A stretch of 64,000 nucleotides of DNA from Acidimicrobiia bacterium (GTDB taxonomy: Bacteria; Actinomycetota; Acidimicrobiia; Spongiisociales; JAENVV01), in NCBI GenBank assembly GCA_041635475.1, contig JBFKVA010000004.1, positions 2,640 through 66,639 on the forward strand. The letters are read 5' to 3'. Below the pieces are notes generated by a model, which saw only the letters and a list, made by a program, of their open reading frames with translations, was not told the DNA's origin and did no database searches. Position 1 is the stretch's first letter. The number at the start of each line of letters is the position of its first letter. The position numbers and the translations under genes are program-made. Of the stretch, positions 1 through 64,000 are shown piece after piece.

Positions 1-676
1 TCGACATGAACGCCGATACCCCGATGAGGCCGGCCAGGAGCTGCTTGGGACCCGACCCGGCGGTGGCGACGATCGACACCGCGGCGAGGCGGTCGAGCTC
101 GACCCGTTTCATGGCCTCGGCCATGAGGAATCCGGCGAAGAAGAGCACGATGATCGGGTCGAAGAAGTGCTCGAGGGCAGGTCCGGCACCCGACACGCCA
201 CCGGCGACGAGGGCGACGGGGATGAGGAGGGCCGTGGTGTGGAGGGGCAAGGCCTCGGTCACCCACAGGACGAGGACCGCGGCCAGGACCGCCGTGACCG
301 GTCGGGCATCGACCGGTGGACGGCGAAGCGCGGTGAGCGTCGGACCGTCGACCGTCGTGATCGGGACGAGTTCCAGCGTCCCGTCCGGGAGGAGGAGATG
401 GGCCTCGGCCGAACCCTCGGACGCCTCGATGCCGGTCAGCGTGACGGCGATCGTCTCGTCGACCGGGAAACCGCCGGGCGCCTCGAGCCAGAACCCGTCG
501 GCGGTGGCGACCTCGAGCGGCGTCGTGTCACCGATCTCGATCTCTTGGACGAAGACGACCTCGGACCCGATCGAGATGCGCAGTTCTCCGGGCCCGCTCG
601 GCCACTCGCCCGGGGCCGCCGACCACGCCCACGCGGAGAGGACGACCGCCAGAGCCACGGGCCAGATCCTCCCCAT
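1..676 (-). CDS. SLC13/DASS-type permease, N-terminal part, runs off the left edge
   Basis: Own minus-strand translation from ATG at 676: MGRIWPVALAVVLSAWAWS (signal-like), about 110 aa soluble segment, then TM segments VLWVTEALPLHTTALLIPV and IIVLFFAGFLMAEAM typical of DASS permeases. Frame stays open to position 1, so it is absent from the ORF track. Confidence 0.55.
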   Translation of the reverse strand, partial: MGRIWPVALAVVLSAWAWSAAPGEWPSGPGELRISIGSEVVFVQEIEIGDTTPLEVATADGFWLEAPGGFPVDETIAVTLTGIEASEGSAEAHLLLPDGTLELVPITTVDGPTLTALRRPPVDARPVTAVLAAVLVLWVTEALPLHTTALLIPVALVAGGVSGAGPALEHFFDPIIVLFFAGFLMAEAMKRVELDRLAAVSIVATAGSGPKQLLAGLIGVSAFMS

Positions 677-712
677 GAGCGCATGGCGCTCCACGCGGTT
701 CACACGGAGAGC

Positions 713-1243
713 CTACGCCGCCTCCGTGGTCCCTCCCGGTGGGGCGGGCACCCAGACCCGGGTGCCCGCCACGAAGTCGTGGAGGGCCCGCCCGGTCCGG
801 GCCGCCGTCACGACCGAGGCGACCACGAGGACCTGGGCGGCGACGGCAGCGACGGCCCACACGGTCGCCGAGGGATCGTCGATGAGGCGGAAGACCGCCG
901 AGTGTGCGAGCTGCCATGGAAGGAACTTCACTGCCGACCGGATTGCCGACCTCGAGAGGTCGATCCGCTCTCCGTCCAGGCTGGTGACGGTCAACCCCCG
1001 GCGTGCCTTTCCGAACGTCGCCCGGGCCGGGGACGCCTCCTGGAGGGCGAAGGTGACAACGACCGGGAGGACGAGCGTCAGGAATGCGAGGGAATCCCTG
1101 GACCCTGCAGAGGTGAGCGCGACATCGAACGACCGGAGCCCGACGCCGATGGCCGCCGCAAACAACGCCCAGCCGAGGATCACCACCGCGTCGAGGAGTG
1201 ACGCCTCGGCTCGCAGCCGGCCCACGCGGAATCCGTGGGTCAC
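713..1243 (-). CDS. RDD family membrane protein
   Basis: C-terminal part of track ORF 713..2509. RLRAEASLLDAVVILGW plus TM helices fit an RDD domain. GTG at 1243 overlaps the upstream stop by 4 nt (GTGA). Confidence 0.55.
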   Translation of the reverse strand: MTHGFRVGRLRAEASLLDAVVILGWALFAAAIGVGLRSFDVALTSAGSRDSLAFLTLVLPVVVTFALQEASPARATFGKARRGLTVTSLDGERIDLSRSAIRSAVKFLPWQLAHSAVFRLIDDPSATVWAVAAVAAQVLVVASVVTAARTGRALHDFVAGTRVWVPAPPGGTTEAA

Positions 1244-1806
1244 GCCGCCCCGATCCGGGCAGGGGAACGCTCGGCGTGGATCGCCTCCATGCCGTACCAG
1301 GCGTACCCGAACCCGAACATGATCCGTTGGACGAGGCCCGCGATGCCCGAGACGTTGAACATCGCCATCGTGAGCCCCAGGGCCACAACGACCGCCACGG
1401 CGTCGAAGACCCGGGCGCCTCCTCGGGCCTGCCCCCGCCTCAGGGACACGAGGATGACTCCCACCGTGAACCCGAAACCGACGGCGTTGGCGGCCGCCGA
1501 GTGGAGGACGTCCTCGAACTCGACGAACGGGACGTCGAGCCACGGCTTGTGCGAGAACGCCGCAGCCCCGAGCATGCCGACGCCGTAGAGACGGTGAGCG
1601 GCCCTCCCCCATGACCCCCATGCGTTCCCGGCCGCCTGCGTCAGGCGCAGGACGGCCAGGCCCAGGAGGAGGAAGCCGGACCGGGTCAGCCATGCTCCCT
1701 CGAGTCCCTGGGCGGCGGATTCGGAGACGGAGTGCTCGATCACCGAGTAGGAGCCCGGCATGAGCAGGGGGGCGATGACCACGGCGGCCATCGACACGGC
1801 GAGCAT
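1240..1806 (-). CDS. DUF998-like polytopic membrane protein
   Basis: Track ORF 1240..1869. Internal Met MLAVSMAAVVIAPLL chosen to avoid overlap with the upstream gene. Several hydrophobic helices. Confidence 0.45.
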   Translation of the reverse strand: MLAVSMAAVVIAPLLMPGSYSVIEHSVSESAAQGLEGAWLTRSGFLLLGLAVLRLTQAAGNAWGSWGRAAHRLYGVGMLGAAAFSHKPWLDVPFVEFEDVLHSAAANAVGFGFTVGVILVSLRRGQARGGARVFDAVAVVVALGLTMAMFNVSGIAGLVQRIMFGFGYAWYGMEAIHAERSPARIGAA

Positions 1807-1820
1807 GGCGAGTGTCGTCC

Positions 1821-3572
1821 TCAAGGCAGGAGGTCCTCGGGGACGTCCACGACCCGGGCCCGCAGCCACTCCCCGAGGCCCTTGGCCTGTCCGTCCAGAC
1901 GGAGGGTGGAGCTGACGCCCTCGTCGAGGAGGTTGCGAATGAAGAAGTGGATCGATCGCAGGCGGGGGAATTCGTCGCGGGTGATGTCGAGCTCGGCGAC
2001 CTCCGGCAGGAGCTGGCGCAGGGTGGCGGTCGTGAGGAACCTGCGGAGCCAGGCGTAGACCTCATCGTTTCGAGCGAACACCCCGAGGTTGGCGTGCCCG
2101 CCCTTGTCCCCGGCCCGGGCCCCGACGACCGTTCCGAGCGGTAGCCGCACGGTCGCTCCCGACGCCGCGTCGCCGGCGGGCACCGTGGGCACGTCGGCCT
2201 CGAACGGATCGCCGGGATCGGTCTGGTCGATGGGGATCTCCTGGCCGCCGACGCGGACGACCTCGTGGACGGCATCCCGGGCGATGATGGCGGGCCAGTA
2301 CCGAGCAAACGGCTTCCCCGGCCCGGGGGGCCAGGCACCGAACATTCCCGGGATGGAGCCGAGCGCGGTGTGGATGAGGGTGTCGGCGAACGCCCTGCCC
2401 ACCTTGTCGGGATCGCGGTCCGCCACCGCGATGCGGAGCCAGCTGACGGCGGCGTCGTTGGTGTCCGGGTCCTGCGCCCCGACCCCGATGATCGAGGTCT
2501 CGACGGCATCGAAGTCGCCCGGCCCGAACTCGCAGGCGTCCCATACCTGTCGTTCGATGAGGTCCGCCTTCTCGGCCTGGTTGGGCCCGGTGAGGCCTAT
2601 CTGGAACGAGTTCTTGAACCCTCCGGCGTACCCGGCCGCCACCTTGAGGGCGGGAGGCGGCGGCTCTCCCTTGATGCCGAAGAGTCGGACACGATCGGGG
2701 CCGGTCTCCTCGATCTCGATGCTGTCGAACCGAACGGTCACATCGGGATTGAGGTAGCGAGCACCGCTGATCTCGTAGAGCAGCTGACTGGTGACGGTCC
2801 CGCGAGAGACCTCACCGCCGGTGTTGTCATGCTTGCCGACGACCACACTGCCGTCGTCGTGCACGTCGACCCACGGGAATCCGGGATGGGTGAGGTCTTC
2901 GACCTCCGTGAAGAAGGAGTAGTTCCCACCAGTCGCCTGGCATCCGCACTCGATCATGTGGCCGCCAACCACCGCCCCGGCCAGCCGGTCCCAGTCGTCC
3001 CTCCCCCACCCGTGCCACCACGCCGCCGGGCCGCTGGTGAGGGAGGCGTCGGTCACACGTCCGGTGACGACCACGTCGGCTCCCCGTCGAAGGGCCTCGG
3101 TGATCCCCCACCCCCCGAGGTAGACGTTGGCGGTGACGATCTCCTGCGCCCGCTCCCCCAGCGGTTCCCCGGTGTCGAGGTGGGCGAGTGTGTGCCCGGC
3201 GGCCTGAAGGTCGGGGAGGCGGCCGACCAGGTCATCGCCGGAGACGCTGGCGACCGTGGCCCGGAGACCGAGCCGGTCCGCCACTTCGTCGACCGCCTCC
3301 GCACAGCCGATCGGGTCGAGCCCGCCGGCGTTGACGACGATCTTCACCCCCCGGTCGAGGCATTCGCCAAGGATCTCTTCGACAAGCGGAATGAAGGTCC
3401 GGGCGTACCCGACGTGGCGCTGCCGGACCCGGGCCATGATGAGCATCGTGAGTTCGGCGAGGTACTCGCCGGTGAGGACGTCGATGGGGCCACCATCCAG
3501 CTGCTCGCGGGCAGCCGTCGGCCGGTCCCCGAACATGCCGGCGAAGTTGGCGATGCGGATCGGGCGGGCCAT
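1821..3572 (-). CDS. acyclic terpene utilisation AtuA family (DUF1446) protein
   Basis: 583 aa ORF. N-terminus MARPIRIANFAGMFGDRP, DVLTGEYLAELTM and HMIECGCQATGGNYSFF match my recollection of AtuA/DUF1446. Confidence 0.75.
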   Translation of the reverse strand: MARPIRIANFAGMFGDRPTAAREQLDGGPIDVLTGEYLAELTMLIMARVRQRHVGYARTFIPLVEEILGECLDRGVKIVVNAGGLDPIGCAEAVDEVADRLGLRATVASVSGDDLVGRLPDLQAAGHTLAHLDTGEPLGERAQEIVTANVYLGGWGITEALRRGADVVVTGRVTDASLTSGPAAWWHGWGRDDWDRLAGAVVGGHMIECGCQATGGNYSFFTEVEDLTHPGFPWVDVHDDGSVVVGKHDNTGGEVSRGTVTSQLLYEISGARYLNPDVTVRFDSIEIEETGPDRVRLFGIKGEPPPPALKVAAGYAGGFKNSFQIGLTGPNQAEKADLIERQVWDACEFGPGDFDAVETSIIGVGAQDPDTNDAAVSWLRIAVADRDPDKVGRAFADTLIHTALGSIPGMFGAWPPGPGKPFARYWPAIIARDAVHEVVRVGGQEIPIDQTDPGDPFEADVPTVPAGDAASGATVRLPLGTVVGARAGDKGGHANLGVFARNDEVYAWLRRFLTTATLRQLLPEVAELDITRDEFPRLRSIHFFIRNLLDEGVSSTLRLDGQAKGLGEWLRARVVDVPEDLLP

Positions 3573-3633
3573 GGCGCGATGGTACCGAACCGTGGGATCG
3601 GGTCTCCCGGGCGCCCGGGGGGGACCGGCGGTG

Positions 3634-4380
3634 TCAGGTGTTGGCGATACGCCGCGCCATCAGGCGGTCGTACAGGCCCGGGGTCAGCCGCGCCACGACC
3701 CACGCCAGGCGGGCGGTCGACGAGGGCAGGACGAGTCGGCGCCGTTCGAGCATGCCGTCCACGGCCAGCCGTGCCACTCGGTCCGGCGAGACCACTGTGC
3801 CGGTCGTCGACCACGATCCCCCGCGCCCCTCTGCCCGGAACGCCGCCCGCGTCTCGATCCCGGTCCGCACGAACGATGGGCAGATGAGCGTCACCGAGAC
3901 GCCGGTGCCGCTCATCTCCGCCCGCAGGCTGTCGAAGAACCCGTGGAGCCCGTGCTTGGACGCGGCGTAGGCGGTGCGGTGCACGAGGGGAGAGAACCCC
4001 GACACGCTCGAGAACACCGCAATCCGGCCCTCTCGCGCGGCGAGGCCATCGATGGCAGCCCGCGTGACCGCGATCGTGCCGGTGAGGTTCACGTCGATGA
4101 CCCGGACCATCGCTGCGGTGGGCGTCTCCCGGAGTGGACCAAGGGAGGTGATGCCGTGGGCCAGGACGAGGCCGTCGAGCGGCCCGATCCGCTCAAGGGT
4201 GTGGACCACACCCTCGTGGTCGGTGACGTCCATGGGGTACGCCTCGCCCTCCAGTCCGTCCACGATCGTGTCGAGCGCCACCACGTCGGCGCCTCGCGAC
4301 GCCAGCTCGGCACACACCGCCCGGCCGATGCCACCGCCCGCCCCCGTCACGGCGAACCGGAGGCCCTCGATCTCAGGCAT
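3634..4380 (-). CDS. SDR family oxidoreductase
   Basis: In-frame Met inside track ORF 3634..4968. TGAGGGIG Rossmann motif and YAASK catalytic motif. Confidence 0.85.
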   Translation of the reverse strand: MPEIEGLRFAVTGAGGGIGRAVCAELASRGADVVALDTIVDGLEGEAYPMDVTDHEGVVHTLERIGPLDGLVLAHGITSLGPLRETPTAAMVRVIDVNLTGTIAVTRAAIDGLAAREGRIAVFSSVSGFSPLVHRTAYAASKHGLHGFFDSLRAEMSGTGVSVTLICPSFVRTGIETRAAFRAEGRGGSWSTTGTVVSPDRVARLAVDGMLERRRLVLPSSTARLAWVVARLTPGLYDRLMARRIANT

Positions 4381-5302
4381 GACGACCGACGAAGGAACGG
4401 AACGCTTCGAGGGAGGTCTTCGACGGCCGGTAGCCGAACTCCTCCCTGAGTCGGCGGTTGGACAGCACGGGCCGGTACCGGAGGAAGTCGACCTGCTCGG
4501 GCCCGTAGGGAACCAGCCGCAGTGGGTGGAGCACGGCCAGGGCGCGCGACACGACCCCCGCCGGGAGTGGTACGTAGGGCCTGCCCAGTTCGCGGGCGAG
4601 GTCCCGTAGCGGGATGGCGCCGTCCCCGGCGAGGTTGAACCGCCCTTCCTTGAGCTCCAGGCACCCCTCGACGACGACGTCCACGACGTCGGAGTCCCAG
4701 ATGAACACGAACGGCGTGGCCGACCCCGAGATCCCCAGGACGACGCGGCGCTCGAACAACGCGCTGAGTTGATTGCTGACCCCGGTCCCGAGGATCGTCC
4801 CCGGGCGCAGGACGAGCTGGCGCAGCTCGGGGTGGGAGAGCCGGTACCCGGCCAGCATCTCCTCGACGAGGCGCTTGTGGTCCGAGTACGCAAACTCGGG
4901 ATTGCCCCGGAGCGGGTCGTCCTCGTCGATCCACAGAGGGTTGTCGGGGTGATACCCGTAGGCAGCACCGGACGACGTCACGGTGAGGTGGTCGACGTCC
5001 GCCCTCAGGCAGGCCTCCACCACGTTGGCGGTCCCCTCCACGTCCACCGCATGGAGGAACTCCCGCGTGTGATGGGGCTGGGGAGAGACGACGGCCGCCA
5101 GGTGGACGACGCGGTCGATGCCCTCGAGTTCGAGGAGGTCACCGAGGGCGGAGTCGCGGACGTCCATCACCCGGTGCAGCGGTGGCGCCGGCCGGTCCCG
5201 GATGTCGATGCCGATCACCCGCTCGACCCGGGGGTCGTCCACCAGCCGGTCGACCACCTGCGAGCCGATGAAGCCTGCCGCCCCGGTGACGAGGACCCTC
5301 AT
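4373..5302 (-). CDS. NAD-dependent epimerase/dehydratase family protein
   Basis: MRVLVTGAAGFIGSQVV Rossmann start and YSDHK (YxxxK). 8-nt overlap with the downstream SDR gene. Confidence 0.85.
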   Translation of the reverse strand: MRVLVTGAAGFIGSQVVDRLVDDPRVERVIGIDIRDRPAPPLHRVMDVRDSALGDLLELEGIDRVVHLAAVVSPQPHHTREFLHAVDVEGTANVVEACLRADVDHLTVTSSGAAYGYHPDNPLWIDEDDPLRGNPEFAYSDHKRLVEEMLAGYRLSHPELRQLVLRPGTILGTGVSNQLSALFERRVVLGISGSATPFVFIWDSDVVDVVVEGCLELKEGRFNLAGDGAIPLRDLARELGRPYVPLPAGVVSRALAVLHPLRLVPYGPEQVDFLRYRPVLSNRRLREEFGYRPSKTSLEAFRSFVGRHA

Positions 5303-5321
5303 CACCCACCCCTCGTCGTTC

Positions 5322-5362
5322 TGGGGTCGTTTGAGCGCGTATGTGACCACCAAACGACCCCA
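5322..5362 (-). terminator. perfect 12-bp inverted repeat (TGGGGTCGTTTG / CAAACGACCCCA) with 17-nt loop, just after the BASS gene stop
   Basis: Read directly. Arms at 5322-5333 and 5351-5362 are exact reverse complements. No U-tract follows. Confidence 0.4.
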
Positions 5363-5372
5363 AGACGGCTCT

Positions 5373-6287
5373 TCATGCGGGGATGGGGACGGGTCGCCGG
5401 CGCCAGAAGGAGGCCACGGCCAACCCGCTGATGAGGTGCCACACCCCCCACCAGGCAGCGATGATGGCCATGCCGCCGAGTCCGTCGAAGAACCCGAAGA
5501 TGAGCACGAGGGCCAGTGCGGAGTTCTGGATCCCGACCTCGATCGAGATGGCCCGGGCGTCGTAGCGGTGATTGCCCGTCCCTCTCGCCACCCAGTACCC
5601 CACTGCCAGGGCAAGACCGTTGTGGAGTGCGACGGCGAAGGCCACGGCCCCCACGTTCTCCAGGAACTGCGCCCAGTTGCCGGCCAGGGCGCCCACGATG
5701 AAGAGCCCGAAGAGGACGAGCGAGATGCGGCGCATCGGCGTCCGCAGGCGTCCGGCGAGCTCGGGGCGCTTGGCCACGAGGAGCATGCCGAGCACGAGCG
5801 GGATGCCGAGGATGAGGAGGATCGTCACGAAGAGATCGATCGGGTCGAGGCTCACCTCGGCCAGGATCGCCTTCGTCCCCTCGTCGCGGTTCCCCCAGAA
5901 CGACAGGTTGAAGGGTGTCGCCACGATGGCGAGGGCCGTCGAGATCGCAGTCATGCTCACACTCATGGCGGCATTCGACTTCGAGTAGGCGGCGAGGAAG
6001 TTGGAGAAGTTGCCGCCCGGACACGCCGCCACCATGAGCATCCCGAGGGCGATCGACGGAAGCGGGTCGATGACCTGGATGAGGAGGAAGGTGAAGGCCG
6101 GCAGCAGCAGGAACTGGGCACCAAGGCCGATGAGCGGACCCCGGGGATCGCGAACGACCCGCCGGAAGTCCTCGACCCGGATGTCCAGGGCCACCCCGAA
6201 CATGATGAGGCCGATGAGGACGTTGAGGATCGTCAGCGTCGTCGTGTTGAAGTTGAGTTGGACCTGATCGATCGTCTCCACGTGCAT
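5373..6287 (-). CDS. bile acid:sodium symporter (BASS) family transporter
   Basis: Start MHVETIDQVQLNF preceded by GGAGGG. ACPGGNFSNF and MTAISTALAIVATP motifs. About 9 TM helices. Confidence 0.85.
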   Translation of the reverse strand: MHVETIDQVQLNFNTTTLTILNVLIGLIMFGVALDIRVEDFRRVVRDPRGPLIGLGAQFLLLPAFTFLLIQVIDPLPSIALGMLMVAACPGGNFSNFLAAYSKSNAAMSVSMTAISTALAIVATPFNLSFWGNRDEGTKAILAEVSLDPIDLFVTILLILGIPLVLGMLLVAKRPELAGRLRTPMRRISLVLFGLFIVGALAGNWAQFLENVGAVAFAVALHNGLALAVGYWVARGTGNHRYDARAISIEVGIQNSALALVLIFGFFDGLGGMAIIAAWWGVWHLISGLAVASFWRRRPVPIPA

Positions 6288-6298
6288 CCCTCCGCGGT

Positions 6299-8035
6299 TC
6301 AGCCTCTGGGCTCTTGGTGCATGTCCTTGAAGGTTCGCAGGGCCGGTGCCCACATGTGGGCCACCGGGTCGACATCCACATGGATGACCGCCGGCATGCC
6401 GGAGGCGACCGCTCGTTCGATGGCCGGGGCCAGCTCCTCCTCCGCTGTGACCCGCTCCCCGTGGGCGCCCATCGCCCGGGCGAGGTCGTCGAATCGTGTC
6501 TCGGTGAAGTCGGCGTTGATCGTTTCGTCGTCGGGGAGGGACTTGCGCACAAGCGTCCTGATGGGCTTCAACGCGAACTGCTGGCTCATCTTCACCATGC
6601 CCCACTGGAGGTCGACGAAGACGATCCAGATGACGGGCAGGGCGTTGCGGACCGCCGTTTCGATCTCCTGGGGGTGGAACCCCATGGCCCCGTCGCCGAT
6701 GAGGCACACGACCCGCCTCGTCGGGGCCGCCACCTGGGCACCGAGGGCCTGTCCCACCCCGGCTCCCAACATGCCGAACTTGTAGGTGGCGAGGACGGAG
6801 TTGGGCCGTCGGGCCTGGTGGTAGAAGTGAGACCACACGGTGGTGTTGCCGCCGTCGAAGACCCAGATCGTGTCGTCGGGCATGACCTCCTGGGCCACGG
6901 CCGGGACCCTCCCCGGGCTCACCCCGGACGCCGGCTTTTCGGATTTCTTCTCGAGCTTGGCCCGGGCGGCCGCCTGTGGTTCCGTCCACGTATCGACCCG
7001 GTGGGCCCCGGGCTCGAGCCCGGCAAGCGCGTCCCCCAGGCGACGCAGGAACGCCCGCGCATCGGCGACGATCCCCAGGTCGACGGGGCGCATGGCGCCG
7101 ATGGCCGAGTCGTCGACGTCGACTTGGACGAGTCGTTGGTCGGCCGCCTGTGCCCAATACGGCGGTTTGCCCCACCAGTCGGTCTCCCCGAGTCTCGAGC
7201 CGAGGACGAGCACGACATCGGACTCGTTGCGCAGGCGCTGGTACACCTCGATCTGGGTCATCGGGATCGACAGCGGATGGGTCTCGGGAAGCGACCCGCG
7301 ACCGCCCCAGCTGGTCGTCACCGGGGCGCCCAACCTCTCGGCCACCGCCTCCAGTTCGGCGTGGGCCCTGGCGTGGATCACCCCGGTACCGGCGTGGATG
7401 AGCGGGGTCGAACTCCCGGCCAGGAGCCGAGCCGCCTGGTGGACGAGCACCGGGTCCGGTTCGAGAGGGTCGATGCGTCGGTACGTTCCCGGGGCGCCCA
7501 GCGACCGCTCGTCGAAACGCCCGGCCACGTTGATGAGGTCCTCGGGGATGTCGACGTGGACGACACCCGGTCGGCCCGACCAGGACCGTCGGAAGGCTCG
7601 CCTCATCATCTCGGGGATGCGATCGCGGCTCGGGACGTGTTCGGATGACTTGGCCATCTTCCCGATCACTCCGACCTGGTCGAAGTACTGGAAGGTCCCG
7701 CCCCGGTCGGGGTACGAGATGCCGGTGCGCCGACACGAGGTGATCAGCAGGACCCGGTTCCCTTCACCTTCCTCCACCGCCACGCCGGCGAGGGCGTTGG
7801 CCACGCCCGGCCCGTTGGAGGCAATGGCCACGCCCAGTCGCCCGGTGACCCGCGAGTAGGCCCCGGCCATGTGGACCGCCGACGCCTCGTGGCGCGGGGA
7901 GACGAGCCGGATGCCCTCGTCGGCGAGGACGCTGTAGAGCCCGAAGTACGTGCCGTCGACGATGCCGAACACGACCTCGACGCCCTCGGCAGCCAGCATC
8001 CGGGCAACGATTCCACCACCGGTGAGATTGGCCAT
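6299..8035 (-). CDS. thiamine pyrophosphate-binding enzyme (acetolactate synthase-like)
   Basis: MANLTGGGIVARML preceded by GAGGAGGA. NGPGVANA N-domain motif and IGDGAMGF TPP-binding motif. Confidence 0.85.
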   Translation of the reverse strand: MANLTGGGIVARMLAAEGVEVVFGIVDGTYFGLYSVLADEGIRLVSPRHEASAVHMAGAYSRVTGRLGVAIASNGPGVANALAGVAVEEGEGNRVLLITSCRRTGISYPDRGGTFQYFDQVGVIGKMAKSSEHVPSRDRIPEMMRRAFRRSWSGRPGVVHVDIPEDLINVAGRFDERSLGAPGTYRRIDPLEPDPVLVHQAARLLAGSSTPLIHAGTGVIHARAHAELEAVAERLGAPVTTSWGGRGSLPETHPLSIPMTQIEVYQRLRNESDVVLVLGSRLGETDWWGKPPYWAQAADQRLVQVDVDDSAIGAMRPVDLGIVADARAFLRRLGDALAGLEPGAHRVDTWTEPQAAARAKLEKKSEKPASGVSPGRVPAVAQEVMPDDTIWVFDGGNTTVWSHFYHQARRPNSVLATYKFGMLGAGVGQALGAQVAAPTRRVVCLIGDGAMGFHPQEIETAVRNALPVIWIVFVDLQWGMVKMSQQFALKPIRTLVRKSLPDDETINADFTETRFDDLARAMGAHGERVTAEEELAPAIERAVASGMPAVIHVDVDPVAHMWAPALRTFKDMHQEPRG

Positions 8036-8080
8036 CGCTCCTCCTCGGTCGCGCACGTCCGGTCGCAACCGCCGGGAACG

Positions 8081-8314
8081 CTAGCGCTGCCGACCGCCCG
8101 GGCCGTCCCCGGCTCCCCCGGCGTCGTCGGGGAAGAAGATGTCCTCGATGGGCTGATCCATGACCCGTGCGATGGTGAATGCGAGCGGCAGGCTCGGGTC
8201 GAAGCGGCCGGTCTCGATGGCGTTGACCGTTTGTCGCGACACGCCGAGCAACTCGGCGAGCGCACGCTGCGTGAGGTCTCGCTCCGCCCGCAGGACCTTG
8301 AGGCGGTTCCTCAC
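8081..8314 (-). CDS. small XRE-family helix-turn-helix regulator
   Basis: VRNRLKVLRAERDLTQRALAELLGVSRQTVNAIETGRFDPS. GTG start overlaps the stop of the upstream membrane gene (GTGA). Confidence 0.75.
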   Translation of the reverse strand: MRNRLKVLRAERDLTQRALAELLGVSRQTVNAIETGRFDPSLPLAFTIARVMDQPIEDIFFPDDAGGAGDGPGGRQR

Positions 8315-8760
8315 GAATAGTGCCTGGTGAGGACGAGGACCGAGACGACGTAGGCGGCGACCGCGACAACCATCGTCGCGACGTGCGGGAGTTCGGTCAT
8401 GGTGCCCTGGGCGAGTAGCTCGAACAGCTCCGAGCCGATGATGGCAAACCCGAACCCGATCGCCATCGAGTGGAGCTGGATCCGTCGCTGGAGTTCGTCG
8501 GCCCCCATCACGAAGCGCCGGTAGATCTCGATGGCACCGAGGCCGACCAGAGTCGGCGCCGCGATGATTGCCCACAGCAGCCGGACCGACGGCTCCCATC
8601 TCTCGATGGCCTCCGCCGCCAGGACAAAAACGGCCTGCCAGGCGAGCACCCAGCCGGTGGCAACCCACATGTTGCGGCGATCCGCGGCAGTGAGGGGACC
8701 ACAGGTGAGAATCTGCCACAGGGTCGGACGATCGGTGGTCATGACATGTCCTCTTTCCAT
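8311..8760 (-). CDS. hypothetical 4-TM membrane protein co-transcribed with the XRE regulator
   Basis: 149 aa ORF with hydrophobic helices. Alternative start at 8742 (MTTDRP) has an AAGAGGA SD. Confidence 0.55.
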   Translation of the reverse strand: MERGHVMTTDRPTLWQILTCGPLTAADRRNMWVATGWVLAWQAVFVLAAEAIERWEPSVRLLWAIIAAPTLVGLGAIEIYRRFVMGADELQRRIQLHSMAIGFGFAIIGSELFELLAQGTMTELPHVATMVVAVAAYVVSVLVLTRHYS

Positions 8761-8763
8761 TTA

Positions 8764-8822
8764 GTCAAGTTTCCTTGACATATGTTCTCATACGACCGCT
8801 ACCTATGTCAAGCACGCTTGAC
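8764..8822. promoter_or_regulatory. two copies of the palindrome GTCAAG-N4-CTTGAC (8764-8779 and 8807-8822)
   Basis: Read directly in the AT-richer 63-bp gap upstream of the membrane/XRE operon. Copies are 43 bp apart centre to centre. Confidence 0.5.
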
Positions 8823-8823
8823 C

Positions 8824-9273
8824 TCAGGCCCCTGGCTGGAAGATCATGAGGACGAGCAGGGCGAGGATGAGGAGCAGATCGATGCGTTGCACGGAGCTCA
8901 CCTTGCGCAGGTCCGCGATGAGGACGTCGGTGATGCCGTCCGCCTCGAGGCGGGCCGACAGCTCCTTCTCCTTCCTGGCGAAGTAGCCGATCCCGGTGAC
9001 CATGCCGACGACCCAGATGCCGAGGGAAGCCGAGATCCACACGTCGCCCCACGCCAGGTGATCGCCACCGAGGATGAGGACCACCGCCGTGAGTGCCACC
9101 AGCGGGACGACGGCCGGATAGACCCTGCTGGCCGTCGCTTGGACCCGGATGTGGGTCCGGGCGTACTCGTCCCGACCCTTCTTGCGGGACAACGCCACCA
9201 TCGACTCACCGAACATGGCGCCGCCCATCCACACGGCACCAAAGAGGACGTGGAGGAATCGTACGAACTCCAA
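8824..9273 (-). CDS. hypothetical 4-TM membrane protein (DUF2269/CopD-like)
   Basis: TTG start preceded by GGAAGGAG. FLHVLFGAVWMGG and further TM helices. Confidence 0.5.
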   Translation of the reverse strand: MEFVRFLHVLFGAVWMGGAMFGESMVALSRKKGRDEYARTHIRVQATASRVYPAVVPLVALTAVVLILGGDHLAWGDVWISASLGIWVVGMVTGIGYFARKEKELSARLEADGITDVLIADLRKVSSVQRIDLLLILALLVLMIFQPGA

Positions 9274-9351
9274 GCTTGCTCCTTCCGAGAGTGGCGGCCG
9301 AGGCTATCAGCCGAGACGAGTCGGACGCGGACACGCGCCGACCCGGTGACG

Positions 9352-10437
9352 TCACACGACCCCGCCGTGCGTCGCCCGGAACTCGCGCATGAGATCGACG
9401 AGCGCCCCAACGCCCTCGTCGGTCATGGCGGCGTACACGGAAGCCCGCAGCCCGCCCACGCTGCGATGGCCTTTGAGGCCGATCATGCCCCGACCAGCCG
9501 CCTCGCCCACGAACACCGCCTCCAGCTCCTCCGACGGCAGCCGCCACACGACATTCATGTGTGACCGATCCGATGCTGCCACCGGTGACCGGTACCAACC
9601 CTCGTCGATCACGGCGTAGAGCATCGCCGACCTCCGGGCCGCTGCCGCCTCGATGGCGCCCACCCCGCCCTGGCGCTCCATCCACCGCAGCACCTTGCCC
9701 GTCATCCAGATCGTGAACACGGGCGGCGTGTTGTACATCGACTCCTTGGCGGCGTGGATCGAGTAGCGGAGATAGGCGGCCAGGTCGTCGTTGGCACCGG
9801 CCAGCACCGACCGGCGGAGGTAGACCACCGCCATGCCTGCCGGGCCCAGGTTCTTCTGGACACCACCGAACACGACATCAACGAGATCCCACGGAATCGG
9901 ACGGGCCAGGTACTCGGACGACATGTCCACCACGAGCGGGACCCCGACGTTCGGCCATTCGGGGTAGCGAATCCCCCCGATCGTCTCGTTCGAGCAGATG
10001 TGGAGATAGCGGGCATCATCGGGAACGTCGAGTTCACCCGGCGCCGGCATGCGCGCGTAGCCGTGGTCGGCTCCGTCCCAGGCAACGCGCAGGTCGCCGT
10101 GGTGGGACCCGTCGGTGAGGGCGAGCCGTGACCAGGACCCGGTGACGGACACGGACGCGAACCGGCCGCCCGCCAGCAGGTTCATGGGCAGCATGGCGAA
10201 CTGGAGCGTCGCCCCGCCCTGGATGAAGAGAATGTCGAAGTCGTCGGGGGCCCCGGCGACGGACCGGGCCAAGGCAAGGGCTTCGTGGTGAACGGACGTG
10301 AACTCGGCGCCCCGGTGACTCAACTCGATGAGCGAGGCCCCGGCGCCGTGGTAGTCGACGAACTCCGCCTCGGCCTCCTCGAGCACTTCGAGCGGGAGCG
10401 TGCACGGACCGGCAGAGAAGTTCCATACGCGTGCCAT
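9352..10437 (-). CDS. serC: 3-phosphoserine/phosphohydroxythreonine aminotransferase
   Basis: MARVWNFSAGPCTLPLEVLEEA, IELSHRG and FIQGGATLQF are hallmark SerC segments. Confidence 0.9.
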   Translation of the reverse strand: MARVWNFSAGPCTLPLEVLEEAEAEFVDYHGAGASLIELSHRGAEFTSVHHEALALARSVAGAPDDFDILFIQGGATLQFAMLPMNLLAGGRFASVSVTGSWSRLALTDGSHHGDLRVAWDGADHGYARMPAPGELDVPDDARYLHICSNETIGGIRYPEWPNVGVPLVVDMSSEYLARPIPWDLVDVVFGGVQKNLGPAGMAVVYLRRSVLAGANDDLAAYLRYSIHAAKESMYNTPPVFTIWMTGKVLRWMERQGGVGAIEAAAARRSAMLYAVIDEGWYRSPVAASDRSHMNVVWRLPSEELEAVFVGEAAGRGMIGLKGHRSVGGLRASVYAAMTDEGVGALVDLMREFRATHGGVV

Positions 10438-10473
10438 GGCCGGAAGCCTAAGCGGAGGATGGGGACAGACGAA

Positions 10474-10755
10474 CTAGGACAGGATGGCCAGGAGGATGCC
10501 GACGACCACCGCCAACCCTGCCGCCACGCTCGCCCATGTCGTCCACTGGGGAGGGCCCTGGGGCGGGTCGGGAAGCGGTACGCCGAGGATCTCCGCCGCC
10601 TCCGGGATCCGGGTCTCCTCGACCACGAGGCGGTAGTCGGCCATCTCCTGCATCGCCGAGAAGTCGGACACGCGCGCCGCGATCCCGGCTGCCTCGAGCG
10701 AGGCCCTGGCCAGTTCGGCGTCGGCTGCGAGGGCAAAGGTGGTGAGCTCTCTCAC
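10474..10755 (-). CDS. small protein with DUF2007-like N-domain and C-terminal TM helix
   Basis: 93 aa ORF ending in WASVAAGLAVVVGILLAILS. Weak family assignment. Confidence 0.4.
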   Translation of the reverse strand: MRELTTFALAADAELARASLEAAGIAARVSDFSAMQEMADYRLVVEETRIPEAAEILGVPLPDPPQGPPQWTTWASVAAGLAVVVGILLAILS

Positions 10756-10832
10756 ATCGGGAGGCTACCCCGGACCCCCATTCGCCGAACGGTACCGAGA
10801 ACTGCGATTTGATACCGTGCTAACTTCAGTGC

Positions 10833-12431
10833 GTGCCGGCCATCACCTCGCGCATCGACCCCCGTTCCGACGAGTTCGCCCAGACCCGGGCGGAGAACCT
10901 GGCGATCCTCGCCGAGTACGAGCAGCTCATGAACGAGTCGCGGGCGGGGGGCGGCCCCAAGTACGTCGACCGCCATCGGGAACGAGGCAAGCTCCTCGTC
11001 CGGGAGCGCATGGAACTCCTCCTCGACCGCGACTCCCCTTTCTACGAGCTGAGCCCGATCGCCGGCTGGGGACAGTCGTACCCGATCTCGGGGAGCAACG
11101 TCACAGGTATCGGCGTCATCAGCGGGGTCGAATGCATGCTGACCGGCCACGACGCCACGATTCGGGGCGGCGCTTCCAACCCGATCAGCCTGGCCAAGAC
11201 TCTTCGGGCCCAGGACATCGCCACCGCCAACCGACTCCCCCTCGTGAACCTCGTCGAGTCGGGGGGCGCCGACCTGCCAACCCAAGCCGACATCTGGCTC
11301 CCGGGAGGGAAGTGGTTTCGCAACCTCACGAACATGTCCAAGGCGGGAATCCCCACCATCGCCATCGTCTTTGGCAACTCCACGGCCGGCGGGGCGTACG
11401 TCCCCGGGATGTGCGACTACGCCGTCATGATCAAGGACCGTTCGATGGTCTTCCTCGGTGGTCGACCCCTCGTGAAGATGGCCACCGGTGAGGACGCCAC
11501 CGAGGAGGAGTTGGGCGGCGCCGACATGCACTGTCGGGTGTCGGGCGTGGGCGACTACTACGCCATCGACGAGTACGACGCCCTGCGGATCGGACGCGAG
11601 ATCGTCGCCCACCTCAACTGGCGCAAGGCCGGGTACGGCCCCGTCCGCGCCCCCGTCGAACCGCTCTACGACCCGGAAGACCTCCTCGGCATCGTGCAGT
11701 CGGACCTTCGCAAGCCGTACGACATGCGAGAAGTGCTCGCCCGGGTCGTGGACGGGTCGGACATCGACGAGTACAAGCAACTCTACGGGCAGTCCCTCCT
11801 CACCTGCTGGGCCCACATCCACGGCTTCCCGGTCGGGGTCATCGCCAACCAGCAAGGCGTGCTGTTCTCCGAGGAGGCCCAGAAGGCCACCGAGTTCATC
11901 CAGCTCTGCAACCAGTACGACCAGCCGATCATCTTCATCCACAACACGACGGGGTACATGGTCGGCACCGAGTACGAGCAGGGTGGGATCATCAAGGACG
12001 GCGCCAAGATGATCAACGCCGTCGCCAACTCGACGGTCCCCCACATCGCCATCATGGCGGGAAGCTCATACGGGGCCGGCAACTACGGCATGTCGGGCCA
12101 CGCCTACCGACCCCGGTTCATCGTGGGCTGGCCGACCTACAAAGGAGCGGTCATGGGAGCCGAGCAACTCTCGGGCGTCCTCTCCATCGTGGCTCGGGAG
12201 AGCGCCGAGTCGATGGGCAGGGAGTTCGACGAGGAGGCCGACGCCCAGCGCTCGGCCCTCATCCACGCCCAGATCACCCACGAGGAGTCGGCCTTCTACA
12301 ACTCGGGACGGGTCCGGGACGACGGCCTCATCGACCCTCGGGACACCCGCACGGCCCTCGGCATCCTGCTCAGTGCCGTCCACTCGGCGCCGGTCAAGGG
12401 GACGAACGAGTGGGGCGTGTTCCGGATGTGA
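10833..12431 (+). CDS. acyl-CoA carboxylase carboxyltransferase (beta) subunit, methylcrotonoyl/geranyl-CoA carboxylase-like
   Basis: 532 aa, GTG start. GGGPKYVDRHRERGKL, NLVESGGADL and GNSTAGGAYVPGM motifs. Confidence 0.9.
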   Translation: MPAITSRIDPRSDEFAQTRAENLAILAEYEQLMNESRAGGGPKYVDRHRERGKLLVRERMELLLDRDSPFYELSPIAGWGQSYPISGSNVTGIGVISGVECMLTGHDATIRGGASNPISLAKTLRAQDIATANRLPLVNLVESGGADLPTQADIWLPGGKWFRNLTNMSKAGIPTIAIVFGNSTAGGAYVPGMCDYAVMIKDRSMVFLGGRPLVKMATGEDATEEELGGADMHCRVSGVGDYYAIDEYDALRIGREIVAHLNWRKAGYGPVRAPVEPLYDPEDLLGIVQSDLRKPYDMREVLARVVDGSDIDEYKQLYGQSLLTCWAHIHGFPVGVIANQQGVLFSEEAQKATEFIQLCNQYDQPIIFIHNTTGYMVGTEYEQGGIIKDGAKMINAVANSTVPHIAIMAGSSYGAGNYGMSGHAYRPRFIVGWPTYKGAVMGAEQLSGVLSIVARESAESMGREFDEEADAQRSALIHAQITHEESAFYNSGRVRDDGLIDPRDTRTALGILLSAVHSAPVKGTNEWGVFRM

Positions 12432-12490
12432 GAGGGAGCACGGAGAACGAAGTACGGAGCACGGGGAGTGAAGGGCGAAGTGGACAAGCA

Positions 12491-14461
12491 ATGATCAAGA
12501 AGGTCTTGGTAGCAAACCGGGGCGAGATCGCCCGCCGCATCATCGCGACCTGCCGCGACATGGGCATCGCGACGGTCGCCGTGTTCTCCGACCCGGACGC
12601 CGGCGCACCGTTCGTCAACGAGGCCGACCAGGCGGTCGCCCTCGGGGGGGCTTCGCCCACCGAGTCGTACCTCCGCATCGACGCCCTCCTCGACGCAGCC
12701 GCCCGCACCGGCGCCGACGCCGTCCACCCCGGTTACGGCTTCCTCGCCGAGAACGCCGAGTTCGCCCGGGCGTGCGTGGACGCCGGGCTCACGTTCATCG
12801 GGCCCACCGCCTCCACGATCGAGGCGATGGGCTCGAAGCTCGAGTCGAAGCGGATCATGACCGAGGCGGGGGTCCCCACGCTGCCCTCCCGGGAGATCGA
12901 CCCGTCCCACCCCGACGATGTCCTGTCGGCGGGTGAGGCCATCGGCTACCCGGTCCTCGTCAAGGCGTCAGCCGGCGGAGGTGGCAAGGGCATGCGAATC
13001 GTGCGGGACGCCGCCGACCTCGTCGAGGCGGCCCTGGGTGCGGCCCGGGAGGCCGCATCCTCCTTCGGCGATGCCACCGTGTTCCTCGAGAAGTACCTCG
13101 ACGAGCCTCGCCACGTCGAGATCCAGGTATTCGGGGACACCCACGGCAACGTCATCAGCCTCTTCGAACGGGAGTGCTCGATCCAGCGCCGGCATCAGAA
13201 GATCATCGAAGAGTGCCCCTCCCCGGCCCTCGACACCGACCTCCGGGCCCGGATGAGCGAGGCGGCCATCGCCGCCGGCAAGGCCGTGTCCTACGTTGGG
13301 GCGGGGACCGTCGAGTTCCTCCTCGATGCCTCGGGGGCGTTCTGGTTCCTGGAGACGAACACGCGGCTCCAGGTCGAGCACCCCGTCACCGAGATGGTCA
13401 CGGGCCTCGACCTCGTCCGGCTCCAGGTGATCGTCGCCGAGGGAGACCCGCTGCCGCCAGACGCCACCGAGGCGATGATCCACGGACACGCCATCGAAGC
13501 CCGGCTGTACGCCGAGGACCCGACCAACTCGTTCCTCCCGGCCACGGGCACGGTGCACTCGTTCTCGATCACGGAGGACGTTCGAGTCGACTCGGCCGTC
13601 GAGTCCGGATCGGTGGTGAGTGTCCACTACGACCCCATGATCGCCAAGGTCATCGCCTGGGCTCCCACCAGGCACGAGGCGGCCCGGGTCCTGGCGTCGG
13701 CCCTGGCCGGCGCCCGGATCCACGGCGTCACCACCAACCGGGAACTCCTCGTACGCATCCTTCGGGAGGAGGAGTTCCTCGCCGGGAGGACCGACACGCA
13801 CTACCTCGAGCGCCACGATCCGGCCACCATGGGGGGCCCGCTCACGACCGACGTGCGGCGTCACGCCCTGGCTGCGGCGCTGTTCGCCCAAGGGGAACGC
13901 CGGCGGCATGCCGGGCCTCTCGCCTCGGTGCCATCGGGATGGCGCAACTCGCCGTCCCAACTCCAGCGCACGACGTTCCGGGTGGGAACGAAGGACATCG
14001 AAGTCGGATACCTGTTCGGAAGGACCGGCCTGACGGCAGAGGTGGACGGCGACCCCATCGACGACGCGATCCTCGTCGAAGAGAGTCCGGCTGGGGTCCT
14101 GCTTCGCCTGGGTGGTGTCCAGGAGTTCTATTCGGTGACCCATGCCGGCGACACGTGGTTCGTGGATGGGCCGGAAGGGGCGACGACGCTGGTCGAACTG
14201 CCCCGCTTCCCCGGCCAGGACGTCGAGGAGCACACCGGCTCCCTCGTGGCACCGATGCCGGGGAAGGTGATCCGGATCGACGTCGAGGAGGGCGCCGTCG
14301 TTGCCAAGGGCCAGGTCCTCGTGGTCGTCGAGGCCATGAAGATGGAGCACTCCGTCAGGTCGCCGGTCGCCGGGACCGTCACCCACATCACCATCGTGGA
14401 GGGACAACAGGTCGACGGGGGCGAGGTGATGGTGGTCGTGGAGGATCGAGAGTCCGAGTAA
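12491..14461 (+). CDS. acyl-CoA carboxylase alpha subunit (biotin carboxylase plus biotinyl carrier domain)
   Basis: MIKKVLVANRGEIARRII. ATP-grasp KASAGGGGKGMR. C-terminal EAMKMEH biotinylation motif. Confidence 0.9.
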   Translation: MIKKVLVANRGEIARRIIATCRDMGIATVAVFSDPDAGAPFVNEADQAVALGGASPTESYLRIDALLDAAARTGADAVHPGYGFLAENAEFARACVDAGLTFIGPTASTIEAMGSKLESKRIMTEAGVPTLPSREIDPSHPDDVLSAGEAIGYPVLVKASAGGGGKGMRIVRDAADLVEAALGAAREAASSFGDATVFLEKYLDEPRHVEIQVFGDTHGNVISLFERECSIQRRHQKIIEECPSPALDTDLRARMSEAAIAAGKAVSYVGAGTVEFLLDASGAFWFLETNTRLQVEHPVTEMVTGLDLVRLQVIVAEGDPLPPDATEAMIHGHAIEARLYAEDPTNSFLPATGTVHSFSITEDVRVDSAVESGSVVSVHYDPMIAKVIAWAPTRHEAARVLASALAGARIHGVTTNRELLVRILREEEFLAGRTDTHYLERHDPATMGGPLTTDVRRHALAAALFAQGERRRHAGPLASVPSGWRNSPSQLQRTTFRVGTKDIEVGYLFGRTGLTAEVDGDPIDDAILVEESPAGVLLRLGGVQEFYSVTHAGDTWFVDGPEGATTLVELPRFPGQDVEEHTGSLVAPMPGKVIRIDVEEGAVVAKGQVLVVVEAMKMEHSVRSPVAGTVTHITIVEGQQVDGGEVMVVVEDRESE

Positions 14462-14512
14462 CCGTCGACGTTGACGGCGGGTCTGATCCTCTACACGTCT
14501 CAAGGAGACACC

Positions 14513-14638
14513 ATGGCCCTCGAGGTGGAAGCCACGAGGTATCGCTGCACCGAATGCAACCGGGTCGTGTACACCTACGTGCCGGAACGGTGTTGCGAGT
14601 TCACGATGCTCGCCGAGCCCAGTCCCGACCGGAAATAG
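14513..14638 (+). CDS. 41-aa Cys-rich small ORF (zinc-ribbon-like)
   Basis: AAGGAG 7 nt upstream of the ATG. MALEVEATRYRCTECNRVVYTYVPERCCEFTMLAEPSPDRK. Third codon positions mostly G/C. Below the ORF-track size cut-off. Confidence 0.35.
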   Translation: MALEVEATRYRCTECNRVVYTYVPERCCEFTMLAEPSPDRK

Positions 14639-14640
14639 CC

Positions 14641-15408
14641 TCAGGCCGGGGTGGGGGTCGCCCGCCACGTATCCAGGGTTCCCTGGATGGCGTCGCGGGC
14701 CCTCTGCAGCACCTCGGCCGGGTCCTCGTCGGCCGCCCGCTTGATCGGGTCGAGCACTCGCATACGCAGGTCCACTCCCCATGGCACCGGCAGGAACTTG
14801 TCCTTGAGAAGCTGCCAGGAACCGTCGATCGCGACCGGGACGACCTCGAGGTCAGGTGCCGCCTCCATGAGTGCGGCGAACCCCGCCCGCTTGAAGGGGC
14901 GGAGCAGGCCGTCCCGGGATCGCTTGCCTTCCGCGAAGATGACCGGCGACACCCCCTTCTCCTGGGCCGCCCGGCCGAACGCCATGAGGCGGGCGACCGC
15001 GTCGGACCCCTTCGCCCGGTCGATGATGAGGTGTCCGCCCCGCCGAACGTTGTACGACACGGTGGGGATCCACTTGGCCAGTTCCCGCTTCGTCACGAAT
15101 TTCGGGAAGTTCGACCGGAGCCTGCCTCCGATGAGCGCGATGTCGACCATGCTCTGGTGGTTGGAGACGAAGAGGTAGCCGGTCCCGTCCGCCACCTCGG
15201 CAGACCGCTCCACGATCACCCGGGCGCCCGAGGCCCGGAAGACCGGGAGGAGCGCCGCTTGGGTCCACTGGGCCACGACCGACATCGTTCGTTCGCCGAA
15301 CAGACGCACGACCCGCAGGATCGGATCGGCCAGGGCCAGCACGGCTCCGAACCCGATCACGGTGGGGATGGTCGTCACCCAGTCACGGGCCCTCGTAAAT
15401 GCGGTCAT
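14641..15408 (-). CDS. 1-acyl-sn-glycerol-3-phosphate (lysophospholipid) acyltransferase
   Basis: NHQSMVD (HX4D) and FAEGKRS motifs. Start MTAFTRARD lies inside track ORF 14641..15585. Confidence 0.85.
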   Translation of the reverse strand: MTAFTRARDWVTTIPTVIGFGAVLALADPILRVVRLFGERTMSVVAQWTQAALLPVFRASGARVIVERSAEVADGTGYLFVSNHQSMVDIALIGGRLRSNFPKFVTKRELAKWIPTVSYNVRRGGHLIIDRAKGSDAVARLMAFGRAAQEKGVSPVIFAEGKRSRDGLLRPFKRAGFAALMEAAPDLEVVPVAIDGSWQLLKDKFLPVPWGVDLRMRVLDPIKRAADEDPAEVLQRARDAIQGTLDTWRATPTPA

Positions 15409-15418
15409 GGCCCCGATT

Positions 15419-16045
15419 CTACGAAGCGACCTCGACAACAAGCGGGGGTCGGAGGTCGAACCGGGGGAGGAAGAACTGGACCGAGGGGCCGATGAGCACG
15501 GCGAAGACGAGGGTCCCCAATCCGGCCACGCCGCCCAGGAGCCACCCGATGGCCAGCACCGTGACCTCGATGATCGTCCGGGCAACGCGGATCGACATGC
15601 CCCGCCGGGCCATGCCGGTCATCACCCCGTCGCGTGGTCCGGGACCGAGGGCAGCGCCGATGTAGAGTCCGGACCCGAACCCGATCACGACGACCCCGCC
15701 CACCATGTACACCCAACCCAGGGCGCCGTCGGCCCCCGGGAGCAGGGCGAGGACGACGTCGATCACCGGGCCGATGATGAGCACGTTCAACACCGTCCCC
15801 ACCCCCCACCGCTCGCCCAGGGGGATCCACAGGAGCAGGACGACGATGCCGGTGAGGACCGTGATCGTGCCCAACGACAGCCCCGACCTGACGCTCACCC
15901 CCTGGTGGAACACCATCCACGGCGAAAGCCCGAGGTCCGCCTTCACCATGAGGGAGATGCCGGACCCGAATGCGACGAGTCCGGCCAGGAGCTGGATCAG
16001 TCGACGGGGGCGTCGGTCGGTCGGGAACGGGAGCATGGAGGTCAC
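15419..16045 (-). CDS. YczE/YitT-like membrane protein
   Basis: 208 aa with 5-6 TM helices. DLGLSPWMVFHQG segment resembles the YczE family. Confidence 0.5.
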   Translation of the reverse strand: MTSMLPFPTDRRPRRLIQLLAGLVAFGSGISLMVKADLGLSPWMVFHQGVSVRSGLSLGTITVLTGIVVLLLWIPLGERWGVGTVLNVLIIGPVIDVVLALLPGADGALGWVYMVGGVVVIGFGSGLYIGAALGPGPRDGVMTGMARRGMSIRVARTIIEVTVLAIGWLLGGVAGLGTLVFAVLIGPSVQFFLPRFDLRPPLVVEVAS

Positions 16046-16115
16046 GAGCCTATGGCGGGCCGTGGCCTACCGCAGCTCTTGACACCCTTCTGGCGCGTCT
16101 CGATAGGCTCCCGGC

Positions 16116-17003
16116 ATGCGGTCGTTCGTCACCCACTCGGTCCCCGTCGCCGGCGGGACGCTGCGGGCCATCGAGTGGGGTCCCGGCACCGGGAGGGCTA
16201 CGGTGATCGCGGTCCATGGGATCACTGCCAACTCCCGGAGCATGATCAGCCTGGCGGAGGTGGTTGACCCGGCGGTGCGCCTGGTGGCGGTCGACCTGCG
16301 AGGACGCGGTGACTCGTGCGACCTGCCCGGTCCCTACGGCATGGAAGCCCACGCCCGCGACGTGGAGTCGGTCGCCGACCACCTCGGCGTCGACGCGATC
16401 GTCCTGCTCGGCCACTCCATGGGTGCGGTGGTGTCCACCATGTCCGCCCTGCTCATGCCGGGCCGTGTCGCAGGCCTCGTGTTCGTCGACGGCGGCCTAC
16501 CCCTCCCGATCCCGGCCGACGTGGACCCCGAGCTCGTGCTGGGAGCAGTGCTCGGACCCGCCCTCGCTCGCCTCTCGATGACCTTCGACTCGATGTCCGC
16601 GTACTTCGACTTCTGGCGACAGCATCCTGCCTTCACCGAGTGGAACCAGGCCGTCGAGGCCTACCTTCGGTACGACGTGGGGGGTGAGGAGCGGGCCCTG
16701 CGCCCCCGGGCGAGCCAGGCCGCCATCACGGAGGACGGCTCGGACATCATCATCAACCATGGAACCACCACCCACCTCCGACGGGTGTCACAGCCCATCG
16801 AGGTGCTGCGGGTCGACCGAGGGATCATGAACGAACCACCGGGCATGATCCCCCCGGAGGTGTACGAACCGGTCGTGACAGCCATGCCCAACCTCGCCGT
16901 GACCTCATCGTCGGCCTTCAATCACTACTCCGTCCTCACGACCGAGGCGGGGGCCGCGACGGTGAACGAGGCCCTCGAGCGCCTCCTGGCCCGCATCTCG
17001 TGA
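16116..17003 (+). CDS. alpha/beta hydrolase
   Basis: VIAVHGITANS and nucleophile elbow GHSMGA. Confidence 0.8.
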   Translation: MRSFVTHSVPVAGGTLRAIEWGPGTGRATVIAVHGITANSRSMISLAEVVDPAVRLVAVDLRGRGDSCDLPGPYGMEAHARDVESVADHLGVDAIVLLGHSMGAVVSTMSALLMPGRVAGLVFVDGGLPLPIPADVDPELVLGAVLGPALARLSMTFDSMSAYFDFWRQHPAFTEWNQAVEAYLRYDVGGEERALRPRASQAAITEDGSDIIINHGTTTHLRRVSQPIEVLRVDRGIMNEPPGMIPPEVYEPVVTAMPNLAVTSSSAFNHYSVLTTEAGAATVNEALERLLARIS

Positions 17004-17013
17004 ACGCCTGACC

Positions 17014-17835
17014 TCAGGCGAGGAGCAGTACCGCCCCCACACCGAGCACGACGCCCATGACTTGGATCGGCAGCGGACGCTCCTTGAGGTACAGCACTGC
17101 CGCCGCCACCGTGAACACCGGGTACAGGCTGCCGAGAACGGCCACGATCGAGAGCGGGCCCCGCTGGGCGGCCAGCACGATGAACACGTTGGCGAGCATG
17201 TCGAGGACGCCGGCGGTGAGCACCCACCGCAGGTAGCCCGCCACCGGCGGCCATCGGTCGGGCCCGGCCAGCGAAAGCGAGATCCCGATCGACGCTGCCC
17301 GGGCGGGCACGAGTGGCCACAGGCCGGCGGCCTCCGACGTGAACGACATGGCGACGAAGAAGGACCCGAAGAACACTCCCGCCCCGAGCGCCATCCACAC
17401 CGGTCGTCGGTCGATTGGCGTCCCCGCGCCCTGCCAGGTGACGGCAACGATGGCGGCCATGGCCAGCGTGATGCCCACCACCTGGAAAGGGCCCAGCGCC
17501 TCGCACCGGAGCAGTCCGACTCCCACCGAGAACACCGCCCCGGCCGCCGCCGACACCGGAGCGACCACGGACATCACCCCCGACGCCAGCGCCCGGTAGA
17601 GGAGGTTGAGCCCGAGCATGCCGGCCACCCCGGCCACCGCGCCGAACGCGAGGTCGGCCGCCCCGACCGACGGGGCGGGGACGATGACCAAACCCCCGGC
17701 CAGCACCAAGACCCCGACCAGTTGGGTCCAACCGACGACGGCCCAGGCCGAACGGGACTTCGCCGTGAAACCCCCGGCGAAGTCGGCGAGGCCGTAGGCG
17801 ACCGCCGACGCGAGCGCGAGGAGGCCGGGGTTCAC
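17014..17835 (-). CDS. EamA/DMT family transporter
   Basis: LALASAVAYGLADFAGG and 10 TM helices. 4-nt overlap with the upstream gene. Confidence 0.8.
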   Translation of the reverse strand: MNPGLLALASAVAYGLADFAGGFTAKSRSAWAVVGWTQLVGVLVLAGGLVIVPAPSVGAADLAFGAVAGVAGMLGLNLLYRALASGVMSVVAPVSAAAGAVFSVGVGLLRCEALGPFQVVGITLAMAAIVAVTWQGAGTPIDRRPVWMALGAGVFFGSFFVAMSFTSEAAGLWPLVPARAASIGISLSLAGPDRWPPVAGYLRWVLTAGVLDMLANVFIVLAAQRGPLSIVAVLGSLYPVFTVAAAVLYLKERPLPIQVMGVVLGVGAVLLLA

Positions 17836-18524
17836 GGGCGAAGGCGACCCATGAACCGTTCTCGGTCCCGGTTCCAGCCCTCGACATCGATGGCCCGTGC
17901 TTCCACCTGGCGCAGGCGTGCCTTGGTGGCGGCCACGACCTCCGGCTGGAGGTCCTGCTGGTGATCGAGCAGGAGGAGGGCGGCTTCGACCGCCTCGCCC
18001 GACCGGGCCACGCGGGCCACGAGACCCGCCGACACCGCCTCGACGGCGGGGATCCGGTCGTTCACGTGGAAGAGCCGCGCCACCGTCTGATGGGGGAGCC
18101 GACTGGCAAGGAGGTCGAGTCCCTCCGGCCGGTAGAGGACACCGAGCTTGGTGGCCGGTATCTCGAAGAAGGCACGTTCGTCGCAGACCCGGATGTCACA
18201 CGACATCGCCAGCTCGACCCCACCCCCGACACAGGCCCCGTTGATCGCCCCCACGATCGGGAGCGGTGAGTCCAGGAGACGACGGGACAACCGCGCCAGC
18301 GCCTCCTCGAGCCCGGTCCCACGGGCACGCAGGTCGTCGAAGTCGGCCCCGGCGCAGAAGACGCCGTCGCTCCCGGTGACGACCACACCTCGCGTCCCGT
18401 CGGCCTCGATCTCGTCGAGGAGGGCGACGAGGCTCGTCATGAGTTCGACGGAGAGCGCGTTGCGGCGGTGTGGGCGATTGAGGGCGACGACCGCGATGGC
18501 GCCGAAGCGCTCGGTGAGGAGCAT
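17832..18524 (-). CDS. enoyl-CoA hydratase/isomerase family protein
   Basis: VALNRPHRRNAL, FCAGADF and GACVGGGVELA crotonase motifs. Confidence 0.85.
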   Translation of the reverse strand: MLLTERFGAIAVVALNRPHRRNALSVELMTSLVALLDEIEADGTRGVVVTGSDGVFCAGADFDDLRARGTGLEEALARLSRRLLDSPLPIVGAINGACVGGGVELAMSCDIRVCDERAFFEIPATKLGVLYRPEGLDLLASRLPHQTVARLFHVNDRIPAVEAVSAGLVARVARSGEAVEAALLLLDHQQDLQPEVVAATKARLRQVEARAIDVEGWNRDRERFMGRLRP

Positions 18525-18584
18525 GGCGACAGCCTACGTCGGGCGGGCGCACCTGGCCCCATCGTCCGTCCGTAGGCTCTCACG

Positions 18585-19955
18585 ATGGTCCCTGCCAGCG
18601 AGTTCGAACGCCGCCGAGCGGCACTCGTCGAGGGCATGGACGACGACGGGATCATCCTCCTCCTCGGCCACGACCAGGCGCCGATGAACTACCCGGGGAA
18701 CCCGTATCCGTTCCGCCAGGAGTCGTCGTTCCGCTACTTCTTCGGGCTCGACGAGCCGGGTGCGGCCGGGTGGCTCGACCTGGCCACCGGCGACCAGCGG
18801 CTCTACGCACATGTCCCCGACCTCGACTCGGTCATCTGGGAGGGCGACCTGCCCTCCCTGGGGGAACGGGTCGAGCCGTACGGGGCGGTCGACGCCCGCC
18901 CGGTTGCCGACCTGGCCGCCGACGTGACCGCGGTGACGCGCGGGCGACGCGTCCACACACTTCCCCCCACCCGTCCGGCCGGGCGCGAGCGCCTCACCCG
19001 CCTGGTCGGCGGCGCCGATTCCTCGCCCGATCTCATCAAGGCGGTCGTTGCGTTGCGGGAACGCAAGAGCCCCGCCGAGGTGGCGGAGATCACCGAGGCC
19101 GTCAATCGGACGGCGACCCTCCACAGGCTGGCCATGGCCGAGACCCGTCCCGGCCTCACCGAGGACGACGTCGTCCGTCGCCTCCAGGCGGCAGCCGCCG
19201 CCGACGGGTGGGAGTGGGCGTACCCGATCATCTTCTCGGTTCGGGGCGAGGTGCTCCACAACCTCGGACACGACAACCCGATGGAGAGCGGCCATCTCGT
19301 CGTCAACGACAGCGGCGTGACCTCGCCCGGCGGATACGCATCCGACGTGACGCGTACGTTCCCCGTCTCCGGCAGGTTCTCACCGGACCAGCTGGCCGTG
19401 TACGACATCGTCCGCGCCGCCCGTGCCGCCGCGCTGGCCCGCGCCGGGACCGGCATCCCGTACCGGGCGGCCCACGATGCGGCCGGACGCGTCATCACCG
19501 AGGGCCTCTCCGACCTCGGAATCATGCGCGGTGACCCCGACGAGTCGGTGGCAGCCGGAGCCTTCACCGCGTTCATGCCGCACGGTGTCGGACACATGCT
19601 GGGCCTCGACGTTCACGACATGGAGGGGTTGGGCGAGGACAACGTCGGCTATGACGGCCGGCACCGCCGGGCTGAGGCCTTCGGGCTGTCCAACCTCCGC
19701 CTGGCCAAGCCGCTTCGACCCGGGTTTGTCGTCACCGTGGAACCCGGCGTCTACTTCATCCCCAAGCTCCTCCGACGCTGGGCCGAGCAGGGACTCCACG
19801 AGGAGTTCATCGACTTCACGTCCGCCCTCCGCTTTGAGCGGTTCGGGGGTGTCCGCATTGAGGATGTCATCTCGGTGACGACCGACGGGGTGGACCTCCT
19901 CGGGGACCCAATCCCCACGTCACCCGCCGATGTCGAGGCCGCCTGCACGGGCTGA
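18585..19955 (+). CDS. Xaa-Pro aminopeptidase (M24B, aminopeptidase P family)
   Basis: FRQESSFRYFFG N-domain. HGVGHMLGLDVHD and VEPG metal-ligand segments. Confidence 0.85.
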   Translation: MVPASEFERRRAALVEGMDDDGIILLLGHDQAPMNYPGNPYPFRQESSFRYFFGLDEPGAAGWLDLATGDQRLYAHVPDLDSVIWEGDLPSLGERVEPYGAVDARPVADLAADVTAVTRGRRVHTLPPTRPAGRERLTRLVGGADSSPDLIKAVVALRERKSPAEVAEITEAVNRTATLHRLAMAETRPGLTEDDVVRRLQAAAAADGWEWAYPIIFSVRGEVLHNLGHDNPMESGHLVVNDSGVTSPGGYASDVTRTFPVSGRFSPDQLAVYDIVRAARAAALARAGTGIPYRAAHDAAGRVITEGLSDLGIMRGDPDESVAAGAFTAFMPHGVGHMLGLDVHDMEGLGEDNVGYDGRHRRAEAFGLSNLRLAKPLRPGFVVTVEPGVYFIPKLLRRWAEQGLHEEFIDFTSALRFERFGGVRIEDVISVTTDGVDLLGDPIPTSPADVEAACTG

Positions 19956-19957
19956 GG

Positions 19958-21112
19958 TCACGCCCCGAGGATCTGCTGGAGGTGGGGTGTGTAGAACTCC
20001 GGTTCGAGCAGGAACGAGTCGTGCCCCTTCTCGGAATGGACCGTGATGCGCATCGCATCGATGCCGGCGTGCTTCAGCACCCGCATGAGCTTCGTCTGCT
20101 CCTCGGGGTAGTAGCAGACGTCCGAGTCGATGGAGAACACGAGGTACTGCTGGTCGACACACCGGGCGAACAGGTCTTCGAACGTCGCCGCCGCCGGATC
20201 CACCTCGGCGATGAGGTCGAAGTGCTGCCAGAGCCACATGAGACGAAGGTAGGTGTTGGCATCGAATCGCTGCAGGAACTTCTGTCCCTGGTACCAGAGG
20301 TACGACTCGAGCGGATGGGTGATCTCGTAGCCCTCGGGGTGATCCCTGGCAACCATCACCCCACCCCGGGCCCTCTCGGCCATGGCATCGAGCGAAACGA
20401 AGGTCTTGTGCCCGATCATCCGGGCCAGCGCCAGGCCGCGGTCGGGGTGCGGGCCGTCGTAGTAGTCGCCGCCGGCGAAGTCGGGGTCGTTGAGGATGGC
20501 CACGGTCTGCTCGAAGTTGTGCAGGAACTGCAGCGGGGTCGTCTCGAGGCCTGCCGCCACCGGGATGACGTTCCTGATCCGGTGGGGATGGGCCGTGGCG
20601 AGCACGAGGACGAGGAGCCCGCCGACCGAGGCACCAATCGCCGCGTGGAGCCGGTTGATCCCCAGGTGGTCGAGCAACACGAGTTGCGAGTTCACGACGT
20701 CGATGCACCGGATGTCGGGAAACGCTGACCCGTAGGGCCCGCCGGTCGAGGGGTTGGGCGAGCCGGGGCCGGTGGAGCCGTAGCAGCCGCCGAGGTAGTT
20801 GATCGAGATCACGAAGAAACGATCGGTGTCGAGGGCGAGTCCGGGGCCGATGAACCCACTCCACCATCCGCGCTGGCACTCGTCGTTCCACCTCGCCACA
20901 CCGGGGACACCCTCGTTCCAGCCGGACGCGTGCTGGCTTCCGGTGAGGGCATGGAACACGAGGATCGCGTTGTCCGCCGCCTCGTTCAGTTCGCCGTAGG
21001 TCTCGTAGGCGAGGGTGACCTCATCGAGGTGGCCACCCTGGCTCAGACGGAAGGGGAGCTCCGCGGGCGGAAACGCGAAGAACTGCGTTTTGGTTGGACC
21101 GACACCGACCAT
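19958..21112 (-). CDS. metX: homoserine O-acetyltransferase
   Basis: LAYETYGELN, VFHALTGSQH and GASVGG nucleophile. Start overlaps the pcm stop by 1 nt. Confidence 0.9.
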   Translation of the reverse strand: MVGVGPTKTQFFAFPPAELPFRLSQGGHLDEVTLAYETYGELNEAADNAILVFHALTGSQHASGWNEGVPGVARWNDECQRGWWSGFIGPGLALDTDRFFVISINYLGGCYGSTGPGSPNPSTGGPYGSAFPDIRCIDVVNSQLVLLDHLGINRLHAAIGASVGGLLVLVLATAHPHRIRNVIPVAAGLETTPLQFLHNFEQTVAILNDPDFAGGDYYDGPHPDRGLALARMIGHKTFVSLDAMAERARGGVMVARDHPEGYEITHPLESYLWYQGQKFLQRFDANTYLRLMWLWQHFDLIAEVDPAAATFEDLFARCVDQQYLVFSIDSDVCYYPEEQTKLMRVLKHAGIDAMRITVHSEKGHDSFLLEPEFYTPHLQQILGA

Positions 21113-21759
21113 CAGGCACCCCCCGGATACCCGGCCGGCCCGACGAGCGGTACGAAGCGACAGCCGCCCCGCCGTTCGATCGTCACCCCGTCGACCGTCC
21201 TCGTGACGATCGTGAGCGTCTGCGAGGATCTCGGCCCGACCGGGATGGCGAGTCGTCCCCCGACCGCGAGTTGGTCGACGAGTTCGGCGGGGACATCTGG
21301 GGCTGCCGCGGCCACCACGATGGCGTCGTACGGACCGAGCTCCGGGGCACCGAGTCGGTCCGGCGTGTGCACGACAACTACGTTGTCGGCCCCCACCTCG
21401 GCCAAGGATCGCCGCGCACGCTGCGCCAGTTCCTCGATGACCTCGGTGCTCACCACCGAGCGACACAGCCTCGAGAGGAGAGCAGCCTGGTAACCGGAGC
21501 CGGCGCCGACCTCCAGCACGTGCTCATGCCCGGAGAGCTCGACGGCCTCCAGCATGATTGCCACCATCGACGGCTGCGAGATGGTCTGTCCGAACCCGAT
21601 CGCCCGCGGCACGTCGGCGAACGCCATGGCCCGATCCTCGGGGTTGACGAACACCTCGCGAGGGACCTCGGCGACCGCGCGAAGCACCCGCTCGTCGCGG
21701 ACCGACCTGCCCACCTCGCGCACGAGCCGGGCCTTGCGGTCCACTTCCGGGCGGATCAT
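21112..21759 (-). CDS. pcm: protein-L-isoaspartate O-methyltransferase
   Basis: GFGQTISQPSMVAIMLE and VLEVGAGSGYQAALL. An alternative GTG start at 21813 would overlap the metY stop (GTGA). Confidence 0.8.
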   Translation of the reverse strand: MIRPEVDRKARLVREVGRSVRDERVLRAVAEVPREVFVNPEDRAMAFADVPRAIGFGQTISQPSMVAIMLEAVELSGHEHVLEVGAGSGYQAALLSRLCRSVVSTEVIEELAQRARRSLAEVGADNVVVVHTPDRLGAPELGPYDAIVVAAAAPDVPAELVDQLAVGGRLAIPVGPRSSQTLTIVTRTVDGVTIERRGGCRFVPLVGPAGYPGGA

Positions 21760-21809
21760 GGCAGGGACCCTAGCCCCTCCTCCGACGCCGCTCGGTGCCG
21801 CGACTACGG

Positions 21810-24081
<2,272 letters not shown>

Positions 24082-24144
24082 GCTTCGATATTAGTTGCAT
24101 GTCGTAGCTAAATAAAGTACCGTGCCCGACGAGAGGAGGTCATC

Positions 24145-25095
24145 GTGAACGAATCGGCATACCGGGAGGCAGAAACCAGGTTCCTCGAATCGGTGCGAAT
24201 CCACCCACAGGAGTCCTTCGTACGTCTGCCCCGGCTGGGGGCGAGCGTTCGGGTCCAGACCGTCGGCAGTGGTCCGCCGGTCCTCTTCATACACGGCGGG
24301 CCCAACGCCGGGACGACCTGGGCTCCCCTCGTCTCCCGCATGACCGGGGTCACCTGTCACCTCCTCGACCGGCCGGGGACGGGTCTCAGCGACAGGTACG
24401 TCGTCGACAAGGCCGACCTCGTCGGGTTCGCGTCCCATCTCGTCGTCGACGTTCTCGACGGCCTGGGCATCGAACGGGCGCACGTCGTGGCCTCCTCCTT
24501 CGGCGGATACTGCGCCCTCCACAGCGCGGCTGCCAGTCCCGAACGGTTCCTGCGCATGGTCCAGATGGCGTGCCCGGCACTCCTTCCCGGACAGCAGATG
24601 CCCCCGTTCATGAAGCTCATCACCACCCCCGGACTTCGTCACTTCATCGGTGCCCTCCCCCCGACTCGACGGGTGCAGGACTCCATCCTGCGACAGATCG
24701 GACACGGCAAGACCCTCGATGCCGGCCAAATGCCGCAAGGGCACGGCGACTGGTACATGGCGCTCACCCGCCACACGGAGACCATGAAGAACGACGGCGA
24801 GATGATCTTCCGGCTTCGGCGAGGCAGAAGGTTCGATGAGCGGGTGGCCCTCGACGAGGCGACACTCGCCCGGGTCACGACACCTACCCACTTCCTGTGG
24901 GGTGCCGACGACACCTTCGGCGACGAGGAAGTGGCCCGGTGGGTCGTCGGGGTCATGCCGAACGCCACCGTGGAGATGATCCCAGACTCCGGCCACCTCC
25001 CCTGGCTCGACGACCCGGGGTACATCGCCGACCAGACCATGGCCTTCCTCGACCGGGTCGACCAAGCACCCATCGACGAAGGAGCACTCTCGTGA
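24145..25095 (+). CDS. alpha/beta hydrolase
   Basis: GTG start after GAGGAGG. PVLFIHGGPN and VASSFGG elbow. Divergent from the TetR gene. Confidence 0.8.
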   Translation: MNESAYREAETRFLESVRIHPQESFVRLPRLGASVRVQTVGSGPPVLFIHGGPNAGTTWAPLVSRMTGVTCHLLDRPGTGLSDRYVVDKADLVGFASHLVVDVLDGLGIERAHVVASSFGGYCALHSAAASPERFLRMVQMACPALLPGQQMPPFMKLITTPGLRHFIGALPPTRRVQDSILRQIGHGKTLDAGQMPQGHGDWYMALTRHTETMKNDGEMIFRLRRGRRFDERVALDEATLARVTTPTHFLWGADDTFGDEEVARWVVGVMPNATVEMIPDSGHLPWLDDPGYIADQTMAFLDRVDQAPIDEGALS

Positions 25096-25694
25096 CCAGT
25101 GAGGCCATCACCCAGACCACGGCCCGGACGGGGACCCGCCAGTCCATTCGCACCTGGACGATGATCGCCCTCGTGGCGTTCCTGGCCAGCCTCCTGCTCT
25201 GGATCGGGTTCCTCACCGTGGGAGGGATCTTCTTCACCCTGAGCGACGGCATCGCGCTCGTTCTCGCCGCCTCGATGATCCCGGTCATGGTCGGCTTCGA
25301 CGCCCTGCTCAGGCCGGATGTCGGTGGGTTGTCGCGCCTCGCCACATGGGTCGGGACGACGGGGATGAGCGTGGCCGCGGCCGGGAGCGTCGTGCTCCTC
25401 ATCGGCGAGCCCGCCCACCAGTTCGTGCCGATGGGAGGCGGCCTCGGCATGCAATTCGCCGGCTTCGGCCTCGAAGGAGCCTGGTTCGTCATGCTCGGGG
25501 TCATGTCCTCGCGGACGCACCTGCTGTCCCGGCGCCTCGGTACCGCGGCATGGATTGCCGGTATCGGCTTCCTCCTCGCCGGCTTGGGGGGGCCCATGGG
25601 TCCCGAGAGCATCGCGGTCTCGATCGGCGGCGTCCTGTCCCTGGTCGGGTTCGTCTGGTGGGCAGTCCGGACGCGGCGGGAGTTGGCCGAGTAG
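25092..25694 (+). CDS. hypothetical polytopic membrane protein
   Basis: GTG start overlapping the upstream stop (GTGA). About 6 TM helices. Confidence 0.5.
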   Translation: MTSEAITQTTARTGTRQSIRTWTMIALVAFLASLLLWIGFLTVGGIFFTLSDGIALVLAASMIPVMVGFDALLRPDVGGLSRLATWVGTTGMSVAAAGSVVLLIGEPAHQFVPMGGGLGMQFAGFGLEGAWFVMLGVMSSRTHLLSRRLGTAAWIAGIGFLLAGLGGPMGPESIAVSIGGVLSLVGFVWWAVRTRRELAE

Positions 25695-26293
25695 TGGTCG
25701 GCTCGGCGGTCTATGACTGGATGTACCGCCACTGGGCCCCGTGGGACTCGGTCGGGGTGCGCCCGGACCTCCTCGAGTTCCTCGATCGACGACAGATCAC
25801 CCCTCAACGCTTTCCGCGCGCCATCGACCTCGGGTGTGGGACGGGGGCCAACGTCGTTCACCTCGCCTCGATCGGCTTCGAGTCGTGGGGGGTCGATTTC
25901 TCCCAGGCTGCCATCGACAAGGCACGCCAACGAGCGGATTCGGCAGGGGTCGAGGCGCACTTCGTGGTGGGCGACCTCACTGGGCGGTCCATCGAAGGGG
26001 TCGCCGGTCCGTTCGACCTCATCGTCGACTTCGGCACCCTCGACGACCTACGGGGCGAGTCCCGCCTGGCGATGGCACGCCTCGCCACGAGCCTGGCCGG
26101 CCCGGGAGCCCGGTTCCTCGAGTACTGCTTCTACGGCGATCGCCGCGACCTGCCGTGGATCAGCTTCAGCGGGACCTCGAAGCTGAGCCACGTTGCCCCC
26201 GGTGAGTTGGAGTCACTCTTCGGCGAACACTGGGAGGTGGAGCCGTTTGCCACGTACCCGCGGATCGCCGTGTTCGAGCTGACCCGCCGGTAG
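25694..26293 (+). CDS. class I SAM-dependent methyltransferase
   Basis: AIDLGCGTGANVVHL motif I. The start (GTG 25694 or ATG 25721) is uncertain. Confidence 0.8.
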   Translation: MVGSAVYDWMYRHWAPWDSVGVRPDLLEFLDRRQITPQRFPRAIDLGCGTGANVVHLASIGFESWGVDFSQAAIDKARQRADSAGVEAHFVVGDLTGRSIEGVAGPFDLIVDFGTLDDLRGESRLAMARLATSLAGPGARFLEYCFYGDRRDLPWISFSGTSKLSHVAPGELESLFGEHWEVEPFATYPRIAVFELTRR

Positions 26294-26315
26294 CAGTGGA
26301 AGAGCGCGCTCGGAG

Positions 26316-27227
26316 GTGCCTAGGCTTGCCCCCGTGAACACCCAAGGCACCTCCCCCCGAGAGCTCCGCCACGCCCTCGAATCCATCCCAGAGGGCGCCA
26401 ACGACCCCGCCATCGCCAGGCCGGCCGAGGGTGACCCGCGTTACACGAAGAAGGGGAAACTCCGCAAGGAGTTCTACGAGAGGGAGCTCGCCAGGATGCA
26501 GGAGGAGCTCGTCGCCCTCCAGCACTGGGTGGCGGCCAAGGGCCTCAAGGTCCTCATCATCTTCGAGGGGCGCGGCTCGGCGGGCAAGGGCGGGGTCATC
26601 AAGCGGATCACTGAGCGGACGAGCCCACGCGTCGTGCGGGTTGTCGCCCTCCCCAAGCCGACGGAGCGTGAGCAGACCCAGTGGTACTTCCAGCGATACG
26701 TCCAACACCTCCCGGCTGCCGGCGAGATCGTCCTGTTCGATCGGTCGTGGTACAACCGATCGAACGTCGAGTGGGTCATGGGCTTCTGCACCGAGGAGGA
26801 GCACCAGGAGTTCCTGAGGTCGTGTCCCGAGTTCGAACGGATGCTCGTCCGATCCGGCATCATCCTCCTCAAGTACTGGTTCTCGGTGAGCTATGAGGAG
26901 CAGCACGCCCGTTTCGTGTCCCGCAACCAGGAGCCCCTCAAGCGCTGGAAGCTGTCGGACATGGACCTGGCCGAGCACGAGAAGTACGTGCAGTACTCCA
27001 TGTCGAAGGACATCACGTTCCAGTACACCGACACCAAGCAGGCTCCTTGGTACGTCGTCCCGTCGGATGACAAGAAGCGGGCCCGGCTCAACTGCATCAG
27101 CCACATCCTGCAGTCGATCCCGTACGAGGACATCGTGCCGGAGCCGGTCGCGCTGCCCAACCGTGAGGACATCCCGTACATCCGTCCCCCGATGTCCGAG
27201 CAGACGTTCGTCCCGCAGGTGTATTGA
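26316..27227 (+). CDS. ppk2: polyphosphate kinase 2
   Basis: IIFEGRGSAGKGG Walker A, FDRSWYNR and YWFSVSYEEQ lid segment. Confidence 0.9.
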   Translation: MPRLAPVNTQGTSPRELRHALESIPEGANDPAIARPAEGDPRYTKKGKLRKEFYERELARMQEELVALQHWVAAKGLKVLIIFEGRGSAGKGGVIKRITERTSPRVVRVVALPKPTEREQTQWYFQRYVQHLPAAGEIVLFDRSWYNRSNVEWVMGFCTEEEHQEFLRSCPEFERMLVRSGIILLKYWFSVSYEEQHARFVSRNQEPLKRWKLSDMDLAEHEKYVQYSMSKDITFQYTDTKQAPWYVVPSDDKKRARLNCISHILQSIPYEDIVPEPVALPNREDIPYIRPPMSEQTFVPQVY

Positions 27228-27241
27228 GAGGGGATCTGCCC

Positions 27242-27292
27242 CCCCGCCCTTCGGGTGGGGCAAGGGACCCGCAAGCCCGAAGGGCGCAGGGT
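27242..27292 (+). terminator. two adjacent GC-rich stem-loops after ppk2
   Basis: CCCCGCCC-TTC-GGGTGGGG (27242-27260) and ACCCGC..GCCC-GAA-GGGC..GCAGGGT (27267-27292). No U-tract follows. Confidence 0.35.
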
Positions 27293-27411
27293 TGCTCCTA
27301 TGTCAATTCGGTGGTGAGGGTTTTGGGGGGAAGCTTCCCTACCTCCGGCCTCACTTCGTTCGGTCGCAGGGACCTTCCCCCCGGCTACGCCGGTGGGACA
27401 GACACTCGGTC

Positions 27412-28338
27412 CTACGTCAGCTCCGCCAAGGCCCGTTCGAGATGCCAGTCGGCGCCCGCAGCCAGTTGGAGATAGGTACGTTCGATGCCCAACTCGGCCA
27501 GGCCGCCGATGAAGTCGCGATGCTGCTCCCACGTCCCCACGTGGATTCCCGGCGCCGCCCGCCAGCGTTCGAGGGTGAGGTCCGGGTCCAGGGCCCGGGA
27601 CGCAGCCACCGAGCGGACGGCTTCCACGACCTCGTCCTCGGTGTCGCCGCCGAGAACCGGTAGGCAGGTCGAGATGAGGATGTCATCAGGGTCCCGCCCG
27701 GCCCGCACCGCCGCCTCCCGCATCACCGCCAAGCGGGCGGCGACCCCCGACGCGGTGTGGTGGTAGACGTTGAACTCGTCGCAGTAGGTCCCCGCCAACG
27801 TCGGGGTCTTCACGCCGCCCGATCCTCCGGTCAACAGGCGCCGACCATGCCGGCGAGCCCGCGGGTGGGAGTCGAACCCGGTGAACCGGTAGTGCCTGCC
27901 GGTGAACCCCTCCTGGGGAGTGTCGAAGTAGGTCCTGACATACGCCAGTGCCTCGTCCAGCCACTCGAACCGGGTGGTCGCGTCGGGGTACTCGATCCCG
28001 TGGTACGTGTGCTCGTCCTCGTGCCATCCGGTGCCCAACCCGAGTACGAATCGACCGTCGGAGAGGTCGTCGATGGAGAGCGCCGCCTTGGCGTACACGG
28101 CCGGATGTCGGAACGTGATCGGACTCACGAGCATGACGAGCTCGACGCGTGACGTGTCGCGGCCGAGGGCGGCGGCCTGGACGAGCGAGTCGTGGACCGG
28201 CGACGTGTAGTGCGCAGGTTCGGAGCCAAAGAGGTAGTGGTCGGCGAAGGCGAGGGCTGTCGCCGATGACGCCTCGGTGATGGCGGCGACGCGAAGCAGG
28301 TGTTCGTAGTCGCCGGTGGCCTGGACGCCGATCTCCAT
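27412..28338 (-). CDS. LLM-class (luciferase-like) flavin-dependent oxidoreductase
   Basis: MEIGVQATG start. FVLGLGTGWHEDEH motif. Confidence 0.85.
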   Translation of the reverse strand: MEIGVQATGDYEHLLRVAAITEASSATALAFADHYLFGSEPAHYTSPVHDSLVQAAALGRDTSRVELVMLVSPITFRHPAVYAKAALSIDDLSDGRFVLGLGTGWHEDEHTYHGIEYPDATTRFEWLDEALAYVRTYFDTPQEGFTGRHYRFTGFDSHPRARRHGRRLLTGGSGGVKTPTLAGTYCDEFNVYHHTASGVAARLAVMREAAVRAGRDPDDILISTCLPVLGGDTEDEVVEAVRSVAASRALDPDLTLERWRAAPGIHVGTWEQHRDFIGGLAELGIERTYLQLAAGADWHLERALAELT

Positions 28339-28354
28339 CGGGCGACAGTAGCCC

Positions 28355-29416
28355 TCACAATTCGGGGAGTTGCCTTCCCACCAGGTTGCCGCCGGCTCCC
28401 CGGGACTCCTCGATCCCCAGCAGGGCTGTGGCCAGGAGGGCGTCGGCCGAGTCCCCACTTCGGGGCTCGTGGACAGCGATTCCCACCGAGGCGGTTATCA
28501 CCTGGGCGGTGTCCGAGGACGGGTGGGCGATGGAGAGTGCCGCCACGGCCTCCCGGGCGCGGGTCCCTGCCCTTCCGATCTCCGAGGCGTCGGTCGCCGG
28601 CAGGACCACCGCGAACAGGTCATCCTCGAGGCGGGCCGCCACCTCGCCCGCTCTCTGGAACGACTCCCGGAGGGCGTCGGCCACCCGCCTCAGTACTCGA
28701 TCCCCCTCGCTCCGGCCCTCCACCGCGTTGTAGGCGGCGAACGAGTCGAGGTCGGCGACGACCACGCCGAGCGGGAGTCCCGCTCGGTCGGCCCGTCGCA
28801 CCTCGATACGCAGGAGTTGGTCGAAGCGGGCCCGGTTGGCCAGGCCGGTCAGCGCGTCGTCGAAGGCGAGGTCGCGAAGGACGCGCTGGGCTCGCTTGTG
28901 GTCGAGGATCGCCCATGTGCTGTGCATGAGCATCGAGACCCGCCGGCGGTCAGCTTCGCTGTACGGCGAACGCTTGTTGAGGACCCCGCCAACCGCCACC
29001 ACGTCGCCCTGGGCAACGATGGGACTGCTGACGAACCGGTGGACCGCCCCGGGGTAGTCGAGGCCGCGAGTCGCGGCTTGATCGAGCGGGCCCTCGCCGG
29101 CGACGAGTACCTCGCCCGACGAGGCCACCTGCGCCCAGTCCCCCGCCTCGGCGATCACGATCCGCCGATCGGAACCGCCGATCCCACTCGACCAGGTCCC
29201 CGACTCCAATGTTCCATCGGCTTGGTTGACCACGAAGAGGAACGCCGCTTCGCTCCGGGTGAGTTCGGCCACGATCTCAAGCGCCTCGTCGCGGGCGTCG
29301 GAGGTCGCGACATCGGGATGCTGGGCGAGGCGCATGAGGGACTCGAGCAGCTGCGCAGTGCGGCGGAGACGACCCAGTTCGTCGTTCAATGCCTCGATGT
29401 CACCGACCATGGCCAC
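28355..29416 (-). CDS. GAF domain protein with degenerate GGDEF domain
   Basis: GAF-like N-half. DALTGLANRARF opens the GGDEF fold, but the active-site position reads RLEDDLF instead of RxGGDEF/GGEEF. Confidence 0.8.
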   Translation of the reverse strand: MAMVGDIEALNDELGRLRRTAQLLESLMRLAQHPDVATSDARDEALEIVAELTRSEAAFLFVVNQADGTLESGTWSSGIGGSDRRIVIAEAGDWAQVASSGEVLVAGEGPLDQAATRGLDYPGAVHRFVSSPIVAQGDVVAVGGVLNKRSPYSEADRRRVSMLMHSTWAILDHKRAQRVLRDLAFDDALTGLANRARFDQLLRIEVRRADRAGLPLGVVVADLDSFAAYNAVEGRSEGDRVLRRVADALRESFQRAGEVAARLEDDLFAVVLPATDASEIGRAGTRAREAVAALSIAHPSSDTAQVITASVGIAVHEPRSGDSADALLATALLGIEESRGAGGNLVGRQLPEL

Positions 29417-29445
29417 CCCGATCCATCCCCGACACTACCTGGCGG

Positions 29446-30345
29446 TCAGCGGCGGATGACGGTACCTGCCCGTCCTTCCAGGATGTCCTGGGCGTCCGCC
29501 AGCCGCCCAATCCCGGCAACCCCGCCGGTCTCGACGGCGAACCAGCAGGCCGCCTCCAGTTTCGGGCCAATCGACCCCGGGTCGTACTCGGCCAGGTCGA
29601 AGTCCGAAGGTGTTGCGTGCCTGATCTCCTCCACGGAGTCGGTTCCGAAACCCCGGAGCACGGCCGGGGCGTCGGTCAGGAGGAGCAGCGCGTCTGCTCC
29701 CAACTCGGCGGCCATCTTGGCCGACATGCGGTCCTTGTCGACAACGGCCTCCACCCCGGACCAGCCCAGCTCGTTGAGGACGACGGGGATCCCTCCCCCA
29801 CCGCCGCACACGACGACGACGCCGGCCTCCAGCAGGATCCGAATCGCCGGAAGCTGGGGGATCTCGAGGGGCGGAGGCGAGGCGACGACGCGTCGAACCC
29901 CCCGGCCGTCGCGGACGAGGGCCCACCCGTGGAGGCGCCGGAGTTCCTCCTCCAGCTCTGCCGGGTACACCATCCCGATCGGTTTGGTCGGATACAGAAA
30001 GGCCGGGTCGGCCGGGTCGACCACGACCATCGTGATGAGGGTTGCCACCTCCTTCGTGGCGAGGCGTTCCCGCAGTTCGCGCTCGATGAGGTATCCGATC
30101 ATCCCGTCGGTCTCGGCGTTGAGGATGTCGAGCGGGTAGGCCTCGATGCCTTCGATGGCCGCCGACTGGAGGGCCAGCAGCCCTATCTGGGGGCCGTTGC
30201 CGTGGGTGATGACGAGTTCGTTGCTCACAGCCAGGGGCACGAGGGCGGCCGCCGCGATCTCCACGTTCCTGACCTGCGCCTCTGACGTGGGCTGTTCCCC
30301 TCGTCGGAGGAGGGCGTTTCCCCCGAGGGCGGCCACCACCCTCAT
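29446..30345 (-). CDS. arcC: carbamate kinase
   Basis: MRVVAALGGNALL, ITHGNGPQIG, CGGGGGIPV and VDKDRMSA motifs. Confidence 0.9.
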   Translation of the reverse strand: MRVVAALGGNALLRRGEQPTSEAQVRNVEIAAAALVPLAVSNELVITHGNGPQIGLLALQSAAIEGIEAYPLDILNAETDGMIGYLIERELRERLATKEVATLITMVVVDPADPAFLYPTKPIGMVYPAELEEELRRLHGWALVRDGRGVRRVVASPPPLEIPQLPAIRILLEAGVVVVCGGGGGIPVVLNELGWSGVEAVVDKDRMSAKMAAELGADALLLLTDAPAVLRGFGTDSVEEIRHATPSDFDLAEYDPGSIGPKLEAACWFAVETGGVAGIGRLADAQDILEGRAGTVIRR

Positions 30346-31667
30346 CGGGAGGCCAGGAACGCGTCGATCACCGAGCGGAGCGTGGGCTCGCCGGCCTCGG
30401 CGAACTCATACCGGGCCCGCACCACCGGGATGGCGACGTCGACGAGGGCATTCAGGTCGATGGGGGTCCCCGACACGACCACGTCGGCCCCGGAGGCGTT
30501 GATCGTCTCCTCCAGTGCCGCGATCTGCTCGGGGAAGTACCCGACGGCCGGCAACACCGGCCCCAGGTGGGGGTACGCGTCGTACGTCTCCTTGATGATT
30601 GGTGCCGCCGAGTCGCGGGGGTCGATGATCTCGTCGGCGCCCCCGGCGACGGCGGCCGCCAGGCCGGCTCCCGAGGACATGCCGCCGTGGGTGGTGGTCG
30701 GCCCGTCCTCGACGACGAGGACCCGGGCCCCGGCCACGAGAGCCGGGTCGTCGAGGGTGACCGGCGACGCCGCCCGCAGCACCGTGGCGTCGGGTGCCAA
30801 CTCGGTGACCCCGGCGAGGGCCCGGGCGATCTGGCCCGGCGTAGCCGCGTCGACCTTGTTGATGACCACGACGTCAGCCGAGCGCAGCACCATCTCCCCC
30901 GGATGGTGCGTCTCGAGATGGTCGGGGCGAAGGGCGTCGACGACGACGATCGAGAGATTCGGTGCGATGAACGGGAAGTCGTTGTTGCCGCCGTCCCACA
31001 CGATGACATCCGCCTCGGCCTCGGCGTCGGCCAGGATGGCCGCGTAGTCGACCCCGGCGAACACGACGTTGCCGAACGCGACGTGTGGCTCGTACTCCTC
31101 ACGCTCCTCGGCCGTGCACCCGGCGGCGAGGATGTCATCCATGCTCCCGAACCGCTGCACCCGCTCCAGCCTGAGCTCGCCGTACGGCATCGGATGGCGG
31201 AGTGCCGCGGCTCGAACGCCCGAACCCCGGAGGTAGCGCGAGATCCAGCGGGCGATCTGCGACTTGCCGCATCCGGTGCGCACCGCGGTGATGGCAATGA
31301 CCGGCTTCGACGACGGCAACTGGGTGCTGGCAGGGCCATGGAGCACGAAGTCCGCCCCTGCGGCCAGCGATCGGGAGGCGAGGTGCATGACGTGTTCGTG
31401 GGTGATGTCGGAATAGGCGAACGCCACTTCGTCGATCTCCTCCGAGGCGATGATCGCTTCCAGGTCGTCCTCGACATGGATGGCCACGCCGGTGGGATAG
31501 AGATCGCCGGCCAGTTCCGGTGGATACCGCCGCCCGGCGATCCGGGGTATCTGGGCCGCGGTGAACGCTCGGACGTCGTAGCGGGCATCGTCCCGGTAGA
31601 CGACGTTGAAGACGTGGAAGTCCCTTCCCGCCGCTCCGAGGATCGCCACCCGCCGTCGTTTCGTCAT
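30342..31667 (-). CDS. COG2403-like P-loop protein (predicted GTPase / cyclic 2,3-diphosphoglycerate synthetase-like family)
   Basis: VAILGAAGRDFHVFN, FTAAQIP, Walker A VRTGCGKS, RHPMPYG, EEREEYEP and WDGGNND. Family recalled from memory. 4-nt overlap (ATGA) with arcC. Confidence 0.6.
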   Translation of the reverse strand: MTKRRRVAILGAAGRDFHVFNVVYRDDARYDVRAFTAAQIPRIAGRRYPPELAGDLYPTGVAIHVEDDLEAIIASEEIDEVAFAYSDITHEHVMHLASRSLAAGADFVLHGPASTQLPSSKPVIAITAVRTGCGKSQIARWISRYLRGSGVRAAALRHPMPYGELRLERVQRFGSMDDILAAGCTAEEREEYEPHVAFGNVVFAGVDYAAILADAEAEADVIVWDGGNNDFPFIAPNLSIVVVDALRPDHLETHHPGEMVLRSADVVVINKVDAATPGQIARALAGVTELAPDATVLRAASPVTLDDPALVAGARVLVVEDGPTTTHGGMSSGAGLAAAVAGGADEIIDPRDSAAPIIKETYDAYPHLGPVLPAVGYFPEQIAALEETINASGADVVVSGTPIDLNALVDVAIPVVRARYEFAEAGEPTLRSVIDAFLASR

Positions 31668-31709
31668 CTCGCCACCTCCGGCGCCAAGCCTACGCGAGTA
31701 TGCACAGCG

Positions 31710-32507
31710 CTATGCAGGAACGCACTCCCGCACGAACTGGGCGATGTGGGTGGACACCGCCACCGGGTCCTCGATGAGCTGCTGGTGACCGGCGCCCTCC
31801 AGGACCTCGAGTCGAGCGCCCTGGATGCCCTCGGCGAGCGCCCGGGAAGCCCGGAGTTGGACCATTCGATCGCGCCGTCCGGCGATCACGAGCACCGGCT
31901 TGGTGATGGTGGCCATGGCGTCCACCCCACCGGCGTACGCGTGGCACGCAGCCAGGTCGGCGTGGAGCACGTCGAGTCCAACCGCCTCCTGCAGGGTCCA
32001 CGTCTCACCCATCAACCATCGCCCGGGGTCGGGGTGGCCACCCGCATGCGCCCCGTGGGACCAAGCCCGCATGAGGGACAAAACGTGGGTGGTCCCCTCG
32101 GCGGCAGACGCCAGCATCTCGGGATGGACGGGCATGGTGGCCGCCACCCCGATGAGTACCGCGCCGAGCGCAGTGTCGTATCGCGCCGCCGCCTCCAAGG
32201 CCACGAGGGCGCCCAGCGAGTGACCGGCAACGACCGCGCCCCGAGATCCCAGGCCGGTGATGACCGCACTCGTCCACGCCGCCAAATCCTCGACCGTCTC
32301 CAGGGCCGGGCCCTCGGATCGGAGGTGCCCGGGGAGATCGACGGCCGCCACCGACACGCCGTGGTGCGCCAGGTAGCGCGACTGGTAGCGCCACGCCGTG
32401 TGATCCGAGCCCGAGCCGTGGACGAGCACGACGGCGGGCTGGGCCGGTTCGAACGGCCGGCCCCCGGTGTGGACGTAGACCTTGGCCCCGTTGACAACGA
32501 TCTCCAT
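31710..32507 (-). CDS. alpha/beta hydrolase
   Basis: VVLVHGSGSDH and GHSLGA elbow. 4-nt gap after metY2. Confidence 0.8.
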   Translation of the reverse strand: MEIVVNGAKVYVHTGGRPFEPAQPAVVLVHGSGSDHTAWRYQSRYLAHHGVSVAAVDLPGHLRSEGPALETVEDLAAWTSAVITGLGSRGAVVAGHSLGALVALEAAARYDTALGAVLIGVAATMPVHPEMLASAAEGTTHVLSLMRAWSHGAHAGGHPDPGRWLMGETWTLQEAVGLDVLHADLAACHAYAGGVDAMATITKPVLVIAGRRDRMVQLRASRALAEGIQGARLEVLEGAGHQQLIEDPVAVSTHIAQFVRECVPA

Positions 32508-32511
32508 CACA

Positions 32512-33807
32512 TCACCGTTGCGAGGCGCGCAGGGCCTGGGCGAGGTCGCCGATGAGGTCGGCGGCATCCTCCAGTCCGACGGAGATCCGGATGAGGTCCT
32601 CCCCGACGCCGGCGGCCTCCAACTCGTCGGCGGACATCTGCTGGTGGGTGGTGGACGCCGGATGGATGATGAGGCTCTTGGCGTCCCCGACGTTGGCCAG
32701 GTGCGACCACAGGCGGACCGACTCGATGAGCCTCCTACCAACCGCCCGGCCCCCCTCCACCCCGAAGCTGAAGATCGCCCCCGCCCCCCTCGGCAGGAGC
32801 CAGTTCGCCACGTCGTGGTCGGGATGGGTGTCGAGCCCGGGGTGTGAGACCCAGGCAACCCCGTCGGCGGACTCGAGGAACCTGGCCACGGCGAGGGCGT
32901 TCGACACGTGCCGGTCCATCCGGACCGGCAGCGTCTCGAGTCCCTGGAGGAGGTAGAACGCGTTCTGGGGCGAGAGGGCGGCCCCGAAGTCCCGGAGGCC
33001 TTCGGCACGGGAGCGGGCGACGAAGGCGTCGGGGCCGTACTCCTCGCTGAAGTCGAGTCCGTGGTAGCCGGCGTACGGTTCGGTGAGCGTCGGGTACTTG
33101 GTGGCCCATCGCTCCCAGGGGAAGGCCCCACTGTCGACGACCACGCCGCCGATGGCGATGCCGTGCCCTCCGATGAACTTCGTGGCGGAGTGATAGACGA
33201 GGTCGGCGCCGTGCTCGAACGGACGAAAGAGGTAGGGCGTGGCGAACGTGTTGTCCACGAGGAGGGGGATCCCCGCGGCGCGGGCGACCCCGGCCACCGC
33301 CGGGATGTCGGTGACTTGGCCCCGGGGGTTGCCGAGTGTCTCGGTGAGGAAGAGGCGGGTATCGGGCGTGACGGCGGCCTCCCAGGCCCCGACGTCGTCG
33401 TGGTCGACCCACGTGGTCGTGATCCCGAACCGGGGCATGGTGTGGGTGAGCATGTTGACCGACCCCCCGTAGATGGCCCGGGAGGCGACGATGTGGCCTC
33501 CGCTACCCATGAGCGTCGCGACCACGAGGTGGAGCGCGGCTTGGCCGGACGCGGTGGCCACGGCCCCGACGCCTCCCTCGAGTGCGGCCATGCGCTCCTC
33601 GAAGACGGCAACGGTCGGGTTGGAGATCCGCGAGTAGATGTGGCCCGGACGTTCGAGGTTGAACAGCGAGGCTGCGTGCTCGGTGTCGTCAAAGAGGTAC
33701 GACGTCGTCTGGTAGATGGGCACGGCCCGCGACCCGAAGTCGGAGTCGGGGCGGTGTCCCGCATGGAGCGAGAGCGTGTCGAAGGAGAAGTCGTCTGGGC
33801 GTGCCAT
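32512..33807 (-). CDS. O-acetylhomoserine/O-acetylserine sulfhydrylase paralog
   Basis: [22 protein letters not shown] and SATKFIGGHG. ATG chosen by alignment with the metY N-terminus. No SD upstream. Confidence 0.85.
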   Translation of the reverse strand: MARPDDFSFDTLSLHAGHRPDSDFGSRAVPIYQTTSYLFDDTEHAASLFNLERPGHIYSRISNPTVAVFEERMAALEGGVGAVATASGQAALHLVVATLMGSGGHIVASRAIYGGSVNMLTHTMPRFGITTTWVDHDDVGAWEAAVTPDTRLFLTETLGNPRGQVTDIPAVAGVARAAGIPLLVDNTFATPYLFRPFEHGADLVYHSATKFIGGHGIAIGGVVVDSGAFPWERWATKYPTLTEPYAGYHGLDFSEEYGPDAFVARSRAEGLRDFGAALSPQNAFYLLQGLETLPVRMDRHVSNALAVARFLESADGVAWVSHPGLDTHPDHDVANWLLPRGAGAIFSFGVEGGRAVGRRLIESVRLWSHLANVGDAKSLIIHPASTTHQQMSADELEAAGVGEDLIRISVGLEDAADLIGDLAQALRASQR

Positions 33808-33912
33808 GGAGTCGCTGGTGGGTCGTGCCCCGTGAGTCTGGCACACCGACCGACGCGGGTGACCCCCGAGGGTCGGCCCGGGGGTCACCGAAGGTTCGAG
33901 GCCACGACGGCC

Positions 33913-34035
33913 TCACGGATTGGACTGGCCGGCATTGCGGCGGCGACGAACGCGTCGACTGCGTACCGCCGGATGGGCGATGGCAATCCGTTCGGCGCCC
34001 ACCGCGCGCGCGGCGCGCACATCGATGGGGTGCAT
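33913..34035 (-). CDS. candidate 40-aa basic small ORF
   Basis: AAGGAG 6 nt before the ATG. MHPIDVRAARAVGAERIAIAHPAVRSRRVRRRRNAGQSNP. Internal start of track ORF 33913..34125. Confidence 0.3.
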   Translation of the reverse strand: MHPIDVRAARAVGAERIAIAHPAVRSRRVRRRRNAGQSNP

Positions 34036-34096
34036 GAGGAACTCCTTGGTCGGTCTGGTGGGTGGGGCGATCGGGGGATCGCCCTGTCTCAGCCGG

Positions 34097-34138
34097 TCAG
34101 GAGGGCTGACCGGAGAGACCGGCAACGTCGATGGTCAT
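34097..34138 (-). CDS. candidate 13-aa mini-ORF
   Basis: AAAGGAG 7 nt before the ATG. MTIDVAGLSGQPS. Its 3' half lies inside the 34086-34119 hairpin. Confidence 0.2.
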   Translation of the reverse strand: MTIDVAGLSGQPS

Positions 34139-34223
34139 GCCCGATCTCCTTTCTCGGTCGGGGCGTGCCGCCCACCGTATCTCCTTCGGCCACGTCATGC
34201 CGGGCCTTTTCTTGGGCTGGTGC

Positions 34224-34964
34224 TCACCCCGGCAGGTTGGCGTGGATGGCGTCGCGGACGAACTGGGCCAGGCCGACCTGGCGGTCCTCGTAGTGCTTCG
34301 TGAACCGAGGGTCGCTCACGTAGCCGTCGGCGAGCATCGCGTGCATCTCGTGGGAGCACGGGTAGAACCACCGATCGATGTGGAGGCGAGCACGCTCTGC
34401 CAGTGCGATCGCTTCCGCCGACCGTGGGGAGGCCCCGGCCACCACGAGGGCCGCGAACGCAGCCTCGACGTCCTCGATCTCACCGCCGAGCCGCTGCCAG
34501 TCGTCCCTCTTGTAGGACGCCGTCCGCCGGCTCGATTCCTTGTAGGCGTCGGTCTCACCCCATCGCGCCTTCACCTCGTCTTCGTACTCGGCGGGATCGA
34601 AGCCCCCGAAGAGCTCTGCGTCGGTCATGTCGTCTCCTTCTTCGGCGTCCAAGGTTCGTTCAACCGTGTCGATGATCGTGTCCAGCCGCCTCCGTCGCCG
34701 CCGCAGTGCCAGCACATGGCGCCGGAGGGCGTCCCGGCGACCCGCGGCCCCGCCGTCGAGTGCCGTTCCGATGGCTCGGAGCGGGACTTCGAGTTCGCGC
34801 AGGACGAGGACTTGCTGCAGGCGCTCCAGGTCGGAGCGGTCATACATCCGATACCCGGCGTCGGTCCTTCGACTCGGGGACACCAGGCCGATCTCGTCGT
34901 AGTGGTGGAGGGTGCGGACGGTGACGCCGGACATACGGGACACCTCGCCCACCGAGTAGGTCAT
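34224..34964 (-). CDS. MerR family regulator with TipAS-like C-terminal domain
   Basis: MTYSVGEVSRMSGVTVRTLHHYDEIGL. C-terminal FDPAEYEDEVKARWGETDAYK resembles TipAS. Confidence 0.85.
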   Translation of the reverse strand: MTYSVGEVSRMSGVTVRTLHHYDEIGLVSPSRRTDAGYRMYDRSDLERLQQVLVLRELEVPLRAIGTALDGGAAGRRDALRRHVLALRRRRRRLDTIIDTVERTLDAEEGDDMTDAELFGGFDPAEYEDEVKARWGETDAYKESSRRTASYKRDDWQRLGGEIEDVEAAFAALVVAGASPRSAEAIALAERARLHIDRWFYPCSHEMHAMLADGYVSDPRFTKHYEDRQVGLAQFVRDAIHANLPG

Positions 34965-34970
34965 GTCCCC

Positions 34971-35001
34971 ACGGTACACCCTCACGATACGTGAGGGTCA
35001 A
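34971..35001 (-). promoter_or_regulatory. MerR-type promoter TTGACC-19 nt-TACCGT with dyad CCCTCAC-N5-GTGAGGG in the spacer
   Basis: Read directly. The -10 ends 6 nt before the MerR ATG, which implies a leaderless mRNA. Confidence 0.55.
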
Positions 35002-35066
35002 GAGCTGTTTCCCCCGCAACGACAGATCGGACGGAACGTGGGCGGCCACCGTTTAGGCTCCCGCCG

Positions 35067-36617
35067 ATGGTGTCACCCCTCGAACGGCCCGAGATCGCCC
35101 ACGCCATCATTGCTGCCAGCGGCGATGGGGCAGCCATCTCCTCCACGGATCTCCGGGTGACCTGGGCCAACGAGCGAGCCCACGAACTGCTCCGGGCCCG
35201 AGCGGGGTCGCTCGTGGGCCGGCACCTGTACTCCTTCCTCACCGCGGAGGATCTCTCGCGCCCGAAGGCAGACTGGCGCTCCTTCCACGACGGTGCCCTT
35301 CGCCATGTCCCCATGCAGGCCCGCAACGACCTCTTCTTGACCCGGGACGACACCACGCAGGCCAGTTTCGTCATCGGCGCATCCCGGCTCGCCGACGACA
35401 CCGTGCTCCTGCTGTTCAACGAGTTCGAGGGGCGTGCCGAGGTCGAGCAGAGGGCGGAAGGGCTGGCCCGGCGGTACCAAGACCTCTTCCAGAGCATCCC
35501 GGTGGCAGTCTGGGAGATCGACATGCGGGGCCTGGAAGGATGGCTGGCATCGCTCCCGTGCGAACCCCTCGAGACAGCCGCCTACCTCCAGGCGCACCCG
35601 AAACAGGTCGTCGATCATCTCGATCTCCTCGACGTCCGGGCGGTGAACAGGGCCGGCCTCGCCCAACTCGAGGCCCAATCGGCTGCCAGCGAGGACGTGT
35701 CAAAGGCGATGATGGGCGGCGCCCGCCTGGACACCCTCGGCGGGTTCGCGACCCAGTTCCAGGCCGTTCGGACCCGCACCCGGTCCATCGTGACCGAGGG
35801 CGTGGCCGGTACCGGTTCCGGCGGCCACTTCTTCACCGAGGTCCACCAGTTCATTCCGGACGGCCCCGACGGGCCCGACCTCAGCCGGGTCATCGTCACC
35901 CTCATCGACACCACGCGGGCCAAGGAGACCGAGGTCGCGCTGGGCACCGCCATCGAAGCTCGCGATCGGCTCATCACGTCCGTCGCCCACGAACTCAGAA
36001 CGCCGCTCACCGTCGTCACGGGCCTCCTGCAACTCCTCCGGGAATCGCCCGGGCGTCTCGAGGAGTCGGACATCCTCCGCCTCGTGGAGACGGCCACCTC
36101 AGAGGCCGAGGATCTCAATCACCTCATCGATGACCTTCTCACCTACTCCCGCATCGACACGAGCGACTGGCGGATCTCACCAAGACCGACGGACCTCCGA
36201 CCACTCATCGAACAGACCACGGTTCGGGGTGAGGACGGCCAGCGCCTCGCCCTCGACATCAACGGTGAGGCGGACTGCTTCGCCGACCCCCGGCGGGTTC
36301 GACAGATCGTCCGCAACCTCGCCACCAACTCGGTCCGCTACGGCGGTCCCACGGTCCGGGTGGACTTGTGGTGTGACGAGAGCGCCCACGTCGAATGGCG
36401 GGACAACGGTGCCGCCACCGCCGACATGGAGCGTATCTTCGAGCCATTCCACCAGGCCCACTCCCGGCCCTCCCAGCCATCCTCACTCGGTCTCGGCCTC
36501 ACCATTTCGAGGGGGCTGGCGGACGCCATGGGGGGCAGCCTCGCGCATCGCCGCGAGAACGGCTGGACGGTCTTCGAACTCATCCTTCCTCGAGGGTCGG
36601 CACCGCCGCCGGGGTGA
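35067..36617 (+). CDS. cytoplasmic PAS-domain sensor histidine kinase
   Basis: Two PAS-like segments. H-box VAHELRTPL. HATPase N/G boxes (NLATNSVRYG, GLGLTISRGL). Confidence 0.85.
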   Translation: MVSPLERPEIAHAIIAASGDGAAISSTDLRVTWANERAHELLRARAGSLVGRHLYSFLTAEDLSRPKADWRSFHDGALRHVPMQARNDLFLTRDDTTQASFVIGASRLADDTVLLLFNEFEGRAEVEQRAEGLARRYQDLFQSIPVAVWEIDMRGLEGWLASLPCEPLETAAYLQAHPKQVVDHLDLLDVRAVNRAGLAQLEAQSAASEDVSKAMMGGARLDTLGGFATQFQAVRTRTRSIVTEGVAGTGSGGHFFTEVHQFIPDGPDGPDLSRVIVTLIDTTRAKETEVALGTAIEARDRLITSVAHELRTPLTVVTGLLQLLRESPGRLEESDILRLVETATSEAEDLNHLIDDLLTYSRIDTSDWRISPRPTDLRPLIEQTTVRGEDGQRLALDINGEADCFADPRRVRQIVRNLATNSVRYGGPTVRVDLWCDESAHVEWRDNGAATADMERIFEPFHQAHSRPSQPSSLGLGLTISRGLADAMGGSLAHRRENGWTVFELILPRGSAPPPG

Positions 36618-37821
36618 CCGGCACCCCCCGGAACATGACGACCGCCACCAGCGCGGAGAACACGACGAGGACCCCGCCGGCGAAGAACACGGAGCGCACG
36701 CCCACCAGCGCGGCCAGGCCACCGGCGATCGCCATCGAGAGAACGCTCGACCCCGTGAGTGCGGCGTTGAGGGCGGCGCCCGTCCGACCCAGGAGCGCGG
36801 GTGGGGTCTCCGTCTGGATGATCGTGGCGAACGACGCCTGCATCGGGGTCACGAACCATCCGACGAGGAAGAGCAAGGCGGCCAATTCCCACACCTGGGT
36901 CACGCCCGAGAACAGCGTGATCGCCACCCCGATGGCGCCGAGGGAAACGGGGATGAGGGTGGTGGGCTTGAGACGGGCCGCGATGACGGCCGTGAGCGTC
37001 CCGGCGATGACCATGGAGGACGACTGAGCCGCCTCCAGGAGGCCGAACCACGTTTCCCTGAGCGCCAGGTCGCCGACCACGAACGGCACGAGGAGCGCGT
37101 TGACCGCACCCACTCCCAGCATCGTGATGGCGGCTGCCACGAGCATGCCGAGGAGGAGCCGCGAGCCGCGGAGCACCCGCAATCCCGCCATCAGCTCCCG
37201 CCACACCGACGGGGCCTCGGCGTCGGTCGCTGCCGGGACGGCACCCGACGTCGTCAACCTGGCCACGAGCAGGGCCGAGACCAGAAACGTGACGGCGTCC
37301 ACGCTGAAGGCCACCGCGAACCCATCGAAGATGCCGACGATGAAGCCGGCCGCGGCGGTTCCGAGGACGCCGAAGAGCACCCGCGAGGATTCGCCGAGCG
37401 AGTTGGCGGCCAGCAGTTTGTCCATGCCGACCACCTGGGGGACGATTGCACCCTTGGCCGGCATGAAGAACGTGCCCACCGAGGCCAGCAGGAACGCGAT
37501 GATGTACAGGATCCACACTTGGTCGGGGCTCCGCACGAACAGGAAGAGCGGGGCGAGGAAGGCCCGGACGACGTCGCTCCAGATCATGACCTTCTTGCGG
37601 TCGAGGCGATCGACCCACACCCCGGCTCCCAGGCCCACGAGCAGCATCGGCAGCGCCATGGCGATCATGACGCCGGCCACGCTGGCGGCGTCGCCGGTGA
37701 GCCGCTGCACCAGGAACAGCAGGCTGAAGATCGCGAGGCTGTCACCGAAGTTGGATACCACCTGGGCGATCCACAGCCGCCGGAAGTCGGGGATCCCCAG
37801 GAGCTGCCGAATCTCACTCAC
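36580..37821 (-). CDS. MFS transporter (EntS/DUF894-like)
   Basis: FRRLWIAQVVSNFGDSL start region and 12 TM helices. GTG start overlaps the ArsR stop (GTGA). Confidence 0.8.
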   Translation of the reverse strand: MSEIRQLLGIPDFRRLWIAQVVSNFGDSLAIFSLLFLVQRLTGDAASVAGVMIAMALPMLLVGLGAGVWVDRLDRKKVMIWSDVVRAFLAPLFLFVRSPDQVWILYIIAFLLASVGTFFMPAKGAIVPQVVGMDKLLAANSLGESSRVLFGVLGTAAAGFIVGIFDGFAVAFSVDAVTFLVSALLVARLTTSGAVPAATDAEAPSVWRELMAGLRVLRGSRLLLGMLVAAAITMLGVGAVNALLVPFVVGDLALRETWFGLLEAAQSSSMVIAGTLTAVIAARLKPTTLIPVSLGAIGVAITLFSGVTQVWELAALLFLVGWFVTPMQASFATIIQTETPPALLGRTGAALNAALTGSSVLSMAIAGGLAALVGVRSVFFAGGVLVVFSALVAVVMFRGVPVTPAAVPTLEEG

Positions 37822-38402
37822 GGGCGGTCCCCGCGCACGTGGACGGCCTGGAAGAACGAGACCTCGATGTCGCCTTCCTCCTTCCCGAACTCCTCCTGGA
37901 GTGCCTCGACCGCCCGCACCAGGGCATCGAGGCGCTCCCGGGAGAGGCGCATCGTCGCCAGCCCTATCGCGGCCGAACGCCGTGGGTGGTCCTTCTCCAG
38001 CGAGAGGCGACCCTCCCTCGCCGCCGTCGCGAAGCGGGACTCGGCGTGCCGGAAGGCCAGGGTCGCCACCTCGGCGAGCCCCGCGCCCCCGTACCGTTCG
38101 AGGAAGGCCGCGCTCGGGCGGATGGAGGAGCCCGCCACCTGGTACACGCGCTCGACCAGGGCACCCCTCGGGCGTTCCTCGACGACCCGGATGATCCCAT
38201 GGGACGTGAGTGTGTTGAGGTGGTAGTAGAGCCGGGTCACCGGCACCCCCAACTCCCCGGCCAACTCCTTGGCGCTCCGGGGGGTGTCGAGGGCCTCCAC
38301 GAGTTCCAGGCGCCGGGGTGACAGCAGCGCATTGAACTGCTCGAGGGTGTCGAGTTCGAGCGCCTCCGGGATGGGGTGAGGTGACATGCGATCCGACATC
38401 AT
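37818..38402 (-). CDS. ArsR-type winged helix-turn-helix regulator
   Basis: RRLELVEALDTPRSAKELAGELGVPVTRLYYHLNTLTSHGII. Confidence 0.75.
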   Translation of the reverse strand: MMSDRMSPHPIPEALELDTLEQFNALLSPRRLELVEALDTPRSAKELAGELGVPVTRLYYHLNTLTSHGIIRVVEERPRGALVERVYQVAGSSIRPSAAFLERYGGAGLAEVATLAFRHAESRFATAAREGRLSLEKDHPRRSAAIGLATMRLSRERLDALVRAVEALQEEFGKEEGDIEVSFFQAVHVRGDRP

Positions 38403-38414
38403 ACATTCAGGTCC

Positions 38415-38428
38415 CTTGAATATTCAAG
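38415..38428. promoter_or_regulatory. perfect 14-bp palindrome CTTGAATATTCAAG in the arsR/clpB divergent region
   Basis: Read directly. Lies 13 nt upstream of the arsR start. Overlaps the -35 of a candidate clpB promoter TTGAAT-17 nt-GACAAT (38416-38444). Confidence 0.5.
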
Positions 38429-38510
38429 TGATTCCAACGACAATGACCCGCATCTCAAAGAAGATCAAGACCTGATACACTTCGACTCAGATTTACTTCG
38501 TAGGTGACTC

Positions 38511-41087
38511 ATGGATCCGAGCAAGCTCACAAGCGCCACCCAGCGAGTCCTGGGGTCGGCCGCGGCGTCCGCCGCCGATCGCGCCCACCCCCACATCGAG
38601 ACCGCCCACATGGCCAAGGCGCTCCTGGCGGAGACGGACGGCCTCGTCTACCCGCTTCTCACCCGCCTCGGGATCCAACCGGTGGCGCTCCGGGGCCGGG
38701 TCGACGCGATCCTCGACACGCTCCCCCAGGCCCACGGTGGCCAGGAGGCAACGCTGTCCCCCGACGCCGGAAGGGTCCTGGCCGCCGCCGACACCGTCCG
38801 CAGCCGCCTCGGGGACGACTACCTCTCGGTCGAGCACCTCATCATCGCCCTCAGCGGGGCCGAGGATCGGCTCGGGGCCGCACTGCGGGAGATGGGCGCG
38901 ACCCCGGACGCGGTCGAAGGGGCACTGGCCGACCTGCGGGGCTCGCGGCGCGTCACGACACCGGACCCCGAGGCGACCCAGGACGCGCTCGGCAAGTACG
39001 GACGGGACCTCACCGACGATGCCCGAGCCGGGAGGCTCGACCCGGTCATCGGACGCGACGACGAGATCGGCCGGGTCATCCAGGTGCTGAGCAGGCGCAC
39101 GAAGAACAACCCCGTCCTCATCGGCGAGCCGGGGGTGGGCAAGACGGCCATCGTCGAGGGCCTCGCCCGCCGCATCGCCGATGGCGACGTCCCCGACAGC
39201 CTGGCCCACAAGCGGATCGTCGCCCTCGACCTGGGATCCATGCTGGCCGGGGCCAAGTACCGGGGTGAGTTCGAGGAACGGCTAAAGGCCGTCCTCGACG
39301 AGATCAGGGACGCCCAGGGGAACGTCGTCACCTTCATCGACGAGCTCCACACCGTGGTCGGGGCGGGTGCGGCCGAGGGGGCAATGGACGCCTCGAACAT
39401 GCTCAAGCCCATGCTGGCTCGGGGCGAGCTGCGGATGATCGGGGCCACCACCCTCGATGAGTATCGGCAGCACGTCGAGCGCGACGCCGCCCTCGAACGA
39501 CGATTCCAGCCGGTGCTGGTCGAAGCCCCCTCGGTGGAGGACACCATCGGCATCCTCCGGGGCCTCAAGGAGCGGTACGAGGTCCACCATGGCGTCCGGA
39601 TCCAGGACAGCGCCATCATCGCGGCCGCCGTGCTCTCCGACCGGTACATCACCGCCCGTCAACTTCCTGACAAGGCCATCGACCTCATCGACGAAGCGGC
39701 CTCCAAGCTGCGGATCGAGATCGACTCGATGCCCGAGGAGATCGACACCCTCGTCCGCCGGATCGTGCAACTGGACATCGAGCGGGCCGCTCTCGAGAAG
39801 GAGAGCGACGCGGCCTCCCGGGAGCGCCTCGAGGCCGTGGAAGAGGAGCGGGCCGACCTCACCGAGGAGGCGGACCGTCTCAGCGCGCACTGGCGCCTGG
39901 AGAAGGAGGCCATCGGGGACATCCGGGGCACGAAGGCAGAGATCGAGGAGACCCGGATGAGTGCCGAGCGGGCCGAGCGCGAGGCAGACCTCACCCGGGC
40001 GGCCGAGCTGCGCTACGGGACGCTCCCCCAACTCGAAACCCGCCTCGCCGACCAACAGGAGGCGCTCGCAGCCCTCCAGGCCGACAACCGGATGCTGTCC
40101 GAGGAGGTCGAGGAGGAGCACGTCGCCGAGGTCGTGTCCCGGTGGACCGGCGTCCCGGTCTCCCGCCTCATGGAGGGCGAGGTCGCCAAGCTCATCCGCC
40201 TCGAGGACCACCTTCACGAGCGGGTGGTGGGCCAGCTCGAGGCGGTGACGGCCGTCGCCAACGCCATCCGTCGCAACCGGGCCGGCCTGTCCGATCCGCG
40301 GCGGCCGATCGGCTCGTTCATCTTCCTGGGCCCGACCGGGGTCGGCAAGACGGAACTGGCTCGGGCGCTTGCCCAGTTCCTGTTCGACGATGAGCGCTCC
40401 ATGGTTCGTATCGACATGACCGAGTACATGGAACGGCACGCCGTCAGCCGCCTCATCGGCGCACCACCGGGGTACGTCGGGTACGACCAGGGCGGCCAGC
40501 TCACCGAGGCGGTGCGGCGGCGCCCGTACTCGGTGATCCTTCTCGACGAGATCGAGAAGGCCCACGCCGACGTGTTCAACGTGCTGCTTCAGGTTCTCGA
40601 CGACGGGCGCCTCACCGACGGCCAGGGACGCACCATCGACCTCACCAACACGGTCCTCATCATGACCTCCAACCTCGGATCGGAACTCATCGATCCCGAC
40701 CTCCCCGACGAGGTGGTGGCGTCCCGCGTCCTCGAGGTGGTCAAGCGAACCTTCCGCCCGGAGCTCATCAACCGGGTGGACGAGATCCTCGTCTTCAACC
40801 GGCTCACCCGGGCCGACCTGCGCCAGATCGTGGACATCCAACTCGCCGAACTTCGGGTTCGGCTGGCCGGCCGCAAGCTCGGCCTGACGGTGTCGGAGGA
40901 GGCCGTCGACTGGCTGGCTGACCACGGGTTCGACCCCGCCTACGGAGCCCGGCCGCTCAAGCGGCTCATCCAATCCGCGATCGGGGATCCGTTGGCACTC
41001 GCGCTCCTCGAGGGGCAGTTCACGGAGGGGGACACGGTCATCGTGGATGTCGAGGGCGAGTCGCTGGCGATCGGGGCAATCGGGTAG
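38511..41087 (+). CDS. clpB: ATP-dependent chaperone ClpB
   Basis: 858 aa. Two AAA+ modules (GEPGVGKT and GPTGVGKT), middle coiled-coil, [10 protein letters not shown]. Confidence 0.95.
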
Positions 41088-41113
41088 CGTCGATGCGTCC
41101 AGGAGGACCGTCG

Positions 41114-42202
41114 ATGGCGAACCCCCCGAACTCCCCAACCCCGGTCGTGGCGTCCGACCTGCATCGGCTTCATGCCGCGAGCACCGGGACGTGGGTGGGT
41201 GTCACCATCCGATCCGAGGAGATCCCCGAGCGCATCGACGAGATCGTGAAGACCCTCGAGTCGGCCGGGCACCCGATCCTGGCAACCGGCGCCCACGATG
41301 ACCGCGTCCTCGAGACGGTCCACGACCGAGGCATGATCGAGTGGATGCGGGGCGCCCACGCCGCGTGGATCGTCGCCGGCTACCCCACCGACCCCGGCCA
41401 GGACCAGGTGACCGCCTACGCGTTCCCGACGGAGCGATTCCTCGGGGGCCGACCACTCCGGCTGCCGACGTCGCCCGGGGCACTCGCCGGCGTCTATGCG
41501 ATGGACACGATGACCCAGGTCGGTGCCGGGACCTGGGAGGGGGCGCGGGCGGCGGTCGACACCGCCATGACGGCGGCGGACCTCGTCGCCCACGGTGCCC
41601 GATCGGCGTACGCCGCCTGTCGTCCCCCGGGCCACCACGCCGGCCGCGACTACTTCGGGGGGTCGTGCTACCTCAACAACGCGGCGGTGGCGGTCGAGAC
41701 CCTGCGCGCAGGCGGCTTGGAGCGCATCGCCACCATCGACATCGACGCCCATCACGGGAACGGGACCCAGGAGATCTTCTACGGACGCGACGACGTCATC
41801 ACCGGCTCCGTCCACGTCGACCCGGCGGCAGGGTGGTTTCCCCACTTCGTTGGTCACGCCGACGAAGTGGGGTCCGGCAGGGGCGAGGGTCACAACCGCA
41901 ATGTCCCGATCCCGCCTGGGAGCGACGACGACGCCTGGCTCGCCGGCCTGGACCGGCTCGTCGACTTCGCCGCAGGGCACCGTCCGGATGCCATCGTCGT
42001 GTCCCTCGGTGTCGATGCCGAGGTCTCGGACCCCGAGAGCCCGCTCCGTGTGACCGCGGCCGGCTTCACCGCGGCCGGCGAACGGGTAGCGTCCCTCGGG
42101 CTGCCGACCGTGTTCGTGCAGGAAGGCGGGTACGTCCTCTCCACCATCGGGGAACTCGTGGCTGCCGTGATCACCGGCTTCGACAGGAGGGTCAACCGAT
42201 GA
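41114..42202 (+). CDS. histone deacetylase-family amidohydrolase (acetylpolyamine/acetoin-utilisation type)
   Basis: AGGAGGA 6 nt before the ATG. CRPPGHHA and DIDAHHGNGTQ zinc/catalytic motifs. Confidence 0.85.
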   Translation: MANPPNSPTPVVASDLHRLHAASTGTWVGVTIRSEEIPERIDEIVKTLESAGHPILATGAHDDRVLETVHDRGMIEWMRGAHAAWIVAGYPTDPGQDQVTAYAFPTERFLGGRPLRLPTSPGALAGVYAMDTMTQVGAGTWEGARAAVDTAMTAADLVAHGARSAYAACRPPGHHAGRDYFGGSCYLNNAAVAVETLRAGGLERIATIDIDAHHGNGTQEIFYGRDDVITGSVHVDPAAGWFPHFVGHADEVGSGRGEGHNRNVPIPPGSDDDAWLAGLDRLVDFAAGHRPDAIVVSLGVDAEVSDPESPLRVTAAGFTAAGERVASLGLPTVFVQEGGYVLSTIGELVAAVITGFDRRVNR

Positions 42203-43992
42203 CGGTTGGCAAGGACGAGCACCACGGCGTTCCCAGCCTCGTACGCCCCGACGCTCCCAAGGCTGCGACCTGGAGCCTCGAGGCCATCGCCGCCGTCGAG
42301 CGACCGCACGACGCCCGGGTCTCCCCCACTGGGACGCATGTCGCCTACATCCTCGATCGGGACACCTCCGACGTCTGGACCATCCCGGTGGCGGGAGGGC
42401 ACCCACGGCGGATCACGACCGGAAGGGAGTTGGCGCCGTACTGGGAGGACGACGCCGCCGCCTGGTCCCCAGACGGCACCGTGATCGCCTTCACGGCCGA
42501 GGGCTCAACCTTCGTCGTGCCCCTGGCCGGCGGCCTGCCTTCGAAGGTTGTCGCCGCCTCGGACCCCCAATGGCTCGACGACGCCACGCTCGTCGTCACC
42601 ATCGACCGAGGCGACGAGAGCCGACTCGCCCGCGTGGACATCCACGACGGGTGGCCGGACGCCCTCACTCCCGCCGGGCAGAACGTCTCGGGTGCGTCGA
42701 TCGCCGGCACCACGATCCTCTACGTCGTCCACCCGAGGGGTGACCGCAACCGAAGCGACATATGGGTCGTCGAGGGGTCGGCCGAGCCCCGCTTCGTCGC
42801 CGGCGGACCGGGGGCCCAGGCCCGCGGACCACGCCTCTCTCCGGACGGCACCACTGTCGCGTACGTCTCGGAGGCTCCGGGGTGGTACGAGGTCCACCTC
42901 GTCGGCCTCGACGGCTCGACCCCTCGACAGCTCACTACGGACGGGGCGGACTTCTCGGGGCTCGCCTGGCACCCCGACGGCGCCAGGATCCTCGCGGTCC
43001 GCAGCCGGATGGGCCACGGTGACCTCGTCTCCATCGACGTCGGGACTGGTCGTGTCACCCTGCTCGGCAACGGCGGCGAGTGGGGCGCCCCGATGTGGGC
43101 CGGGGACGCCATCATCGCCACCCACGAGGATCACCGCACACCGCCGCGCCTCGTCCGGTTCGACGCCGACGGGTCTGTGACGAGCCTCACCGCCCCTCCC
43201 CCGGTCTCGATCACCGCCGCCCCCCACCGTCCCTTCGAGGAGGTCCGGTATCGGTCACGCGACGGCCTCGAGATCCACGGATTCCTGTTCCGGCCGGCAT
43301 CCCAAGGGCCCGTGCCTGCCATCGTGTACCCCCACGGGGGCCCGACCTCGGCATACGGCGACTCCTGGGATGGCCACGCCCAGTACTTCATCGACAAGGG
43401 ATATGCCTGGTTCGCCGTCAACTTCCGGGGAAGCACCGGCTATGGCCGCGGTTTTGAGCGAGCCAACCATGGCGTCTGGGGGATAGCCGACACCGAAGAC
43501 TGTCTCGCCGCCGCCGACCACCTGGCGACGCTGGACTGGATCGACGCTCGTCGGATTGGCATCTTCGGGGCGAGCTACGGCTCCTACATGGCGCTCGCCG
43601 CCCTCACCCGAGACCCGGGTCGGTTCGCCTGTGGGGTGGCCAAGTACGGTGACTCCGACATTGCCACGTCGTGGGCACAGGGCGACCGGGGGGGTCGGGA
43701 GGACCTCGAGCGGATGATGGGGACCCCCGCCGAGAACCCGTCCGGTTACCGGGCCGGGTCGCCCCTCTGGGAGGTCGATCGGATCACAAGCCCGATCCTC
43801 GTCGCCCACGGCGAACGTGACGAGCGGGTTCACCCGGACCAGTCGGCCCAGCTCGTCGACGAACTCCGGCGTCTCGGCAAGAGGTTCGAGTACGTCACAT
43901 ACCCGACCGAGGGCCACGGGCTCCTCCGGGCGGAGCCCCAGGTCCACTTCTACCGCCGGTTGGAGCGGTTCCTCGACTGGTACCTCATGTGA
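42199..43992 (+). CDS. S9 family serine peptidase (acylaminoacyl/prolyl oligopeptidase-like)
   Basis: Beta-propeller N-half. GASYGSY nucleophile and HGERDERV. ATGA overlap with the upstream gene. Confidence 0.85.
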   Translation: MTVGKDEHHGVPSLVRPDAPKAATWSLEAIAAVERPHDARVSPTGTHVAYILDRDTSDVWTIPVAGGHPRRITTGRELAPYWEDDAAAWSPDGTVIAFTAEGSTFVVPLAGGLPSKVVAASDPQWLDDATLVVTIDRGDESRLARVDIHDGWPDALTPAGQNVSGASIAGTTILYVVHPRGDRNRSDIWVVEGSAEPRFVAGGPGAQARGPRLSPDGTTVAYVSEAPGWYEVHLVGLDGSTPRQLTTDGADFSGLAWHPDGARILAVRSRMGHGDLVSIDVGTGRVTLLGNGGEWGAPMWAGDAIIATHEDHRTPPRLVRFDADGSVTSLTAPPPVSITAAPHRPFEEVRYRSRDGLEIHGFLFRPASQGPVPAIVYPHGGPTSAYGDSWDGHAQYFIDKGYAWFAVNFRGSTGYGRGFERANHGVWGIADTEDCLAAADHLATLDWIDARRIGIFGASYGSYMALAALTRDPGRFACGVAKYGDSDIATSWAQGDRGGREDLERMMGTPAENPSGYRAGSPLWEVDRITSPILVAHGERDERVHPDQSAQLVDELRRLGKRFEYVTYPTEGHGLLRAEPQVHFYRRLERFLDWYLM

Positions 43993-45053
43993 GACGACGG
44001 CTCCGTGACCTCGGCGTCGTCATCGGGGAGTTCCCTCCCGGGCCCCTCAACGCCATCACCGACGTCCCCGGGGTCTGGGTCGGACACACCACCGTGATCC
44101 GGGACTCCCCGACCGTTGTCCGCAGCGGTGTGACCATGGTCGTTCCCCGCGAAGGCGGGATCTGGTCCAACTACGCCTACTGCGGGATCGAGGCCCTCAA
44201 CGGCAACGGCGAGATGACAGGGATACCGTGGATAGAAGAGTCAGGGATGCTCGGGTCCCCGATCGCCATCACGAACACCCACCAGGTCGGGATGGTGCGG
44301 GACGCCATGGTCCGCCATGCCGCAGAGATGAACCTCGACCGGGACTTCATCCTGCCGGTGGTGGCCGAGACCTGGGACGGACACCTGAACGACGCCGAGT
44401 CCTTCCCCCTCGGGGAGGCAGACGCCATCGCCGCCATCACGTCCGCCCGAGCCGGGCCGGTGGCCGAAGGCAACGTGGGCGGCGGGACCGGGATGATCTG
44501 CCACGAGTTCAAGGGAGGGATCGGTACATCGTCCCGGGTGGTCGAGACGGGGTCCATCAGCGCCACGCTCGGCGTCCTCGTCCAGGCGAACCACGGGCGT
44601 CGGGGCGACTTCCGCGTCAACGGACTCCCGGTCGGCCACGCCGTCGGGTTCGACGTCGCCCCCTCCGCCTGGGAGGGCGGGACCGGCGAGGCGTCGGGTT
44701 CGATCATCGTCGTCATCGCCACCGACGCCCCGCTCCTGGCCGACCAGTGTCGCCGCCTGGCGAAGCGGGCGACGGTCGGTCTCGCCCGGTCGGGTGGGTT
44801 CGGGCACAACTCGAGCGGGGACATCTTCATCGCCTTCGCAACCGGCAACGACCTGCGTAGGGACGAACCGGTCCGGACCGTCCGGACGCTCGACCACGAG
44901 CTCCTCACACCCCTCTTTCGCGCCACGGCGGAGGCCGTCGAGGAGGCGGTCACCAACGCCCTCTGCGCCGCCGAGACGATGACCGGGTACCGGGGTCGGA
45001 CCGCTTTCGCGCTCCCGCACGAGGCCGTCGAACGTTTCGTCCGGATGGGCTGA
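43989..45053 (+). CDS. P1/S58 (DmpA-type) aminopeptidase
   Basis: NAITDVPGVWVGHTT, GGGTGMICHEFKGGIGTSS and ATDAPL. GTGA overlap with the upstream gene. Confidence 0.85.
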   Translation: MRRRLRDLGVVIGEFPPGPLNAITDVPGVWVGHTTVIRDSPTVVRSGVTMVVPREGGIWSNYAYCGIEALNGNGEMTGIPWIEESGMLGSPIAITNTHQVGMVRDAMVRHAAEMNLDRDFILPVVAETWDGHLNDAESFPLGEADAIAAITSARAGPVAEGNVGGGTGMICHEFKGGIGTSSRVVETGSISATLGVLVQANHGRRGDFRVNGLPVGHAVGFDVAPSAWEGGTGEASGSIIVVIATDAPLLADQCRRLAKRATVGLARSGGFGHNSSGDIFIAFATGNDLRRDEPVRTVRTLDHELLTPLFRATAEAVEEAVTNALCAAETMTGYRGRTAFALPHEAVERFVRMG

Positions 45054-45152
45054 GGACCACCCCCAAACCGCGTTCCGAACAACCTCCACGTTTGGCGCCC
45101 ATCGCGTCGTAGGAAGCTCTACATTCACGGGGTTACACACCCGGAGGACCAC

Positions 45153-46907
45153 GTGAAGCGCATCGTCGCACTGCTCGCCGTCATGCTGATGGCGACGCTG
45201 CTTGCCCCAACGGCCGTTGCCCAAGAGGACGACAGAGTCGTCCTGCGGATCGGCCTCACCCAGGACTGGGAGACCCTCAACCCCGTCGTTGGGTTCGCCG
45301 TGAGCGAGTACGAGATCTGGAACATCCACTACGCCACCCTCACGGACAAGGCGGCTGCGGACTTCGCGACCATCCCGGGCCTCGCCGAGTCCTGGGTCGC
45401 CTCCAACGGGGGCCTCACCTACACGTACACGCTTCGCGAGGGTCTCAGGTGGTCCGACGGCGAGCCTCTCACTGCCGAGGACGTCGCCTGGAACATCAAC
45501 ACGGCCGTCGAACAGGAGTGGGACAACATGATCGCGACCGTGGGGAACCTCACGGCGGTCGTGGTCGACGAGCGGACGGTCGAGATCACCTCGTCGGTGC
45601 CCGATCCGAAGCTCCCGGCCATGGACGCGTACCTCGTGCCCAAGCACATCTGGGAGCCAGTTGCGGTCGACTACGACGGCACCGCAGAGTACGACGGGCT
45701 GAGCGGGGTCGGGAGTGGTCCGTTCGTCATCACCGAGTTCAACCCGGGCCAGTCGGTGATCATGGACGTCAATCCCAACTACTGGGGCTGGCATGGTGAG
45801 GAACCGGTCATCGACCAGCTCGTGTTCCAGTACTTCTCGAACCCGGACGCCATGGTGGCGGCCCTCCAGCAGAACGAACTCGACGCCATCCATGGCTTCC
45901 CGGCCAGCTCCGCCGAGGCACTCGAGGCCGACCCCGACATCGTGGTCGTCGCCGGCAAGCAGGGTGGGTTCGACGAGATCGCCATCAACGGTGGCGCTGC
46001 CGAAGGCCAGCCCCATCCCGCCCTCCTCGACCTCGAGGTGCGCAAGGCGATCAGCCATGCCATCGACCGGGCCGGCGCGATCGAGGACCTCTGGTTCGGC
46101 TTGGCGTCCCCGCTCGAGGTCATGAGCCCGGCCGCCGACACCGACAAGTGGTTGCCCGAGATCCCGGCCGACAAGCGGTTCGACTACGACGTTGCCAAGG
46201 CGAACCAGATACTCGACGACGCCGGCTACGTCGACTCCGACGGCGACGGCATCCGAGAGATGCCCGACGGCACGAACCCGCTCATCTTGCGCCACGCGGT
46301 GAACACCGACGGTGACCAGGCGGCGGCCATCGCCGACCTCTTCGTCGGCTGGATGGCCGACATCGGGATCGGTGTGGAGCTCTCGTCCTACGACCAGGAC
46401 GCCCTCTTCGGCGTCATCGTGGACGGCACCTACGACACGTTCTTCTGGGGTTGGGTGCCGTTCGCCGACCCCGACCCGATGCTGTCCTACTTCACCGAGG
46501 CCGAGCTGGCGAACTGGAACGACGCCAACTGGTGGGACCCGGCGTACGAGGAGCTCTACCTCGCCCAGAAGTCCGAGCTCGACCCGGACCGTCGCGTCGA
46601 GATCGTCCACGAGATGCTCACTCTCTTCCACGACGCCGCCATCTACATCCCGATGTGGCTGGGGCCGGACCTGCAGGCCTACCGCACCGACACGTTCGAG
46701 GGCTGGGTCCAACAGCCGGCCGAGGTCGGCCCGGTCATGTTCTCGAACTCGTCGCCGAGCTACGCGCTCCTGCGGCCCGTGGGCGGCGCTACCGCCAATG
46801 CGACCGACACGAACTGGCTCCTCTTCGGAGGAATCGCGGTCGTGGTCGTCGCGGGTGGGGTTCTCATCGCGATGCGACGCCGGTCCACGGCCGACGAGCG
46901 GGAGTAG
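45153..46907 (+). CDS. family-5 (peptide/nickel) ABC substrate-binding protein with C-terminal TM anchor
   Basis: GTG start after GGAGGA. Signal peptide without Cys. LREGLRWSDGEPLTAEDV. C-terminus WLLFGGIAVVVVAGGVLIAMRRR. Confidence 0.85.
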   Translation: MKRIVALLAVMLMATLLAPTAVAQEDDRVVLRIGLTQDWETLNPVVGFAVSEYEIWNIHYATLTDKAAADFATIPGLAESWVASNGGLTYTYTLREGLRWSDGEPLTAEDVAWNINTAVEQEWDNMIATVGNLTAVVVDERTVEITSSVPDPKLPAMDAYLVPKHIWEPVAVDYDGTAEYDGLSGVGSGPFVITEFNPGQSVIMDVNPNYWGWHGEEPVIDQLVFQYFSNPDAMVAALQQNELDAIHGFPASSAEALEADPDIVVVAGKQGGFDEIAINGGAAEGQPHPALLDLEVRKAISHAIDRAGAIEDLWFGLASPLEVMSPAADTDKWLPEIPADKRFDYDVAKANQILDDAGYVDSDGDGIREMPDGTNPLILRHAVNTDGDQAAAIADLFVGWMADIGIGVELSSYDQDALFGVIVDGTYDTFFWGWVPFADPDPMLSYFTEAELANWNDANWWDPAYEELYLAQKSELDPDRRVEIVHEMLTLFHDAAIYIPMWLGPDLQAYRTDTFEGWVQQPAEVGPVMFSNSSPSYALLRPVGGATANATDTNWLLFGGIAVVVVAGGVLIAMRRRSTADERE

Positions 46908-46946
46908 CCGCTGACGATCGACCGGAGGCGGGGGCGGGGATGGTTC

Positions 46947-47900
46947 GTGGGCCGCAAGGTCCTCGGGTCCATCCTCACCCTCGCCTTCGTCCTCGTCTTC
47001 AACTTCTTCCTCTTCCGCGTCGTCCAGACCGATCCCATCGGGTCCCTCTTTCGGGGCAGGAACGTGCCGGCGGAGAAGATCGCCGACCTCCGGGAGAAGT
47101 TCGGGCTTGACGAGCCGATCGGGACGCAGTTCGTGTTCTACGTGCGCGAGACCGCCCAGCTCAACCTGGGGATCTCATACCAGAGCCGCCAGCCGGTCTG
47201 GGATGAGATCGCACGTCGGATCCCGGCCACCGTGGTCCTCGTGGGGGTCTCGGCGATCCTGTCGGCGGTGATCGGGACGATCGGGGGCATCGTGGCCGCA
47301 TGGCGACGGAACTCACTCCGTGACCACGCCATCACGTCCTCGACAATGGTCTTCTACTCGATGCCGGACTTCTGGTTGGGAATGATCCTCCTCCTGGGCT
47401 TTGCGGTGGTCCTCGGGTGGTTCCCGGTGGGGGGCATGATCTCGGCGGGCTCGAATGCGACCGGGATCGCCTGGCTCCTCGACTACCTCCACCACCTCTT
47501 CCTGCCGGCCCTCACCCTGACACTGGCCTACCTGGGTGAGTACGCGCTCGTCGCCCGCAGCTCCCTCCTCGATGTCATGGGGGAGGACTACCTCACGGTG
47601 GCTCGGGCGAAGGGCCTGCGCGATGTGATCGTGCGGCGAAAACACGCCGTGCCCAACGCCCTCCTGCCGGTCGTGACCCTGACGGCGATCAACTTCGGCT
47701 TCGTCCTCTCGGGAGCGATCGCCGTCGAGACCGTGTTCTCGTGGCCGGGCCTCGGCAAGGCCACCGCTGACGCCATCCGCGGCCCTGATCTCCCAATGCT
47801 CCAGGGCATGTTCCTCCTCTTCAGTGCCGCAGTCATCGTCTTCAACCTGCTCGCCGACATCGCCTACGCCTGGCTCGATCCCCGGGTGGAGAAGGAATGA
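46947..47900 (+). CDS. ABC transporter permease (DppB/OppB type)
   Basis: 317 aa, 6 TM helices. ARAKGL segment of the EAA loop. Confidence 0.85.
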   Translation: MGRKVLGSILTLAFVLVFNFFLFRVVQTDPIGSLFRGRNVPAEKIADLREKFGLDEPIGTQFVFYVRETAQLNLGISYQSRQPVWDEIARRIPATVVLVGVSAILSAVIGTIGGIVAAWRRNSLRDHAITSSTMVFYSMPDFWLGMILLLGFAVVLGWFPVGGMISAGSNATGIAWLLDYLHHLFLPALTLTLAYLGEYALVARSSLLDVMGEDYLTVARAKGLRDVIVRRKHAVPNALLPVVTLTAINFGFVLSGAIAVETVFSWPGLGKATADAIRGPDLPMLQGMFLLFSAAVIVFNLLADIAYAWLDPRVEKE

Positions 47901-48787
47901 GCCTCGCCATGCAGCGGCGGCGGGCAACCGCCAGGCGGATCTGGGCCCAGTTCCGGGGTTCGCGCCAGGGGATGATCGGTCTCGTCGTGCTCGTCGTCTT
48001 CGCCCTCGTGGCCGTGGCCGCTCCCCTGCTCGCCGACATCGCCGAGCTGAACCCGGTCCGTGCCCGCGCGGCCGGCAACCCCCAATGGGCTTCGCCGGGC
48101 GAGTTCGGCCCGCTCGGGACCGACCACCTCCGCCGGTCGGTGTGGGCGCAATTCGTGTGGGGGTCGCGGGTGAGCCTCTTCGTGGGCCTGGCCGCGACGA
48201 TCCTCACGATCTTCATCGGCTCGGTCATCGGCATCCTGTCGGGCTTCATCGGAGGGAAGGTGGATGCGGCCCTCATGCGGATCACCGAGTGGTTCCTCGT
48301 CATCCCGTTCCTCCCCCTGGCGATCGTGCTCGCGTCGGTGCTCGGCCGCAGCGTGTGGAACATCATCTTCGTGATCGGCATCACCTCCTGGCCCTCGACG
48401 GCGCGGCTCGTCAGGGCACAGGTCCTCACCGTCAAACAACGGCTCTTCGTCGACCGTGCCCGGTCGCTCGGCGCCGGTCCTGGTCACCTCATCACCCGCC
48501 ACATCCTTCCCAACGTGAGCGGCCTCATCCTCGCCAACGCCACCCTCGCCGTCCCGATCGCCATCCTCACCGAGACGACGTTGGCCTTCCTCGGCCTCGG
48601 CGACCCGTCGTCGGCCTCGTGGGGGAAGACCCTCGAGGAGGCCTTCGTCAACGGCGCCATCGTGCGCAACGCCTGGTGGTACTTCCTCCCGGCAGGGATC
48701 GGGATCCTGGTCGTCGTGCTCGCCTTCACACTCATTGGAAGGACGATGGAGGAGATCGCCGATCCCCGGATGAGTCGTCGCCGATGA
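47897..48787 (+). CDS. ABC transporter permease (DppC/OppC type)
   Basis: 296 aa. FVDRARSLGAG EAA-like loop. 4-nt overlap with the upstream gene. Confidence 0.85.
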   Translation: MSLAMQRRRATARRIWAQFRGSRQGMIGLVVLVVFALVAVAAPLLADIAELNPVRARAAGNPQWASPGEFGPLGTDHLRRSVWAQFVWGSRVSLFVGLAATILTIFIGSVIGILSGFIGGKVDAALMRITEWFLVIPFLPLAIVLASVLGRSVWNIIFVIGITSWPSTARLVRAQVLTVKQRLFVDRARSLGAGPGHLITRHILPNVSGLILANATLAVPIAILTETTLAFLGLGDPSSASWGKTLEEAFVNGAIVRNAWWYFLPAGIGILVVVLAFTLIGRTMEEIADPRMSRRR

Positions 48788-49740
48788 CCATGCTCTCGGT
48801 GCACGACCTGTCCATCACCTACCGAACCCGGTCCGGACCCCTCCCGGCCGTGCGGGGGGTCGGCTTCGACCTCGAGCGGGGTGGGTCGCTCGGCCTCGCC
48901 GGTGAGTCCGGGTGTGGGAAGTCGACGCTGGCCAACGCCCTGCTCCGGCTGCTCCCAGCGGAGACCGAGGTGACCGGGGAGATCGTCATGGCCGGCCAGG
49001 ACGTACTCGGGCTCAGCCCCGGGGGGCTCCGGGCCGCCCGCTGGACGACCGGCGCCATCGTCTTCCAGGGGGCACTCCACGCCCTCAACCCGGTCCAGAC
49101 GGTCGGACGCCAGGTCGCCGAACCGATGCTCGTCCACTCGACGGTCCCGTCTGGGGACGCCGCCCGCGCCCGAACCGGGGAACTGCTCGAACGGGTCGGC
49201 CTCCCGGCCGACCGCGCCGACTCCTACCCCCATCAGCTCTCCGGCGGGCAGCGCCAGCGGGTCCTCATCGCCATGGCCCTCGCCTGCGACCCCCAGCTCC
49301 TCATCGCCGATGAGCCAACGACGGCGCTCGACCTCATGGTGCAGGCCCAGGTGCTCTCACTCATCGAGGACCTCCGAAGGGACCAGGACCTCACGCTCAT
49401 CTTCATCACCCACGACCTGTCGGTGCTGACGTACGTCTGCGACGACATCGCTGTCATGTACGCCGGGCGCATCGTGGAGCGGGGCCCGAGCTTCGAGGTC
49501 TTCGAGCGCGGGGCACATCCGTACACGAGGGCACTCTCGGCGGCGTTCCCCACCATCGGCGACCCGGCGTCGCGCATGTCCCCGGCGGGACTGGGCGGCG
49601 ATCCCCCGACCCCCGGCAACCTGCCGCCCGGATGCCCGTTCCACCCCCGCTGTCCCCTGGCGGAGCCACGGTGCCGCGAGGAGGAGCCGCCGTTGCGGGA
49701 GTCGGGACCCGGTCGGAGGGCGGCATGCATCCTCGTGTGA
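48784..49740 (+). CDS. ABC transporter ATP-binding protein (OppD/DppD type)
   Basis: GESGCGKST Walker A, LSGGQRQR and C-terminal CPFHPRCP motif. Confidence 0.9.
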   Translation: MTMLSVHDLSITYRTRSGPLPAVRGVGFDLERGGSLGLAGESGCGKSTLANALLRLLPAETEVTGEIVMAGQDVLGLSPGGLRAARWTTGAIVFQGALHALNPVQTVGRQVAEPMLVHSTVPSGDAARARTGELLERVGLPADRADSYPHQLSGGQRQRVLIAMALACDPQLLIADEPTTALDLMVQAQVLSLIEDLRRDQDLTLIFITHDLSVLTYVCDDIAVMYAGRIVERGPSFEVFERGAHPYTRALSAAFPTIGDPASRMSPAGLGGDPPTPGNLPPGCPFHPRCPLAEPRCREEEPPLRESGPGRRAACILV

Positions 49741-50666
49741 GTCCACTCGTCGAGGTCCGCGACGTGGCCGTCCACTTCGGACCATCCCGGGCCGTGGACG
49801 GCGTCTCGCTCGTCGTGCACCCCGGTGAGGTCCTGGCCCTCGTGGGCGAGTCGGGATCCGGCAAGACGACGCTCATTCGAGCCATCCAGGGACTGCAGGC
49901 CCTCAGCGGCGGCACGATCGACTTCGCCGACGGCTCCGACGACGTCCAGATGATCTTCCAGGATCCCACCGGCGCCCTCAACCCGAGGCAGACGATCTAC
50001 GAGGTCGTGGCCGAGGGACTACGGATCAGGAAGCGACCAGAGGGCGAACTCGAACGGGTTTCGGAAGCGCTCTCCAGCGCCGGTCTCCGCCCGCCCGATA
50101 CGTTCTTCGGCCGGTACCCGCACGAGGTGTCGGGGGGGCAGCGCCAGCGGGTGGTCATCGCCGGCGCCATGGTCATGAACCCGCGGCTCCTCCTGGCAGA
50201 CGAACCAGTGGCGAGCCTCGACGCGTCCATCCGCGGTGAGATCCTCGCTCTCATGCGGAACCTCGTCGACGAGACGGCCCTCTCCATCCTCGTGGTCACC
50301 CATGACCTCGGCCTCGCCTGGAACATCGCCGACCGGGTCGCGGTGATGTACCTCGGACGGGTCGTGGAGACCGGGCCGACCGACGAGATCCTCGACAACC
50401 CCCGCCATCCCTACACGATCGCGCTGCTCTCTGTCGTCCCCGAGACCAAGGAGATGGAGCAGCAGATCCTCACCGGCGAGATCCCCGACTCCACCCGGAT
50501 CCCCAACGGGTGCCGGTTCCATCCCCGGTGCCCGCTGCTCCGGTCAGGGACGCTCCCTGACCCGATCGCGAAGCGGTGCGTCTCGGACGACCCCGGTCCG
50601 CTCCCCCCGGTGGCTGGGTCGGCGGTGGCGTGCTGGGCCTCGGATCAGGCGCTCGCCCCCGAGTAG
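49725..50666 (+). CDS. ABC transporter ATP-binding protein (OppF/DppF type)
   Basis: GESGSGKTT, VSGGQRQR and CRFHPRCP. Confidence 0.9.
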   Translation: MHPRVSPLVEVRDVAVHFGPSRAVDGVSLVVHPGEVLALVGESGSGKTTLIRAIQGLQALSGGTIDFADGSDDVQMIFQDPTGALNPRQTIYEVVAEGLRIRKRPEGELERVSEALSSAGLRPPDTFFGRYPHEVSGGQRQRVVIAGAMVMNPRLLLADEPVASLDASIRGEILALMRNLVDETALSILVVTHDLGLAWNIADRVAVMYLGRVVETGPTDEILDNPRHPYTIALLSVVPETKEMEQQILTGEIPDSTRIPNGCRFHPRCPLLRSGTLPDPIAKRCVSDDPGPLPPVAGSAVACWASDQALAPE

Positions 50667-51442
50667 CTCTTGAGGCCCCACCGCCAGAAGGCGCGGGTCG
50701 AGATGAGCGCCAAGGCGGTGATGGCCAGTGCGAGCGTGAGAACGCCGGGGGTCAACCTGTCGGCGAGCGCCTCGGCCGGGACCGTGATGGCCACCCCCAA
50801 GGGAACGATGATCGTGAGGATCCCCTGCAGCCACAGCGGGTAGATCCGAACCGGCCATCGCCCCGCCTCGTACAGGCCTTGGAGGAGCTGCGCCATGTCA
50901 TCGACGTTGATGAGCTTGAACGCCGACGTGGTGAAGATCATCCAGATGCAATAGACGAGGAGCATCCCGCACACCAGGGTCAGGGTGAACGCCAGCGCAT
51001 CGAGCACACCGACCGACGTGCCCAGCCCCGACACGGCCCAGCCGATGACCACCCCGCCCAACACCACGTCGACGAAGCTCCAGAAGCTGATCCGACGAGT
51101 CGATGCGAACACCTGGGCGTCGACCGGGCGGACAACCGTGAAGTCGAAATCGCCTTCCACGATCTCGAACATGAGGCTGAACATGTTGGGGATGATGAAC
51201 GTCTGCATGATCCCTCCCAGCAGGATCTGGACGCCCAGCACGGCCAGCAGTTCGGGCTGTGTCCACCCCGACAGGTCCCCGGTGTGTCCGAACACGAGCT
51301 CGATGGCCACGAGCCCGGTGGCCAGGCGCACAACGGACTGGATCACCTGAAGGACGAAGTTGAGCCGGTACTGCATCTCGTACATGGCGCCGATCTTCCA
51401 GTGGAGCAATGCCACCCGGACGCTGTGGCCGATCACGCTCAC
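50645..51442 (-). CDS. ABC-2 family transporter permease (DUF990-like)
   Basis: YEMQYRLNFVLQVIQ start region and 6 TM helices. GTG start overlaps the upstream stop (GTGA). Confidence 0.7.
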   Translation of the reverse strand: MSVIGHSVRVALLHWKIGAMYEMQYRLNFVLQVIQSVVRLATGLVAIELVFGHTGDLSGWTQPELLAVLGVQILLGGIMQTFIIPNMFSLMFEIVEGDFDFTVVRPVDAQVFASTRRISFWSFVDVVLGGVVIGWAVSGLGTSVGVLDALAFTLTLVCGMLLVYCIWMIFTTSAFKLINVDDMAQLLQGLYEAGRWPVRIYPLWLQGILTIIVPLGVAITVPAEALADRLTPGVLTLALAITALALISTRAFWRWGLKSYSGASA

Positions 51443-52239
51443 GAGCCCACCGCCGTGAATCGCTTGACGGCCGTCTTCCAAATGAGGCCGATGAGGGCGA
51501 CCGTGCCGATCCCCCACCCGAACTGGGTGAGCAATCCGACGAACACCTCCGTCGTGTCCAGGCGCCCGATGAGAACCTCGATCGGGAACTGGAACGTCCA
51601 CTTGAACGGGAGCCACGCCGAGATGGCGGCCACCCACTCGGGCATGACCGCCATCGGTACGAGTCGGCCCGACAGCAGCACCTCAAGGGCGATCACGACC
51701 TCGATGAGGGCTTGGGCCTTCGTGGTCCAGAAGCTGATGAGTCCCATGAGCCACAGCACGTTGAACCGGATCCAGTAGCCGAGCCAGATCGCCAGGAAGA
51801 ACACCACACCTTCGGTGATGCTCGGCGACAGCTCTGGACGGAAGATGACCCCGAGGAACAGGGCCATCGGGACCCACATGACCATCCAGATCACCTTGCC
51901 GCCCGCGAAGTTCGCCAGCTGCCGGTGATAGAGGCCGACCGGATGCAGCAACTCGTTGGCGATCCGCCCGTTCTGGATCCACCAGTCCCACGCCCCCGGG
52001 GCGAGGGCCAGGTTCATGACACGGACAAGCGTCCACACGATGTAGTAGGAGGTGAACTCGGCGACGCCGTACCCGCCGATCGGCCCGCTCTGCGCGGCCA
52101 CCGTTCGCCACACGACGAGGTAGACGACCGGCTCGATCATGAACCCGGCCAGGTTGAAGAAGGCCGGGATCCGGTACTGGGCTTGCTGCTGGATGGCCAC
52201 CCGGGCCTCGCCCAGGTAGGTGTCGACGTACCGTCTCAT
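51439..52239 (-). CDS. ABC-2 family transporter permease (DUF990-like)
   Basis: 266 aa. QQQAQYRIPAFFNLAGF and 6 TM helices. Confidence 0.7.
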   Translation of the reverse strand: MRRYVDTYLGEARVAIQQQAQYRIPAFFNLAGFMIEPVVYLVVWRTVAAQSGPIGGYGVAEFTSYYIVWTLVRVMNLALAPGAWDWWIQNGRIANELLHPVGLYHRQLANFAGGKVIWMVMWVPMALFLGVIFRPELSPSITEGVVFFLAIWLGYWIRFNVLWLMGLISFWTTKAQALIEVVIALEVLLSGRLVPMAVMPEWVAAISAWLPFKWTFQFPIEVLIGRLDTTEVFVGLLTQFGWGIGTVALIGLIWKTAVKRFTAVGS

Positions 52240-53237
52240 GCGTCCTCGGCCAGCTCCAGGTCACCCATGGCGAACGCACCCTCGATGACGTCCTCGATGG
52301 GAGGGTCCTCGATGGACAGGTCGAGGACCGAGAATCGACGCAGGACCTCGGAGGCCACCGCCGCGATCCGGTCCCGATCGACCCGGAGCACGACCTTCGA
52401 CGGCTCGGCCGACACCACCGTCCCCAGGGAGGTCAGGTCCGGCAGGTTCTCCTCCGCGGTGACGCTGATCGTCTTGTGGGTGGCGAATCGATGAGCGAGC
52501 CCGCGCAGGTCGCCGTCGAAGAGGATCCCACCGTGGTGGATGACGATGACCCGCTCGCACAGAGCCGTCACGTCGGCCATGTAGTGGCTCGTGAGCAGGG
52601 CGGTGGCGCCGGTCTCGGTCGTGTACTCGGCGACGAAGCGGCGGATCCGCTTCTGCATCGAGATGTCGAGGCCCAGGGTCGGCTCGTCGAGGAAGAGCAC
52701 CTCGGGGTTGGGGAGGAGGGCGGCGAGGATCTCCATCTTCATCCGCTCCCCCAACGACAGGTTGCGCACCGGCTTCGTGAGCAGCTCCCCCACCTCGAGC
52801 AGTTCGACGTACTCGTCCTTGCGCTGCTTGAAGTCGGCGTGAGGCACCTGGTAGATGGCCCGCCGCAGGTCGAGGGAGTCTGCCACCGGGAGATCCCACT
52901 GGAGGCTGTTGCGGTTGCCCATGACGAGGGCCACCCGGGCCAGGAAGTCCGCCTCTCGGTCATGGGGCTGGTAGCCGAGCACCCGGGCGCCGCCTCCATC
53001 GGGGTAGAGCAGACCCGACAGCATCTTGAGGGTCGTGGTCTTGCCGGCCCCGTTGGGACCCAGGAACCCGACGACGCTGCCCGGCTCGAGTTCGAACGAG
53101 ACCTCCTTGACCGCCTCGACGATCCGGTGCTCACGCCTGAACAAGGACTTGATCGAGTTGAGGAGACCGGGCTCGCGCACGGGCACCTTGAACGTCTTGG
53201 ACAGCGACGAGACTTCGACGGACGGCATCGGGCCCAT
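52236..53237 (-). CDS. ABC transporter ATP-binding protein
   Basis: GPNGAGKTT, LSLGERMK signature and LFLDEPTLGLD. The start (53237 or 53228) is uncertain. Confidence 0.85.
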   Translation of the reverse strand: MGPMPSVEVSSLSKTFKVPVREPGLLNSIKSLFRREHRIVEAVKEVSFELEPGSVVGFLGPNGAGKTTTLKMLSGLLYPDGGGARVLGYQPHDREADFLARVALVMGNRNSLQWDLPVADSLDLRRAIYQVPHADFKQRKDEYVELLEVGELLTKPVRNLSLGERMKMEILAALLPNPEVLFLDEPTLGLDISMQKRIRRFVAEYTTETGATALLTSHYMADVTALCERVIVIHHGGILFDGDLRGLAHRFATHKTISVTAEENLPDLTSLGTVVSAEPSKVVLRVDRDRIAAVASEVLRRFSVLDLSIEDPPIEDVIEGAFAMGDLELAEDA

Positions 53238-53268
53238 CTTGGCACGAGGACGCCGGGCTGGTGGGAGG

Positions 53269-54684
53269 TTATCGGGACCGGCCAGGGCGACGATCCGCCC
53301 ATGGGCGGGCCTGTTCGAGTTGGCCCGCCAGCCGGAAAAGGACGTCCTCTCGCCCAATGGCCGAGGCGAACTGGACGCCGATCGGGAGGCCGGCGGCAGA
53401 CCAGTGGAGCGGAACGGACATCGCCGGCATTCCGGTGGCGTTCATCACCTGCCCGAACGCCAGGGTGCGGAAGAGAAGGGCACTCGCCTCGTCATCGGTG
53501 CGGTCCATCGAGATCGCACCGATGAGGGGCGGCGGGGTCGCCATCATGGGGGTCATGACGACGTCGAACCCCTCCATCGCCGAAGCCATCAACCGCCCGA
53601 TCGCATGGATGTCGTCCACCGCCCGCACGAACTCGGTCGCAGTCACGTTTCGCCCCATCTCGGCGAGGGCCCACGTCATCGGCTCGACCTCGTCCGGGTG
53701 AACCTGCGACCCGCGCAGCCACCCCACGTCCTCGAGGAGCCGGAGCGTGTGGACGGCGATGACGGGTCGGAGCCGGCCCAACCTCCCACCGAGGTCGATG
53801 GTGGCCCCCTCGACGACGTGGCCCAGGTCGTTGCACAGCACGGCCGCTCCCTGCACCGCCGCCAGGCAGGTCGGATCGACCTCGACGTCCAGGAAGGGGG
53901 CGGTCACCAAGGCGATCCTCAGCTGCCCGGGATCCCGCCCGACCTCTGCGAGGAACGGCCGTTCGGGAGGGGCGATCGAGTACGGGTCGCCGGGCGCCGG
54001 GCCCGACACGACGTCGAGCATGGCCGCCGAATCGCGAACCGTCCGGCTCACACAGCCGGCAATCGCCATCCCGCTCCATCCCTCGCCCACGTCGGGGCCC
54101 GCCGGGACCCGGGCCCGCGAGGGCTTGAGTCCGAAGATCCCGCAGTTCGAGGCCGGTACCCGGATCGAACCACCCCCGTCGCTGGCGTGGGCGACCGGGA
54201 CGGCACCCACCGCCACCATTGCCGCCGCCCCTCCCGACGAGCCGCCGGCGGAGTACTCGGGGTCCCACGGATTGCGGGTGGGGCCGTGCCGAGCCGACTC
54301 GGTGGTGGTGGTCAGGCCGAACTCCGGGCTGGCCGTCCGCCCGAAGACGACGAGCCCAGCGGCCTTGAAGCGGGAGACGATCTCGGCGTCGTACGTCGGC
54401 GCCACGGGCGGGTACAGCCGTGTGCCGTCGGTCGACGGCAGGCCCTTCATGGGCGAGTACAGGTCCTTCAGCAGGAACGGCACCCCGCCGAACGGGCCCC
54501 GGGGGGCACGTGCGGCCGCCGCCCGGGCCCGGTCCACGTCCCACACGGTGACAGCGTTGAGGACGTCGTTCCATTCCTCGGCCACCCCGATGGCGGTTTC
54601 CAGCAGCTCGGAGGCCGACACCTCACCGTCCCGGACGAGGGCTGCCAGCCCGACACCGTCATGGGACAGGTACGCCTCACGCAT
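53269..54684 (-). CDS. amidase (amidase-signature family)
   Basis: GGSSGGAAAMVA and GGSIRVPAS signature. FLLKDL. Confidence 0.9.
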   Translation of the reverse strand: MREAYLSHDGVGLAALVRDGEVSASELLETAIGVAEEWNDVLNAVTVWDVDRARAAAARAPRGPFGGVPFLLKDLYSPMKGLPSTDGTRLYPPVAPTYDAEIVSRFKAAGLVVFGRTASPEFGLTTTTESARHGPTRNPWDPEYSAGGSSGGAAAMVAVGAVPVAHASDGGGSIRVPASNCGIFGLKPSRARVPAGPDVGEGWSGMAIAGCVSRTVRDSAAMLDVVSGPAPGDPYSIAPPERPFLAEVGRDPGQLRIALVTAPFLDVEVDPTCLAAVQGAAVLCNDLGHVVEGATIDLGGRLGRLRPVIAVHTLRLLEDVGWLRGSQVHPDEVEPMTWALAEMGRNVTATEFVRAVDDIHAIGRLMASAMEGFDVVMTPMMATPPPLIGAISMDRTDDEASALLFRTLAFGQVMNATGMPAMSVPLHWSAAGLPIGVQFASAIGREDVLFRLAGQLEQARPWADRRPGRSR

Positions 54685-54774
54685 GCGGCAACCCTATCGG
54701 GGAGGGAGGAGGCGAGGTCCGTCGGTCGGCCCGCGCCTCGAGTCCGAAGAGGGCATGGAGGTACGATTCCGGCC

Positions 54775-55314
54775 GTGACCGAGGGCCCATCCATCGTCGT
54801 TGTGTCCGGTCTGCCAGCGAGTGGCAAGACGACGGTAGCTCGCCAGATCGCACCCCTCCTTGGGCTGCCAGTCGTCGACAAGGACGACCTGCTTGAAGCT
54901 TCCTTCCCTCTGGGTGGCGAGGTATCGCCTGCCGATCGAGCCCGCTTGAGCCGACAGGCGGACCAGGTCCTCCGTCGGCGCGTAGAAGGAGCGCCCAGAG
55001 CGGTGGTGGCATCACATTGGAGAAGGTCCGAACTCTCGAACACTTCGGGAACTCCCACAGGGTGGTTGAACGGGTTTCCAGCGCTGGTCGAGGTCTACTG
55101 CATGTGCGATCCTGAGACCGCGGCGGAGCGATTCCTCAGCCGTGACCGGCACCCTGCCCATGGCGATCACCGGAAGTCCCCGATTGGAATCCTCAAGCAG
55201 TTCCGTGCACTTCATCGGCTGGGGCCATTGGGTTTCGCACCCGTCGTCACGGTCGATACCGAGGTCCCCATCGACTCCGCGAAGCTGGTGCTCCGGATCC
55301 AACAGACTGCCTGA
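54775..55314 (+). CDS. P-loop ATPase/kinase-like protein
   Basis: GTG start with GGAGG 13 nt upstream. IVVVSGLPASGKTT Walker A. Confidence 0.6.
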   Translation: MTEGPSIVVVSGLPASGKTTVARQIAPLLGLPVVDKDDLLEASFPLGGEVSPADRARLSRQADQVLRRRVEGAPRAVVASHWRRSELSNTSGTPTGWLNGFPALVEVYCMCDPETAAERFLSRDRHPAHGDHRKSPIGILKQFRALHRLGPLGFAPVVTVDTEVPIDSAKLVLRIQQTA

Positions 55315-55384
55315 TGTGAACCCAGGGCCCGTGCGGGCGGCTCGAGTCTGACGGTGTCGTTGCTCACCTCCCAGCCCGGCTACC

Positions 55385-56323
55385 TTGCTTGAGATGCCCG
55401 ATTCAGCGCCCGACACCCTCCCCCCCGGCCCTCGCCTGCTCATGGCCGGCGACGAGGACCTGGCCACCGCCTTGCGTCGGATGGCCCTCGAGCAGGCCGA
55501 GGTCGTCATCAGGGGGTTCGAGGTCAACGGGGACGACGTGCTCCTCGACCACGCCGTCCACCAGGCCCGCAAGGCCGGCAAGCGACTGCGTGCCCTGCTC
55601 CGGCTCTGTCGATTCGAACTCGGCGCCCATCGGTACCGGTGGGCCAACGCGGTCGTTCGCGACCAATGCCGGCTGCTCTCCGGAGCGCGCACCTCTGCCG
55701 TGCTGTTGCGGACCCTGGACGAACTGATCGTCGACTACTCGATCGAAGACGAAGGGCGGCTCCGCGACGTCCTCGCTCGTCACCATGCCGACTCGCTGGC
55801 CCAGCTGAGACTCGACTCGTTCGGCAGCGACGAAGCGAAGAGGGCACTCACCGACGTCGTGGATGGTATCCGCACATTGCCGGTGCCGGCCGAGTACCGC
55901 TCGGGCGACATCACCGCCTTGGAGCGAGGCATTCGGCGGGCCTACCGCAATGGGAAGCGGACCATGAGAGCGGCACGCCGGCTCGACACGGCCGACGCGT
56001 TCCACGAGTGGCGAAAGAAGGCCAACTACCTCCGGTTCCAACTGGAGGCACTGAGCGGCGTGTGCGCACCGCCCATTGCCGCCCTCGCCGAAGCTCTCGA
56101 GGAACTCGTGGAAGTGCTCGGATCGGATCACGACCTCGCCGACCTTCTCGATGTCGCCGGGGCGCCGAATGTGGGAGCCACCGAGTTGCCCGCTCTCATC
56201 GAGGAGAGGTCGAGGCCCCTGCGGGGAGACGCCCTGCGCCTCGGGTCACGGGTCTTCGACACGACGAACGACGGTTTCGTCCGCTTCTTCGCCGAACAGG
56301 CCCAGCCCGCACCGGCCCGGTGA
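55385..56323 (+). CDS. CHAD domain-containing protein
   Basis: Helical protein with conserved-His segments VHQARKAGKRLRALLRL and FHEWRKKANYLRFQLEAL. An ATG at 55394 is an alternative start. Confidence 0.75.
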   Translation: MLEMPDSAPDTLPPGPRLLMAGDEDLATALRRMALEQAEVVIRGFEVNGDDVLLDHAVHQARKAGKRLRALLRLCRFELGAHRYRWANAVVRDQCRLLSGARTSAVLLRTLDELIVDYSIEDEGRLRDVLARHHADSLAQLRLDSFGSDEAKRALTDVVDGIRTLPVPAEYRSGDITALERGIRRAYRNGKRTMRAARRLDTADAFHEWRKKANYLRFQLEALSGVCAPPIAALAEALEELVEVLGSDHDLADLLDVAGAPNVGATELPALIEERSRPLRGDALRLGSRVFDTTNDGFVRFFAEQAQPAPAR

Positions 56324-56364
56324 AGCCTGGGTGGCCGACTCCTGGTCGCCGACCACTGGACCCT

Positions 56365-56856
56365 TCAGGCGCCGAAGCCTCCGAATCGGCGATCGAGGTA
56401 GAGCAGGGGCTCGATCGGATCATCCGAGAGGTGGACGTGCTCGATCCGACCGACCACGATGTCATGGCTCGACCTCGGAAAGCGCGCTTCGAGAACGCAC
56501 TCGAAGCCCACGAGTGCATCCTCCAGCAGGGGTACGCCCAGCGTCCCAGCCGACCACTCCCCGACCGCGAAGCGGTCCTCACCCTCCAAGCCGGTCATCC
56601 CGGCGAAGGCCTTCGCAACCTCCTCCTGGGCGCGGGCGAGGACGTTCACCGAGAACGCCCGGTTCTCGATGAGCGAGGGCAGGCTCCCGCTGTCCCGGCT
56701 CACGCAGGCCAGCAGCGTCGGCGGTTCGGCGGTCAGGGAGGTGACCGCCGAGGCGGTCAGCCCGGCACGCGCCCCTTCGACCCCGGTGGCCACGATCGTG
56801 ACCGCCGCCGCCAGTCGCTGCATCGCGCTGCGAAAGTGGTCGAGGTCGATGGCCAT
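56365..56856 (-). CDS. flavin reductase family protein
   Basis: MAIDLDHFRSAM and GLTASAVTSLTAEPPTLLACV. Confidence 0.8.
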   Translation of the reverse strand: MAIDLDHFRSAMQRLAAAVTIVATGVEGARAGLTASAVTSLTAEPPTLLACVSRDSGSLPSLIENRAFSVNVLARAQEEVAKAFAGMTGLEGEDRFAVGEWSAGTLGVPLLEDALVGFECVLEARFPRSSHDIVVGRIEHVHLSDDPIEPLLYLDRRFGGFGA

Positions 56857-56892
56857 GGGACTGACGCTAGTTGGACCATCCGCCGGGGGGGC

Positions 56893-59800
56893 ATGGCCGG
56901 GGCCAGGCCGGGGCGGCGTAGCCTTGTGGACGTGCACATCGACGACCTCCTCACCGCCACCCGGGAGACGGAGATCGAAGCCCTCCCGGCCCTCGCCGTC
57001 GACCTGGCAGCCCTCCTTCTGGCCGAGTCACTCGAGCACCGCACCCACGACGACCGGCAGAACGCCGAACGGATGGCCGCGATGATGCGGGACCCGGACG
57101 GCAAACGCCTCACGGTGTCGCTGTTCGACCAGGTGTTCCGGGCCCATGCCCCGGCTCGGATCGCCGACCAACTCGATCACCTCATCGGTCGCTCCGGCGT
57201 TCCCCACTACTTCGCCGGCTGGGAACGCGTCGCCATGGGGATCGGAGCCGTCGCCGGGCGGTTCCTGCCCGGCGTCGTCGTCCCGGCGATCATTTCGCGG
57301 GTCCGGGCAGAGACGTCGGGGATGATCCTCCCGTCGGAGGAGAACCAGCTCGCCGATCACCTCGATCGACGTCGCCGCGACGGCGTGCGCATGAACATCA
57401 ACTACCTCGGGGAGGCGATCCTCGGGGAGGAGGAGGCCGCCACCAGGCTCGGCAAGTACCTCGACCTGCTGGCGCGCCCCGACATCGAGTACATCTCGGT
57501 GAAGATCTCCTCGATCTTCTCCCAGATAGACCATGTCGCGGCCGAGGCCACCCTGGAGACGCTCAAGGACCGCTTGCGGGTCCTCTATCGCACCGCCGAG
57601 GCGTTCACGTTCACCGCTGACGACGGCACCGTCCGCAAGAAGTTCGTGAACCTCGACATGGAGGCCTACGGCGACCTCCACCTCACCTTCGACGCCTTCA
57701 CCCAGACCCTCGACCTCGAGGAGTTCCGGGACTTCACGGCCGGGATCGTGCTCCAGGCCTACCTCCCGGACTCGTTCCCCCTCCAGCAGGAGTTGACCGA
57801 TTGGGCCGTCGGCCGAGTGGCGTCCGGGGGGGCGCCGATCAAGCTGCGGATCGTGAAGGGTGCCAATCTCGCCACCGAACTCGCCGACGCCTCCTGGCAC
57901 GGCTGGCCCCAGGCGCCGTACGCCACCAAGGGCGAGGTCGACAGCAACTTCACGCGGATGGTCCGCTATGCCAGCCGGCCCGACCACGCCGTGGCCGTCC
58001 GTGTCGGCATCGGTTCCCACAATCTCTTCGACGTGGCCCATGCGCTCCTGCTGCGGGCTCACCACGGCACCGATGAGCACGTGGAGATCGAGATGCTGGA
58101 GGGCATGGTCAACCACCAGGCGAGGGCGGTCCAGGACGTAGCCGGGTCCATGCTCCTGTACGCGCCGATCGTCGAGGAGAAGGACTTCCGATCGGCGATC
58201 GCCTACCTCATCCGTCGCCTCGACGAGAACACCGAGGAGGAGAACTTCCTCCACGATCTGTTCGGGATGGTCCCCGGGGACCCTGCCTTCGTGCGCCAGG
58301 CGGACCGATTCCTGGCGGCCACGGCCCTCGAGGCGCCCACCGGGCCTCGACGGAGCCAGGATCGACGCTCCGAGTCCTTTGGGTTCGACCCGTCGGCCCC
58401 GTTCGCCAACGTGGCCGACACCGACTTCTCGCTGCCCGCCAACCAGGCATGGGTGCGCTCGATCGCCGAGGACTGGCAGCACCGCGTGGTCCCCGACATC
58501 CGCCCGGTGGTCGACGGCGAGGCGGTCACCTCGGATCGGTGGAGGGACGGCCACGATCCCTCCCGCCCCGGGGACGTCGCCTACCGCTGGCTGCGGACGA
58601 GCGGTGACCAGATGCTCGCAGCCATCTCCGGGGCCGTCGAGGCATCCGTCGGGTGGGCCGCGACCCCGCCCGCCCACCGCCGTCGCGTCCTCGAGCGATG
58701 CGCCGAGGAGCTCGCCCGCCGGCGGACCGAGTTCGTCGGGGCGATGATGCTCGACGCCGGCAAGTCGGCAGTCGAGGCCGACGTCGAGGTGAGCGAGGCC
58801 GTCGATTTCGCCCGCTACTACGGGCGACACCTCAATGAGCCGACGGACGGTGCGTCGGCGACCCCACTCGGGGTCGTGGCCGTGATCCCCCCGTGGAACT
58901 TCCCACTGGCGATCCCGGCCGGGGGCGTCCTGGCGGCCCTGGCGGCAGGCAACGCCGTCCTGTTCAAGCCGGCGTCCGAGACGGTGCTCATCGGGTCGAT
59001 GATCGCCGAGGCGCTATGGGCGGCCGGCGTCCCCCACTCGGTCCTCCAGTTCGTCCCGGCGTCCTCCGACGCTGCCTCGCACCTCGTCGACGATCCCCGC
59101 GTGGGTGGCGTCATCCTCACCGGGGCCTGGGAAACCGGCCGGATGTTCCTGGATCGACGCCCCGACCTCAGGCTGTCGGCGGAGACATCCGGCAAGAACG
59201 CCCTCATCGTCTCGGCCATGTCCGACCGGGACCAGGCCATCAAGGACCTCGTCAAGTCTGCCTTTGGGCACAACGGCCAAAAGTGCTCGGCGGCCAGCCT
59301 CGGCATCCTCGAGGCCGAGGTCTACGACGACCAGGTGTTCCTCCGGCAACTGGCGGATGCCGTCAGGTCGCTCCATGTCGGGGCGCCCTGGGACCTCGAG
59401 TCCAAGGTCACGCCGGTCATCCACGCCCCCGGACCCGATCTACTGCGGGGACTCACCGCCCTGGACGATGGGGAGAGCTGGCTCGTCGAGCCGAGGCACC
59501 TCGGCGGGAACCTGTGGGCCCCGGGTGTCCGCCTGGGCGTGCAACCCGACTCGTTCTTCCACCGCATCGAGTGCTTCGGCCCGGTCCTCGGCCTCATGCG
59601 GGCGCCCGACATGGACACCGCCATTGCCTGGGTGAACTCCTCCGAGTACTCACTCACCGGCGGCCTCCACTCACTCGACGAACGCGAGATCGACCGCTGG
59701 GCCGACGACGTCGAGGTGGGCAACGGGTACGTCAACCGTCACATCACCGGCGCCATCGTCCGTCGCCAGCCGTTCGGGGGGTGGAAGAAGTCGAGCTTCG

Positions 59801-60444
59801 GTTCGGGAGCCAAGGCCGGTGGGCCCAACTACGTCGCGTCGCTGGCCCGCTGGATCGAAGCCGGCCTCCCCGCCACCACCGGGGACGTCGGAAACGACGT
59901 TGTCGCGCTCGTCGCCGCAGCCGCTGGCTTGAGGGAGCGGGCCACGGCGGCCGCCGGTTCCTACGCCGCGGCGTGGCGCGACCACTTCTCACTCGTCCAT
60001 GACCCCTCCGCGGTGCGGGGAGAGATCAACGGCTTCCGCTATCGGCCGGCACCGAGGGTCCTCGTCCGCGTGCTTCCCGACGGGAACCCGGAGGACGCGC
60101 TGCTGGCGGCGATGGCCGCACGAACGTGCGGGACACCCGTCGAGATCTCGGTGGGTGACGGCACCGCCTGGCCATGGAAGGAGTTCCCGGTCCCGGTGGT
60201 GTCCGAGTCGGACAGCGCGTTCGGTGCCCGCCTCACGTTGGACGACCGGGTGCGGGTCATCGGGGCTGCGCCCCGCTCCCTGTGGGAGAGCGCCCGGGAC
60301 GCCCACGCTCGCGTCTTCGACGACCCGGTCGTGGCCCAAGGACGGATCGAGCTGCGCTGGTACGTCCGGGAACAAGCGATGTCGATCCGTACCCACCGCT
60401 ACGGCAACCTCGTCGGCCTTGGGGAGCACGCCCTCGACCGATAG
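56893..60444 (+). CDS. putA: bifunctional proline dehydrogenase / L-glutamate gamma-semialdehyde dehydrogenase
   Basis: PRODH barrel segments (NINYLGEAILGE, IVKGANL, EMLEGM). ALDH segments (PWNFPLAIP, ETSGKNA, FGHNGQKCSA). An alternative GTG start lies at 56926. Confidence 0.9.
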   Translation: MAGARPGRRSLVDVHIDDLLTATRETEIEALPALAVDLAALLLAESLEHRTHDDRQNAERMAAMMRDPDGKRLTVSLFDQVFRAHAPARIADQLDHLIGRSGVPHYFAGWERVAMGIGAVAGRFLPGVVVPAIISRVRAETSGMILPSEENQLADHLDRRRRDGVRMNINYLGEAILGEEEAATRLGKYLDLLARPDIEYISVKISSIFSQIDHVAAEATLETLKDRLRVLYRTAEAFTFTADDGTVRKKFVNLDMEAYGDLHLTFDAFTQTLDLEEFRDFTAGIVLQAYLPDSFPLQQELTDWAVGRVASGGAPIKLRIVKGANLATELADASWHGWPQAPYATKGEVDSNFTRMVRYASRPDHAVAVRVGIGSHNLFDVAHALLLRAHHGTDEHVEIEMLEGMVNHQARAVQDVAGSMLLYAPIVEEKDFRSAIAYLIRRLDENTEEENFLHDLFGMVPGDPAFVRQADRFLAATALEAPTGPRRSQDRRSESFGFDPSAPFANVADTDFSLPANQAWVRSIAEDWQHRVVPDIRPVVDGEAVTSDRWRDGHDPSRPGDVAYRWLRTSGDQMLAAISGAVEASVGWAATPPAHRRRVLERCAEELARRRTEFVGAMMLDAGKSAVEADVEVSEAVDFARYYGRHLNEPTDGASATPLGVVAVIPPWNFPLAIPAGGVLAALAAGNAVLFKPASETVLIGSMIAEALWAAGVPHSVLQFVPASSDAASHLVDDPRVGGVILTGAWETGRMFLDRRPDLRLSAETSGKNALIVSAMSDRDQAIKDLVKSAFGHNGQKCSAASLGILEAEVYDDQVFLRQLADAVRSLHVGAPWDLESKVTPVIHAPGPDLLRGLTALDDGESWLVEPRHLGGNLWAPGVRLGVQPDSFFHRIECFGPVLGLMRAPDMDTAIAWVNSSEYSLTGGLHSLDEREIDRWADDVEVGNGYVNRHITGAIVRRQPFGGWKKSSFGSGAKAGGPNYVASLARWIEAGLPATTGDVGNDVVALVAAAAGLRERATAAAGSYAAAWRDHFSLVHDPSAVRGEINGFRYRPAPRVLVRVLPDGNPEDALLAAMAARTCGTPVEISVGDGTAWPWKEFPVPVVSESDSAFGARLTLDDRVRVIGAAPRSLWESARDAHARVFDDPVVAQGRIELRWYVREQAMSIRTHRYGNLVGLGEHALDR

Positions 60445-60466
60445 GGCCGGCGACGTAGGCTGGCCC

Positions 60467-61654
60467 ATGATCTCCGCCCGTCAGGTCACGGTCACGGCCT
60501 CGGCGTTCGTCGCCATGTTCGTCATCTTCGGGGTTGCCTACTCGTTCGGTGCCTTCTTCGAGGCGATGGGCGAGGAGCTCGGCTCCAACGCCGCTCGCAC
60601 CTCGGCGGTGTTCTCCATCACGACGTTCCTGTTCTTCCTGCTGGGGGCGGTGACCGGCCGGATCTCGGATCGCCTCGGAGCCCGTCCCCTCCTGGTGCTG
60701 GCCGCCCTCTCGCTGGCCGGCGGCCTCTTCGCCACCGCCCGCGTCACGACCGTCGAGGCCGGCTATCTCAGCTACGGCCTCGGGGTGGGCCTGGCCGTGG
60801 CCGCCGCCTACGTACCCTCGGTGGCCACCGTTGGCAAGTGGTTCGGGGAACGGCGGGCTGCGGCCCTGGGATTCGCCGTGACGGGCATCGGGGTGGGGAC
60901 GATGGTGGTGGCGCCGGCGGCGGCCTCCCTCATCGAAGCGGTGGGATGGCGCGACGCCTACCGGACCATGGGATGGGTCGGGGGCGCGGTCCTGCTCCTG
61001 GCGGCCGCCGGCATCGGTGCCAAGCACGCCGACCCGGACGCCACGCCGGCCCACTTCGGGCCCCGGGCCCTGGCCGATCGGCGGGCGAGGATGCTCTATC
61101 TGGCCGCGCTCGCGTTCTCGGTGGCGCTCTTCGTGCCGTTCGTCTTCGCACCCGCCTACGCCCGGTCCCGGGGCGCCGACCCCGTCGCCGCTGCGTTCCT
61201 GCTCGGTCTCCTCGGACTCGGGAGCACGGCGGCCCGTCTCGTGCTGGGCCCCCTGGCCAATCGGTTCGGGTCCCTGCGGCTCTTCCGGTGGTGCTTTCTC
61301 CTCCACACGGCCTCCTACCTCATCTGGCTCGGAGCCGGGGAGTCCTACGCGGCCATGGCCACGTTCGTCGTCGTCATGGGCTTCGCCTACGGGGGGTTTG
61401 TCGCCCTGTCGAGCGCCGTCATCGCCGACGCCTACGGACCGGCGGTCCTGGGGGCGGCGCTGGGTGCCCTCTACACGGCTGCCGCGGTGGGGAGCCTGGC
61501 CGGCCCCCCGGCCGCCGGCGCGGTCCTCGACCTGTCGGGGAGTTACACGACCGTCGTGACGGGCCTTGTCGTCGTGTCCGGCATCGGGACCCTGCTCCTT
61601 CTCCTCGGGGTCCCCATGGACGCCCGGGGGCGCATCGAACGCCTCCCCCTCTAG
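60467..61654 (+). CDS. MFS transporter (oxalate/formate antiporter-like)
   Basis: 395 aa, 12 TM helices. GRISDRLGARP loop motif. Confidence 0.8.
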   Translation: MISARQVTVTASAFVAMFVIFGVAYSFGAFFEAMGEELGSNAARTSAVFSITTFLFFLLGAVTGRISDRLGARPLLVLAALSLAGGLFATARVTTVEAGYLSYGLGVGLAVAAAYVPSVATVGKWFGERRAAALGFAVTGIGVGTMVVAPAAASLIEAVGWRDAYRTMGWVGGAVLLLAAAGIGAKHADPDATPAHFGPRALADRRARMLYLAALAFSVALFVPFVFAPAYARSRGADPVAAAFLLGLLGLGSTAARLVLGPLANRFGSLRLFRWCFLLHTASYLIWLGAGESYAAMATFVVVMGFAYGGFVALSSAVIADAYGPAVLGAALGALYTAAAVGSLAGPPAAGAVLDLSGSYTTVVTGLVVVSGIGTLLLLLGVPMDARGRIERLPL

Positions 61655-61773
61655 CGGTGTCCAAGGAGCGGAGGACGAGAGTGTCGACAACTCCCGATCT
61701 CGCCCGACCCTCTCCCACCCGTCCGGCGGTCATCGACCGCGATCGCTCGGGCCGCCCAGCCGAGTCACCGAGA

Positions 61774-63264
61774 TCACTGGGTGGCGGGCCGCGCGCCTTC
61801 GAGTACACCGTCCAGCGCCTGGAAGTCACCGGAACTGACCGCCTTGATCAGCTCATCCTTGATCGGGGTGAAGTGCATCGTCCACCCGGTGTAGCCGGCG
61901 TGCTCGATTCGTTCGTCCCACAGGGTTGTGACGTCCTCGTGCCGGGGGTCCTTCGAGATCCGGTCGAAGACCGCCGCCACCGCCTCGTTCGGTCCGTCGA
62001 GGACCTGGAGGAACCGATCCCCCGAATAGAGCAGCACACCACCGATCCCCACTGCGTCGTTTCGCGCCCGGGACCGCCGGACCAATAGGGCAAGTGATCC
62101 GGCGTCGAATGCCGTCCGCGCCCGGCTCACATAGACGACGCGACGGAGGTCGGTCGGGTCGCCCTTGTGGGGAATGGAGAGTGTGAACCTCGTCCCGCCT
62201 CCAGCGCGACGTTCCGCGGTCAACTCGCCTCCCACGCGATGCAGGAGGTCGCGACACAGGGCCAATCCCACCCCACCCCCCAGCTCACCGTGGGTGCCGA
62301 GCCTCGATGACTGGACGTCGCCCCGAGCCAGCGCGGCGATCGCCCCATCCGAGATGCCGTCCCCCTCATCATCGATGTGGACGTGGACCTCGTCGTCCAC
62401 CACGACCTGGGAGGCACGCACCGTGCCGCCCTCCGGGCTGTACTTGATTGCGTTCTCGAGGATGTTGCGGATGGCGGTCCTGAGCAGGTCCGGTTGGGTG
62501 AGTGCCCATGCCCCTTCCAGGCCACTCAGGTCGATCTCGATCCCCTTCGCCTCGGCCATCGTTGCCAGGGAGTCGCCGATCGATGAAGCGACGCCGCGAA
62601 GACTGACCGGCAGGCTGGGGACATGGCTGGCCTGGCGGCCCAGGCGGGCCCACCCCAGCACCTCATCGACCAACTCGAGGGTGTTGTGGGCGCGCAGCCT
62701 CAGGTCGGGGAGGAGCTCGATGACATCGTCCTCGGTGAGGCCCTCGCCCGGGTTGGCGGCCGAGTCGATCAGGCTGGTCAGGGTGGAGAGCGGACCCCGT
62801 ACATCGTGGGAGAGCAGGCCCAGGAGGAGGTCCCGGAACGCCGATTCCTCCTGCTGTGCAGCGATGGCCTTCGTCAGCGATCGCTCCGCCTCCACCTGCT
62901 CGGTGATCTCGATGGAGATGCCGCCTAGGAATACCCGCCCGTCCTCCTGGGGGAGCGGCACCTTCCATGAGAGGTAGTGCACCGGTCGCCCATCGGAGAC
63001 CACGATCTCCGCGACCTGTTCCGCCGTGAGCGTTTCCTGGACCCGGCTGTCGTTCTCGGCCATCGCCCTGGCCATGTCCTCGGGGAACAGGTCCCATCCG
63101 GACTTGTGCATCCACTCGTCCACTTCGATGCCGAACGCCACTCCGAAGGCCGGGTTCATGTAGATCAAACGATGCTGGTCGTCCTTGACCCAGTTCAACG
63201 TCGGAGATCGCTCCAGCAGGCCTTCAAGCAGGACGCTCAGGTCCCAGCCTTCCGCTGCCTCCAT
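61774..63264 (-). CDS. hybrid sensor: PAS - HisKA - HATPase_c - C-terminal BLUF domain
   Basis: GAGGAGG SD. H-box LSHDVRGPL. N-box IRNILENAIKYSP. G-boxes DDEGDGI and GGGVGLALC. C-terminal aa 373-465 (nt 61870-62148) LRRVVYVSRA..GIGGVLLYSGDRFLQVLDG..DPRHEDV..GWTMHF matches BLUF hallmarks. Confidence 0.85.
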   Translation of the reverse strand: MEAAEGWDLSVLLEGLLERSPTLNWVKDDQHRLIYMNPAFGVAFGIEVDEWMHKSGWDLFPEDMARAMAENDSRVQETLTAEQVAEIVVSDGRPVHYLSWKVPLPQEDGRVFLGGISIEITEQVEAERSLTKAIAAQQEESAFRDLLLGLLSHDVRGPLSTLTSLIDSAANPGEGLTEDDVIELLPDLRLRAHNTLELVDEVLGWARLGRQASHVPSLPVSLRGVASSIGDSLATMAEAKGIEIDLSGLEGAWALTQPDLLRTAIRNILENAIKYSPEGGTVRASQVVVDDEVHVHIDDEGDGISDGAIAALARGDVQSSRLGTHGELGGGVGLALCRDLLHRVGGELTAERRAGGGTRFTLSIPHKGDPTDLRRVVYVSRARTAFDAGSLALLVRRSRARNDAVGIGGVLLYSGDRFLQVLDGPNEAVAAVFDRISKDPRHEDVTTLWDERIEHAGYTGWTMHFTPIKDELIKAVSSGDFQALDGVLEGARPATQ

Positions 63265-63325
63265 GAATCCTCCTCAGGACACAAGGAGCCTAGTTCAAAC
63301 CCACTCGGGGCCCGAGGGGCCCTCC

Positions 63326-63796
63326 TCACCCATTCCGGAGCAGGCCCCCGAGGACGCCAAGCGAGGCCCCCAGTTGCCCGGCCTCCCGTTCGTCGAGTCC
63401 CGCAACCCTCTCCGCCAGCAGCCTGATTCGCTCCGCCCTTCCCCGTCCGAGCAGGGCGGTGCCCGCCGGCGTGACATGCACCTCGACGACGCGCCGATCC
63501 ACTTCGGATCTCCGCCGCTCGGCCAGGCCCCTCCGCTCGAGCTTGTCGACATGGTTGGTGATTGCCGGCGACGACACCTGTTCACGCTCTGCCAGCCCGC
63601 CGATCGTCTGCGGGCCCGCGAACACGAGCACCGACAGGATCGATGCCTGCGGTGCAGTGAGGTACATGACTTCATCGGCCTCCCTGATCGAGCGGAGGAG
63701 ACGAACCACAATCGAGTTCAACTCGTTCGCCAGTCGATGGTTGGCATCGTCCGGCACCCCGGGAGGGAGGGGTGGGAGGGCTGACCGTGTTGACAC
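63326..63796 (-). CDS. MarR family transcriptional regulator
   Basis: LTAPQASILSVLVFAGPQTIGGLAEREQVSSPAITNHVDKLERRGL. GTG start. Confidence 0.85.
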   Translation of the reverse strand: MSTRSALPPLPPGVPDDANHRLANELNSIVVRLLRSIREADEVMYLTAPQASILSVLVFAGPQTIGGLAEREQVSSPAITNHVDKLERRGLAERRRSEVDRRVVEVHVTPAGTALLGRGRAERIRLLAERVAGLDEREAGQLGASLGVLGGLLRNG

Positions 63797-63808
63797 AATC
63801 TATTATGT
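63793..63808. promoter_or_regulatory. imperfect inverted repeat ACACAAT-CT-ATTATGT in the AT-rich marR/VOC divergent region
   Basis: Read directly, 6 of 7 positions symmetric. Adjacent plus-strand TTGACA (63790-63795)-17 nt-TACCTT (63813-63818). Confidence 0.35.
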
Positions 63809-63844
63809 TAGTTACCTTTTCAACTCTCTTACCGAAATGAAGGA

Positions 63845-64000
63845 ATGAGCGCAATCTCCAGGATCGGCCAGCTACACATCACGGTGGAGGACCTCGGACG
63901 CGCCATCGGCTTCTACCGGGACGTCCTTCGCCTGCAATTCCTCTTCGACGTCCCCGGCCAGGACATGGCGTTCTTCCAGGTCGGGGAGACACGCCTCTAC
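63845..64000 (+). CDS. VOC (glyoxalase/bleomycin-resistance/dioxygenase) family protein, N-terminal part, runs off the right edge
   Basis: Own translation: MSAISRIGQLHITVEDLGRAIGFYRDVLRLQFLFDVPGQDMAFFQVGETRLY. Typical VOC beta-alpha-beta start. Confidence 0.6.
   Translation, partial: MSAISRIGQLHITVEDLGRAIGFYRDVLRLQFLFDVPGQDMAFFQVGETRLY

Follow-up and report, generated by a model that had tools for sequence, protein, structure and literature searches.

Signal transmission in sensor kinases is modelled mainly on light-regulated histidine kinases, which also underlie widely used optogenetic gene switches. To our knowledge, the photosensor precedes the DHp domain and signals through a coiled coil in all light-regulated kinases characterised so far. 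In the LOV histidine kinases (YF1, 4gcz; SB2F1, 8a3u; EL346, 4r3a; Brucella LOV-HK, 6ph4), a flavin-based blue-light sensor, the LOV-type PAS domain, is located N-terminal to DHp and acts through coiled-coil signalling. BLUF domains, which differ from LOV domains in fold and photochemistry, are found in short photoreceptors (BlrB, 2byc; PixD/Tll0078, 1x0p; Slr1694, 2hfn; BlsA) that are free-standing and bind their partners non-covalently. They also occur in BLUF-enzyme fusions (BlrP1, 3gfx, BLUF-EAL; YcgF; bPAC/OaPAC, 5m27/4yus, BLUF-cyclase; AppA), in which BLUF is the N-terminal domain, joined covalently to a dimeric enzyme or effector, and its C-terminal helices act on the effector downstream. 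We know of no two-component kinase among the characterised classes of BLUF effectors.

Losi et al. (2014), in their BLUF census, counted 64% short proteins and 34% EAL fusions, and the selected architecture table of Kaushik et al. (2019) contains no kinase. One review mentions sensor kinases among the proteins with BLUF units, but as uncharacterised proteins. We found no publication that examines the function of a BLUF-containing histidine kinase, and none of about 8.3 million full texts contained the phrase 'BLUF-histidine kinase'; a literature search for a Gln-to-His BLUF variant likewise returned nothing. The initial annotation of the locus described below had proposed a new photoreceptor architecture. 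This claim held with respect to functional studies; however, BLUF-kinase fusions are already known in databases, and only the biology is new. A kinase with BLUF behind its catalytic domain is rare, conserved and apparently without prior functional study.

We analyzed a window of 64,000 nucleotides (the whole stretch of DNA under study), which contains a complete ORF of 496 aa with an ATG start. Pfam, a PDB search and an AF2 model agreed with the initial annotation of this product as a kinase with PAS, DHp (His153), HATPase_c and BLUF domains. The features of the gene are summarized in Table 1. A promoter scan around the kinase gene yielded no promoter-like sites, and the only terminator-like match in a terminator scan of the same region lay inside the MarR ORF. 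The GC content of the window is 68.6%. Its ClpB scored highest against PDB entry 6dju, the Mycobacterium tuberculosis protein (1063 bits), ahead of the Thermus and E. coli ClpB entries 1qvr (997 bits) and 4d2q (979 bits). Taken with the GC content, this score order agrees with an origin in Actinomycetota, although it does not prove it.

Table 1. Positions in the window of the kinase gene, its predicted domains and the adjacent regulator gene
Feature	Position	Strand	Basis
PAS-DHp-CA-BLUF histidine kinase gene, complete	61774..63264, stop codon included	(-)	ORF list, Pfam
Shine-Dalgarno GAGGAGG	63269..63275	(-)	6 nt upstream of kinase ATG, read from sequence
N-terminal PAS domain, aa 12-120	62905..63231	(-)	Pfam PAS_4 and PAS, AF2 PAS fold
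Signalling helix and DHp four-helix-bundle segment, aa 121-212	62629..62904	(-)	AF2, H-box alignment
Phospho-acceptor His153 codon	62806-62808	(-)	H-box
CA (HATPase_c, ATP-binding) domain, aa 218-366	62167..62613	(-)	Pfam HATPase_c
CA-to-BLUF linker, aa 367-372, KGDPTD	62149..62166	(-)	Alignment, AF2 strand limits
BLUF domain, predicted flavin-binding, aa 373-467	61864..62148	(-)	Pfam, TePixD/BlrB alignment, AF2
Cap helices at the C-terminus, following BLUF strand beta5, aa 468-496	61777..61863	(-)	AF2, alignment
MarR-family regulator gene	63326..63796	(-)	Pfam MarR E 5e-15

The N-terminal part of the kinase was matched by Pfam PAS_4 (aa 17-124, E 4e-15) and by Pfam PAS (E 6e-9), and was modelled by AF2 as a PAS fold with pLDDT values of 88-97. 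It contains neither a Cys nor an NCRFLQ motif, and so is not a LOV domain. HATPase_c matched aa 257-366 (E 6e-19), and the residues N267, N271, D299, G301, G303, G331 and G333 of CA were invariant in alignments of full-length family members, as was His153. The H-box LSHDVRGPL with His153, the N-box IRNILENAIKYSP, and the G1 and G2 boxes DDEGDGI and GGGVGLALC had all been quoted correctly in the initial annotation.

For the proposed HisKA domain, alignment and Pfam differed. In the PDB search, the H-box segment SHDVRGPL was paired with SHELRTPL of VicK and also with the DHp domains of HK853 and others, and AF2 placed a continuous helix at aa 121-170 and a second helix at aa 178-212. Pfam HisKA (PF00512) itself, however, gave no match to the kinase at E <= 1. 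The same model matched the co-linear relatives P0176, P0179 and P0222 (E 8e-8 to 5e-7, 30-33 bits, cut-off 26.9), and the DHp domain of the kinase aligned gap-free to these distant family members. Gly occupies the H+4 position, and in the alignment to VicK the kinase lacks the phenylalanines of the F-box; the enzymology may therefore be atypical. The protein is predicted to be a soluble sensor histidine kinase that would carry out autophosphorylation and phosphotransfer.

The closest structural matches of the kinase core were the PAS/LOV-DHp-CA kinases YF1, SB2F1 and VicK (Foldseek E 4.5e-21 to 4e-16), and the LOV histidine kinases were the closest match to the PAS-helix-DHp-CA part of the model (E 4.5e-21). 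The LOV kinases and the present protein share a flavin-type blue-light sensor, predicted in the present case, and a histidine kinase. In contrast to the LOV kinases, the flavin domain here is a BLUF domain located C-terminal to CA. It could function in the manner of a photoreceptor kinase, yet it falls outside the LOV-HK and bacteriophytochrome groups, because its only chromophore-type domain, BLUF, is not N-terminal to DHp.

The BLUF model (PF04940) matched aa 373-463 (model positions 1-91/92) with an E value of 7e-24 and 84.1 bits, compared with a gathering score of 25, a match far beyond what chance would be expected to give. The significant match predicted by the initial annotation was thus recovered, its interval of nt 61870-62148 does correspond to aa 373-465, and both the Pfam order and the AF2 model placed BLUF C-terminal to the catalytic core, as it had stated. 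When searched alone against PDB chains, the BLUF part gave E values of 5e-15 to 2e-5, with BlrB (2byc) at 5e-15 and TePixD (1x0p) at 1e-10. In a gap-free alignment, Tyr378, Asn402, Gln420, Trp461 and Met463 corresponded to Y8, N32, Q50, W91 and M93 of TePixD, in agreement with the photoactive positions that had been assigned to Tyr, Gln and Met; Ser398 and Arg435 fell on S28 and R65, and a DPRH motif is located at aa 439-442. In the canonical arrangement, the photoactive Tyr, Gln and Met lie on beta1, beta3 and beta5, and the Asn contacts the flavin. The AF2-predicted secondary structure (E373-382, H388-405, E408-414, E417-425, H426-438, E442-453, E462-467; pLDDT about 83-92) follows a ferredoxin-like beta-alpha-beta-beta-alpha-beta-beta topology. 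These results suggest a complete BLUF domain of the FAD/FMN type, which would be expected to bind flavin.

Beyond this core, AF2 predicted cap helices at aa 470-477 and 481-491, and an AVSSGD motif in the cap region was conserved within the high-GC clade. The BLUF core and two cap helices are shared with the short BLUF photoreceptors, which could be aligned through the cap-helix region. A word-indexed search with the BLUF part returned stand-alone proteins of 115-218 aa as the nearest BLUF relatives (up to 49% identity), with Tyr and Gln in all and Met in nearly all of them. Unlike these free-standing proteins, the BLUF domain of the kinase is covalently fused behind CA by a linker of about six residues, the last CA strand spanning aa 358-365 and the first BLUF strand aa 373-382; the linker length varies by no more than one residue among family members. 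Covalent coupling to a dimeric effector is shared with the BLUF-enzyme fusions, whose BLUF sequences are homologous to that of the kinase (E 2e-11 to 5e-6). However, the effector here lies upstream of BLUF, and the protein terminates with the cap helices.

We identified the identical 496-aa protein in NCBI GCA_041637055.1 and in Logan SRR29257361, and a 98% variant in two further runs. Five homologs, P0002 and P0003 at 53-54% identity and P0176, P0179 and P0222 at 26-34%, have the four-domain order and the short linker in common; P0222 sits on an error-prone contig. The best-conserved domain relative to the distant homolog P0176 was PAS (49% identity). BLUF was as conserved as CA in every comparison (for example, 59% versus 49% and 85% versus 82%), which argues that BLUF is under purifying selection as a component of the kinase. 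The window kinase, P0176, P0179 and P0222 all keep Tyr, Asn, Gln and Met, and Gln replaces Trp461 in P0179. In P0002 and P0003, the two closest diverged homologs, the position of Gln420, a residue essential to the canonical BLUF photocycle, is occupied by His (codon CAC) while the BLUF domain is still 85% conserved, which suggests that the domain can be useful to the kinase even where the classical photocycle does not operate.

Members of this family are very rare. The best 150 matches from 1.84 billion representative proteins included four clusters that demonstrably belong to it, plus fragments. This census rests on an exhaustive HMMER search. Word-indexed searches with the full protein, the BLUF part and a family profile yielded P0001-P0003 alone and overlooked P0176, P0179 and P0222; such searches are thus unreliable as a census. 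Among GTDB representative genomes, no BLUF-fused relative was found; the matches were generic kinases sharing 20-31% identity. When all 389 fetched proteins were scanned with a BLUF profile, no N-terminal BLUF kinases emerged, and BLUF occurred in long proteins in this family only. One alignment (A2), in which the catalytic domains of generic kinases were laid onto the BLUF columns, was discarded and replaced for structure prediction by an alignment of co-linear sequences (A4).

The MarR gene lies upstream on the same strand, with 61 nt between its end and the start of the kinase gene, and the two genes may be co-transcribed. MarR is nevertheless not a conserved partner of the kinase; it is absent at the orthologous locus L014, where a thioredoxin gene precedes the kinase. 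Searches of the 64-kb window by phmmer with CheY, PhoB and NarL queries detected no receiver domain, and the gene lists of L014, L017, L020, L023 and L027 contained no response regulator, such that the kinase is an orphan at 5/5 loci. Photosynthesis, photolyase and carotenoid genes were not found within the window. In the high-GC clade, the kinase locus adjoins genes for the flavoenzyme PutA and a flavin reductase.

We lean towards the interpretation that the protein is a soluble, cytoplasmic, dual-input (PAS and BLUF) orphan kinase whose activity is modulated by blue light. The PAS input would reach the DHp bundle by the canonical route, through the continuous signalling helix. At the other end of the protein, excitation of the flavin by blue light would lead to proton-coupled electron transfer from Tyr378 and to rearrangement of the hydrogen-bond network of Gln420, and strand beta5 (Trp461/Met463) would then shift together with the two C-terminal cap helices. 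Because BLUF would be held tightly against CA, this shift could alter the mobility of CA or its access to His153, possibly via contacts that BLUF makes with DHp or with the second BLUF domain of the dimer. Autophosphorylation would change as a result, and with it phosphotransfer to a response regulator whose gene lies at another place in the genome. Our inference concerns flavin binding and the photocycle, together with the output and with how, and in which direction, the kinase is regulated; the domain architecture, the intact catalytic and photoactive residues, the conserved fusion and linker and the lack of an adjacent regulator are seen in the sequences.

The four significant domain matches, the intact catalytic and photoactive residues, and the conserved fusion and linker all point to this mechanism. 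Several observations argue against it: the AF2 monomer model of the full kinase has a mean pLDDT of 84.6 but a pTM of 0.54, which leaves the predicted interdomain geometry unfixed; His replaces Gln in P0002/P0003, HisKA gives no match, and the residues at H+4 and in the F-box may point to atypical enzymology; and a cognate regulator and light-related genes were not found nearby.

A competing explanation, which we regard as unlikely, is that BLUF is not a light sensor but a dark flavin or redox sensor, or a structural or dimerisation appendage, leaving PAS as the only real input. The His-for-Gln substitution in P0002 and P0003, within a domain that is 85% identical, is consistent with this explanation, as are the Trp461-to-Gln change in P0179, the window free of the photobiology genes searched for, and the PutA and flavin reductase genes next to the locus in the high-GC clade. 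However, the BLUF Trp is known to be dispensable. The PutA synteny is convergent rather than operonic and is missing in the 54-56% GC clade. Moreover, the Tyr, Asn, Gln and Met set is intact in four members including the window kinase, and we know of no role for this set other than the photocycle.

It appears rather improbable that BLUF serves as a light-gated docking module, and not as an allosteric switch, by binding or releasing the cognate response regulator or another partner, such that substrate access is controlled by light and the catalytic rate is set by PAS. Docking would fit the resemblance of BLUF and its cap helices to the stand-alone short BLUF proteins, which signal by protein-protein binding; PixD, for example, binds the receiver-like protein PixE. 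For BlsA, light-dependent binding to response regulators, namely BfmR and a protein of OmpR type, is reported (review PMC8508746). The orphan status of the kinase at all loci examined would also agree with docking, as would the position of BLUF. In hybrid histidine kinases with a C-terminal receiver, a layout found in many of the best kinase-core matches (P0198, P0213, P0251 and P0259), an additional alpha/beta domain likewise directly follows CA, and in P0251, P0198 and P0259 the receiver occupies the place taken here by BLUF. The receiver has a flavodoxin-like fold and accepts a phosphoryl group, whereas BLUF is ferredoxin-like, flavin-binding and without an Asp acceptor. Against docking, the very short conserved linker suggests rigid coupling to CA rather than a freely presented module, a partner for BLUF was not found, and allostery is compatible with docking too.

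Finally, an artefact in which a frameshift, mis-assembly or read-through joined a kinase to a short BLUF gene is extremely improbable: although short BLUF genes abound and supply the nearest BLUF relatives, and one homolog comes from an error-prone contig, this explanation was rejected on the grounds of the identical ORF in independent NCBI and Logan assemblies and the 98% variant in two more runs, the fusion conserved in five further homologs from other samples with a continuous ORF and the same linker length, and an ORF GC3 of 0.84, typical for genes in the window.

A more specific and tentative hypothesis is that the C-terminal BLUF domain, fixed rigidly to CA, controls the kinase while bypassing the DHp coiled coil, either through a direct restraint on CA or by recruiting or masking the response regulator in a light-gated manner. 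Together with the conserved N-terminal PAS input, this would constitute a natural two-input (light AND/OR ligand) kinase, and the His-for-Gln lineage might then display non-canonical photochemistry or a dark function. This sister lineage offers a natural experiment on the need for the BLUF glutamine. If light regulation is true, no two-component kinase under BLUF control would have been studied before this one, and its regulatory geometry, which targets CA or the access of the substrate, would be new. A BLUF domain behind the core leaves the N-terminal PAS input in place, an arrangement that could suit kinase engineering, and the BLUF kinase could be a new way of light-switching histidine kinases. 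In addition, the reach of blue-light signalling would grow to include a high-GC lineage that is poorly sampled.

The minus-strand kinase ORF begins with ATG, is preceded by a GAGGAGG ribosome-binding site 6 nt 5' of this codon, and has a GC3 of 0.84, typical for genes of the window (68.6% GC). We checked the motifs and residue numbers proposed in the initial annotation against the ORF and found all of them to be correct, as was the nucleotide range of the BLUF part. Pfam searches returned the expected PAS and HATPase_c matches and placed a significant, full-length BLUF domain C-terminal to the catalytic core, as had been claimed; the anticipated HisKA match was not obtained from the window kinase, even at E <= 1. 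The H-box SHDVRGPL aligns with the DHp region of several solved kinases, VicK and HK853 among them, and distant family members, whose alignment is gap-free through the DHp region, match HisKA at ~1e-7, which points to a DHp that is real but divergent. With H, N, G1 and G2 boxes present, the protein is a predicted class I histidine kinase. The H+4 residue, usually Thr or Asn in HisKA kinases and linked to phosphatase activity, is Gly in the high-GC clade and Thr in the homologs P0176 and P0222, and the usual F-box phenylalanines are absent in the alignment to VicK; both features may be relevant to the enzymology.

The BLUF part alone matched solved structures in the PDB, namely BlrB (2byc, E = 5e-15), TePixD (1x0p, E = 1e-10), BlrP1, AppA, Slr1694 and photoactivated cyclases. 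In a gap-free alignment, Tyr378, Ser398, Asn402, Gln420, Arg435, DPRH 439-442, Trp461 and Met463 correspond to TePixD Y8, S28, N32, Q50, R65, DPRH 69-72, W91 and M93, so that the proposed Tyr, Gln, Trp and Met do occupy the photoactive positions. An AlphaFold2 model, computed from a checked alignment of 41 sequences, had a mean pLDDT of 84.6 and a pTM of 0.54, with the relative domain placement only tentative; it contains a single continuous helix from PAS into DHp helix 1, and a BLUF fold (beta-alpha-beta-beta-alpha-beta-beta) followed by two cap helices as in short BLUF proteins. Profile, predicted fold and residues all place the protein in the BLUF domain family. In a Foldseek search of the PDB the top matches were PAS/LOV-DHp-CA kinases, led by YF1 (4gcz, E = 4.5e-21) and followed by SB2F1 and VicK, in alignments spanning at most ~390 columns, and no solved structure in it spanned the kinase core and BLUF together.

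The family was surveyed with HMMER, run exhaustively over 1.84 billion representative proteins, and then with Pfam, considering the best 150 matches. Homologs fall into a high-GC group (window, 68.6%; P0003 locus L014, 64%; P0002 locus L019, 61%) and a group of 54-56% GC (loci L020, L023 and L027), and P0175, P0177, P0182 and P0183 are truncated fragments of the architecture. P0222 lacks the PAS domain in its ORF; a PAS fragment in frame 1 directly precedes the kinase-BLUF ORF of frame 3, and nearby genes, MatE for example, are likewise broken into pieces, which suggests long-read assembly errors in a frameshifted contig rather than a true PAS-less variant. P0176 and P0179 are each found on ~100 contigs from a single JGI sample series, some of them >1 Mb; given the equal GC of their loci (56%) and the unlike neighbourhoods, the two genes may be kinase-BLUF paralogs of one recurrently sampled organism.

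H153, N267, N271, D299, G301, G303, G331 and G333 are unchanged in full-length family members, BLUF residues Y378, S380, N402 and M463 are invariant across the family, and the distance from the CA end to the BLUF tyrosine is kept within one residue. All domains diverge in parallel, with BLUF as conserved as CA (59% versus 49% identity between the window kinase and P0002, 85% versus 82% between P0002 and P0003), the pattern expected of one ancient fusion maintained by purifying selection. In a BLUF profile scan of all 389 proteins retrieved, long BLUF proteins occurred only in this kinase family, with BLUF always C-terminal.

The kinase is flanked, in order, by ABC transporters, amidase, CHAD protein, flavin reductase (-), PutA (+) and MFS transporter (+) genes on one side and by a MarR-family regulator gene (-), ending 61 nt upstream, on the other. 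At L014 the order is thioredoxin, kinase, convergent PutA, flavin reductase and ABC transporter, with neither the MarR nor the MFS gene; since the PutA proteins of the two loci share 72.5% identity, the common gene order represents vertical synteny and is no sign that the genes are functionally linked. Neighbours at the 54-56% GC loci are unrelated. Because no receiver domain was found within the 64-kb window or at any homolog locus, the kinase is an orphan. The window also contained no photolyase, carotenoid, rhodopsin or photosynthesis genes. Among PDB entries, its ClpB has the highest score with 6dju, the Mycobacterium tuberculosis protein, which is compatible with an actinobacterial origin but no proof of it.

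Beyond this anatomy, we infer with moderate confidence that the kinase is a dual-input enzyme responding to a PAS signal and to blue light. The PAS domain would signal to the DHp along the canonical helical linker; it is the domain best conserved relative to P0176 (49%, versus 26-33% for DHp, CA and BLUF), which hints at a ligand or signal that the high-GC clade has in common with the 56% GC clade. In established BLUF photochemistry, blue light shifts strand beta5 and the cap helices. Since only about six residues tie BLUF to the last CA strand, the shift (Trp461/Met463) would here probably affect the movement of the CA domain, the ATP lid, or the contacts that CA makes with DHp or BLUF with BLUF in the dimer, rather than the coiled coil through which LOV and phytochrome kinases signal.

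A non-photic role of the BLUF domain appears unlikely; its main basis is the His (codon CAC in each contig) that P0002 and P0003 have at the photoactive Gln site, where all 54 of the stand-alone BLUF relatives examined carry Gln. The window kinase has Gln there (CAG), and P0002 and P0003, with BLUF domains 85% identical to each other, retain Tyr, Asn, Trp and Met. No literature on a Gln-to-His BLUF variant was found, and the two proteins may represent a natural lineage with altered or lost photochemistry. Less probable again is that BLUF forms a light-gated docking site for a response regulator or other partner. Short BLUF proteins do signal by partner binding, and BLUF here occupies the site of the receiver domain in hybrid kinases. 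Binding of BlsA to BfmR and to a regulator of the OmpR type has been reported (PMC8508746). We can effectively rule out an assembly artefact, as the identical 496-aa protein is encoded both on an NCBI contig (GCA_041637055.1) and in a Logan assembly, and two additional runs contain P0001, a 98% variant. The kinase-BLUF fusion is therefore genuine, conserved and, among the best 150 matches of the 1.84 billion-protein search, very rare; lower-ranking matches could include BLUF domains fused to kinase cores of unrelated type.

Elsewhere in the window, the PLP-enzyme ORF is over-extended at its 5' end, since a SAM riboswitch lies within its leader, and the AtuA, carboxylase and hydratase genes together resemble an Atu/Liu-type cluster for the catabolism of acyclic terpenes or leucine.

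Coordinates of the kinase, its domains, its homologs and other features of the window
Feature	Position	Strand	Details
Kinase ORF	61774-63264	-	496 aa
PAS_4 (Pfam)	aa 17-124		E 4e-15
HATPase_c (Pfam)	aa 257-366		E 6e-19
BLUF (Pfam)	aa 373-463		model 1-91/92; 84.1 bits, cut-off 25; E 7e-24
PAS fold (model)	aa 9-119
PAS-DHp helix 1 (model)	aa 121-170
DHp helix 2 (model)	aa 178-212
CA domain (model)	aa 218-365
BLUF fold (model)	aa 373-467
Cap helices (model)	aa 470-477, 481-491
PAS compared with P0176	62905-63231
H-box HDVRG	62794-62808		aa 153-157
F-box region	~62290-62340		aa 309-325, between G1 and G2
Codon 420	62005-62007
P0002 gene	L019 101-1588		54% identity, same architecture
P0003 gene	L014 1704-3209		53% identity, relative of P0002
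P0176 gene	L020 8001-9590		529 aa, 33-34% identity, same architecture
P0179 gene	L023 8001-9581		526 aa, 26-29% identity, same architecture
P0222 gene	L027 7771-9302		433 aa, 27-29% identity, same architecture but for the PAS lost to the frameshift
CHAD gene	55385-56323	+
Flavin reductase gene	56365-56937	-
PutA ORF	55639-60444	+	1601 aa, over-extended; 5' part overlaps CHAD and flavin reductase genes; Pro_dh and Aldedh start only after ~56.9 kb
SAM (S-box) riboswitch	23359-23444	-	70.2 bits, gathering score 44.4
Cys/Met-metabolism PLP enzyme ORF	21810-23555		581 aa; riboswitch in 5' leader
Second soluble PAS-HisKA-HATPase_c kinase	35067-36617	+	no adjacent response regulator
MerR/TipAS-type regulator	34224-34985	-	divergent from second kinase
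GAF-GGDEF protein	28355-29416	-	candidate diguanylate cyclase; adjoins luciferase-like monooxygenase and amino-acid-kinase-family gene
AtuA-family protein, acyl-CoA carboxylase carboxyltransferase, biotin carboxylase with MCC-type BT domain, enoyl-CoA hydratase	1821-3572; 10833-14461; 17832-18524	-; +; -

The protein falls outside the LOV-HK and bacteriophytochrome families, because it lacks their N-terminal photosensor and its PAS has no LOV cysteine. In the census of Losi et al., 64% of BLUF proteins were short and 34% EAL-linked (PMC4844311), and the selected architecture table drawn from Kaushik et al. 2019 gives EAL, B12, cyclase, REC, AcrR, GGDEF and PAS as BLUF partners, with no kinase among them. 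One review mentions BLUF units in sensor kinases as uncharacterised. The phrase 'BLUF-histidine kinase' was absent from the ~8.3 million full texts searched, and no functional, structural or physiological study of such a fusion was found, in agreement with the initial statement that no characterised BLUF-regulated histidine kinase was known. The further claim of a new photoreceptor architecture would hold only in this functional sense, as kinase-BLUF fusions are already known at database level; the protein is not categorically new. Its interest for photoreceptor and two-component specialists lies in the inverted sensor-effector order and in the natural Gln-to-His lineage.
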